From Mobula hypostoma (Eukaryota), in the NCBI RefSeq assembly GCF_963921235.1, contig NC_086097.1, positions 50,656,001 to 50,720,000 of the forward strand: DNA of 64,000 nt, read 5' to 3'. Made by a program: the position numbers and the translations under genes. The first letter of the stretch is position 1. Every line of letters starts with the position of its first letter. The notes beneath the pieces are model-generated. The model saw nothing but the letters and a program-made list of their open reading frames with translations, had not been told where the DNA came from and ran no database searches. This document shows positions 1-64,000 of the stretch, piece after piece.

Positions 1-1599
1 CCAGTCCTGTTTCCCTGTTGTCTCTATATAGTCTAATAATTGTTTTTCTTCAGAATACTTATCCAGTTTCCTTTTGGATGCCACAACTAAATCAAGCTCA
101 CTATCCAGATGAGCAGTCCGTTCCAGACCCTAAATACTTGCTGAATAAAAGCTTTTCTTCATGTCACTTATGGTCTTTTTCCAATTACATTTATTCTTAA
201 CCAATCCTCAAATGGAAAGAATTTCTGATATTACCCTTCCTGAATATAAATTGTTCTATCAGACATTTCCTTAGCAACCAAGAACAATCTCCAGACTTTG
301 TACTGCAACAATGTTGGATAGCCACACAACTGAAGTCTCTCTTTTCTGGAGGCAATATATTACATATCTTCCACACATTCTTGGAGCTTCTCACATCCAT
401 TCTAAACTATTGCACCCTGACGTGGGTATAATGTTCCTATTCTGGTAAACATATTTTATAAAAGGTTTATCATGACTTTCTTGCTCTTGAACCCTACCAG
501 TGTATTTATAAAAGCCAATGATTGTATACTCTTAGCTCCTTTCCCAGCCAGTCCTGCCAATTTCAACTAATCAACCAATACAGTATATTGTTAGTTTTCT
601 CTGTTCCTGTACCCATTTAAAATTGTGTTCTTCAGTTTATATTGCAAGCAAAAATGTATTGCTTGGCAATTAAATACAAATGAATAGACCTTCTTGATGC
701 ACCATACTGTGCCTTCACACTTGATGCACGCAGTCATGTTTGTTTCTGAGAAACTTTGACCAGTTTTTGATAAAGCTTACGATATGTAAGCCTGTCTCTT
801 CTCAACTGGATCAACATAATTAAGTGAGCAGTTTCCTTAAAATCAATGATTTGCAGCTTTTAGAATAGATGGCATATATGAACTCAAAAAATTAAGTCCA
901 TTGAATCTTTCCCAAACCTTTCCATGCCAAGAAACTACATCTGATAACCAGGTCAAAATGGTTAAACTATTTATAAAAACTAAGTCCATCCAGATATTGA
1001 ATAGTACATTCGAATGTGCTGTTAGGCTCATCTCATTTCACCATAATGCAAAAGCAGCTTATAATTTAATTATTGGTCTCAGTTTCATGCCTTACTTTAT
1101 CCTCCCTTTGTAAAACTATTTATTTAATAAATACCATGGACATTCCTCCTACTCCTAAATTCAAAAATCACCTCAAATATTCAGCATCCTTATACTTTCA
1201 GTGAATAACTCTCCTCTTAATGCTTTGATGACCTTCAGTAATGCATTATTTCAACAGCATGAATTTATAATTTTTTTTTGCTCAACTTATTAAGATGTTC
1301 TTCTGAGATTTAGTAAGGTATTCCTGATAAGTTAAATTAAGACCTTCTCAGCTTACTAAGGCATTCTTCTGAGAATTTAGTACTTATGGACAAGGACTTC
1401 CATCACCCATTTAACCTAATCAACTTCACTGCTATTTAAAACACCATGTGTAGAAGTTAGCCTCTAATTTCAGTAAATTCCTACCATTTGTAAATATTCA
1501 TGGACAGTGAAATAAAAAATACATTTCAAAATCTAATACCAAAAGACCCTGGATTTACCCTTAAAATTATAGGGGCAGTTTTGAAAGCTGCTAATTTAA

Positions 1600-2280
1600 A
1601 AACCAGAATTAGGTTTATTATCACCAGCATGCGACGTGAAACTTGTTAACTTATTAGCCACAGTTCAATGCAATACATAATGTAGCAGAGGAAAAAATAA
1701 ATAAAAAAATAAACAAGTAAATCAATTACATATATTGAATTGATTTTTTTTATGTGCAAAAACAGAAATACTGTATATTAAAAAAAAGGTGACGTAGTGT
1801 CCAAAGATTCAATGTCCATTTAAGAATTGAATGGCAGAGAGGAAGAAGCTGTTCCTGAATCACTGAGTTTTTGCCTTCAGGCTTCTGTACCTCCTACCTG
1901 ATGGAAACAGTGAGAAAAGGACATGCCCTGGGTGCTGGAGGTCTTTAATAATGGTCACTGCCTTTCTGAGACACCGCTTCCTAAAGATGTCCTGAATACT
2001 TTGTAAGCTAGTACCCAAGATGGAGTTGACTAGATTTACAACCTTCTGCAGCTTCTTTTGGTCCTGTGCAGTAGCCCCTCCATACCAGACAGTGATGCAG
2101 CCTGTCAGAATGCTCTCCATGGTATAGCTATGGAGGTTTTTGAGTGTATCTGTTGACATGCCAAATCTTTTCAAACTCCTAATAAAGTATAGCTGCTGTC
2201 TTGCCTTCTTTATAACTACTTCAATATGTTGGGACCAGGTCAGATCCTCAGAGATCCTTATGCCCAGGAACTTGAAGCAC
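1600..2280 (-). mobile_element. Rex-Babar-type LINE, 5'-truncated 3' end
   Basis: ORF 1860..2315 has FKFLGI.ISEDLTW, ESILTGCITVWYG and HPGH.LF.L.PSGRRYRS. AATAAA on the minus strand at 1614-1619. Confidence 0.8.
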
Positions 2281-2927
2281 AAACTATTATGAAGTGTAAT
2301 AGTCTCAATTCTCAAAAGGAATTTTAAAATCTACACGCACCTTAGCAAAAATACTGCAGATTCCAGGAATGTAAAGCAAAAAACATATATAAATACTTAA
2401 CAAGTCAGGTAGCAATTGTTACCCTTTCTGGTGACTGGTCTAATGGAAGGTCATTGACCTAAAACATTGACTCTGTTTCTCTCCCCACCAATGCAGCCTG
2501 ACCTATGAATATTTCCATTATTTGTTTTCATTACACATACAAACATAACCAAGTCAGAACAAAGCTCAAGCCAGTTCTCAAAGTTGGTGATTATGTAGAA
2601 GCATATGTAAGCATAATTACTTTTTAAAAAGGCACTGAAAAGCAAAACTTTGAAGATGAAACCATTTCAAACATACTTCACATTTTACAATTAATCTTGA
2701 CAACAACTTCAGCAGTAAATCACTGTGATACAGCATGAATATCTAAATTGGCCAGTTTGTGCACATGTGGGTCTCTTCCTTTGGAACATCAATTTTTGAA
2801 ATTTATTTCACAATTTAGTTGTTAATTTTAATTTTAATCAATTCTTCTCTGTTAATTCTTTCTCACACCAATTTCCATTGCAAAACAGATGTATACTGTA
2901 GATGAACAAAAGCAAAACAAAACTCAC

Positions 2928-3038
2928 CTGAAAGTAAAAGGCTACAGGTGACCGGGACATCAAATTATTGAAGTACTCATGAAAATGTGGTGAAAGAATG
3001 TCTTGTGCACACACTTCATATGGGTCAAATACTTGCTC
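2928..3038 (-). CDS. SOS2: SOS2 coding exon 7 (DH domain), 111 nt
   Basis: TTTTTGCATAG|GAG...TTTCAG|GTGAGT. Translates [37 protein letters not shown] (SOS2-like EQxFDPYE...QDILSP.FHE.FN.LM). Confidence 0.95.
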
Positions 3039-3414
3039 CTATGCAAAAAGAAAAAGTTGAATTTTTTTCCATTTTTCTTATTACATGATTTTGTTCATTA
3101 CCTATTTAGTTGCAAGGAGACGGCAGTAAACATGCTCTTTATTACTAAGGACAGTCTGTTCATATCCTGAAGGTATAATTCCTCAAGATCTGATAAGCCT
3201 CTGAAAGTTCACTGAGCCAACTGCAAAACAGTAAAAAACTAGTGATGCAACTTCTATCATATCCCTCCACAGAGTTTGGTAAAAATTACCATGCCCTCGG
3301 AATTCACTAGTGCTAATGTTTCTAGAAAACACACAATTGCCAGCTACATTTTGACCCTAACAGTACAATGAATTATAGGACAGTTCTCAGAAACATTATG
3401 ATTGTACAGTTCAT

Positions 3415-3551
3415 AAACACAAGAGAATCTGCAGATGTTGCAAATTCAGAGCAACACATACAAAATGCTGGAGGAACTCAGAAGGTTAGGCAGCATCTAT
3501 GGAAAGGAATAAAGAGTCAATGTTTCGGGCTGAGATCCTTCATCAGGACTC
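3415..3551 (-). mobile_element. Penelope-like element terminal repeat fragment with hammerhead motif
   Basis: Family motif CAAAATGCTGGAGGAACTCAG...GGCAGCATCTATGG on +. Minus strand GAGTC-CTGATGA-AGGATCTCAGCCC-GAAA-CATT-GACTC at 3514-3551. Confidence 0.75.
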
Positions 3552-4700
3552 ATGTACAGGAGTGAGGTAGATCAGCTGGTTGATTGGTGTTGTAACAACA
3601 ACCTTGCATACAATGTCACTAAGACCAAGGAACTGATTGTGGGCTTCAGGAAGGGGAAGTCGAGAGAACAGTCATCAGTCCGCACTGAGGGATCAGCAGT
3701 GGAAGCGGTAAGCAGTTTCAAGTTGCTGAGCGTCAACATCTCTGAGGATCTATCCTGGGCCCAATATATTGATGCAATTACAAAGAAGGCATGACAGCAT
3801 GACACTTCTTTAGGAGTTTGAGGGAACTTGGTATACCACCAAACACTAGCATACTTCTACAGATCTACAATAGGTTGTATGGGGTGTCCATGGAGGGAAA
3901 GCACCTCTGGTGAGATAGGGATACGTCTGTCCTAGCTTGTGAAGTCAGCTCCGGTGGATCAGGCAGGCGAGATCTTCAGTGAGATCCAATAGTGAGGAAG
4001 GCGGTACTGTAACACTTTTTGGAGATTGAAGGGCATGAAAAGGCAAAGGAAACACCATGGTCTTCCAGTGCAACTAAGACCCCAGTCTGTGACACTTGTT
4101 TATGCACTAAACCCAGACTTCTGAAGTCAAGATAGTGGAACAGTCCCACTGCAATGGCTTTTCCACATTAAAACCTCCCCCACACAGGACTCCTGTTATT
4201 GTCCGACACAAGAGACAACCACCACTGTGGAGAGTACTCTAACTGATTGCATGACTGTCTGGTACAGAGGGGACAACTGCACAGGATCAGAAAAAGCTGC
4301 AAAAAGTACACACTCAGCTATTTCCATCATGGGCACTAGCCTCCCCAGTATCGAGGACATCTTCAAAAGGCTGCATTCATTCATAAAGGACCCTCATCAC
4401 CCAGGATGTACCCTCTCACCAGTACCATCAAGGAACTTGAAGACACACACTCAACATTTTAGGAACAGCTTCTTCCCCCTTGACAGAAGATTTTTGAATG
4501 GACAGTTAAACCATGAACACTACCTATTTTTTCATGTACTGGTCCCGATATGTCCCCAATTCGTCAGAATCCACTGTATTTTTTTATTGTAATTTATAGT
4601 TTCTTTGTATGTATTACACTGTACTGCTGCCATAAAACAAATTTCACAACATATGTCAGTGATATTAAACCTGATCCTGATTGATTGTGATTCTGACTTC
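3552..4700 (+). mobile_element. Degenerate Rex-Babar-type LINE 3' portion, interrupted at ~3875-4222 by an unrelated ~350-bp repeat
   Basis: ORFs 3552..3794 (WC..NNL..NVTKTKELIV.FRK) and 4227..4592 (ESTLTDCMTVWY...HHPG...FRNSFFP) are consecutive parts of one RT C-terminus. Confidence 0.75.
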
Positions 4701-5657
4701 AGCCCAGAAGTCTTTGATGATCAGAAATACTCCACGTGCTTTTTCATTTTTCTATATCCAAAGTCCAATTTCAATTCTTTTCTTTGTGTGTTTGTTCTAC
4801 AGATAGAACGCTTATAATTTAATAAATTGACCCAAATTAATTAACAGCACTTCAACTGAACCAGCACCTTAATCAAGAAATACAAATCAACAGAGGTGTC
4901 AGTTTTGTTGTCAAAGCAGATTAGAGTCACGTAATAGAAAAGTTTACAATCGTGAAAAGACAGTTCAGGGTAAAAGGAAGCTGATATTGGCTCACTATAT
5001 ATTAGGGCTCAATAATAATTTAACTCAGCAGAGTCTCAAACATATCTTATAAATTACTCTCAATTTACATGTTATGTAGAGTTCATCTCCTAATCAGGTA
5101 ACCAATTAAGGAAAAGTACATTTGCTCAGCAGATGTTATATCCTAGAACACGCTCAATTTTATAGCTCAACTGGTCGACCGTCAATATGTCTGACTTACA
5201 ATATCTCTTTCCCAATACCAAAATCTATCATTTAAGAAATGCTCTACTCTCTTCATTTTGCTTACAAAGTAAACATGAAGCAATTCACATTTTAACACTT
5301 ACTATAATTTTTTTCAAAAACTTAAAATGAAAGATCATCTGTTACTTCCAGCCCTTTGACTTCAACCTACACTTCCCTACAGTACCAACTATGGCATGGT
5401 TAAAAACTCCACATGTTAACAATCACACCCCTTAAAAAAAGTTGCATTTTTAAAAACAAATAGAGCAACAATAAGCTATATATACACACTAGGATTTTGA
5501 TAATTAATGAAATGGTCATTAGCTGACATTGCCATTCAGTTCAGAATTTAAAATGTATTGAAAGTTACGTGGAAATAAATCAATAGGTAAATGTTATTTG
5601 TAAAATGTATATCTTATAAATTTTCTGCTTTAAAATTATTGATCCACTATAAAACAT

Positions 5658-6682
5658 AGACATAGAAACATAGAAAATAGGTGCAGGAGTAGGCCATTCG
5701 GCCCTTCGAGCCTGCACCGCCATTTATTATGATCATGGCTGATCATCCAACTCAGAACCCAGCCTTCCCTCCATACCCCCTGACCCCTGTAGCCACAAGG
5801 GCCATATCTAACTTCCTTTTAAACATAGCTAATGAACTGGCCTCAACAGTTTGCTGTGGCAGAGAATTCCACAGATTCACCACTCTCTGTGTGAAGAAGT
5901 TTTTCCTAATCTCGGTCCTAAAAGGCTTCCCCTCTATCCTCAAACTGTGACCCCTCGTTCTGGACCTCCCCAACATCGGGAACAATCTTCCCGCATCTAG
6001 CCTGTCCAATCCCTTTAGGATCTTATACGTTTCAATCAGATCCCCCCTCAATCTTCTAAATTCCAACGAGTACAAGCCCAGTTCATCCAGTCTTTCTTCA
6101 TATGAAAGACCTGCCATCCCAGGAATCAATCTGGTGAACCTTCTTTGTACTCCCTCTATGGCAAAGATGTCTTTCCTCAGATTAGGGGACCAAAACTGCA
6201 CACAATACTCCAAGTGTGGTCTCACCAAGGCCTTGTACAACTGCAGTAGTACCTCCCTGCTCCTGTACTCGAATCCTCTCGCTATAAATGCCAGCATACC
6301 GTTCGCCTTTTTCACCGCCTGCTGTACCTGCATGCCCACTTTCAATGACTGGTGTATAATGACACCCAGGTCTCGTTGCACCTCCCCTTTTCCTAATCGG
6401 CCACCATTCAGATAATAATCTGTTTTCCTGTTTTTGCCACCAAAGTGGATAACTTCACATTTATCCACATTAAATTGCATCTGCCATGAGTTTGCCCACT
6501 CACCCAACCTATCCAAGTCACCCTGCATCCTCTTAGCATCCTCCTCACTGCTAACACTGCCACCCAGCTTCGTGTCATCCGCAAACTTGGAGATGCTGCA
6601 TTTAATTCCCTCATCCAAGTCATTAATATATATTGTAAACAACTGGGGTCCCAGCACTGAGCCTTGCGGTACCCCACTAGTC
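5658..6682 (-). mobile_element. Young 5'-truncated CR1-clade LINE (RT C-terminal half)
   Basis: Uninterrupted 310-aa ORF with SGVPQGSVLGP, SKFADDTK, LYKALVRPHLEYCVQFWSP and LRGDLIETYK. (TTTCTATG)-type 3' tail. AAAACAT direct repeat at 5651-5657 and 6683-6689. Confidence 0.93.
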
Positions 6683-7151
6683 AAAACATTTTATGTTACA
6701 GAGGAGCGTAATGTTAATTCATTCCTGCAATGATTCGCAATGCAGCAAGTACATTTTCTTATAAAACATATTCTAGTTAATAATAAACTAGATACTCGCT
6801 GAGTCAAAACATCCAAAACAATGAAGAGAAAATTATTTATTCAACATGCACTACGAGGCCATGAAAAGTTATCAGTATGGCTCACAAAAGACCAAAAAAA
6901 AAGAGAAGCAGAATTGATGCAACCATATTGTCACTTCTTGCTGAATCCCAAGAATGGGATCAGGGATATTTAATTTTAGGAATGCTGAGAAGGCAAAACA
7001 CACAAGCTGTGAACATTGTGGGTGATTGCCAGCATACAAGCCATATGGGAACAATTAAGACTTTCAAAAATCCTGAATGGCTTTACTTTGAGGTTGAGGA
7101 CCTTACAGTTTAAAACTATCTGGCCACATACAAATCACTATCATGAAATAC

Positions 7152-7295
7152 CTCAGCCAGATCTTCAAAGCAGCTTCCAACTAATGGATGAGGGCTGCTT
7201 TCATCCGTCATCTCAACAGTATCCTCCATTAAACCCAACAGCTTCACAGTCAGTTCATGAATATCCAAGATGTTACTGAAGATCACATCAATGTC
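7152..7295 (-). CDS. SOS2: SOS2 coding exon 6 (DH domain), 144 nt
   Basis: TTTTCTTAATAG|GAC...GCTGAG|GTATTT. Translates [48 protein letters not shown]. Confidence 0.96.
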
Positions 7296-8114
7296 CTATT
7301 AAGAAAAAATGCACAAACTTAAGATCACTTGCACATTTAACCTTTGGGTCTGGTAGGTTTCTACACAAAATATCATTGGTTGCGAGTAAGATAATAGTGA
7401 TTAATCATATTCTTCCAACCTAGTTCTCAGCTCAGCCATAATTCCAATCAGATTATGGAAAGTATTGAACGGTGAATGTGAATAGCATCTCCTTCGATTT
7501 TTCTTTCTTCCAGTGGAAAGGCATATAATTGATACTCAGAAGCTATTTTCACAACACAGATCATAAATCTTCTGTGCAGGAAATCAAAGGCACCGAAATG
7601 CATTTCACCACATATTGCCTTATAGTCTGCAGAATTCTACTGTTGGTATTGCCTTAGCTACTTTTGAATTCCAATGTAAATTTTCAAAGTAATCTCTCTC
7701 AAGGACGGTAAAATCCAAAAACAGTATTCTTTCAGGGGAAAGCAGATATATATTTGTGTTTCTTTTAAACATGTGTTTACTTAATCATTCCAGAAATATT
7801 GAAATGATATGAAAGGTGTCAAACATTTAAACAACTCACCTAACATTGATTCCTTAACTATTTTCCCTGCTTTATAACTCTAATTTATTTTTAAATAGTC
7901 TCTGACAATCCTGGCTACTAGGCATGGTCTTGTGCAGAACTATATGAATATCTAACAGTTCAAGTTTGACCAGCTTTGGTCATTTCTTTTCAGAAAGTTA
8001 AGCAGTCCATAATTTAATCAAGCACATACTTTGTACTTAACATTTAACAAGAATTTCTTGAATGGTGTTTTACCACAGCTCATAAAATTCAGAGAAATGC
8101 AACCATTCCAAATT

Positions 8115-10120
8115 ACATTAGATTAGATTCAACTTTATTGTCATTGTGCCGAGTACAGATACAAAGCCAATGAAACGCAGTCAGCATCTGACCAGAAATG
8201 CAAAGAATAGTGTTATTTACAAAATAACTGCGAATAAAAAGTAAGTGCTACAGCACACAGATATAAAAGTACTGACACAGAACAATATGGGTGCAATACT
8301 GCTTAGCGCTGTGATGTGAGGTTCAGCAGGGTCACAGCCTCAGGGAAGAAGCTCTTCCTGTGCCTGCTGGTGCAGGAGTGGAGGCTCCTGTAGTGCCTAC
8401 CGGATGGGAGGAGAGTAAAAAGTCCATGGTTAGGGTGAGATGCCTCCCTGATAATGCTTTTTGCCCTGCCCAGGCAGCGTTTATGGTAGATGTTCTCAAT
8501 GGTCGGCAATTGGGTGCCAATAATCCGCTGGGCAGTTTTCACCACCCGCTGGAGTGCCTTGCGGTCCGATACGGGACAATTTCCATACCACACTGAGGTG
8601 AAGTTGGTAAGTATGCTCTTAATGGTACAGCGGTAAAAGTCCGTCAGTATCCTGGGACAGAGGTGAGCTTTCTTGATGTTCCGCAGGAAATAAAGGCACT
8701 GTTGTGCCTTTTTGATCAGGATGGAGGAGTTCAGGGACCAGGTGAGATCCTTGGAAATGTGGACACCAAGGAATTTGAAGCTTGATACACCCTCCACTAC
8801 AGCTCCGTTGATGTAGATGGGGACATGGGTGTGGCTCCTAGCATGCCTGAAGTCCACAATGATCTCCTTGGTCCTCTGGGTGTTAAGGGCCAGGTTGTTG
8901 TCGGCACACCACGCAGCCAGGTGCTGGACCTCGTCCCTGTAGGCCGTCTCGTCATCCCCTCTGATCAGGCCAACCACCGTGGTGTCATCTGCAAACTTGA
9001 TTATGGAGTTAGCACCATGTACAGGAACGCAGGTTTTCATAGGTGAAAAGGAAGTACAGAAGAGGGCTCAGCACACAGCCTTGAAGCACGGCGGTGTTCA
9101 GGGTGAGAGTGGAGGAGGAGAGGTTGCCTAACTTAACTGATTGGGGTCTCTCAGTCAGAAAGTCCAAGGTCCAATTGCAGAGGGATCAGCTGATACCAAG
9201 CTGGCAAAGTTTGGCAATCAGTTTGGAGGAGATCACAGTATTGAATGCCGAACTAAAGTCAATGAACAGCATTCTGACGTAAGAGTTGGGCTGTCCAGGT
9301 GGGTCAGGGCAGAGTGAAGTGCTGTGGAGATGGCATCCTCTGTAGACCTGTTGGTGAGATAGGCAAATTGATGGGGGTCCAGGGTAGAGGGCAGACAGGA
9401 TTTCAGATGTGATAGAACCAGTCTCTCAAAGCACTTTGCAATGATGAGGGTGAGTGCAACTGGGCGGAAGGCATTCAGGCCCGTGGCAGTGGAATGCTTC
9501 GGCACTGGCACGATGGTGGCGATCTTGAAACTTGTGGGGACAACTGCCTGGGCCAGGGACAGATTAAAAATGTCCGTGAAGACCCTGGCCAACTGCACTG
9601 CACAGACTCTGAGTATACGGCCAGGTATTCCATCCGGACCAGCTGCCTTCTGTACATTCACCCTGCTCTGGGTGGCGCAAACATCGGAGGTGGAAAGTAA
9701 GAGAGGCAGTTCACCAGGTGGGAGATCCACTCTGAGGGTGACCTCCTTGTTCTCTTGGTCAAAGCGAGCGTAGAAGTAATTGAGCTCATCAGGGAGGGAA
9801 GCAGAGCTGGAAGGGGGCACAGTACTAGGTGGTTTGAAGTCTGTAATGACCTGTATGCCATGCCACATGCGCCGGGGGTCCGAGGAGTTGAAATGCTCCT
9901 CGATTCTCTGTTTGTATATGTGTTTAGCCTGAGAGATTCCCCTCCTCAGGTTGGCCCTGGCTAAGCTGTAAGCCTCCCGGTCTCCAAACCTGAAGGCTGA
10001 ATCTCTGACTTTGAGCAGGAGGCGAACTTCTCTGTTCATCCATGGTTTCTGATTGGGGAAAACTTTTATTTGTTTTTGTGATGTCACTCTATCTACACAC
10101 TTGTTGATGTGCTCAAGGAT
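8115..10120 (-). mobile_element. Rex-Babar-type LINE, ~2 kb, frameshifted RT
   Basis: ORFs 9233..10162 ([35 protein letters not shown]) and 8303..9040 (IKFADDTTVVG, PSGRHYRS). AATAAA at 8134-8139 and an (AATCT)n tail on the minus strand. Confidence 0.9.
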
Positions 10121-11203
10121 AATACTTTTGCTTGGAATAAAAGACTTCTTAGTAATATACAAGTTAATAACCTAGCTGCCATGAAAACAGACACAAGGCT
10201 TGCAAGAGAGAAGAGCTAGCTTTGTAAGTAAAAGATACTGAGTAAGTTATACTTGTACCAAGATAGGTGCTCTTACACAACAATTTCCCTCAACCAATGT
10301 CAAGAAAATATATTAATTAAAATCTCTGTTCTGTTGAGAATGTCTAACAGAATTATTTCTCCAATCACATTTAATTCATTTCATCCTGGTTTACAATTTT
10401 AGTTTCTCCAATAACAATTGATTACATGTCCACATTTAACACTTCCTATACTTTTCATCATTTTATACCACATAAGTTTTATTTTCAGCACAAGAAGAAA
10501 GTGCAATTATTTTAATTCTGTTAATAGAAAATAGACTATAGTCATCAGAACAGCTGGGGAAAAAAAATTCACATAAAATAAATAAATAAAGGAAAGTGAT
10601 TTGGAGCAATGCTTTAAACAAACCCAGAGGAAGGAGAAGAACTAGCTGAGAGTTTATGCAAGCAGATGTAGTGTAGCAATTGCTGTACACAAGGAAATAT
10701 TACTACAAAAGTTAGTGGAATTTCAGTGGAAAAAGTGATGGCAGTTTGATGATTTATATCCTAGAATGCTGAAGGAAGTCAAAGAGGAAATAGCAGAGAC
10801 TATGAGCCTATTTCTAAAATCATTTGAACAGAAGTTACGCCCAAGAACCAGGGAGATACCAACGTTACATCTATGCACAAAAAGGAAGACTGGGTGAACT
10901 GAGTAATTATAGACATGACATTCAACAACCACAATGTATAAATTTCTAGATGCCAAAGCAAAAATATAAGCATCGCCAAGAAAGACAGACATAATCACTA
11001 ATATTTCTAAAGGATATTAAATAGAATTCGTCACAAATAAAGGGGAGTTCTAACAAGGAGAAAGCTGAGCTCAAGAATTTTCAAATTCAACTTGTTAATG
11101 CAATTTATAAGATTAATGCACCAACATAATTGAAACATTAGGAGGAAAAGGCAACAGTAAACTCTAATTGGTAAAATAAAGCAAGAAGAGCAGAGTTCAG
11201 ATA

Positions 11204-12775
11204 CAGTACCTTCAAAGAGTATTCAGCCCCCAACCCTTTGTTCACATAAATGAGTATTACATCCAGCAATCTTAATCAACTTAACTTAGAAGTTTTATTT
11301 GTAGATCACATGCTTCTTTTTTCACAATAGAGCCCAAAAAACAGGGAAAATTGAAAAACTAAACATTCAAAAGCTGAAATATCAGCGGTTTAAAAGTATT
11401 CATCCCCCTTTGCTCAGTATTTAGTTGAACCACTCCTTGAACCTAATTTAGCCAGTAGTCTTTTTGGATAAGTCTCTACCTGCTTTTCACAACATGACAG
11501 CAAGATTTACCCATTCCTCCTAGCAAAATTGCTCAAGCTGTACCAGGTTAGTTGGGAAGCAGCAGTGGACGGCAATCTTGAGGTTTTGCCAGAGAAGTTT
11601 GATCAGGTTAAGGTCAGGACTCTGACTGGGCCACTCAAGCACATCAATTTTCTTCATTAGAAGCCATTCCATGGTTGCTTTGACAGGGTGCTTTGGGTCA
11701 TTATCCAGCTGAAAGATGAACTTCTTCTCCAGTTTAAACTTTCTAGCAGAGGCTAGCAGGTTTTTAATCCAGGATCTCCGTATTTAGCAGCATTCATTTT
11801 CATATCAATCCTGGCCAGATTTCCAGTCCTTGCTGCTGAAAAGCATCTCCATAGCGTGATGCTACCCCCACCATACTTCACAGTAGGGATGGTGTTACCC
11901 AGTTGATGCACAGCATGAGATTTACGCCACACGTACCACTTGGTGTTGAGGTCAAAATGTTCCACTCATCTGTCTACAATACTTTCTTCCATATCTTTAC
12001 AGTATCTGCTCAGTGACACTTTGCAAAGTCTTTACTGGCAAGCATATGTGCACTTTTTTTTAAAAAAGCCAAGGCTTCCTCCTTGCCAGTCTTCCATAAA
12101 TACCCTTTTTGTGCAAGGCCTTAGAGATCATGGAGTCATGAACTTCATTTCTAGTTACAGCCACTGATTTCTGCAGCTCACTCAGAGTGACTCTTAGCAT
12201 CACAGTAGCCTTACTGAGAAGTGCCATTCTTCTCTGGTGACTAAGTTTGGAGGGGTGGCCTGATCTCAGCAATGTAACTGTGGTTTCATATTTTTTTCCA
12301 CTTTCTTTACAGCAGATTGCACTGAGCTCCAAGGTATGTTCAGTGCCTTTGAGATTGTCTTGTACCCTTACCCCAGATTTGTGTTTCTCTGTCATTTCCC
12401 AGATGTGTCTTGAATGCTCTTATTTTTATTTTAGTTTGGTCAGTTGAAAATCTACCATATTGTTGGACCTAGCAAAGAGAAAGGGTATTTATTGTAATAA
12501 ATTTATTGAAAACAGGTGACCCTCCAATTTTCTACATCAACAAATTGGGGGAGTTGGTAAGGGAATACTGTTTATTGCACTTGTGGAAAGTTGGTGTAGT
12601 AATTACAAAATTTTGGTTTTTAATTTTTAGTAAATTGGGCAGGTTTTGGAATTTTTCTTTTGATTGGACATGTTGCACTCAAAATAATCCTTCTTCAATA
12701 TATTTTAAATTTAGAAAATGAGATGGTAAAATGTGAAAATAGTTGTGGGGGCTGAATACTTTTTCCAATGCATTG
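11204..12775 (-). mobile_element. Tc1/mariner DNA transposon, near full length, inactive
   Basis: TA then CAGTACCTTCAAAGAGTATTCAGCCCCC at left; inverted GGGGGCTGAATACTTTTTCCAATGCATTG at right. Broken transposase: ARRKPWL, PTVKYGGGSITLW.CFS, DNDPKH, WPSQSPDLNLI. Confidence 0.9.
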
Positions 12776-13520
12776 CACATACATCTTAAAAGCTTGAGAG
12801 GGAAGTCAGTTGAAAAGAAATAGCATTTCTAAATCAAAGCAAAAAAAAAGAGAGAGAGACAGAGACAGAGACAGAGACACACTTTATCAAAAAACTGGTC
12901 AAGTTTTAGGAAACTATTTGAGGTCACCAAAACTGAAGGGTACACTTCAGGAAAATTATTTCTGGCATATCAGTAATTTAGAATTAAAGTGAGTTATATT
13001 TTGTTTTACTTTTGTTATAATATGGATTGCAAAATCACTCAGGAAACAAGTATATTTTGATGGTCATTTTTTTTAAATTTCAAAGAGTATATGCAACTTG
13101 ATTAATAGTTTTTTCAGTGAGACATTGGCAAAACTAGGTGGACAAAAACTCCCTCTCCTCAAATTTCCCACTCTTTTACATCACTTTAAAATAATTTTGG
13201 ACACTTCATCAATGAAACATGTAAAACCTTTACAGTCCCTTAGGGTTTATCCTGTTTACCAGGTCAAGTCAAGAAAGTAGTAGAGTAAATTTATCATAGT
13301 ATCAGAGTGAATAAATTATACTGCTACATTTATAATAAAACATAAATTAGGAAAGAATAACATAAAATAAATTTCCACATGAAAATAAACAACAAAAATA
13401 TTAAACAGTTAAGCACATTCTTGTTCATAAAGAAACATTCAAACACATTCCAAGATTAAGGTAAAGCTAGCACAGTTACATTTCAATAATAATCTTTCTA
13501 TCAGCAATTTAACAACTTAC

Positions 13521-13724
13521 ACGAGCAGTAAACAGTTTGTTGTTGGATGCAAAAGGTTCCCTGAAGACTTTTATAATAAGATTCAATTCACGCAGATACT
13601 GCCTTTCCTCTGCAATTTCAGCTTTCACTAAGTCATAGTAATTCTGCTCATCGGTCACATTTGACCCATCATCTCCCAATGAAGATAGACCAATATCATC
13701 CTGGTCAAACATGTCCATCAGGAC
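13521..13724 (-). CDS. SOS2: SOS2 coding exon 5 (linker and start of DH domain), 204 nt
   Basis: TTTTCTTTTCAG|GTC...GCTCGT|GTAAGT. Translates [13 protein letters not shown]...[31 protein letters not shown]...[14 protein letters not shown] and [13 protein letters not shown] are SOS2-type rather than SOS1-type. Confidence 0.96.
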
Positions 13725-15574
13725 CTGAAAAGAAAATTGAGGCAAAGACTAATAATTTTTTAACATTTACTGTAAAGAAAAAAGTGCATTACCTTTATTT
13801 AAGAAAATGAAGACAACAAGTTAAAATTTAGATGCAAACACTGCTTCCAAATCATTTCTAGGTCAGGGGAGTTTCACCAGAAATTTTACATATCAAGAGT
13901 ATTAAAGATGCTTTAAAAAACTACACCGAACAGTAACAGACATAACAGTGATCCTCATCACCATAAACCTGCATTAAATCAGATATAGCTGCATTATGGA
14001 AATGCAGTCAACATTCATCTGTAGTGTACTAATAATGTATGGAGCCTTCCTGGATTTCAGCAGTTGAATAGAAGTTTTAGGAAAGACAGCAATGACATCT
14101 GACCTGTGATGCAAGGCACCCAAATATTTAGAAAATATACCAAAAGTGTACAGGGGAAGATTTTAACAAAAAGTCAAATTACAGATGAAATTAAAAGCTA
14201 GTTAGCAAATGAAATAAGAAGTGGATAGAAATGTGATGGTGGTGGCGGGGGGGGGGGGACTTGTCATATCGTCATTTGTCTGTATTCAAGTATATAGCTC
14301 AATAACAGTTGAACTTGAACTTCATTGATGCCATCAAAAGGCTCAGTCTTAGTAGAGGTAGGGTACAAGGAGTACGAAATATTTGTGGAAAATTTTGCTC
14401 ATTTGACTTGCCCTACATTAAAGCAATTCAGATAAAATTTAACTGACAATATTCTGATAATATTCACAATAAACTATTGAGAATCAGGTATAATGATATC
14501 TGTTGCTTTCACCTTTCCACAAGCTAAAAGATAAATAATAGCCAAATTAGTCTGCTTTCTGTGTTACAGCAGCAAGGTTTGCTGTTTAATTCAGTAATTA
14601 GCAGTCAGCAGTTCATGTCTTTAAAATATCCAAATGTCCTCCAACGCTAGACTCCACATGAAGAATTTTTGACAGCATTGACCGCAGGCCAAGTATAGGG
14701 TTGTGGTGTACTTGGCTGTTGGAGTTTTGCTCAATAGCCAAGATTTCAAGATTCAAGATTGTTTAATGTAATTTCCAGTACACAAGTTAAAGGAGAATGA
14801 AATAATTATTACTCTGGAACTGATGCAGCACAAAAAAAATACACAATAATAAAAAAAATCAATATATATATATATATTAATTAGATATATATAAAAATAA
14901 TAATGGTATGTCCATAAAGTGATGCTAGGCACTACAGGAGCATCTGTACTTAAGATGACTGACGGGAAGTAATAAAGTAGTGCTGGAAGGGGTGGGTTAA
15001 TGGCTGGAGGTGTTGATTAGCTTTAACGCTTGGGGATTTGATCTCACAGTATTAAAAACCCTGAACACAGGGCCACATTGCAAGAGATCAACATATTGGA
15101 GAAATCAAATTCCCACTGATGTTAGTGTGCTGTGCAAGTCTAAAACTTTCCTCAGGAGGTTGAGGTAAGCCTCCTGCACTCACTATGAAATGCACAGAGT
15201 GGAGTAATAAAATGCTCTGGAAATAAATCCACTACCATTTTAAATCCCCTTCAATGATGAGCTGATGCAGCCTTTCTCCGAGATAGAAGCAGCAGCTAAG
15301 TTACATTTCAGTTCTTCTGCTTCACCTAATCCATCAAAATCCAAATATTTATTCTTGCATCATGTAGGTCTTTCTCATCTGAATTTCCTGCCAATTGTAA
15401 GCCAGTCCTGCCAACTGCTGACCAACTTGCCAGAGTAGTAATTTTTCCTTCTTCAGATCTGTCTGGTCTCCCAAGCAGATCTGATCCCGACTGTCAAGGC
15501 CCTGCACAATATCTGAAAATACCCCATGGTTTAGCCAACTGTCAAAATGGATCACTATACCAGGCATGCTTCCT

Positions 15575-16010
15575 GGAGATAGAAGAGGCTGCAGATGCTA
15601 GAATCTGGAGCAAAAAAAAAGACCTGTAAAGGCAAACTTCAGCTGGTCTAGTTGCATCTGTGGGAGGCAAAGGGTTGTCCAACATTTCAAGTTGAGGCCC
15701 TCTATCAGGGCTGATGGCTGAGAGCAGAGAGGGTAAGTAGCCAATATAAGGAAGAGAATGATAGGGGTAAAATGAAGAGAATGATAGGGGTAAGCAGGTA
15801 ATGCATGGAACCAGGTGACAAGGGAGATAAAGATTAGATGGAGACAGGTGAGGAAGGAGAGAGTCAAAAGCCAATGGCAGATGGATAACAGGTAGAGACA
15901 GATAAGGGGCAAGTAAAGGGTGCAAATGGAGCCATGTGGAATGGAAGATGGGGGTGGAGGTAGAGATAGAGACAGAAAGTTGGTAAGTGGATACAAGGTG
16001 CTGCAGATGC
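15575..16010 (-). mobile_element. Degenerate Penelope-like 3' repeat
   Basis: CTGCAGATGCT...GGTCTAGTTGCATCTG family motif, decayed hammerhead at ~15672-15713, and a purine-rich 3' UTR segment. Confidence 0.55.
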
Positions 16011-16694
16011 TGCAGTCTGATAAGCAGCAGGTAAGTGTTAAATAAGACTTCTGAAAATTAAGAACATTTATAAAGTTATTGTCCAAACTAAATTAAACCG
16101 TTTAAAATGGATTTATTAGTCATCTAACTTTCTTGCAGCAGTTCCTCTCCACTCAACAGAAGGGACACCATTCTTCCCAAGTATGAATGCTAGGGAAATA
16201 CTGCCCCAAGGTGTCTGAATTCAGAACACAGTCTAAAAATTTTTGGCAAAGTGCAGATAACAGGTTTGGATTTCCACACCAACATAATTAAGTAACTATA
16301 CAAAGCCAATTTGAGATCAATAATCTGACAAGAGAAAAAAGTACAACAATGGAAGAAGTGCTACTATAAGGGTACTAAAAAAAAAACTATTATAGAGAAA
16401 AGAAATTAGCTTAATTGCTCCATTACCAAGAATGGAAATCAATATTACTATTTAACTATCACAGTACAAGGACATTGAAGTTTAGATGTACTGATGCTCT
16501 AAGCACTGAATAAGTAAAATGGATAAGTTTATTAACCCTCCTGCAATCACAATGGGATTCAGGAGCTTTAAATACTGATAAGAAAATATTACATTATTTT
16601 ATGAATAGACTAGGAGTAACAGTAAAAACGTAAAATGAACTGAGAAATATACATAAAACTACATACATGGTTTGTCTGCAATACAGCTGATTAA

Positions 16695-17102
<408 letters not shown>

Positions 17103-17179
17103 CTATATAAATTTTAAGCATGAAGATAGAAACTGCAGGAATACCTTGTGTCAGGTTAGCACCTACAAAGAGAGCACCT

Positions 17180-17898
17180 ACAACGAGATCTAGGTGTTCT
17201 TGTACATCAGTCACTGAAAGCAAGCATGCAAGTACAGCAGGCAGTAAAGAAAGCTAATGACATGCTGGCCTTCATAACAAGGGGAATTAAGTATAAGAAC
17301 AAAGAGGTCCTTCTGCAGCTGTACAGGGCCCTGGTGAGACCACACCTGGAGTACTGAGTGCAGATCTGGTCTCCAAATTTGAGGAAGGACATTCTTGCTA
17401 TTGAGGGAGTGCAGTGTAGGTTCACAAAGTTAATTCCCGGGATGGCAGGACTGTCATATGTCGAAAGATTGGAGCGACTGGGATTGTATACTCTGGAATT
17501 TAGAAGGCTGAGAGGGGATCTTATTGAAACATATAAGATTATTAAGGGATTGGACATGCTGGAAGGAGGAAGCATGTTCCCGCTGATGGGTGAGTCCAGA
17601 ACCAGAGGCCACAGTTTAAGAATAAGGGGTAGGCCATTTAGAACGGAGTTGAGGAAAAACTTTTTCACCCAGAGAATGGTGGATATATGGAATGCTCTGC
17701 CCCAGAAGGCTGTGGAGGCCAAGTCTCTGGATGCTTTCAAGAAAGAGGTGGATAGAGCTCTTAAAGATAGCAGAATCAAAGGTTATAGGGATAAGGCAGG
17801 AACTGGATATTGATTGTGGATGATCAGCCATGATCACAGTGAATGGTGGTGCTGGCTCGAAGGACATAATGGCCTACTCCTGCACCTATTGTCCATTG
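17180..17898 (+). mobile_element. 5'-truncated CR1-clade LINE 3' end
   Basis: ORF 17358..17813 (WSPNLRKDI...LRGDLIETYK...TRGHSL). Its 3' UTR closely matches the 5658-6682 copy. Confidence 0.9.
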
Positions 17899-19651
17899 AC
17901 AGAAAGAGTGAATGGTTCAAGTCAATAGCCATTCATCTCAAATCAGAAAAAGTTAAAACACTTTTTAAGATGTAGAGAAGGATAAGGGGAAAGGAAGGAA
18001 AGAGAAATAAATTGGAGAGAGCAAGTGACAAAATGAATGAAAGTGAAAAGTAAAAACACGTGGTAATAGGAAAAACAAGGCCAGAATGGCGATGTAAAAT
18101 CATGATCTGAGTTTACAGAAAAAGGGAAGAACTATAGTAAATTGAGTGCAGAAGTTCCTGCTCAGAAGACAAATTCCAATTCATCATAATTGTGAAGTAG
18201 CTAGAGGTAAGAGAGAACACATCAGTACTAAATCAAGACCTTGGCAAAAAAAACAACCAAATTGAGGAAGAAAAACTGCAATTTAAACAATTGTTGAAAA
18301 TAAGTCTTACTTGAGCCACTGAAACAAAAAATTAACAGATCAACAGAAAGATAGGCTAAGTGACAACCACAATTATTTACATGGTTGCATAGGGTCTCTG
18401 AAAGAGTAACTTACTTTTGAGCTTCTCTGAAGCATTTTGTATCTTTGCATTCTGAAAGCTACTATTTATGCTTTCCAACCCCCTGCTAAACTAACTTTTC
18501 CTTACTTCCCTCAACTCCTCTAATAGTGATCTTAAATTTATTACCTTCAGATACCTCTTCAAGAATCAGTTGATTTTTGAAATATCAATTTTTTTTAATA
18601 TAAAAGTTAAGCGATTAAACAAATTCAACTTGTCACTGATCTTCATACCCACAGAAACTCTTCAACTACCTTTAAAACCCGAATTAGGTTCATCCTGGAT
18701 CTCGTTATGAAAACATCCCAATTCTTTGACTGCTACTTAACATTTCATTCCTGCTAAAATTTGTGTGAAATATATCATGAGTTTGCCCAGAAATGCTTGC
18801 TATATTCTAATTATAATCATGACATCAACATTTTCCAAATATTCAACATCACTGCCTTTTTAAATTCAACACCCTTTCCAGATACATTATAAAATGATTC
18901 TTGAAATTTGAACAGAAATTCTTGAGGTTTTAATGAAAACATGAATATTTAATCCTCATCTCAGGCTCTTGAAAGAAATGGAAATCACAAATTCTGAATT
19001 ACATCCACGTTGATTCTGTTTTAATGCAATTCTCAAATCAGCATACTGATGGAAGATGCCGACACTTAAGGGATCAGTGATGGTGAACATCATAAAATAG
19101 TGCTATCAGGCAACACCGTCAAAGATTCATTGAAAGATGTCTAGCTGGATTTCACCATTACCACTCATCTTAAGATTACATCCAAGCTTTGACATCAAAG
19201 CAGCATTTGACCAAGCATGGCATCGTGGGGCCCTGATAAAGTAAAATCAATGAGTATCACAGGGAAACCAGTCAAACAGCTGCAATCATACCTCACGGTA
19301 AAACGAATGAGCTCGTTGAGATTAATCACTTCAGCGCCACACATCACTGTACGTGTTCCTCAGGGCAGTTGTCTCAGCCCCAGCCATCTTCAGCTCCTCC
19401 ATCAATGACTTCCTTCCAATAAGGTCAGAAGTGGGAATGTTTGCTGATAATTACACAAGTTCAATTCCCTTCACAACTCCTCAGCTAATGAAGCAGTAAA
19501 AGCTTGTTTTCAGCTATCCCTAGACAACATGCAGCCAGAGTGATAAGCAGCAAGTAACATCTGCACTACAGAAGAGCTAAACAATGACCATCACCAACCA
19601 CTTACCCTTAATATTCAATAGCATCACTATTGCTGAGTTAATTAACATCAA

Positions 19652-20170
19652 AGATGAAGCCACACTCAGGTTGGAGGAACAACACCTTATATTCCGTCTG
19701 GGTAGCCTCCAACCTGATGGCATGAACATCGACTTCTCTAACTTCCACTAATGCCCCACCTCCCCCTCGTACCCCATCCGTTACTTATTTATATACACAC
19801 ATTTTCTCTCTCTCTCTCCTTTTTCTCCCTCTGTCCCTCTGACTATACCCCTTGCCTATCCTCTGGGTTCCCCCCCCCCTTGACTTTCTCCCTGGACCTC
19901 CTGTCCCATGATCCTCTCATATCCCTTTTGCCAATCACCTGTCCAGCTCTTGGCTCCATCCCTCCCCCTCCTGTCTTCTCCTATCATTTTGGATCTCCCC
20001 CTCCCACTTTCAAATCTCTTACTAACTCTTCCTTCAGTTAGTCCTGACGAAGAGTCTCGGCCTGAAACGTCGACTGTACCTCTTCCTAGAGATGCTGCCT
20101 GGCCTGCTGCGTTCACCAGCAACTTTGATGTGTGTTGCTTGAATTTCCAGCATCTGCAGAATTCCTGTTG
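19652..20170 (+). mobile_element. Young 5'-truncated Penelope-like element: GIY-YIG C-terminus plus 3' repeat with hammerhead
   Basis: 19650-19751 translates KDEATLRLEEQHLIFRLGSLQPDGMNIDFSNFH*, a typical PLE ORF end. Hammerhead at 20040-20075. TTAACATCAA occurs at 19642-19651 and 20171-20180. Confidence 0.88.
20040..20075 (+). ncRNA. Minimal type I hammerhead ribozyme motif (PLE-associated)
   Basis: AGTC-CTGACGA-AGAGTCTCGGCCT-GAAA-CGTC-GACT: stem I AGTC/GACT, conserved CUGANGA and GAAA, loopless palindromic ACGT stem III, GUC cleavage triplet. Stem II is imperfect. Confidence 0.75.
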
Positions 20171-20264
20171 TTAACATCAATGTTGGGGATGAGGAAACTC
20201 CTGATATTTAACCACACCTGACACATATTGCTTGGCAAAAACAGAGGTTGGGTTTTCTGAAGCT

Positions 20265-23200
20265 AGTAACTCACATTCAAACAGACATGGGCCCTAGTTA
20301 CAGCTGTCTTTTTGTCAGATACATGGAACAATCCTTCCTCCTAATTTATTTGGGACCCCTTTCTCAACTCCATTACTTTGATGACTGCACTGAAGTCTCA
20401 TCTTGCATTCATATAGAACCAGAATTTAAAAAAAAACATACATTTTCTGCCAATTTCCAACCTGCTTCCACATTTCTGTGGTACACCTGACATGTCCCTT
20501 CCTGCATTTGTCTCCAACTCAAGAGAAGTTTTCATAGTTCACACCTTTTATAGCTGATGTGCTAACCTTTATAAAAGCTTGGCATCTTTAAGCCCAGATA
20601 CCCAAGCTACCTGGATCATGTACCCCTTCAAACTGCCTCCTATAAGGAAACCATTCCTTTGTACCCAGTTTATTTAGACCATAAGATATAGGAGCAGAAG
20701 TAGGCCATTCGGCCCATCGAGTCTGCTCTGCCATTCAATCAAGGGCTGATCTAATTGTATCCAATCATCCCCTGCTTTCTCTTCAAACCCTTTGAGATCT
20801 GAGATCTGAAATCCCCCTCATTCTCCTGAAATCCAGGGAATACAGCTGAAGAGCTGCCAGACGTTCCTCATACGGTAACCCTTTCATTCCTGGAATCATT
20901 CTCGGGAATCTTCTCTGAACACTCACCAATGTCAGTATATCCTTTCCAAATAAAGAACCCAAAACTGCCCACAATACTTCGAATGTGGTCTCACGAGTGC
21001 CTTATAGAGCCTATTGAGCCTCAACATCACATCCCTGCTCTTATATTCTATACCTCTAGAAATGAATGCTAGCATTGCATTAGCCTTCTTCACCACTAGC
21101 TCAACCTGTAGGTTAACCTTTAGGGTATCCTGCACAATGACTCCCAAGTCCCTCTGCATCTCTACATTTTGAATTCTCTCTCCATCTAAATAATAATCTG
21201 CCCATTTATTTCTTCCACCAAAGTGCATGACCATACACTTTCCAACATTGTATTTCAATCGCCTCTTCTTTGCCCATTCCCCTAAACTATCCAGGTCTCC
21301 CTGCAGGTTCTCCATTTCCTCAACACTACCCGCTCCTCCACCTATCTTTGTATCACTGGCAAATTTAGCCACAAATCCATAGTCCAAATCATTGACTTAC
21401 ATGGTAAAAAGCAGCGGTCCCAACACCGACCCTGTGGAACTCCACTGCTAACTGGCAGCCAGCCAGAATAGGTTCCCTTTATTCCCACTGTGCTTTCTGC
21501 TGACCAGCCAATGCTCTGCCCATGCTAGTAACTTCCCTGTAATTCCATGGGCTCTTATCTTGCTAAGCAGCCTCATGAGCAGCACCTTGTCAAAGGCCTT
21601 CTGAAAATCCAAGTACATCACGTCTACTGCATCTCCTTTGTCTACTCTGCTTGTAAATTCCTCAAAGAATTGCAGTAGGTCTGTCAGGCAGGATTTTCCT
21701 TTCAGGAAACCATGCTGGCTTTGGCCTATCTTGTCATGTGCCTCCAGGTACTCTGTAATCTCACCCCTAACAATCGATTTCAACAACTTCCCAACCACTG
21801 ACGTCAGGCTAACAGGTCTATAGTTTCCTTTCTGCTGCCTCCCACCCTTCTTAAATAGCGCAGTAACATTTACAATTTTCCAGTCATCCGGTACAATGCC
21901 AGAATCTATCAATTCTTGAAAGATCATTGTTAATGCCTCCACAATCTCTCCAGCTACTTCCTTCAGAACCCAAGGGTGCATTCCATCAGGTCCAGGAGAT
22001 TTATCCACCCTCAGACCATTAAGCTTCCTGAGCACCTTCCCAGTCGTAATTTTCACTGCACAAACCTCACTTCTCTGACACTCTTGAATGTCCGGTATAC
22101 TGCAGACGTCTTCCACTATGAACAATGATGCAAAATGTGCATTCAGTTCCTCTACCATCTCTGCGTCTCCCACTTACAATATCCCCAGCATCATTTTCTA
22201 AAGGTCCTCTCTCTATCCTCGACTCTCTTACCCTTTATATACTTAAAAAGTTTTTAGTATCTTCTTTGATATTAATCGCCAACTTCCTTTCATAATTCAT
22301 CTTTTCCTTCCTAATGACCTTCTCAGTTTCCTTCTGCAAGTTTTTAAAAAGCTTCCCAATCCTCTCTCTTCCCACTAGCTTTGGCTTCATGTATGCCCTC
22401 TCTTTTGCTTTTACTTTGGCTCTGACTTCACTTGTCAGCCACGCAGTGTCCTTCTTCCATTCAATTCTTATTTGGAATACATCTGTCTTGCACTTCCCTC
22501 ATTTTTTGCAGAAACTTCAGCCATTACTGCTCTGCTGTCCTTCCTGCTCATGTCCCTTTCCAGTCAACTTTGGCCAGTTCCCCTCTCAAGCCATTGTAAT
22601 TTCCTTTACTCCACTGAAATACCAACACATTGAAATTTAGTTTCTCCTCCTCAAATTTCAAAGTGAACTTGATCATATTGCGATCACTGTTCCCTAAGGG
22701 TTCCTTAACCTTAAGTTCTCTTATCACCTCCGGATCATTGCACAACATCCAATCCAGCACAGCCAATCCCTAGTGGGCTCAACAATAAGCTGTTCTAAAA
22801 AGCCATCCCTTAGACATTCTACAAATTCTCTCTCGAGGTCCAGTACTGGCCTGGTTTTCCCAGTCCACGTTCATGTTAAAATCCCCAATGGTTATCATGA
22901 CATTGTCTTTCTGACACCTCTTTTCTATCTCCTGCCGTGATTTGCAATCCACATCCCGGCTGCTATTTGAAGGCCTGTATACAACTGCCATTAGGGTCCT
23001 TTTACCCTTGCCATTTCTTAACTCAACCCATAGAGACTCTACACCTTCCGATCCTATGTCATCGCTTTCTAATGATTTAATATTATTTCTTACACTCAGG
23101 GCCACACCACCCCCTGTGCCTACTAACCTATCTTTCCAACAAACACACCGTATATCCTTGGACATTCAACTCCCAATGGCGGCCATCGTTTAGCCAAGTT

Positions 23201-24170
23201 TCAGAAATGGCCACAATGTCATACTTGCCAATCTGTAGCTGAATTTCAAGATCGTCCATTTTATTTTTTTTATATACTGCATGCACTCAAATACAACACT
23301 TTCAGTCCAGTATTTGTTGCTTTCTACTGCACCACACCTCTACTACCCTGTGAATGTGCCTCATCTCCTGCCTGTCCTTTCGATCATCTCTGTTACATAT
23401 ATTCCAATGCCTTCCCCTCTGATGTAGTTGAAATGTCCTCCTTTCTCAAACATAGCTTCCCACTCCTATAGTGGAAGGAGGTGTTTATCACATTTCCTCT
23501 ATGTCCTGCATGTCTACTCTTAATCCCTCCCCCGGGACAGAACAAAATTAAGAGTCCCACCCCACCAGCCTCTGCATTCACCATATTATCCTTGATCATT
23601 TCTGCCAGCACCAACACAATCCCACCAATTCTCACTTTTTCCCCTCTCCTTCCCTGTCCTCATTTTCTAGGGGCTGCTTATTTCATTAATTATTGGCCTG
23701 CTCTTGCATCCTCAACTGCCAACCCACCTCACAACAGTGCCCAAGGCAACCAGAGGAAATGAAACACTTGTCACTTATTCTCCTCGCTTCCTACCATCTA
23801 GATGATTCACTCACACTACTTCTAATCTTCTGTACTGCATTCAGTATTTACAATGTAGTCTCCTCTACAATGGAGAAACCAAATACAGATTGGATGATCA
23901 CTTTGCAGGACTCCTGCTCAATCAGCAGCAGAGATCCTCAGCTTTCTGTTTCATGCCGTTTCAATTCTCAACCCCACTCCCAATCCTGAGCATCTATCTG
24001 CAGACTCCTCACTGTCCAGGTGAGGCCCAAGGCAAACTAGAAAACAACATATTGTTCTTCTATTCTGAATTCTTCCCCCTTCCTTTCTATAGATGCTGCC
24101 AGACTTGTTGGAGTTCCTCCATTGTGTGTTGCTCCGGATTTCCAGCATCTGCAGAATCTCATACTTATGA
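20265..24170 (+). mobile_element. Degenerate Penelope-like element ORF (RT and GIY-YIG), split by a CR1 insertion
   Basis: MGPSYSCLFVRYMEQS...YFDDC (RT) at ~20285-20390. SNLLYCIQ...LLYNGETKYRLDDHF (GIY-YIG) at ~23820-23905. Terminal repeat motif at ~24090-24165. Confidence 0.78.
20676..23390 (-). mobile_element. CR1-clade LINE ORF2 (APE endonuclease and RT), disrupted
   Basis: ESLWVELRN...VVYRP...IGDFN (22779..23165); KSPGPDGMHP, NYRPVSLTS, SQHGF..GKSCLT, YLDFQKAFDKV (21448..22173); C-terminal ORFs 20932..21387 and 20783..20974. Confidence 0.92.
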
Positions 24171-25811
24171 GCAACATATTTCCTTTGTTCAGGCACTTCA
24201 CAACTTTTGGAGTTTTCCAACTTTGGGTGAACTGCATTCTGTTGTTTTCACCCCCATGCTTCTGCCTCTTTCTCACTCCGTTTCTTTAAAATCCCTAAGT
24301 CAGTAATAACGTTCTGATCACATCTAACCCGTCTTAGCCCATCTTCAAATTATCTTCTATCTTGTACCCCAGTCCTCTCCAGCTCTATTTTGAAAACTGC
24401 AAACCCACCAGTCTTCTCCCAAGTTCTCAGAAAGGGTCACTGACCTGAAATTTTAACCAGTCTCTCTTTTTACAGAAGCTGCTTGACTGAGTTCTTTCAG
24501 AATTTCCGTTTTAGATACCGACATCTGCAGTTTTATTTGCTTTTCCCCATTCACTTTCATCATGGACAAAGCAGCCCACTCACTGCCAGCCTATCTACCA
24601 CCAGTGTACTGCAGCTGCATCATGTAGATAACCACTTGCTTAGACCACTTCGACAGCAATGCTCAAAGCCAAAACCATTACCAAGAACAAGGCTATTAGG
24701 AGCATGGCAGTGCCACCACGTGGTGCAGAGTCCCCTCAAATTCATGCACGTAATCATTTGGAACTACACCACCATTCCTGCAGTGGCACTAGCTTAACCC
24801 TGGAACTCCCTCACCAACACCATCATGAGAGAACCTTGAACAGCAAGACTCTACCGTTCAGAAAGGTAAAGGATCATCTAGTATGGGCAACAACGAAATG
24901 AATAAAACAAAAAGAAATTCTGTGTTGCCCTGATTACACAAACCTTCCCCAACACCACTATTACGTTTATCCCCTCCCCTCCTCATCCCTCTTAGTAAGG
25001 ATAAAAAAACATGACACTTCCAGTGCAATCCAAATTTAAGCCACATCAAGCTTTAACAACTGTATCCTAGGCATATTTAGTCATTATTCAATTTTGTAAC
25101 AAATACTTCGTTTTCAAATCAAACAAATAAACTCCAGTTTTTTTTAACATTAACCTCATTCCAAATTAAACACAAAGTACGACTTTGACAGGTTCCAGTA
25201 ACTCGTTAAGCAAGAAATAGGAAATGGGCCTGAAGATTACAAACCTACAGAGGTTTTCACGGCTGCTACTTTGCAAAAATTTCTGCAAGTTCACTTTGGG
25301 ATTCAATCTTCATGAACAATTCTGGGTGAATGTGACATTTTACCCCATGATGCTATAGAAAGCCACATCTCACACTGCAGATGGCAAGAAAATTTATTTG
25401 CTTGCTAAGATATAATACAATGAATGTGTGAAGATAGCTAAATGATATTACTAATGGCACGACACATACCCATGTAAAAGATTACCCAAATAAATCTGAA
25501 AGGATTAAAAATTACAAACAAACATCACATCCACAGAACACAAACCACACCTTCAGCATCTCTTCCATTACAGAGTTCCCCAGAATACTGCCACCTCACA
25601 AAACAATCTGCTTTCCTGCTAGGTTTTTTTTCTAAAAAAAAAATAGGGCAAGACCCTGATAAGTGTATATTAGTACTGCATTATTGTATGCAATTAATTT
25701 CAAATATGCAAATCAAGTTTATTCATATTGCTGATCAGCATGCGATAACATCAGCCCCTCAAAACTAATCAATAAGTTCCTACACCTTGGCCTTAATACC
25801 TCCCTGTGGAA

Positions 25812-27060
25812 TTTAGTCATAGTTTATTGATCCTGGGGGAAATTGGTTTTCGTTACAGTTGCACCATAAATAATTAAATAGTAATAAAACCATAAATAGT
25901 TAAATAGTAATATGTAAATTATGCCAGGAAATAAGTCCAGGACCAGCCTATTGGCTCAGGGTGTCTGACCCTCCAAGGGAGGAGTTGTAAAGTTTGATGG
26001 CCACAGGCAGGAATGACTTCCTATGACGCTCCGTGTTGCATCTCGGTGGAATGAGTCTCTGGCTGAACGTACTCCTGTGCCCACCCAGTACATTATGTAG
26101 TGGATGGGAGACATTGTCCAAGATGGCATGCAATTTGGACAGCATCCTCTTTTCAGACACCACCATCAGAGAGTCCAGTTCCATCCCCACAACATCACTG
26201 GCCTTACGAATGAGTTTGTTGATTCTGTTGGTGTCTGATACCCCCAGCCTGCTGCCCCAGCACACAACAGCAAACATGATAGCACTGGCCACCACAGACT
26301 CGTAGAACATCCTCAGCATCGTCCGGCAGATGTTAAAGGACCTCAGTCTCCTCAGGAAATAGAGACGGCTCTGACCCTTCTTGTAGACAGCCTCAGTGTT
26401 CTTTGACCAGTCCAGTTTATTGTCAATTTGTATTCCCAGGTATTTGTAATCCTCCACCATGTCCACAGTGACCCCCTGGATGGAAACAGGGGTCGCCGGT
26501 ACCTTAGCTCTCCTCAGGTCTACCACCAGCTCCTTAGTCTTTTTCACATTAAGCTGCAGATAATTCTGCTCACACCATGTGACAAAGTTTCCTACCATAG
26601 CCCTGTATTCAGCCTCGTCTCCCTTGCTGATGCATCCAACAATGGCAGAGTCATCAAAAAACTTCTGAAGATGACAAGACTCTGTGCAGTAGTTGAAGTC
26701 CGAGGTGTAAATGGTGAAGAGAAAGGGAGACAAGACAGTCCCCTGTGGAGCCCCAGTGCTGCTGATCACTCTATCGGACACACAGTGTTGTAAGCACATG
26801 TACTGTGGTCTGCCAGTCAGGTAATCAAGAATCCATGACACCAGGAAAGCATCCACCTGCATCGCTGTCAGCTTCTCCCCAGCAGAGCAGGGCGGATGGA
26901 TGTTGAACGCACTGGAGAAGTCAAAAAACATGACCCTCACTGTGCTCGCTGGCTTGACCAGGTGGCACTCCAGTAGGCGAACCGGAGGGGATCTAAGTGT
27001 GGCCTGACCATAGGCCGGAGCAGCTCCAGAACAAGTCTCTCCAGGGTCTTCATGATGTGG
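25812..27060 (-). mobile_element. Rex-Babar-type LINE (second subfamily), long open RT C-terminus
   Basis: ORF 25948..27093 has VRVMFFDFSSAFN, GAPQGTVLSPFLF, LNVKKTKELVVD and RKSFLPVAIKLYN. AATAAA at 25823-25828 on the minus strand. Confidence 0.88.
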
Positions 27061-27094
27061 GAGGTCAATACCACCGATCCTCGACCTCCTCACT

Positions 27095-28425
27095 TGCAGA
27101 CCCCAGTCAGTTCACATTGGCAACAACATCTCCTCCATGGTTTCCATCAGCACAGGTGCCTCACAAGGCTGTGCGCTTTGCTCCCTGTTCTACTTGCTTA
27201 TGAATGTGTGGCTAAGCACAGCTCCAATGACATATTCAAGATTGCTGGTGACACCACTGTCGTTGGCCAAATCAAAGGTGGTGATGAATCAGCACATAGG
27301 AGGGAGATGAAAAATCTGTCTGAGTGGTGCCACAACAACAGCTCTCAGTCAATGTCAGCAAGACCAAGTAGCTATTATTGACTTCAGGAGAAGGAAACCA
27401 GAGGTCCATGAGCCAGTTCTCATGGAAGGATCTGTCCTGGGCCCAGCACGCAAGTACAATTAAGAAGAAAGCACAGAAGTGCCTCTACTTCCTTAGGAGT
27501 TTGCGAAGATCCAGCATGACATTTAAAATTTTGGCAAACTTCTACAGATGTGTAGTGGAGAGTATATTAACAGGCTGCACCACAGCCTGGTAGGAAAAAA
27601 ATCAATGCCCTTAAACTGAAAATTTGACAAAAAAAATAAATGGAGGTAAAGTCCTCCCCACCATTGACAGCATCTACATGAAGCGCAGTCGCAGGAAAGC
27701 AGCATCCATCATCAGGGACCCCCTCCACCCAGGACATGCTCTCTTCACGAAGGTGGTACAGGGGCCTCAGGACCCAAACCACCAGGTTCAGAGACAGTTA
27801 TTATCCCTCAGCCATCAGGCTCTTGAACAAAGTGGTTAACTTCACTTGCCACATCACTGGAATGTTCCCACAACCAGTGGACTCGCTTTCAAGGGCTCTT
27901 CATCGCATGCTCTCAATATTTATAGCTTATTTATTTATTTATTTATTACTAAATCTTTCTTTTTGTATCTGCAGTCTTTTTCTACACTGGTTGAATGCCC
28001 AAGTTGGTGCGGTCTTTCATTCATTCTGTTATGGTTATTATTCTATGGATTTATTGAGTAGGCCTGCAAGAAAATGAATCTCAGGGGTGTATTTGGTGAC
28101 ATATATAAAAAAGGAAGGTACGTCACATCCGGAGTTTCTCCGGTTAGCGGACGATTTCCCGCCACGCCTCTCTGACGTAGTGGGGTACCGCGTATGAGGC
28201 AAGTTACAGCAGTGGTTTGCCATTGCCTTCTGCCAAGTGAGTTTCTAAAGAGATCACCAGCTCGTAACCCAGCACAGATGGAAAGTGTGCAGAGGAGCCG
28301 GCTGGCTGGATTCAAACCCAGGACCTTTCATCCTGAAGTCCAACGCTGATGCCACTACGCCACCAGCTGGGTCAGTGGCATATATATATACATACTTTGA
28401 TAATAAATTTACTTTGAACTTGGAT
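27095..28425 (+). mobile_element. Degenerate Rex-Babar-type LINE 3' portion (SINE inserted in its 3' UTR)
   Basis: [34 protein letters not shown] and RFRDSYYPSAIRLLN fragments. Tail AATAAATTTACTTTGAACTT at ~28402-28421. Confidence 0.8.
28108..28374 (-). mobile_element. tRNA-derived SINE with an RTE-like segment
   Basis: Pol III box A TGGCGTAGTGG and box B GGTTTGAATCC on the minus strand. Internal GAAGGCAATGGCAAACCAC...CTTGCC. Flanked by GTGACATATATA (28096-28107) and GTGGCATATATA (28375-28386). Confidence 0.8.
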
Positions 28426-28827
28426 CCTGACAGTACAGAATGTAAATAACACAAAATGCTTCAATTAAACCTACAGACAGAGAAACCAAGTAATGCCATT
28501 AGATTCATTTTGCCATGTTAGTCGAGAGTCAAAGAGCCAAGACGCACAGAATAGGTTCCTTGGATCACTATGTTAATGCCAAACATCAAGAGAATTTATA
28601 TGTCATGGAAAACTTGCCACAATCAAAACCAATCCATTTGTAATAACTTAGCAGCTAATGCAGCTAAAGAATGTCAGAGTGCAAAATTAATGTTTAACAA
28701 GACTAAATACATATCCACATTACCAATACTTCATAGTGCACAAAATATTCTCAACCAGTTATTTGACAATTAAAATAAGCATTTAAGCAGTGTAATTCAG
28801 ATTTTATGTTATATTTAATGCTAATTA

Positions 28828-28989
<162 letters not shown>

Positions 28990-31900
28990 CTAAAGGGAAT
29001 GATATAAATAAACATATGCATCATAAATATAATGTCAGAATAAGTAATGAGTTTCATCACTCACCATCCATACTTCAAAATATCTTTTACTGCAGTAAAC
29101 TCCAAGATCCTCCAATATCAAAAACTAGAACAGATATTCCATAACCAGAATATTCAACTGAGAATCATTTGGAAGTTAGTGCCCATCAGTGAATTCCAAT
29201 ACAAATTCCATTGGAATAAATGCTTGGCTTGCAGTACCAATACAGAAAGCAATGTGTTAAAGTAACTAGCAAAACTCCAGTCAGCTATGCTTCTGTTTCT
29301 TGTCGAAAACTTTCACAACAATGTCTTGGCTTGGACTGCCAAGAAATTCTAGCACAGCAGTAGGGCACTGTCTCCTCTTTATGCCAAGTCTGAGTGGAAT
29401 AAATGTAGTCTGGAAAGATCAAGCACGAAGTTAAACAATTAATTTTAGAAAGTTTAGTGTCCTAGTTGGTTATGGAGCTGTGAAGACCACGTTATTCAAG
29501 GACTGACCAGGTTCTCCAGGGCAACATGCTACAAATTTCCCTGCAATGCTCCAAAAACACCAATGCATGAACAATTGCATCAACCCATGTGCTACTGATG
29601 CAGAAATAGCAACAAAGGAAATCACGTCTTGAAATCACACCTGAATATCCAAAATGAAGCAAGGCTGCTCAGAAGTGATCTTTATAGTGTTCAACTCCTG
29701 GAAAAAAAATAACTTTCCATTTTCAAACACTGAAAAAAAAGAGTAATTTCCACAACTGAATTTCAAAACAGATGCCACCTCACTGTGTGAGCCATTGACA
29801 AAAGATGCCTTTCATCAAAGAAAAATCAAACTCTTACCCAAAACTGTCCCATTTAATACACTAACAAATTCAGGTACTATTTATGAGTAAATTAATTATG
29901 TCGACCAAAAGCTTCTTGTAAACATAATGGAGAATTATTAGAAAAGTGACTTTGAATGCAATCTTGAACCAAATAATTACTTAGTCAAAAGCACTCAAAT
30001 AAACAGGATTGAAATGTATTTACTTCCCTTAACCAAGTAGATGCAGAATAGAAATAGATGTGGAAGTGCTAGTTTTTTTTTGTTATTGACTTAACATTCT
30101 GGTTAACATTTCCCAAGCCAACAAAACTTGTTAAAAATAAATACATAAATGGATGGTAGCAAATTTCAAAATCTACCAAGCACAGCAGAATCTTCATCTC
30201 CCATGGGGAACATCATCTTTCAACAAAAGTAAGCTGTACAAATGTGTCTTTTTTTTAGTTATCCATCTGTAATGAAGACCCAGGCTCATATCCTATTTTT
30301 GATTATATTTCTAAGGAAAGGTCTGTCTGCATTGACGCTGGCTGACCTGCTGAGTACTTTCAGCAAGTTCATGCAGTATCTACCTTAACTGTGTTCAGCT
30401 AACTTAGCGTTGGCTAGAGAATAAATCAGTATACAAGTGCCACAATGCTTTAGCAATCAAGTGAAGCATCAGTCACTTTATGTTTTTCAGTTTTAGTTGA
30501 CAACATTATAACTGATGTTACATTTATCATCTTCAGATACCTCTTTGACATCCAAATTATCCCTTTTGACATTACAACTGTAGTCACTATTTTAAATAAA
30601 TAATTTCAACTCAGTTCTTAACCTGTTCACTTCTTGTTTAATTCTCAAATGCCACAACCACCTTCATGATTGAATTTCTTCTCTCAAAAGGACTACTTCT
30701 AAAAGGTATTCTCAAATAAGTACTTTTATTTCCTCCCCCCAATGAATAACATTTGTATGTAAAATTTCTTCTGCTTTTTAAATCTGATAGGTTCAACTCT
30801 GCTAAATAAAACTCTTCAATGGTAATCTAAAAATTGAATATTGACAAAAGTACTGCTAAATCATTAACAATTAGACATTAAAATAAAGCAGCCAATAAAT
30901 TCTTTAGCTAATAGAAAGGCATATTAATTCAGCTATATGCAATGCATTTTCCCGAAGAGTGTGCCACTACAAAATTCCATAGCTGTAAAGTCAGAGTTAT
31001 ACAACACTGAAACAGGCCCTTCAGCCCGATTCATCTATGCCCACCTTCATCCGACTTGGCCCATATTCCTCTACTCTTTTCCTAACTGTCCACTTCTTGT
31101 TTTCATAAGTGGTGTGACTGTACCTGCCTCTACCACCTCCAGCAACCTGTTCCATATACCCAGCAACCTTTATGTGAAAGATTGGCCCTTCAGGTCTCCT
31201 TCAAATGTTTCATGACGTCTTCGCTCTTGTCCTCAATATCCCTGATTGTGCAAGTAAGCAAGGTACACAGCTTCTAACTGCCTTACCCATCTGTCTCGCT
31301 ATTTTCAGGGAGCAAAAACTTGCACTCCAGATCTCCCTGTCTGTCAACATTTCTAAAATTGCTGTCCAGCCAGTATCAGACAACCCAAAATGCAATAGCT
31401 CACTTGTCTGGATTAAATTTCAGTTTGATACTTTGAGGCCTTGAAAACCTTTAGGGTCAGATTACTAGTGATCAAGACTGAGGTAGCCATGTGAGATCAT
31501 CCCCATTATATTAGCTGACTTCCAAGTGGTGGGTGAAAAACCCTATTGTGAGATAAAACCACAGAAGTGCTCTGCCCTTGGATGCCAACCTGCATTTCTC
31601 CAAAATGCAAGTGTCACCAGATCAGAAAAATGAAAGACCCACAAAGAAAACTCTGTACTCCACATGGACAAGTTTCTGGCTCCTTATTTGATTTCCTATT
31701 TAAAATGTTTAATCTCGTAGAGCTCATACCTTTCACCCCATGACAGAATTTCTAGACCAATGAATTTCAAAACTCCCAAATTAATTAATTTGAGCTTGTT
31801 CTCAAAAATGTTAAATTAGTCTGAATTCAAAACAAATTGAATTCTATACTGACATCCGATATCAATGTAGAATCGGAGTAAGCAATTCAGAGCAAGCAGT

Positions 31901-32089
31901 CTGATGGTGTGAATATGCTCTTGGTCTCTAAGTTGCTGAGAATCCAATACAATAATCAATTAGTACAAGCTTACTTCTGCAGACCAAGTTACACAGAATT
32001 ACTTATGTAAGATAATTCAAACAGGCAGCCAAAAATATGATCAACTGCAGCAATTGACTTAATAGGAAATACTCAAGGATTGATTAAAT

Positions 32090-33805
32090 GCAATATAGGA
32101 TTGGAAAATGTAGAATCCTTGAGGGTAGGTAACAAAATTCAAGGATAAAAAGCAGATGGGAATTGTATACAGGCCTCTAAGTAGTAGCATGATGTGGCCT
32201 AAAAATTACAATGGAGACAGAATGGCATGTAAAAAGCGCAATGTAACAATAGTCATGGGGGATTTCAACATGCAGGTAGATTGGGAAAAATCAGGGTGGT
32301 GTTGGATCCCAAGGGAGGGAATTTGTAGAATACCCATGAGATGGCTTTTTAACAGCAGCTTGTGGTTGAGTCCACTTAGGGAAAGGCAGTTCAGGACTAG
32401 GTGTTGTGTAATGAACCAGATTTGATTAGCAAGATTAAGATAAAGGAGGCAGTGATCATACTCTTTAAGAAGGTAGAGTGGCAAAAGACAAGAAATTATA
32501 GGCCTGGTAGCTTGACCTCAGAAGATGCTGGAATCCATTATTAAGGAGGTGGCTTCTGGATACTCGCAGGCACGAGCTGAAATAGGCCAAAGTCAGCATT
32601 GCCTTCTGAAGGGGAAATCTTGCCAGACAAATCTGTTGGAATTCTTTAATGAAATACAGGCACGATATACAAAGAAACCATATGGGGCTGCTTAACAAGA
32701 TAAGAGTCCATGGTATTACAGGAAAGATACTAGAAATGGATAGAAGATTGGCTGACGGGCAGGAGGCAAAGAGTATGAATAAAGGGGCCTTTTCTGGTCG
32801 GTTGGTGGTGACTAGCGGTGTTAAGCAGGGGACGGTGTCGGGACAGCTTCTTTTCAGGTTATATATCAATGATTTGTGTGATGTAATTGATGGCATTGCG
32901 GCCAAGTTTGAAGATGATATGAAGATAGGTGGAAAGACAAGTGATGTTGAAGGAGCAGGGAGTCTGCAAAAGGACTTAAGACAGATTGGGAGAATGGGCA
33001 AAGAAGTTACAGCTGGAATATAGTATAGGGATGTGTATGGTCATGCATATTGGTAGAAGGAATAAAGGTATGGACGATTTTCTGAACAGGGGAAAATTCA
33101 AAAATCAGAGGTGCAAAGGTATTTGGGAGTCCTTGTGCAGGATTCCCTGATGGTTAACTTACACATTGAGTCAGTGGTAAGGAAGGAAAATGCAATGTTA
33201 GCATTTGGACTAGAATACAGAAGCAAGGATATATTGCTGAGGCTCTATAAGGCATTGGTCAGACCACCTTGGAGTATTGAGTATCTTTGGGCCCCTCATC
33301 TAAGATGTCCTGACATTGGAGAGAATCCAGAGGAGGCTAATGAAAATGATTCTGGGAATGGAAAGGTTAATGTATGAGGAGTGTTTGATGGCTCTGGACC
33401 TCTACTCATTGGAATTTAGAAGAATGAGGGAGGGATCTTTTTAAAACCTATCGAATATTGAAAAACCTAGATAGGGTGAATGTGGAGCAGATGTTTCCTA
33501 TAGTGGATGAATCTAAGACCATGGGGCACAGCCTCAGACTAGAGGGATGTCCATTTTGAAGAGAGATGAGGAAGAATTGTTTTAGCCAGAGTGTGGTGAA
33601 TCTGTGCAATTCATTTCCACAGGCAGTTGCGGAGGCCAAGTGATTGAGTATACCTAAAGTGGGGCCTGATATGTTCTTGATTAGTAAAAGGGCATCAAAA
33701 GTTTGGGGAGAAGGCAGGAGAGGGAAAATAAATCAGCCATGACGGAATGGCAAAGGAGACTCAATGGACTGAATGGCCTAATTCAGCTCCAATGTCTTAT
33801 ATGTC
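32090..33805 (+). mobile_element. CR1-clade LINE, internally deleted and frameshifted
   Basis: GIVYRP...VMGDFN, VTSGVKQGTVSG..LF..YINDL and LYKALVRP fragments in ORFs 32156, 32649 and 33111. CR1 3' UTR at ~33730-33805. Confidence 0.85.
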
Positions 33806-34156
33806 ATTGCCTTAGTCTATTCACAAATTGTAACGGTATGCAGTCATTATCAGCATATAGAAACTGGAGGATTAGATTTTACATTGGCAGTTACATGGCA
33901 ATAGACTCAAGTTTAAACTTAGCCATTTAAGTCTTGCCGTAAATAAGAAAACTACTGGCCTATTTCTGAACCAGCTTAATGTGTTTCATGTATCAGTTTT
34001 CTCACTCATCTCAAAACAGTTCCCTTGTTATTTACTGCACATATTATACTAACGTCTCATCAATGCTGATGATAAATTTAAATGGTGCTGAACATAAACA
34101 ATATTAATAGGTGTCATTTATTTTTATCCTCTGAAAGAATAGTACTTAACTCTTAC

Positions 34157-34282
34157 CCCAACATCTTGAACAGTACGTGGTTGTGCAACACACAGCATAT
34201 TTAATAACTGAAGTATCAATTCTTCTATGTAATAAAGGGCATCTTCCTTTGCTGAGAGGGTTGGATGTACCTGCCTCTGGAC
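34157..34282 (-). CDS. SOS2: SOS2 coding exon 2 (histone-fold domain), 126 nt
   Basis: Minus strand ...TTTCATGGTGCAG|GTC...GTTGGG|GTAAGA. Translates [42 protein letters not shown], matching vertebrate SOS2 as recalled. Not in the ORF track. Confidence 0.95.
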
Positions 34283-35999
34283 CTGCACCATGAAACAAAA
34301 TTATAAAACATTTCAATTAATAAATTATAAATATTTTGTCCAGTAATAAATTTAGAGAAAACAATTTTAATCCCCATCCCTCCCATGGGACCTTCAAACC
34401 ATTTGTTCCTGAGGACAGGAAGTTTCCGGCCCCCTTCTACTTAGCAAATTAAGACCACTTGCTGGTGTGGGAGGCAAACAAGTCCAACACAAGGCAAATC
34501 TTCCATTTCTCTGTCAACCATGTTATATTTGGCAAATCTTAAGTAAAAGAAAGTGACACACTAGAGGAAGTAATCCATGCCACGGGTGGCCTAAACAAAC
34601 TGGTATTCATTGGAAACTGCTAATAGGTAGGGTGGTAAACAAAAAAACCCTTAATTTCAAAATAGAAACCTTATAAAAACAGAGGAAAATCTAGCTAGCT
34701 TTTCCTCTAGTCTGCCATACTAAAACCAAGACTCCTAAAACACACTACGTCAGACCTAAAGACAACAAAGCCACAAGATTTAATGAATCATATAGCCCTT
34801 TCGTCCCACCTGACCCGAACTAACCCTGATGCCGGTCTAAATAAATCCCATTTGCCTGCATCACTCAATATCTTTCCTATCTAAATATCTGCTCAATTTA
34901 AATCTGTGTGATTAATGTTTTTATAAAAGGTGGGGTAGGAGAAGGGTGTTTGGGGGGGTAGGCAAAAATAAGCTATTGGGATAAAACTCAAGTTTTCAGC
35001 ATGCCCACAAACTGGAATCGGCAAGTCAAACAAACGCTGGGAAACAATAAAAGCTCCAATTTTTAAAATCCTCCAGAAACTTGGTAAGCACAAAAATGAT
35101 CAAACTCATTAATTGGCCCTAACAGGTAGCTGGACAGGAGAAGTACATCACTTCTTATCACAAACTAATCCTGGATAGCCAGGAAATGTAATCACTCTTC
35201 AGCACCTGCATTATGAAAAAAACAAGCAAACGTAGACATAATTAAGTTATAATTATACACCTGCGGAGTCAGATATGCAAATGTACTATCTTAGAAATGT
35301 CCATGAGATTAAAGGTGCAAATATTTAAATCAACCAACGTGGAGCTTTTAACCAAGTGCACAAGAACAAATAATACCTCTTCAAATTACTGTTTGTTAAC
35401 TCATAACAAGGGAAAATCATGTATCCACACCCACCACATAATTTCTTAGACACATGGATTTAAATAACAAGAGCTGCCAATTAATACTGTCAGTTATCTA
35501 ACCTAACTCTCCAACTACTCTTGCCACAATTATAGACATCTCAGCCAGTGATTTTAACTAATTAATAACACAGCACCGAAGTGCCATTTTAAGCATTGAT
35601 TGTCAGTGTGTATTTATATAGCAAAGTTTGTATTTAAATGCTATGATTTTGATGTTTCTGAACAACTTTTAGTTCATGACTTTTCATATGTTAGAATTTG
35701 ATAAACAGTGATTAATTCATTGAACAGTTTGTACATACACTAATGACAACCTGCTGATAACGGGGGGAGAAAAATCAAAACTGGGTATTTGGCAAATCAG
35801 TTTGTGTCATTCATTCCCAGACGTAGGCAAGATATTACATATTGATGGCAGGTTGAAGTTTTATGTTTAGCAATTACGAATGTATTTGGTGTTTTTGATA
35901 CAATTTCTTAGAGCTACAAACCTAGGGTCATTGTTATGCAGAGGAGGCTGACAGGGAGTTAATGGAACTAGCTGAGAACAACGATAAGAGTCAAAATCA

Positions 36000-36420
36000 G
36001 AGTCATAAAGAACCACAGGCAGAAACAGGCCCTCTGGCCCATCTATTCATTGCTGAACTGTTATTCTACCTAGTCCCATTGACCCACACCCAAACCACAG
36101 CCCTCCATACTTCTTTCTTCCATGTGCTGATCGAAATTTATCTTGAATGGTGAAATCAAACCTGCATTCACCACTTCTGTTGGCAGTTCATTATACACAC
36201 TCACTCTCTGAGTGAAGAAATTCCTCCTCAGGTTCCCTGAAACATTTCACCTTTAACCCATGACCTCAGATCTAGCCTTACCGACACTTAGTGGAAAAAG
36301 TCTGCATGCATTTACCCTATCTGTACCCCTCATACTTTTGTATACTTCTGTGAAATCTCCCCTCATTCTCTTACACTCAAGGAAATAAAGCCCTAACCTA
36401 TTCAATCTTTCCCTATAATT
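36000..36420 (-). mobile_element. CR1-clade LINE 3' fragment
   Basis: YRERLNRLGLY.LE.KRMRGD.TEVYK in ORF 36253..36441. Confidence 0.75.
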
Positions 36421-37217
36421 TGCGCAATTAATGTTCGGCAAAACAACTTCACAGAAGGGAAAAACTAATGGAGCAACTTCTGTGTTGTGTTACTTAGAGT
36501 GAAAAGACTCAAGTCTATTGCCAAAAATATGCAAGATAACTGCCAAGAACACAAACATTTAGCAGGGGAATCAGCTAGATGAGAAACAAATCTTCAAAAT
36601 TCTTTTTTAGAACAACCAGATACATACTTCATAGGGGCCAAATGATTCTGGATTAGCTCAGAAGATAATCTAAAATGGCAGCTCATATTACTGAAGAAAG
36701 CCATGCAGAAAAGAGTGCAGCTATTTTCAAATTATGACAGTGTCAAGAGTCACAAAATGGTAATTCCGTACTCAGGTACAAAATAATCATGGAAATATGG
36801 ATATCAGAAATAAACAAGACAAAAATAATTAACTTTTATTAACTAGAATTCTGAACCACTTTAACAGATGCCATGATTTAATGACACAGCATGATCAGCC
36901 AAAACTATTATATTGTACATAAAATGACATTTCAGGACAACAGGAATGTCATGCAGATCTCACGTTTATTTCTTAATTGGGCAGGGGGTGGGAAGAAACA
37001 AATTCCAAAGCCCCATTACATCAACGTGCAGCACTTGACGACATCACAAGATAAATTTAAAGCACCTTTCTGTTTTTTTTAAAATAGAAATCTTTGCAAG
37101 ATAAAACAGTGTGGAAAAAAATTATCAAGCATTAGCAAATGAAAGCATCTCCATTTGATTTTCAGCTTGATGTGCAAGTGTGTCTCTCTCCCTTAAATGC
37201 ACAGCAAGGAGCAATAC

Positions 37218-37352
37218 GTTTGAAGAAAGGTCTTGGCCCGAAACGTCGAATGTTAACTCTTTTCCATAGGTGCTGCCTGACCTGCCAAGTTCCTCCAGCA
37301 TTTTGCGTGTGTTGCCTTGGATTTCCAGCATCTGTAGATTTTCTTGTGTTTG
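37218..37352 (+). mobile_element. Penelope-like terminal repeat with partial hammerhead
   Basis: TTGAAGA-AAGGTCTTGGCCC-GAAA-CGTC, followed by the family tail TGCTGCCTGACCTGC...CCAGCATTTTG...TTTCCAGCATCTG. Confidence 0.7.
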
Positions 37353-39799
37353 CATCTACTTTATCTGCATGTTCAGATATTTAAGTCACCACTGTATTTT
37401 AATCTATAACTAGAAGAACTCCTTCTAATATCTTCAATTACCCCTTATCAAACATATGATTTGTCAGTTGTGTGTCCAGTAATATCCTCAACACTTGTGC
37501 AGCAATGCTGAACTTAAGAGACAATGATTAAAATCATGAGTTTGCCCAAAGACTTGGTCGTCACGAAAAGTGAAGGTTGGATATGTATATGCCTTGTTCC
37601 ATTCAGAACTTACTTAACAAGTCATATTGACAACACCGACCTCACCCTATGCACCAGTGTTGAACTGCCAGTTTCAAATTCCCATCAAGTATAAAGTGGA
37701 ACAATGGTGCTCAAACCATGATAAAACTGTATGCCAAATTGCCAATGTCATATGCACCATGAATGCAGCTGCACTTTCGGTATGTGACAATTACACTGCA
37801 AAAGTGTACGAGATGCCAACAGCTTGAAGTGAGTCAGCATGTTTTATATGATGACCCAGCCATCTTCTTAAGGTAATTGGGCACCTTTGTCACCTTTCTC
37901 AAATTTAATGATGGTTATATCCAGTATAATGCTACAACCAGTTAAGTGCAGCAGCTTTTGTCTCGGCCTCTGCAGTGAGATCTCAAACAGTGCTGGCATC
38001 GTGTGGGTGGTAATGAGTTAAACTCAGGAGACCTCCCTTCTGACAACTTGGCTAGAGTGGCCACATCCTGCAGCTTTTAGCCATCTTGGCAATGATAGGG
38101 TTGATGATGTATTCCAGCCCAGAGAAGCACCTGGCTCGAAATCCACTGTGAATGCCATCAAAGCAGATGGATTTCCTTGGAGGATGCTGCACGATAAATG
38201 CTAGAGGGCATTGGTTTAGGGCGAGAGGGATAAAGATTTAAAAACAGCTCCGAGGGGCAACTTTATCCCATGCAGAGCATGGCAAGTGCATGAAATGAGC
38301 TGCTAGAGGAAGTGGCTGAATCAGATGCAAGAGACACAAGGTTAAGAAGCATTTGGATAGGTACATGAAGTAGAGAGATATGGGCCAAACATAGAAAGCT
38401 GGGACTAACTGAGTGAACCAAAGGGCCTGTAACCATGTTGTATTGTTCTGTGACTGTACAATCTCAGCTCAAGTCCAGTTTTGTGAGGAAATCTCTTGGT
38501 CAATCTTCTCAACACATTGAACTATCCATGGCAGAGGTGGTCCTTCTAAGTGAGGCAATAACACTGAATAAGAACCTAAATAAGTCAGCACTTAGGCAAG
38601 AGGAAGTCTGGAATGTTTGCTAGAGTGTTGGAGAAGGTAGTGCTGGAGATGCAGAGTAGTTGAGGCAAATGACAAGGAGATAGAGGGCCTTAGTAACGTG
38701 ATGTGCACATTCAGAAAAGCACATGCTGTTATAGAGAATCAGCATTAATCCAAAGAAACCAAGATAATTGTATACAACTACACTATGAAATGGTAAATGG
38801 GAATATGATAAATGGGAAGTCCAGAGTTTCTTTTGAACAACAGCAAAGGCAGAGCACACAAAAAAAATCAGGGAAATTCATTCACAAGAGATCTTTACTC
38901 ATTTTTAAAATCACATGATAACTTTCCTGGACCTTAAATTTTTTTTTAAAATTCAAAACCATTGCCATTCATTAACACAGCATGGAACCTGTGCAAAACT
39001 ATAACATATGTAAACTTCCTTAACTTATGCCAGTTTTGAATAAACTGGAAAAATTAAGACTAGAATTTTAAACACATCAAAAGCATGGACTGGATCCTGT
39101 TAATCCCCTCCCCCGTTTCTCTTGAGATCCAAAATAAATAAATTTCCAATATCTTTGAATGGAAACTGAAAACACCTCAACAACCTGCATAATAAAAGGA
39201 GTAAATTATGAAACTGCATTTTCTTCTCTCAAACAGTTCCCAAATGTACACAGACATCACTGATGAAATGACAGTTGTACACCATTAGGAAATTCTGAGC
39301 CACTGAGTTCAGGCTGATGGTCGAGATAAAAGCCATAGGTTCACTGGAATTTATCTAGAAACTGCCCATTTTTTAAAAAATGGACATTGTCATTAAGAAA
39401 CAGCACACTCTGGATGCCAAGACTTAGGAATAGTCACCGTGCAGAAATGAGGAAAGGTTAACATTTCATTTCACAAGATAGACTACATCAAGAGAATTTT
39501 AAAATTAAAAACTAACAATTCAATTTTGTTAACCTTCTTCAAAAAGAGCACTGGAACGGGGCCAAGTACAGAGCGACTGGGACAAATGAGCAACATGTTG
39601 TTTCATAAGAGGAAAACTCTAAATAAATTTACACTACATGAAATCAAATATTAGGGATTGACTAAATACATCCAAGAATCCTGAGTCTAGAAGTTTCAGG
39701 ATATTGACAGAGATATTAAAGGAATACAGAATGAGATATCCATTTAAACAGTCTAATCAGGGCACTGACCAAGTGACTTACCATCTGCAATTGGAAAAA

Positions 39800-40303
39800 T
39801 TATCAGAATCACGTTTCATTATCATTGACATGTTAAATATATTGCTTTTGTGGTAACACTACTGTGCAACACCATAAATAAGTAAGTGCAAAAGAGAAAT
39901 GGTAAGGTTGAATTCATGGGCCATTCATAAATCTAATGGTAGAAGAAGCTGCTCCTAAAACATTGAGTGTGTGTCATCAAGCTCCCGTACCTCCTCCCCA
40001 ATAGTACTAAGAAGGCATGACCCAGATGGCGAGGATCCTTAATGCCATCTTCTTCAGACACCACCTTTTGGAAATGTACTCAATTCTGCATCCATGGAGC
40101 TGGCTGAGCCTACAATCCTCTGCAATATGTCAGATCCAAGATAGATTCTAAGATGTTCCACACCCAAGAACTTGAAGTTGCCCAGCCTTTCCACTGAACT
40201 CTCAATGAGAACTGTTGTGTGTTCTCCCAACTTCCCCTTACTAAAGTCTACAAACAGTTCCACACTCTTGCTGACATTGAGTGCAAGGTTATTGCAACAC
40301 CAC
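39800..40303 (-). mobile_element. Degenerate Rex-Babar-type LINE fragment (host of the MITE)
   Basis: WCCNNLALNVSKSVELFVDFSK...NFKFLGV in ORF 40054..40374. Confidence 0.7.
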
Positions 40304-40753
40304 CAGTGGTGCAGTGCTAACTGGAGCACATCCAGCACATCTTTAAGAAAAAAGCCAAAATAATTAGGTGCCACCCAGGGTGATTTGAGTATCTCAGAAA
40401 CTGCTGATCTCCTGGGGTTTATTTTTTATTTATTTATTTATTTAAACGCACAATGGACTCTGGAGTTTACAAAGAATGGTGCCTGTCACGGACCCCGTGA
40501 TGGGGATAAAGAACCAGCAGAAATAGAACCCACTTTGGAGTCCCGTATTGCTATAAACTACTAATATTTATTAGTAACTACGCAATACAGTAAAATAAAT
40601 GTAGATAAATCAAACAGGTTAGCAATGATTATATATAAAACTAAGTGTGGAATATATATGTATGAAAAACCAAGCTTCTTTAAGTCTAGGGGTAAAAAGA
40701 CACAGTCTTATGACGTTGCATAAAGTTCAGTTCAGGGTATTTAGTTGGGGGGG

Positions 40754-40796
<43 letters not shown>

Positions 40797-41720
40797 GTCT
40801 TCAGGTGAGCTGATACCGTCGATCTTCTCGTTGTCCTCCGAAATCCTTTACAAGTCACTGACTGTGACTTTAACCAGGGAGACCAGTCTTTCTGTGGTGG
40901 AGCTATCACCCCGGCAAGGGTGGACACATAGACAACTCCCCACCAGTCAACCCCTTCTTCACAAACTGGAATAGCAACTTGGATCAATCCGCCTGATTGA
41001 TCCTCCAAAACCCACTTTCTCTGCGGGCACAACAATGCTCATTCAGTGTCCAGATCATGTGTCCTGAGGTCTGTGTCATCTGACATCTCATTTATTTCAC
41101 CAGGCTGAGCATCGCCTGTCATTCAACGAGTCCCTCCCTCCTTTGTCTGTAAAGCAGTGCACAAGCAGGCAACAAGTCCTTGAAGAAATATCAACAATCT
41201 GCCTTTGGTCACCATAGCAACCGTTGAGCTGCTTGGTGCTGTCTCCAACTCCAAACTCAGTAGAAATCTAAAGTTACTTCCAATGCCTTAAAGTGACAGT
41301 CCAACCGCTGATCTTCATCTCTCTCTCTCTCTTTTCAAAAAGCAACATATCAGTGGTAAATAACTCTGTCTCTCTCTCCTTTCCAAACAAACCATAAATG
41401 ATAAATGTCTCTCTCCAAACAGTTAATAGGGGCACTCCTGGATCCCCTCACGTGCCAAAAACAAAAAAAAATACAGTGAGTGGCTGTTCTGTGAGCGAAA
41501 ACATCTTGTTAAATCCACTCGCTGGATTTTTTTTGTTTTTGGCACCATTCTTTGCAAACTCCAGACTGTTGTGTGTAAAAATCCCAGGAGATCAGCAGTT
41601 TCTGAGATACTCAAATCACTCCGGGCAGCACCTAATTAATTAGCTTGTTTATTTTGGCTTTTTTCTTAAAGATGTGCCGGACGCGCTCTAGTGCGCTCTG
41701 GGTAGCACTGAACCACGGAG
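40304..41720. mobile_element. Palindromic MITE-like element carrying an inverted Tc1 transposase fragment, interrupted by a solo LTR
   Basis: 40304-40483 plus 41457-41480 is the approximate reverse complement of ~41515-41718. The arms encode SISETADLLGF (Tc1 HTH region). CACCAC occurs at 40298-40303 and 41721-41726. Confidence 0.78.
40484..41452 (-). mobile_element. Probable solo LTR (~970 bp; Gypsy/ERV-type)
   Basis: Begins TGTCACGG and ends CCTCACG (TGT...ACA with one change). TGCC repeat at 40480-40483 and 41453-41456. Cleanly interrupts the MITE arm and has no coding capacity. AATAAA on the minus strand at 40567-40572 suggests the orientation. Confidence 0.7.
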
Positions 41721-42194
41721 CACCACTCAATGAACTGATGCTGTATGCTTTCTTATTGGCATTTGAGATTTGTTTCAAATAGATTCAAACGAAGCAGAGA
41801 AAATTTGACTAGAGAACAGGTAAATGGGATAGAGGAAATACAGCAAAGTGTGCAAATGTGCTCAAGAAAAGCTCATGCCAAAAGAAACTGCTAGATTATA
41901 AAATTAAGACTCCAGGGCAGAAAACTGCAATTTTTGTTTAATGGTAAGATCAGTGGAATCAAAAGGCGGCCAGTCACAAAAGTAGGTTCCAAAAAAAGGT
42001 CCATCATTTTGTTCACCATTAACATCAACTGACTGAGGTGATCCGGATGGTGCAAAAGGGATATAATTAGTTCTTTACAAACGAAACAGCTAAAGTACTG
42101 ATAACATGGGGGAAACAAGTCAGTAAAGAGCAGACTGAATTTTATGTCAGGAACTACAAGGTAATGGCATCTCAAAAATAACCACACTCTAAAT

Positions 42195-42244
42195 CAGGGG
42201 TTCCCAACCTTTTTTTTATGTGAACCTCAGTTTGGGAAGCTCTA
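42195..42244. mobile_element. 50-bp hAT (Charlie-type) mini-MITE
   Basis: TIR CAGGGGTTCCCAAC with degenerate GTTTGGGAAGCTCTA. Perfect 8-bp TSD CTCTAAAT at 42187-42194 and 42245-42252. Confidence 0.8.
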
Positions 42245-43204
42245 CTCTAAATGAAAGTAGACTAAATACTGTTGAAATAAGAACGGTTTCTGGATTTTGA
42301 AGAGAAATTACAACAAGATAGTTAGCTTTTGCTGTTATTATCCTGTAAAATTGACAGCAACTATAATTTTTGCTCTAGCATGCGTGAACATTGAGTAGTT
42401 CCACTCAGTGATCACCACTAGGCCACAGGTTGTACTCTCATCATGGAGTCCTCAAGGAGTTCAGGGGGGAGTGGGCACTCAAGCTAAACTTGCCACAAAC
42501 ATTTAAGCAGGGTCAAAGGAGACAGAAAGGGTATTCTCCCATCAACTCTAATGGAAATCATTGAGTGCACAACTTTGTTAATTTATAAAGACTTCCTGAG
42601 AAATTGTTACTTTAAAAAGTCTTCTTTTTAAATCTAAAAGTTGCTTACTTTAGACCAAAATGTATTTAAAAAATTAAGTACTGACAGCATTTTAGAGCCT
42701 TCTGAGAATATATTTTTTTAAAATCAGAAATGAGTGTACAGGCCCATCCCAGATTACGAATGACCTGACCTATAAAAATCTGACAAAATTTCATCCACAT
42801 ATTCTGAAACATTTTTCAAGCTAGTGTTAATAAATGGTATTAATTAAAAATGGATGCAATACATGCTCCATTAAGGTAATTATGGTTAGTGATCATGTGA
42901 TCATTCAATAACATAAAATTAAACCAAAATATTGCAGAGTAATATGATAAAAGTAACAATATAAAAGACTTTTTTGATTTATGGATATTTCTCAGGAATG
43001 GGGCCGCCAACAATTCCAGATTCAGACAAATCTGGGTGCAGGAATTATTGACACAATAGATTTATCTGTGCTAATGACATGTTTTGGTAATAGAATATCC
43101 ATGAGGAAGATGACAATGAATGCCAGAAAATTTCAAGTGAATTCCTCACCGAGAGGCTGTTTTAGCAGGCTAAGAATTGTAGTAATGTGAAGAATAACAG
43201 AACA

Positions 43205-44048
43205 TATTAGCTTAGTTGGAGCAAGTTAGGCAGCATCTATGGAGAGGAATAAATAGTTGACATTTCAGGCCAAGACACTTCATTAGTGCTGGAAGGAATT
43301 AGGTAAAGAAGCCAGAATAAGAAAGGGAAGGGAAGAAGTACAGGTTGGCAAGTTGGCAGTGGGGAAAGGGAAGGAGTACAAGTTGGCAGTTTATAGATGA
43401 AACTGTACAAGTGGGAGGTTGTGCAGGTGGGGGAAGGAGAGGGGGATTGAAGCAAGAAGCTAGGGGTGACTGGTAGAAGAGGTAAAAGGCTTAAAAAGAA
43501 GGAATCTGATAGGAGAGAACAGGGAACCAAGGGAGAAAGGGAAGGAGGAGCAGCACTAGAGGGTGGCGATGGGCAGGTGAGAAGAGAAGGGCAAGTGGGG
43601 AGCCAGAATGGAGAATGGAAAAAAGGTTACTAAAGATAAGAGAAATCAATGTTCACACCATCAGGTTGGAGACTAACCAGAGAGAATATGAGGTTTTACA
43701 CTGTTCTGACCTGATAGTTTCTTCATCCTGACCGTGGAGGTGGCCATGAACTGAGATAGGTAATAATGGAAATGGGAAACAGAATTAAAATGAATGGCCA
43801 CTGGGAAGTCTATCCTCTACCCCTGCACATAGCTTCACCTATCACCTGCAAGTTTGTACTCCTTCCCCCACCCCCAAACTTCTTATTCTGGCTTCTTCCT
43901 CCTTCCTTTCCAGTCCTAATGAAGAATCTAGGTCCAAAATGTCGACTGCTTATTCCCCTCCATAGATGCTGCCTGCTTTGCTGAGTTCCTCCAACATTTT
44001 GTGTGCATTACTCAAGATTTCCTGCATATGCCTAAGTTCTTGTGTTTT
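43205..44048. mobile_element. Penelope-like element with inverted arrangement (minus-strand 3' part ~43205-43800, plus-strand terminal repeat ~43805-44048)
   Basis: Minus-strand ORF end LQPDGVNIDFS at ~43640-43672. Decayed hammerheads at 43254-43290 (-) and 43911-43948 (+). Confidence 0.72.
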
Positions 44049-44847
44049 AAATATCAGCTTATGCAATATTTAGAAAAGGACAAATTACTATGATCGTAGC
44101 AGCTATTTCCAAGGAAAAGGTATAGAAACTAAAGAAACACCCACAAACCATGAAAAGTCACAAGGAACTGTGATGACTCTAAATATGAAAGTGATTTTCA
44201 CAGAACAAGTATATAATAGATTTCAGATCAATGAGCATTACTTGAAGATAAGAGGATATGAACACAAAAATTTTACACTGTTCTGACCTGATAGTTTCTT
44301 CATCCTGACCGTGGAGGTGGCCATGAACTGAGATAGGTAATAATGGAAATGGGAAACAGAATTAAAATGAATGGCCACTGGGAAGTCTATCCTCTACCCC
44401 TGCACATAGCTTCACCTATCACCTGCAAGTTTGTACTCCTTCCCCCACCCCCAAACTTCTTATTCTGGCTTCTTCCTCCTTCCTTTCCAGTCCTAATGAA
44501 GAATCTAGGTCCAAAATGTCGACTGCTTATTCCCCTCCATAGATGCTGCCTGCTTTGCTGAGTTCCTCCAACATTTTGTGTGCATTACTCAAGATTTCCT
44601 GCATATGCCTAAGTTCTTGTGTTTTAAATATCAGCTTATGCAATATTTAGAAAAGGACAAATTACTATGATCGTAGCAGCTATTTCCAAGGAAAAGGTAT
44701 AGAAACTAAAGAAACACCCACAAACCATGAAAAGTCACAAGGAACTGTGATGATTCTAAATATGAAAGTGATTTTCACAGAACAAGTATATAATAGATTT
44801 CAGATCAATGAGCATTACTTGAAGATAAGAGGATATGAACACAAAAA
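43694..44847 (+). repeat. Near-perfect direct tandem duplication, unit 577 bp
   Basis: TTTTACACTGTTCTGACC starts at 43694 and 44271. Identical ORFs at 43766 and 44343. One clear substitution (C44177 vs T44754). Confidence 0.95.
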
Positions 44848-45189
44848 TTTCAAAAGGGATATGTGGTTTAGAGTCTGAATTTGATAACCTACTTGCCTCA
44901 TGGCTCCATTTTACTAGAAAGTCACCAGGGGCAACTCAAATCTATGTAATGGAAGATAATTGAACTGTTGTCTTTATGATACAAATGTGCTCCAAATTCT
45001 TAATTTCCTTCAATGTTGATTCTTTAAATCCATCGGAATGAGAGATTCAGCACTGAGAATTGAGCATAAACACATTTTGTTAATCAGGACCTTTTGCTCA
45101 AGTTTTCTAACAACACACACAGGATAAATACATATTTGAAATAAACAATCTTAAATTGATTATTAAAGCAATCCCCAAACAGAAAGAAT

Positions 45190-45808
45190 GGCTTGCTTCT
45201 GAGTGGTATTTATTTGCTTCAAAATTTGCGTGGCCCTTAGACACTACATTATGCTTAGAGCAAACAGCTTTTAAATACCGTCAGTTTTGTGTGTTTGTGC
45301 TCAAAAAGCAGATTATTTTTGTCACTGATAGTTGGCAAGAAATAAGCAGCAAGACAATTCAGAACTGTTTTGATCACTATGGTTTCAAGCATTCAGGCTT
45401 GGAGATGCCAGAAACAGCCAGAGTGAAAATAAAACGATTTCACTACTTCAACAAGTTAGGAACCACAAGGAATTTGAAGATATTGAGAATCATCTTGAAC
45501 GTTACAATGAAAATGAGATGCAATCATTGATAGCATTATATGAAGGCAGTCTATTATCTGCGTTAGGCATCTGCGCTGATTTTGCTCATTTACAATCAAT
45601 CAAAACAAGTGCATTCTGGATGTATTGTTACCGATAACTATTAGGAGCAGTTTAAAGTGTTGCAATTTGTTCTGTATTTCAGTAAACTGTAGTTTGTCAT
45701 TTTTATACCTTTCAACTACTTCCATGAAACTTTGGCTAATTGAAGCAGCTGCTTAATTGGGCCAAAATGTACTGGTCCTAATATGCCCCAGTTAACTGGA
45801 ATCCACTG
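45190..45808 (+). mobile_element. pogo/Tigger-type DNA transposon remnant
   Basis: DSWQEISSKTIQNCF..YGF (pogo/CENP-B-like DDE C-terminal motif) in ORF 45156..45530. Ends CCCAGTTAACTGGAATCCACTG followed by TA. Confidence 0.65.
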
Positions 45809-46424
45809 TATTTAAAGATCAGCTCTAGGATTCATAATAACTTCTGCTTTTCTGCTATGGTTGCACAGCATCTACCCCTCATTGCACCCGTTTCAGCATC
45901 ACTTCCTACACCTATCCAACACTCCTTTTAAATGGAAGGGTTTTGAGTACACCAGGCAAATGTGAGTGAAGTGTTCAAATCCAGAAGGTATAATTGATGA
46001 AAGTGTTCTCTTCTAATAGTTGCGAGGTTAGGCGAACTTATCCCCTCAACAATACTTCTCAGTTTCAAGTATTTAAATAAATTATAAGTCAATTCACACT
46101 AATTGTCAAGTCAAAGATTTGTATAGAAAATAAGAAAGCCAACCAAACCACAACCAAATGGGATGAAAGAGCCGATACACATTAACACAGAACATTACAG
46201 CACAGTGTAGACCCTGTGGCACATTATGTGTGCCTACTCCAAGATGAATCTAACCCTTCCCTCCAACATAACCCTCCGATTTTCTGTCCATCTGTGTGCC
46301 TGAGAGTTTCTTAAATGCTCCTAATGTACGTGGCTCTACCATGGCAAGGTGTTCCATGCACCCAATAACCTTGTCTTACCTCTGACATTTCCCCCAAATG
46401 TTCCTCCAGTCACCTTAAAATGAT

Positions 46425-46512
46425 CACACACAAAATGCTGGAGGAAGTCAGCCGGTCAGGCAGCATCTATGGAAAACAGTCTACGTTTCGGGCCGAGACC
46501 CTTCATTGGGAC
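46425..46512 (-). mobile_element. Short Penelope terminal repeat with hammerhead remnant, inside a CR1 3' fragment (~46190-46640)
   Basis: Minus strand GTC-CCAATGA-AGGGTCTCGGCCC-GAAA-CGTA-GACTG. Stem II is intact but CUGA is mutated. Confidence 0.7.
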
Positions 46513-48027
46513 CTTAAACCTATGCCTCTTATTGGCCAATTTCGCCCACGAGAAAGTCTGCTTTCCAGTTGATCTGTACCTCTTATCCTGTAAACCAGTA
46601 TTCAAGGCACCTCTCACCCTCCTTATTTCCACAACAAAATGTATGATTCCTTTATTTTTAAGTTATGTTGCTTTAGGGATAAACATTGCCTTCAATTCTC
46701 AGATTCTAACCAAGCTGTGGTATCTTTCACACCCACATGAAAATACCCCAACTGAAAGAGGCCACTTGAGACAGTGAAGGACTACCCCAGGAGTCCACAC
46801 CAGCGTTAACCCAGATTTGCAGCTTTCCCGTAGAGATTTTTAGTACCACAAGTATATTTAGCACAAAGGTTCTCAACCTTTTTCTAGTCAACTGTACCAA
46901 TTATTCTAATATACAGTTAATATTTAACAGGTTATAGGTATTTTATTAAATATAATGTTACAGATGTATATGAAAAATAAAACTATTTCAAAGCTCTGAA
47001 TAGGATATTTATTTATAATATATAATACTCTTCCAACCAGCAATGAAAAAACACTTAATATTTTTACTTCGGGCATTTAGTGAGATCCCTGCAACTGCTG
47101 CAAACTAGTGAATTTTTGAATATCTGGTTGCAACTTGGTTAAAGGTAATCGAAGATCACCTCTTTTCCCAACATCAAGATGGTTATGAGCTTCTGACAGG
47201 AGGTGAAGAGATTGAATAAAACCACATCCAACTAAGAGAAGAGGGGAAATCCAGTTAAAAACTTTGCTTTCTCCCAAGGTTGTGGAAGCTTATTTTGAGT
47301 ATCACAAATTATCCAGAAATTTTCTATGCTCTGTTCAAATTTTGCTTGAGCTGTTATACAATTTCACAGCTCAATAAGACATTCTTATAATGTGGTGTCA
47401 ACATCGTTCACTTACACCCCAAATAGATCCAACATCCAATATGGAATTCCATTTCCAGCAGGTCTCTGATCCAAAATTCCATACCAGTGGTTACAAATGA
47501 TGAATACACTGTATACAGTACAATCATCTTGCAATTCTATTTTAAGAATGTCTAGTGAAGGAAACTGCAAAACGTCACAAATTCCGATTTTGCTGCTGAA
47601 AAGTTTTACTTTTCCAAGGAAAGCGTTAATAGCCTCTTCGCATGATAAAAGATTGCAGATTTTTTTTTCCCTTGTAACTGTTTAATAAATTCAGGTTTTC
47701 CAAATATATCTGACAGGTAAAATATGTCAGACCTAGCAGCAATAATTTGCTCTCCAAGCTGCTTATCACTTAGAAATGCTACAATACTATTTCAAAGCAA
47801 CAATTACCTTATGATAACCACTGGATCCCTGTATGTATTGGTAGCCGCACAAAATCTTCACTAGACCTCGCAATTTTTCAGCCATTATTACAGCTGCAAG
47901 GGTGTCGTGCAAACATCCTCCCAATTGTTTGCAACCAAATGCTGACGGTGGATGACACGTTTGCAAAAACACATTGGGCACAGCGTTTTCAAAATGAGCA
48001 ATGTTGCCTCTACATCTGCCTACCATG

Positions 48028-48345
48028 ATACCACTATAGCACAGCGGCTAGTGGGACATTATCATAGCTCTGAGTGTTTGAAGTTTGGAGTTCAATTCCA
48101 ACAAATCTGTAAGGAGCCTGTACGTCCTCCCCATGGAATGGGTGTGTTTTCTCAGGATACTCTGGGTTCTCTCACAGCCCAAAGACATACTGGGTAGGTT
48201 AAATGGTCATTGTAAATTGTCCCATGATTAGGTGATGGCTAAATCTAGGCTTACTGGGGGACGTGGCTCAAAGGGCCGGAAGGGACTACCCTGCACCGTA
48301 TCTAATTAGATAGTTAGATCAATAGATAAATAAATAAACAGACAG
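48028..48345 (+). mobile_element. V-domain SINE (HE1-like) inside the hAT element
   Basis: B-box-like GAGTTCAATTCC. V-domain-like CTCTGGGTTCTCTCACAGCCCAAAGACATACTGGGTAGGTTAAATGGTCATTGTAAATTGTCC. Simple-repeat tail. Confidence 0.7.
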
Positions 48346-48409
48346 ACATCAAAGCAGCGCTATCAGTTGAAAAAGCCATTATATTTCCATAACACACACA
48401 AAAAAAAGA

Positions 48410-48595
48410 GCAACACACACAAGATGCTGGAGGAGCTCAGCACGCCAGGCAGCATCAATGGAAAAGAGTACAGTCGATGTTCAACAGGACATTTTTTTTT
48501 GTACCCTTTTCCACAGTCGCTGCCTGGCCTGCTGAGTTCCTCCAGCATTTTGTGTGCGTTGCTTGGATTTCCAGCATCTGCAGATTTTCCCTTGT
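48410..48595. mobile_element. Short palindromic Penelope-derived element
   Basis: GCAACACACACAAGATGCTGGAGGAGCTCAGCACGCCAGGCAGC pairs with GCTGCCTGGCCTGCTGAGTTCCTCCAGCATTTTGTGTGCGTTGC. Confidence 0.82.
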
Positions 48596-51500
48596 ATATA
48601 AAAAACAGAACTAGGTTTTTAGGAATTTCTTTTAATAATTTCGTTTTTTTTCAGGTAAATTTTTAAATGCTATTACGAATGCAAATTCTGTGGGGTGTGT
48701 ACATGTACTCAACAAGGAACGTGAACTGAACTTCCTTTCAAAATGTTTTAAGCGTCTAGGATTTAATGGGAGTTGCTGTGGTAGATTGTGATGCAGTGGT
48801 AGATTTCACGTGTTCTCACCTCTCTGCAGTTTAACCGTTTCTGGCAGATGGCCCCACTGTGCTAACTGCAGCCTTCTTGTCATGTTTTCGAAGTATTATA
48901 ACAGGCACAGGCCAGCGGAAGGCAAACAGAACCAGCCTCCTGCTGCATACTTGCTGACTGGCTTTGCTGCAGAAAGTCTCGCCCAATCTACAGTTTGTGA
49001 TCTGGGGGGAGGATGTGGAGCAGGGGCTCAGCGGGCCACCCTGCTGGGTGTGAACGGTGATTTATGCATGGCCAAGCAGGAGCAGAGACACCGAATGACA
49101 TGCCGCAACCCCCCCACCCCCCCCCGCCATACACAACAAACTTGCTAAGCTGTTTTACTGCCTCACTTGCATTATCTAGCATATTTTCCCCCATTCATTT
49201 CATTCAGTGTTCCAATTAAATTATAGATTCCTTTCTTTTTATTTATATATTTTAATAATATTTCATCAAAACAACAAATTTATCCTGGTCCATTCTGAAA
49301 CTGCTGTGGGCCCTAATTTCTTGTTTATTTATCTGAGGCCCTACGAAATGCAGCATGGTCCCCTGGGGGTGGGGGGGGGAGGAGGGGGGCATGTGACCCA
49401 CGTTGAGAACCACTGATTTAGCAGATCTAGTAGCTGCCACAAACTTCTTTCACAAACCAAATGTAGAGGTACTTCCTACATCATTACAGGAATGACACTT
49501 CACCAGTTGCGAAATAGCAAAAAAAAATCTTAAAGGATGTACAACCCTCTAGAACAAAATATCATTCTTCACCCACAAGTTTCCCTTCCTGTCATGTGGT
49601 GAGGAACTCTCTACCAAACACATGGAGACAGAATATTCATTTATCTAATGCACTCTGCATTCTATAGGAAACCCAGGTCACTTCAAAGCTAAATAATTAC
49701 CTCTCAACTGTAGTTTGCAAGAAAAACAAGATACAAAAAGTGATATTTCAGCAAACACAACAGAAAATTTATCCAAAACATGGAATCTTGCCTAGTCCTG
49801 GTAAACCTTTACTAATATATAAATAAACCAGCTGCAAGTCCAGCCACATAAGTATATAAAAATTAATCTTCCTTTTTATTTTTCAAAACAACATTTTCAG
49901 GTCTACCCAAATGCAGCAATTCATCATTAGTATTCGGAAACTTAGGTAGGCAATCCTGAAAAAAAATACCCTGAGTAAAAGAGTGAAAATAATCAGGTTG
50001 AATGTATTAAGATCAGAGCATTTGAGATGTTTCACTCCACCAATTCCGTTCAAAATGTGATCGTTTGAAGTACTATTTTAGGAAGATATTTAACAACAAA
50101 GATCAAATTGTTTTAATAACTGCCACTGCCAACTACATAAGGGAAACTAAACATTATTCTGCTTCAATGCTATAGAGCTGCAATTCCCTCTTGCTGAAAT
50201 AAAGCTCCAGTTCTTCACGTTTGGTAAAATACATGTCCCCAGAAACACAGAATTATGTTACAGGCATTTCTGTGGGGTTATCTAAAGGTTTGCAGAGATT
50301 GCTGGAATCCCTACAACATGGGGAAAGAGGCATGCCAAGTATCTGCTCTTCTATCTATTTTTAGGAATTTTCCAACAAATTACCTCAATAAAGTGAAATT
50401 TGAATTGCCCATGGGTTTAGCAACATATTGGAATTCAACAAGCTAGGCCAATTATAATTTTATTATTTGTCATTTTTTAAATTATTCAATTCCCTCCTGG
50501 AATAGAATTTACATACAAACGCTAACTTTACCAATTCACTTAACTATCCCAATATATGACACACAAGAGATACAGCTGAACTAAATCACAAGAAACCAAT
50601 TCAATAGAAATCATTAAACTGTAACCTTTACAGAATAACCAATGCTATAGTTATACAAGTCAACACCCTGCAGAATTGTAAACAATATAATTGAAGACCC
50701 ACAAGCCTGCTGTTATCTTTGGTGCCCTGACAAGCTTGGGTATTCCAGGTTAAGGATGATTGATAGAGTGTGACAAAAGTTGTACAATATGGTTGCAAAT
50801 CAAGTGATTGCAGCACATTTCCAACAGTTAAATGATAAAGAACGGTAACTTTAGATTAATGGCTCTGAACAAACTCAGACTCATGTTGACTGAAGTTCAC
50901 GACCCCTCAAGTTATGACCTCTAAAGTGGACTGAATAAAGAATGGCAGTCATAGCAGTTACAAATCCTGGATTCATTGACTCCAAAGGTGAAGCTGTTGG
51001 AACAGTATCAGTATAAAGCAGGATGCGGGAATGTTGTTTATTATAGAATTAAACCAGGACATTAACGGGAGGACAAGGCCTTGAGAACAAAAGGTGAGAA
51101 AGTCTTTATTTTCCTCCTGACATACACGTTTATTGTTCTTTCCTTCCTTCCCTCACCTTGCTGAGTCTCCTGAATTGTATACAAGCTTCTTCAGTTTTGG
51201 TGAAAAGACACAAGTCTGAAATGCATATTTTCTTCCTCTCCACGCTCCCAGCCTGAGCCCCAGGCTGCATTTTTAATTGTTGGTGCTGTGGAGAACTCTC
51301 TCTGTAAGTCACATAAAAAAGTTGCTCCAAATGTTTTCGAAGCACCGGTGCCAAGTGCAGATGCACGATTTCCACACACTTTTGGCAGCAGTCTTTCACA
51401 TAAATGATCCCATTATGTTTGTAGAACAGGACTGCTGCTTTCTGAAGAGCAAAAAGGCAATATAAAAACAATCTTTAAACTTACAACCAGGTACAAACAT

Positions 51501-54500
51501 CTTCTGACTCAAATATCGATAGGGTTGGCCACCACTGAAGATGATGATTGTTACCGTATTTTTCTATGGTCACAAGATGAAGCTTATACACAGAACTACA
51601 AATGTTTCCATCTCATTTCTGTCCAATCACTACCTTTATACTGGCAAAATGCCAAGGCTGCTATGGGGAAATTGCAAACACTGAACAAAACAAAGCAACA
51701 GTTGAAATAAAATAGTTCTTGCTTTTAGCTACAAGTTAGCATTAAAAAATTAGGCTAGCTTAAAAGTTCTATAATGTCATTTTCTTTTACACATCATTCA
51801 TTCTCCACCCTGAAATACATCTTCAATAGGAATAGCTGCCTAAACTGTCTTAATATGCTTACAGCTTACTCAGTGTTGCACACTGGGAAACATAAACCAA
51901 TACAAAGCAAATCATAAAAGCAATAAATTTTTTACAGTTATACTGCTCACTCCCCTGGAATATTGCACAGTGAGTCAGACCAAATAGAGTATTCATGTCA
52001 GCTAGGACTGGTATGAACATAATTGGGAGAAAAAGGAGAAACAGGTGTTAAGTGATGGTAGAATGGAGAAAATTAGAAATTTAGCAGATTGAACGTTCAG
52101 TTTCAATAAAGAACAATTCTATAATAGTGTACAAATTTTACAAATATATGCACAATTTTTGACCCAGATAGGCCTGCCTTCTCTCCAGTATCCATGGCTG
52201 AAGTTGGAAATGTCATCTTGATTTTAACTTATGGGGATTTCCAAATGTTGTAGACATGGGACACAGTAGGCGTATAATGGTGTATCATGGGAACTTGACA
52301 ACAAGACAGATTGAGGAGTAGGAATATTTCACTTCCTATTGATTTGTTGTGCTTGAAAGACATGTTCATCTTTATAGTTCTAATTGTTGCTTTACTAATG
52401 TAAAAATGCAGCATTCCAGAATGCACTGAAATAACCTTTGGAAGAAAAATCACACATAACTGGCATAGGAAAAAAAGTCATTTAAGGCAATTATGAAGTA
52501 AATTTGTGTTTGGATTTAGATTAGACTAAGATTCTTCAATGCTGGTGACCTAACAGTCAAAGTCAAAGACTTAACATGAGAAACAACTATTTGTTTAAAT
52601 AGTTTTTGAAAACTGGAACTTTGTATACTTGACTAGACTTGGGAGGCCCATTTGAAAATCTATCATAAATTCAAATGGAATGCTTGCCTTTATATCTGGA
52701 GGACTAGAATACAAAAGGGTGCACCTTTATAAGTTTCAAGTTAAACCACCTTGGATAATTATGGAACCACACCTATGACTGACCTGGTGGAGATACAACA
52801 TGGGTTGATGTAAATTAATCCCTGAATTGCAAGTATTTACACGGAGAAAATACTCAATTAGGTCATTCTCCTTATAAAAGTTAGAAGATTAGATGTTAAG
52901 ATAATAAGGGAGCTGATTGAATAAACAAATTTTGTTAGAGAGACTAAAATACACTGAATGTTAAGAGCCACTTCTACATATAAACAATGGTAGAAATTTG
53001 GAACACACTGACAAATAGCCAATGGTTCAACACATCACTTGTTAATATTATTTAGCATCAGATCTGAGATTGACAATTTTTTATTACATTAAGCTACTGA
53101 GATTCATGGTCTCACTGAATAATTCAAGGAGCAAGATGGCCTCATTCAATTGTTTCATGTACATGAAAACACAATAAAGAACACAAAATGCACGTTTAGT
53201 AAAAAACTATAAATGTGCCACCTAAACAGAAAGTCTTTTTTTATGAACATGGAATAGAATAACTGAATACATGGGTTTAATTTCTGTAGTTCTGCTTTTA
53301 AAAGAAAAGCAAAAATGCCACTTCCAGTTATAGAAGGCAAGTCATTGGCTGGTTTGCTGGCAATGGTTAATGAGCTATGATGGTATTCCACTTCTGGGAT
53401 GTTTTCTGCCCCGAAGCGGCTATAGATCTTCTATTACAGAAGTTCATGACCAAACATTACACACTGAAATCAATTATAAACTGACAACAGAATTATTGTG
53501 GTGAATATAATTTGTGTAACTAGAAGCAATTAATTTGTAAATGTTAAAATTACACTGAAAATAGCATTAAGTTCTTTATTTAGTGGCTGCTTATGTCTAC
53601 AGCCACTTGAATTTAGCAATTAAGCCAAATGTTAATTTGTTTGAAATGTTCTTTCAAATGGATGGATAATGGAAGCACAGTGATACAAGCAAGTTAAACA
53701 TTTTCAAGTTTAATTAGAGAGCATGGGATACCTTGGTCAAGAAAAGAATTAGATTAAAACAGTTGGAAAATGAAACTAATTAATTTTAAACGGCAATTGA
53801 TGGGCTTCCTCCCAGCTAACGATGCAAATTGCATTTTTAAACCCCATCCTATGGATTGTATGTCATTTGCAATGAAACTGATGGAAATCCAGACTGAGTC
53901 TGTGTTTGCTGGAGGCTTCTTCTGGGGTTAAAGGACTGTGTATATGTATGGGTGGGACGGAGAAAAAGGACTTGTTTTTGCTGTTGTCGTTTTGTTGCTT
54001 GTGGTGTTCTACGTTATTCTGCCAAGCATTGTGGGCACGGTATGTTGATGCTGGAACGTGTGACAACACTTGTGGGCTGCCCCCAGCAGATCCTTGGGTG
54101 TGTTGGTTGTTAACTCAACAATGCACTTCACTGTATGTTTCGATGCACATATGACAAATAAACTTGAATCTTGAACCTTGATATTCATTGCATTCACAGT
54201 GTCAAATGGGTATTTCATAAACACCACGTCCAATAATCTATTTTCTTAATCAGTAAATTTAAAGAGAGGAAAAGAACAACTTGAGATGAGCAGAAAAAAA
54301 AATGACATGGATTAAGAGAAAGAAGCCACAAAAAAAAAAGCAAGTCTTTGGAAAATGTAACAGTCCTTACTTTGCTTTGAGCAACAAAAGGGTAAACATG
54401 CATTTTAAATCATTTTAAGTGATTAACTATTAAACCTCCATGATCAGAAACTACAAAACTGCTTTAACAAGATCACAAGAAAATACTGGAATAAGCAGGG

Positions 54501-55039
54501 GTAAAGGAGAACAAATAACCTACTACCAGCAAATACTATCATGAGAGATTTGGTTGATTAACATTGTCTTACTAATTTATCTAAATCCAACAGGGCAAAA
54601 GGCATGATAGTTTCGGAAATTATTTGACCAAGGTCATCCATTCTAATGATGTACATTATTTTTTTTAATCATAAAAAATAAGTGTTGAAAAACCACTGCA
54701 TTCAGAAACTGAAAGCCTTCAGACACGCAGAAGCGTGATAGCAAACCTGGCATAAAACATTAGCAATATTTTCTTTTTTTAAAAAATCTTTAAGGAATGA
54801 GAATCTACTGTTTAATAGTTCACTTCTGGACATTCAAGGTTAAGCAGTGTCCCAAACCATAAATCACACAATAAAAACCTCATTACAACATATTTCATCA
54901 GAAATTAATCTACATTAACTATGCAATCAGCAATTCACATCAGACAATGAACTTCAATGGACGCATTCAGTGAGGTTATAATTATTTGGATTTCTCAGTG
55001 CCAAAGGTACCAGTCATTGGAGGTACATTAATGCAAACA

Positions 55040-56670
55040 AGAGCACAAAATGCTGAAGGAACTCAGCAGGTCAGGCAGCATCTATGGAACTGCATAAACA
55101 GTCAACGTTTTGGGCCAAAGGCCTTCATCAAAACTGGAAAGGAAGGGGCATGATGCCAGAATAAGGTGGTGCGGGGGGGGGGGGAGAGAAGAGGAAAAGA
55201 GGACAAACTAGAAAGTGATAGGTGCAGCCAGTTGGGTGGGGGAGGGGGAAATGAAGCAAGATGGGAACTGTTAGGTGGAAAAAGTAAAGGGCTAGAGAAG
55301 AATCTAATGGGGGAGGAGGGCGAGGGGGGGAGAGAGGGGGGAGAGAGGGGGGAGAGAGGGGGGAGAGAGGGGGGAGAGAGGGGGAGAGAGGGGGGAGAGA
55401 GGGGGGAGAGAGGGGGAGAGAGGGGGAGAGAGGGGGGAGAGGGGGAGAGGGGGGGAGAGAGGGGGGAGAGGGGGGGAGAGAGGGGGAGAGAGGGGGGAGA
55501 GAGGGGGAGAGAGGGGGGAGAGAGGGGGGAGAGAGGGGGGGAGAGAGGGGGAGAGAGGGGGGAGAGAGGGGGAGAGAGGGGGGAGAGAGGGGGGAGAGAG
55601 GGGGGAGAGGGGAGAGGGGGGAGAGAGGGGGGAAGAGAGGGGGGAGAGAGGGGGGAGAGAGGGGGGGAGAGAGGGGGGAGAGAGGGGGGAGAGAGGGGGG
55701 AGAGAGGGGGGAGAGAGGGGGGAGAGAGGGGGGAGAGAGGGGGGAGAGAGGGGGGAGAGAGAGGGGGAGAGAGGGGGGGAGAGAGGGGGAGAGAGGGGGA
55801 GAGAGGGGGGAGAGAGGGGGGAGAGAGGGGGGAGAGAGGGGGGAGAGAGGGGGAGAGAGGGGAGAGAGGGGAGAGAGGGGGAGAGAGGGGGGAGAGGGGG
55901 GGAGAGAGGGGGAGAGAGGGGGGGAGAGAGGGGGAGAGGGGGGGAGAGAGGGGGGGGAGAGAGGGGGGGGGAGAAGACGTAAGAGACCTGAGTGGGGAAT
56001 GGAAGAAGGGAGAAGGTATACAGGAAAAATTACCAGAAGTTGGCGAAATCGATGTTCATACCATCAGATTGGAGGTTATTTAGATGGAATGAGGTGTTGC
56101 AATCTTAAAATGGTTGGCCACTGGGAAAACACACTTTTTGTGAATAGAGCTGAAGTGCTCAACAAGGCAGTCCCCCAATCCTCATCAGGTCTCACCAAGG
56201 TAGGGGATACAGTATACAACACCAACAGATTCCAGGTGAGGTAAAATTTCACCTACGAAGAGCCATTTAGGTTCCAGAATGCAGGTGAGGGAGGATAGCC
56301 AGGTGCAGCAATTCTGTCACTAGCAGGGACAAGTGCCAGGAGGGAGACTAGTACGGAGGGATGAATGGACAAGGGCATCACAGAAGGAGAAACTCCTGCA
56401 GAAAGCAGAAAGGGAAGGAAAGGTACAGATTTGGTTGGTGTAGGGTCCCCTTGAGGGTGCAGAGAATGATGTAATGGATGCAGAGGCTTACAGAGTGGTA
56501 GATGAGGACAAGAGAAACTCTATCCCTGTCAAGGTGGCGGGAAGATGGGGTTAGCACAGATGCCCGGGAAATGTTAGAAATTAAGGATAGTACAGCAACG
56601 ATGGAAGAGGAAGGAAAACCCAGCTCGATAAAGGCAGAGGATGTCCTGAAAAGGAAAACTTCATCCTGGG
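55040..56670 (-). mobile_element. Degenerate Penelope-like element 3' half
   Basis: Minus strand YLGET..RLGDCLVEH (~56155-56205) and NLQSDGMNIDFANFW* (~56030-56080). Decayed hammerhead at 55099-55137. Confidence 0.75.
55323..55975 (+). repeat. Purine-only (GAGAGGGGG/GAGAGGGGGG)n satellite, ~650 bp
   Basis: Directly visible; only G and A on the plus strand. Confidence 0.97.
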
Positions 56671-58561
56671 GGCTCCTTTTTGATATTTTAAGGCAACTAA
56701 GACAAACTATTTCTTATGTTTCAGTATTTAATTGCAGATATATTGACAATTTTATTGTATCAACATGGTAGATGCAAATTTGCAATAGTTATTCAAATTT
56801 CTTCATTGATTCACAAATCGAAACACCAATCACAGACAAGTGGTCATTAGTTAGCAGTGGTTACATGATTTTTCGTATTGCTCTATGTCACTTGCAAAAA
56901 AACACTGCAGTATCAATAGCCTTGGATTGTAATTAGGAAGTGCACTCTGGAGTTGAGATTTGAAAAGCAATTTTGCTCACCAGGTTATCTATTATTTTCG
57001 CTCTCTGACAGATGTCACTATGGAAATGTCTTGTGATCATAAACCAAATCCAAGTTGATGCCAACTCCTCGTCTCATTCAACATTTTTTTCCCTCAAATG
57101 ACATTCATGCAATAGATTGGTGGTCTTTGAGGAAGAACCAAAGCAATAATTTGCTCACAAAATAAACTTTTACATAAGAACACAAGAAACAGGGATAGGA
57201 GTTAAACAAGTTTGCCCTTAAGTCTGCTCTGCTTTTGATTAAATTCATAGTTGATCCAATCTTAGCCTCAATACTACTTTCACCCCCTTTCGGCTCTGAG
57301 TTTTCACATTTCAATAGGGAATCATGCAGTCATTAGGAGCCCAGAATGGATGTTGGACAGGACCCAGCAATGGACAGCAGTCACCCTACTAAGCAGGTTA
57401 ATGAACTGCTCAGCATTGCAGATGGCAAGCTGCAGGTGACAAGAGTTGATCCTGGTTGTCATGATTTTGTACCTTCTAATGAAGCCCATCGTCAGCCTTC
57501 CAAAATGTTTGCTCTGCATGCATGCTAACTCTGTGTTTCTTTCAGCTGGACCCCTGCTGGCTGCCTACTGCACCATTTTGCAGTCTCACTCCACTTAAAT
57601 ACCAATTTGCTTTATCATACTTTCAAAGTGATTAACCTCACATTTTCTGCACATTATACTCCATCTACCATTTTCTTATCCACTGACCTAACCCATCTAT
57701 TTCACTTCACAGGGTCTTTGTGTTCTCCTCAGAACCTTCTAAACCACCTATTGGTGTATCACCAGCAAGTTTGGCCACAATGCACTCTGTACCTTCATCC
57801 AGATCAGCGTCAGGAAAGAGCAATGCGTTTTGCAGAACATACATACCGAAATTATTTTACAGAAGAGAATGGAAAGTCACATCCTTGACTTTTATTCATG
57901 TTTTGAATGAAGACTGACAGGCCAAGCACGAACCAAGTTAGAGAAGAACCACTTCTGTGCGCACAGGGAATTCATTGGGCAACAGCTGTGTTGCGACAGG
58001 TTAGCCAAGAAAACAGTTAGCTTTTGAGTACTCAGCATCTTCATCACAGTAAGAGTGTCTCTGACTGGCCACGTCCACAACAAGGTCAATGTGCTTAAGA
58101 CTAGAGTCATGGAAAACAGTTCAAACATCTGTATAACGAATCTGTGATAATATACAGATAACTATAAGAACTCTTACATTTTATAATATGGTGGACATAT
58201 ATTAATGCATTTGGCATGCCTATCCTACAACAACCTTATTTGGATCCACAGGCAAAATAGAAAGTTAAAGGCACAAAGCAATATTTCCTCAAAAGAAAGA
58301 AAAAGGATTTTGTTATATAAATACTTCCTAGAATTAAATAGACCAAGCAATTGAAAAAAAGTGGGAGACAATGTTTGCTCAATTGTGTTTTGTGATTTGA
58401 CACAATTTTTTAAAAATATTCTCATCATCCACTTGCAATCCCAGAATAGCTTCTGTAATTTAAAAAAGTGCTAACCTTAAGCAACACAGATTGAAACAAG
58501 CAACTTTAAAACAGGTGATGTAGACCATACTGTCAGCATGCGCCATGTTAGAAATTAAATA

Positions 58562-58955
58562 AATGCAGATATTGGAATCTGAAGCACAAATCAAACTGGT
58601 GGAGGAACAAACTCAGCAGGTTGAACAGCAACTGTTGGGTTGGTGGGGGGGGGGAGAAATATTTTGGGTCAAGAACCTACATCAGTATTGAGTAGAAAGG
58701 AAATGGGGAGCGGTGGGAGGGAGGGCAAGACAGGGACTGGTAGATGATAGATAGGTGGACCAAGGAGTGGCAAGGGCTAAGGAGAAGGAAACAATCTACT
58801 GCCACTCATCTTACCCCTCCTTTTCCTACTGGCTATATTAATTTTCCTCTCAGACTTAATGTGGGTCCTTGACCCAATTTTCAACAACTGCCCCCCCACT
58901 ATAAAAATGGAGTTCAATCCACCAAGTTCCTCCAGCAGTTTGTTTTTGCTCCATG
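58562..58955. mobile_element. Degenerate inverted Penelope-derived element
   Basis: CAAACTGGTGGAGGAAC at left and GTTCCTCCAGCAGTTTG at right. Hammerhead remnants in both orientations (~58660-58690 minus, ~58851-58890 plus). Confidence 0.55.
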
Positions 58956-59689
58956 TGTGACATTACTTGCTTCCCTTACTTAACATCCATACATTTCAAA
59001 ATACAACACTTTCACTAGCTAATAGGCATTAAAACTACTCAAGAAATGAAAGTTTCAACATTGTGAAGTTTCAATAATGCAACTCACACAAAAAAAAGCA
59101 CTTCAAAGTATCGTAGATTGAGCAAGGTGCCACATAAATGAATATATCTTAGCTTGCACATTAATACAAAGATTTGAATAAGGTGTAGTGCCTATGCTAG
59201 TAACTAAGTTATGGATTAAATTTTGTGTTCCCTCATTTTCAAAAGGTGCAATGTAACTTGGTCCACAATCAAATCAGGTTTGCAGACATTTTATAGGCTT
59301 ATACATAAATAAAACATTTTAAAATCTTACTCAACCAATTCCACATTCTTATCCTCGCTACCAACTTTAGAATATAATTGGCAGTGTGAAAGGCTATGTG
59401 TGGACCTCTGGTTATAAAGCAACAACTAGGAAGAAAGTTCAATAATTTGCCCCATTGTTTCGAATCTTATTTTACAGTGTAAGGTCAGACACAGTAGCCT
59501 GAGTCTTCTACTTCTCCAAGAAAGATTTAAACTCCAAGAACTTATTTGAATATTAGAAACACATATTGATAGCTTCATATAAACTCCCTCCACAAGGAGA
59601 GAAATCCATTCTGTGAGTATGTCAAATGGATTGGCTGGTCTTAATATCTGTCCTGTCCATTGTGTGATCACATACTTTATGACCATTTT

Positions 59690-60125
59690 GCAGGCAAGTA
59701 GCCTCCTAGTTTAGTTTCAACGGTTGGTGTAACTGTTATGGACCCCTGCTGCTGTTCCTGGAATGTTCTTCTACACTCAGAGCAAAGCTTGAAAGTGTTG
59801 ATTATAGTGAGGAATACTATAAGGAATATATACACGGTTACAGATGTTTTTCCCCAATGGGCCAAACAGTTCACATCTCATAGGTACCGAAATCCAGCTG
59901 AATATGAGTGGATAGCTTCACTCACTTCAACTCTGAACTGATTTCACAACCTGCAACCTCGCTTTCAAGGACTCTACAGCTCAGGTTCTCAGTATTTTAC
60001 GTGCAATTTGTCTTCTTTTGCAAATTGGTTACAGACCTTATGTACAGTTTTTCCTAAATTCTATTATATTTCTTTATTTTCCTTTAAATAGCTGCAAGAA
60101 AATTAATCTCAGAGTAGAATATGGT
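59690..60125 (+). mobile_element. Degenerate Rex-Babar-type LINE 3' end
   Basis: 3' UTR resembles 27840-28090 (CTCGCTTTCAAGG...CTGCAAGAAAAT.AATCTCAG). Confidence 0.55.
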
Positions 60126-60199
60126 CTCTCACACACACACAAAAAGGATTTTTCCACTCCATAAAGTCAATACAACTGGCATTACCATCAATACTCTGA

Positions 60200-62505
60200 T
60201 ACAGATGCATCTGCACCAAGTGGATTGATAAGAAGGAAATCAAGAGGGCTAAAAAAAAAAAGCATGAGGCTGCTCCAGCAGACAAAAGGAAGGAGAATCC
60301 CAAGGGAGTCTACAGATATATTAAGAGCAAAAGGACAGCAAGGGACAAAATTGATCCTGTGGAAGATGCATGAAATTGAAAGAGATGGAGGAGAACTTGA
60401 ATTTTTTTTTGCATAGAAGCAAGGCAAATGGCTGGTCATATGAAGAGCATTTGATGGCTCTGGACCTGTATTCACTAGAATTCAAAGAAATGAGGGGTGA
60501 CCTCAATGAACCCTATTAAAAGGTGAAAGGCCTTGATAAAGTGGATTTGAAAAAGACGTTTCCTATGGTGGGTGAGTCTAAGACCAGAGGACACAGCTTC
60601 AGAATAGAGGGGTGTCCTTTTAGAACAGAGATGAGGAGGAATTTCTTCAGCCAGAAAGTGGAGAATCTGTGGAATTCTTTGCCACAGGCAGCTGTGGAGG
60701 CCAAGACCACGTATATTTAAGGCAGAAGTTGATAGATTCTTGATTGATCAAAGCATGAAGGGATATGGGGAGAAGATCATGAAGCATGAAGGGATATTGC
60801 AGCTGAGAGGAAAAATGGATCGTTCATGATGAAACAGCGGAGCAAATTCATTGGACCAAATGGTCTAATTCTGCTCTTGCATTTTATGGTCTTATGATCT
60901 AAAACAGCAGTGAGGTCATGGACTGTACAAATTACAGAGGAGGTGGTTTTTGCTGACTTGAGGCAAAATAGGGTGGATAAATCCCCAGGGCCTTACAATG
61001 TGATTCCTCAGACCTTGTGGGAGGGTAATTCAGAAATTGCAGGGGTTCTAGCAGAGATATTTAAAATGTCCTAAGCAACAGGTGAAGGTGAGATGCTAGA
61101 GGACTGGCTAATAGCTAATGTTCCTCTGTTGTTGGAAGAAAAGTTCTAAGAATAACCTGGGAATTTTTAGGATGGTGAGCCTAACATCAGTAGTCATTAA
61201 GTTACTGTAAGGTAATCAAAGGGACGAGATATACAAGTAGACAGGAATTGATTAGGGATAGACAACATTGCTTTGCATGTGGTAGTTTGTGTCTAACCAA
61301 TCTTATACCTTCTTCAAGGAAGTTACCAGGAAAATTGATGAAGGCAAGGCAGTGGATGTTGTGTACATGGATCTTAGCAAAGCCTTTGACAAGGCCCTGC
61401 ATGGGAGGTTGCACAAGAAAGTTCAGTTGTTTAGCATTAAGGATGAGGTAGTAAATTGCATTAAATGTTAGCAAGAGAGGAGTAGTAGATGGTTGTCCCT
61501 CTGACTGGATGCCTGAATTAGCAATGTGTCATAGAGATCTGGGCTGGATCAGTTATTGTTTGTCATTTATATCAACAATTGGAATGGTAATATAGTAAAC
61601 TGGATCAGCAAATTTGCAGATGACACCAAGATTGGGGACATAGTGGACAGCAAAGGTGCCTGATTTGGCTTGTAGCAGGATCTGAACCAGATGGAAAATG
61701 GGCTGAAAAAAAGCAGATGGAGTTTAACGTGGAAAAGTGTGCAAACGTGAGGTTCTGCACTTTCGGAGGATAAACCAGGGCAAGACTTGCATGGTGAGCA
61801 ATAGAGCACTGAGGTGTGCAGTAGAACAGAGAGAATACTGATCCATAATTCCTGGAAAGTGGCGTCACAGATAGATAAGGTCACAAATAGAGCTTTTGAC
61901 ACATTGGCCTTCATAAGTCAAAGTACTGAGTACAGGAATTCAGATGTTATGTTGAAATTGTGTAAGACATCAGTGAAGCCTAATTTGGAGTAGTATGTGC
62001 AGTTTTGGTCACCTACCTACAGGAAAGACGTAAATAAGGATATTGCCAGGACTTGAAGACCTGAGTTATAGAGAAAGGTTGAATAGGCTAGGATTTCATT
62101 CACTTGACTACAGCGTTGAAGAATGAGGGGAGATTTAGTGGAGGGATACAAAATTATGAGGGGTATAGATAGGGGAAATGCAAGCATACTTTTTCCACTG
62201 AGGTTGGGTGAGAGGTTTCCACTAGAGGTTATGAGTTAAGGTTGAAAGGTGAAATGTTAAGAGAACATGAGGGGAAACGTCTTCACTCAGAGGGTGTTGA
62301 GAGTGTGGAACAAACTGCCAGCAGAAGTGGCAGATACGAGTTCAATTTCAACATTCAAGAAAAAATAGGGTAGGTACATGGATGGGAGAGGAATAGAGGG
62401 CTATCATCCAGGTGCAAGTCATTGGGACTGAGTATATTATTTGTTTGGCATGGACTAAATGGGCCAAAGGGCCTATTTCTGAGCTGTCGTGTTTTATGAC
62501 AATGA
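60200..62505 (+). mobile_element. Degenerate CR1-clade LINE with a second CR1 3' end (~60435-60900) inside or adjacent
   Basis: FPMVGESKTRGHSFRIEG...NFFSQKVENLWNSLP (60523), DKSPGP, AVDVVYMDLSKAFDK (61289) and SKFADDTKIG (~61607). Confidence 0.82.
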
Positions 62506-62675
62506 CTTGAGTTGGTCTCACAACTTGTGCTACACCCAGTCTAGCAGCTATGTTCCACAAAACTCAAACATTTTGCCATTGAAGTTGTTCACTAGAACTC
62601 TTCCTGCACCTTTGTTGCAGCCAGTGCACTTCAATACAGAAGAGAAATAATCCATCAGGTAGCAATCAATCAATA

Positions 62676-63040
62676 AGCAACACACACAAAATGCTGGAGG
62701 AACTCAGCAGGTCAGGAAATGAATAAACTGTTGGCTGAGATCCTCCTTCAGGACTGAGAGAGAAGGGGTGAGGTACCTGAATTAAAAGGTGAAGGGAGGG
62801 GAAAGAGGCTAGCTAGAAGGTGATAGGTGAAGCCAGGTAGATGGGAAAAGGTCAAGGGCTGGAGAAGAAAGAATCTGATAAGAGGGGAGAGTAGGCAATA
62901 GGAGAAAGGAAAAAGTTAGGAGACCCAGGGGGAAGTAATAGACACGTGAGATGATGTAAACGGTCAGAGTGGGGAATGGAGGGGTAGAGTGGGGAAATTT
63001 TTGTTCACCGGAAGGTGAAATCGATAGTCATGCCATCAGG
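62676..63040 (-). mobile_element. Penelope-like 3' repeat fragment
   Basis: GCAACACACACAAAATGCTGGAGGAACTCAGCAGGTCAGG motif, partially deleted hammerhead at ~62728-62756, and a purine-rich segment like 43290-43670. Confidence 0.7.
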
Positions 63041-63474
63041 AATAAATTTCTTTGCCCATATTCAACCATATGCCACATGACTTCATGGAGATTGACATCA
63101 ATATTAGGGTTTTCCTGGCCCACTCTCTCCCAAATAAATATCCCTGTGCCACCACTTTTGTTAGGTTACTTATGTCAATGAGACAGGGCATATCCAGGAA
63201 TTGTGCCAAAAAAATGAAAAGACAGAATTCTGTAAGACAACATGTCTAATTTTGGTACATATTAGAAAGGACAATTCCACACATGACAGTGTATCTTTCT
63301 TGTCTCCTAATCAAATACATGGTTGATGCCAAATTGTCACACGAATTCATGTTTATAATGCTTAGTTGTAGAGGTTTCACATGTCGAATGACTTACTAGT
63401 TCATTTCAAAAGGCTTGCAAGGAGTCAAATCACATTCCATTTTTTAGCCTCCTTGTGTGGTCGAAAAAGTGTAA

Positions 63475-63716
63475 ATGACTATAATGAACCATTAGTAAAA
63501 TAAATCTCTTCCAGTTTAGGAGTCATAACCGTTCAACACATTACTATTTACATATAGATTCCAAACATTAATTCCTTGACAGAAATTATCACCAGCTCTG
63601 AAAAAACTAAGTGAATATTATGAGCCATTAAATCTCTTAATATAGTAGTCATGACCCTTCAACACATTACTATTTACATATAAATTCTATACAGATTAAT
63701 TCCTTGACAGAAAATA
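63475..63716 (+). repeat. Imperfect local tandem duplication, period ~126 bp
   Basis: AGTCAT.ACC.TTCAACACATTACTATTTACATATA.ATTC...ATTAATTCCTTGACAGAAA occurs at 63521 and 63647. Confidence 0.8.
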
Positions 63717-64000
63717 TCAAACTATGAAACATTGCTATAATTATTCATATTGATGTCATCGCTATCAAATCAATTAAGAAATAGTATTATGCTATTGATC
63801 ACTGCCAAAATTTTTAACATCTGACACATCAAGTACTCAATTAGTAACAACCCTATAAAAGATCAGCTACCAAAAATAACAATGACTACTTGTTACTTAT
63901 GTCAAGGCATTTTTAAAGTTAATGCTTTTAAATTATGTCAGAGGGAAACACCTGTTGACAAAATACAGATAACATATTGATAAAGCAGTTTATTATTGTA

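Follow-up and report, generated by a model that had tools for sequence, protein, structure and literature searches.

Decayed ends of an abundant Penelope-like element with a minimal hammerhead motif in the introns of SOS2 of Mobula hypostoma

SOS2 and its intronic repeat copies

The window analysed here is a 64-kb stretch of the Mobula hypostoma genome (contig NC_086097.1, positions 50,656,001 to 50,720,000), and it lies within SOS2, as the sequence-only reading had proposed. Six coding exons were located on the minus strand (Table 1), their AG/GT borders are visible in the sequence, and the open reading frame (ORF) at 17102-16755 matches Son of sevenless, with SOS2 of sharks, rays and chimaera as its best named relatives. 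A six-frame search of the window for the first coding exon (first 26 residues) gave a best score of 31 of 145, indicating that this exon is absent. Because it is located outside the window, the 11 of 21 repeat matches beyond 34285 would belong to intron 1.

The window and ten shuffled versions of it were searched with an iterated nucleotide profile seeded with six copies, at a threshold of E<=0.01. We obtained 21 matches to one repeat end in the window, 20 of them below 1e-4, and none in any of the ten shuffles. A recognisable copy is present at each of the 11 positions where the hammerhead motif had been seen by the sequence-only reading, although its figure of about ten copies is an undercount given the 21 matches of the profile against none in shuffled sequence. 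The hammerhead sequence is kept in 14 of the 21 matches, comprising 13 distinct copies and one identical duplicate, and the remaining seven consist of the downstream part without it. The matches are distributed over both strands, with 10 on the minus strand (SOS2 sense) and 11 on the plus strand (antisense). They include five pairs of divergent inverted partners (2356/2426, 16694/16741, 43182/43899, 48408/48501 and 58565/58844) and a local 577-bp tandem duplicate with one mismatch (the 44476 copy), which puts the number of insertion events in the window at about 14-15. Of the 21 matches, 12 extend as far as the profile does, while the other nine stop 10-29 positions short; in all five inverted pairs the long end is found on just one arm, the signature of the tail of Penelope-like elements (PLEs). 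Target-site duplications (TSDs) were detected at p<0.05 in three of the 13 insertions examined, and the search gave nothing above chance in the other ten. The Rfam scan that had been proposed as a check returned no hammerhead family from the window at E<=5, its three matches all belonging to unrelated families. A strict hammerhead descriptor likewise gave 0 matches in the window, and an exact 24-nt motif scan gave 0 in viral contigs and 0 in metagenome contigs.

Table 1. Features located in the 64-kb window (a dot marks features on both strands).
Position	Strand	Feature	Basis or remark
2928..34285	-	SOS2, six coding exons	sawfish SOS2 mapping
34285-34145, 28989-28858, 17090-16917, 13727-13521, 7310-7152, 3047-2928	-	SOS2 exons	sawfish SOS2, 92-98% identity
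2356..2525	.	old inverted pLTR-end pair (2356-2419 minus, 2426-2525 plus), hammerhead core decayed	profile, fold
3431..3552	-	short solo copy starting at hammerhead outer edge, core intact	profile, alignment
15591..15724	-	old copy, ~33% diverged, core changed	profile, alignment
16685..16870	.	inverted pLTR-end pair, 10-bp TSD (p 0.005)	profile, TSD search
19642..19651	+	left TSD copy, 10 bp	p ~0.03 relative to random window pairs; jump in read depth at edge
19652..19751	+	5'-truncated C-terminal end of GIY-YIG endonuclease ORF, PLE of Neptune type by motifs	E 3e-25 to P0122
19752..20039	+	pyrimidine-rich 3' untranslated part of pseudo-LTR (pLTR)	sequence, read depth
20040..20075	+	minimal type I hammerhead motif	antisense to SOS2
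20076..20170	+	conserved 3' pLTR part including optional terminal tail, ~30-35 nt	profile, depth, TSD search
20171..20180	+	right TSD copy	TSD search
23438..24528	+	old PLE remnant	profile, protein match
30326..30370	+	small pLTR tail fragment without hammerhead	profile
37220..37334	+	short solo copy, truncated within hammerhead core	profile, alignment
43182..44850	.	inverted-pair insertion	profile, protein match, repeat search
46412..46518	-	91-bp solo copy, 8-bp TSD, starts at hammerhead outer edge	profile, TSD search, fold
48408..48581	.	inverted pLTR-end pair	profile
55040..56668	-	longest remnant	profile, protein match
58565..58950	.	old inverted pLTR-end pair	profile
62675..63040	-	copy with weak ORF-end trace; deletion took GAAA and cut site (62756 copy)	profile, protein match

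The 20040 motif sits inside a 519-bp insertion (19652-20170) with a 10-bp target-site duplication at both sides. The insertion opens with the final codons of an ORF, to which proteins from two rays are the most similar. Its hammerhead comprises a 4-bp stem I (20040-43/20072-75), the core CUGACGA (20044-50), an extra unpaired A (20051), the stem II region (20052-63), GAAA (20064-67) and the palindrome ACGU (20067-70), with the predicted cut after C 20071. All parts that this copy had been said to keep, namely stem I, CUGACGA, GAAA and GUC, are thus present, together with the extra A and the palindrome. In stem II, 20053 and 20062 form an A x C mismatch and the closing pair is G·U; for this copy no stem II hairpin is predicted (0.0 kcal/mol, pairing probability <0.1). 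The A at 20053 is private to the copy, since G occupies this position in 97-99.8% of depth in two DNA runs, and this majority base restores the predicted pairing of helix II (probability ~0.9). Being a plus-strand copy in a minus-strand gene, it is antisense to the SOS2 transcript. A contig from a second organism, spanning 20151-20500 at ~98% identity with 0.79 of the sampled words present and only ~20 letters on the element side, fewer than needed to bridge the junction, is suggestive of the same insertion in that organism.

Copy lengths in the window form a continuous spread from ~45 to 1600 bp. In the longest remnant, pieces of the reverse transcriptase (RT) thumb, the linker and GIY-YIG (56668-56036) precede a decayed hammerhead (55137-55099), and the 3' UTR between ORF end and hammerhead includes ~62 copies of an 11-bp GA-rich unit (55313-55968). 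The old remnant at 23438 retains linker and GIY-YIG pieces (23438-24063) and a pLTR tail (24078-24152), with a second decayed pLTR and its hammerhead trace at 24414-24528. At 43182-44850, a GIY-YIG end (43867-43639, minus) precedes the pLTR that belongs to it (43301-43182); the inverted pLTR (43899-44031, plus) is duplicated in the 577-bp tandem (second copy 44476-44608), and all three cores are changed. This tandem (43694-44850) is either the product of a local duplication in the very recent past or an artefact of the assembly. Three short copies (3551, 46512 and 37220) start at or just inside the hammerhead outer edge, not at the cut site. The two arms of the inverted pair at 16685-16870 meet close to the predicted cut site and are both readable as starting there; a 6-bp palindrome is centred on this cut site. 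We rejected this inversion junction (~16750) as a record of cleavage, because fold-back at the 6-bp palindrome gives the same junction and three parses are possible.

Only two of the 13 distinct copies, 3551(-) and 20040(+), keep all 11 scored core bases, both in type I core order closed by a 4-bp stem I; the other 11 are core-changed. For 2426+ and 24414+ the alignment is shifted by one base, which inflates all rates, although both are core-changed by eye too. The unpaired A between positions 9 and 10.1 is found in 11 of 13 copies as aligned, the ACGU palindrome in four of the seven copies folded, and the G10.1-C11.1 pair in the window majority sequence and in 46512. The 3551 copy, the sole core-intact one on the SOS2 sense strand, has a mismatch in stem II and has lost the palindrome of helix III. 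The 46512(-) copy has intact stems with U4 and G5 changed, and in the 58690 copy the 3' arm of stem I is missing. None of the window copies is predicted to be an active hammerhead. Measured against their own majority sequence, the 12 main-family copies are 7-20% diverged; four old copies reach 26-33%, a fifth old copy being aligned over 26 bases only. In the oldest copies (2426-2525, 24414-24528 and 58565-58950), A stands for G at the fourth pair of helix II, giving U-A for U·G, and two of the oldest hint by eye at a fifth pair closing a 3-nt loop.

Conservation of the core in excess of its surroundings, which had been anticipated, was not observed among the window copies: outside CpG, mismatches affect 25/126 core and 128/573 tail positions (Fisher p 0.63). 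The CpG columns are twice as decayed (23/50 mismatched). This pattern fits neutral decay after insertion, and the window copies are silent on selection in the active lineage.

The parent element and its hammerhead

The ORF remnants provide the identity of the element. That three copies lie 3' of a GIY-YIG ORF end was borne out by matches to the closest protein, P0122, at 19548-19847 (E 3e-25), 43867-43639 (E 5e-9) and 56668-56036 (E 6e-18), which belong upstream of the hammerheads at 20040, 43290 and 55137, respectively. A weak fourth remnant precedes the 62756 copy (63040-62981, E 0.27), and an older one is found at 23438-24063 (E 1e-6). A protein profile search recovers three of these five regions, missing 43867-43639 and 63040-62981. 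P0122 itself matches Pfam GIY-YIG only weakly, at E 5e-4 and under the curated threshold, and its full-length relatives carry RT accessions and, in many cases, GIY-YIG accessions. A CX2-5CxxC linker is present in P0122 and in 54 of 55 full-length relatives, with a decayed trace at ~56300; this linker is reported to mark Neptune and Nematis, and to be absent from Penelope/Poseidon (PMC8557442). Because the assignment is made by motifs, the element is best described as a putative Neptune-type PLE. Two traits of endonuclease-bearing (EN+) PLEs are seen, an RT followed by a C-terminal GIY-YIG endonuclease (in the remnants and full-length relatives) and a pLTR with an inverted 5' partner and optional tail (in the five inverted pairs). 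Both the optional tail and the inverted partner have been described for PLEs (PMC8557442, PMC11167929).

Other retroelement remnants surround these copies. About 100 bp past the young insertion lies a much more decayed PLE RT fragment (20275-20490, plus), collinear with the linker and GIY-YIG pieces at 23438-24063; because of this collinearity, an old PLE was probably split there by a LINE insertion (~20680-23165). LINE remnants with RT matches form two groups, one at 5669-6690, 17181-17896, 20813-23165, 32095-33800 and 60439-60775, and the other at 1773-2330, 8303-10171 and 25948-27339. Members of the second group that were scanned have a Pfam ALKBH8_N match as well, and a stretch of 387 codons is still open in one remnant.

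We then considered 88 loci encoding relatives of the ORF, consisting of the best 80 of 520 metagenomic loci and eight from genome bins. A strict descriptor identified 14 motifs in their 327,360 bases and none in 20 shuffles. The end of the ORF is reached in 45 of the 88 loci, six of which have too little downstream sequence, leaving 39 that were scored with a core search allowing one mismatch and requiring no pairing. A sense-strand core was found 82-148 nt past the ORF in 27 of these 39 loci, drawn from the best 80 of 520 and the eight from bins, and was not found in 12; any antisense core match was seen in four, against the 27 in sense. The first three pairs of stem I are formed in 76 of 81 cells across the 27 core-selected loci. 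When these matches were grouped by eye into eight families, one of which (L053) is probably a chance match, 24 of 24 stem I pairs were formed, whereas permutations that swapped arms between families averaged 14.5 pairs, and 1 of 10,000 of them reached 24 (fraction 1e-4). The covariation of stem I, put forward earlier as a check on the motif, therefore holds across related elements. A mixed alignment of 18 rows has 88% of cells paired (0 of 500 shuffles) and compensatory changes in nine of ten pairs, but is illustrative only, as 11 of the rows were chosen by a descriptor requiring pairing. Across the 27 loci, 22 have G10.1-C11.1, 24 have the extra A and 20 have CG at 15.2/16.2. The covarying stem I at a matching position in related loci argues that the motif is a conserved, structured feature of this element lineage. 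The earlier identification of minimal type I hammerheads carried by PLEs is likewise upheld, since layout, GIY-YIG ORF ends and relatives agree with published accounts (PMC4209133).

Two observations concern the related loci themselves. At L070, L072 and L081-L084, a group of related PLEs, several copies ~100 nt past the ORF carry C rather than U at core position 4 and are intact otherwise, which is possibly a natural core variant. Two assemblies labelled as bacterial MAGs have contigs with PLE ORFs of animal type (L081-L088), a sign that eukaryotic sequence may contaminate both bins.

Abundance, mechanism and alternative readings

The family is extremely abundant. One DNA run contains 188,942 contigs matching the element, 34,032 of them at least 99% alike over the matching part, confirming the high-copy family envisaged by the sequence-only reading, and the family is equally massive in runs of two other organisms. 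When depth is summed, the hammerhead exceeds the unique flank ~1.5 million-fold, or ~47,000-fold under the harshest overlap correction (word overlaps counted 31 times), ratios that give an order of magnitude only and not a copy number. Given the matching contigs of this one run, the density of copies in SOS2, previously regarded as notable, is probably not special, and it is accompanied by no strand bias.

The 20040 copy belongs to a subfamily distinct from the 12 main-family copies and departs from nearly all contigs at 3 of 519 bases (from 40 of the 77 differences). Recent activity of the family had also been suggested. Judged from these few differences and the 10-bp TSD that is kept, this is supported for the 20040 subfamily only; it does not extend to the other copies, which are 7-33% diverged.

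The reading we favour, with a probability of about 0.88, is that the window copies are dead, 5'-truncated ends of an abundant Neptune-type PLE, each with a minimal type I hammerhead in varying decay, and that intact elements likely cut a tandem precursor as a dimer. According to this model, PLE transcripts would be tandem, as taken from the literature, and the ACGU palindromes of two tandem copies would pair to form helix III, allowing the core of one copy to cut the other after GUC, possibly only with the element protein bound. Reverse transcription would have two alternative start sites downstream of the hammerhead and would mostly end prematurely, which is proposed to explain the short copies and the inverted partners, and after insertion the copies would decay neutrally. 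Minimal hammerheads in vitro are reported to show no cleavage as monomers and weak cleavage as dimers (PMC4209133, PMC6765202), and cleavage in an Anolis PLE needs the element protein (PMC11167929). The role in precursor processing is offered as a hypothesis because catalytic mutants of the Anolis hammerhead left insertion in vitro unaffected (PMC11167929).

This last result also bears on an alternative that we consider doubtful, in which cleavage is no longer needed in the top subfamily and the hammerhead-derived motif survives either as a signal, structural or for protein binding, or as a passenger. Naiad PLEs are reported to amplify without canonical hammerheads (PMC8557442). In three DNA runs T at 20063, creating G10.1·U11.1, accounts for ~72-78% of depth, in a depth set that is biased towards contigs resembling the query, and the change weakens the predicted stem II hairpin from -5.1 to -2.5 kcal/mol. 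Against it, the G·U-closed stem II still forms at a probability of ~0.9 when G is at 20053, no core base appears among the 40 of 77 differences, and position 20063 is C in 3/3 contigs of one RNA run, which has seven contigs on the element (contigs do not show RNA ends). The position lies in a CpG when stem II is in its G-C form. The G·U pair is the remaining oddity, since G-C rules in relatives (22 of 27), although variation at 10.1/11.1 is less surprising because natural compensatory changes at these positions are described in cricket hammerheads (PMC2837043). An unlikely further reading is that the youngest and most amplified subfamily swapped G10.1-C11.1 for G·U, that stem I begins on a splice acceptor, and that splicing toggles the ribozyme. 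In the 20040 copy, the pyrimidine tract ends just before the AG at 20040-20041, which by sequence resembles a splice acceptor, and a tract with AG at the start of stem I occurs in several window copies; in Drosophila Penelope an intron is likewise described as ending at the start of stem I, with pyrimidine tract and AG (PMC4209133). No spliced read at this AG was found among the seven RNA contigs of the one run, and tract and AG are absent by eye before stem I in related PLE loci. An RNA contig joining 19693 to 20041 was rejected as splicing, because 23 of its letters fall on one side and the join lacks a GT. If the subfamily swap were true, old G-C and young G·U subfamilies of tens of thousands to ~1 million copies would form a natural experiment, asking whether retrotransposition needs PLE hammerheads at all.

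The short solo copies (~90-130 bp) invite a different reading, in which they would not be extreme 5' truncations but a non-autonomous family of their own, SINE-like or retrozyme. The starting point of 3551, 46512 and 37220, on or slightly within the 5' edge of the hammerhead, would suit it, as would a preprint deriving animal retrozymes from PLE pLTRs and finding them in one chondrichthyan (bioRxiv 10.64898/2026.07.22.740005); yet their sequence runs on into GIY-YIG ends in longer copies, lengths are continuous, and there is no tandem array of intact units, the lone tandem being the local 577-bp duplication with dead cores, which makes a separate family unlikely. The chance is close to negligible that SOS2 is enriched in copies and that their self-cleavage within introns controls its pre-mRNA. 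There are 21 fragments in 64 kb, and seven hammerhead-bearing copies lie on the SOS2 sense strand, including 3551 with its core; but strands are balanced, the flagged 20040 copy is antisense, 3551 has the stem II mismatch and no palindrome, the core is no better conserved than the tail, monomers of this class are reported without cleavage in vitro (PMC4209133), and the family is massive genome-wide in DNA-run contigs. The window copies are therefore likely ordinary decaying intronic repeats, with likely no effect on SOS2.

Comparison with known hammerhead-bearing elements

This kind of motif is already published. Minimal hammerheads have been reported in Xena, Poseidon and Neptune PLEs of fishes, with thousands per genome in coelacanth and Xenopus (PMC4209133). 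As in those PLE hammerheads (Cervera and de la Pena 2014, PMC4209133), the motif described here is of type I with a short helix I, an unpaired base between 9 and 10.1, G10.1 opening helix II, and a palindromic 15.2-16.2 without loop 3, and it lies within the pLTR; most copies are likewise solo and decayed, with opposite-strand pairs 100-700 bp apart. Helix II is 4 bp here, in contrast to 7-8 bp in Schistosoma, copy number appears higher on a rough estimate, and U occupies 11.1 in most depth. The main text of that study names no cartilaginous fish, although its supplementary tables may. In the literature searched, no title describes the motif in sharks or rays, although supplements may list chondrichthyan elements, and the main text of a shark-and-ray genome preprint (10.1101/2025.06.08.657570) contains the whole words 'PLE' and 'ribozyme' 0 times.

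With Neptune EN+ PLEs (Craig et al. 2021, PMC8557442) the element shares the C-terminal GIY-YIG, the CX2-5CxxC linker and the CCHH residues in the closest proteins, as well as 5' truncation, partial tandems, an inverted 5' partner and a 30-40 bp tail at one end. A pLTR hammerhead and two alternative 3' ends (the tail) are also known from Anolis Poseidon (Frangieh et al. 2024, PMC11167929), which belongs to another clade and whose ORF starts inside the hammerhead, whereas no conserved open frame is seen by eye in the decayed copies of the window.

Animal non-LTR retrozymes (bioRxiv 10.64898/2026.07.22.740005) carry a type I hammerhead from PLE pLTRs as well, and are reported in the one chondrichthyan sampled. 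They form tandem arrays with a complete hammerhead per unit, whereas the copies here are dispersed and tied to ORF ends; the sole tandem of the window, 43694-44850, has two identical dead cores, and no hammerhead array occurs among eight tandem-repeat rows. For ribozyme biology, the family is a resource rather than a discovery. Its very many copies, once dated, together with subfamilies differing at the closing pair of helix II, would permit population-scale tests of selection on the core, of how 5' breakpoints lie relative to the cut site, and of dimer cleavage.
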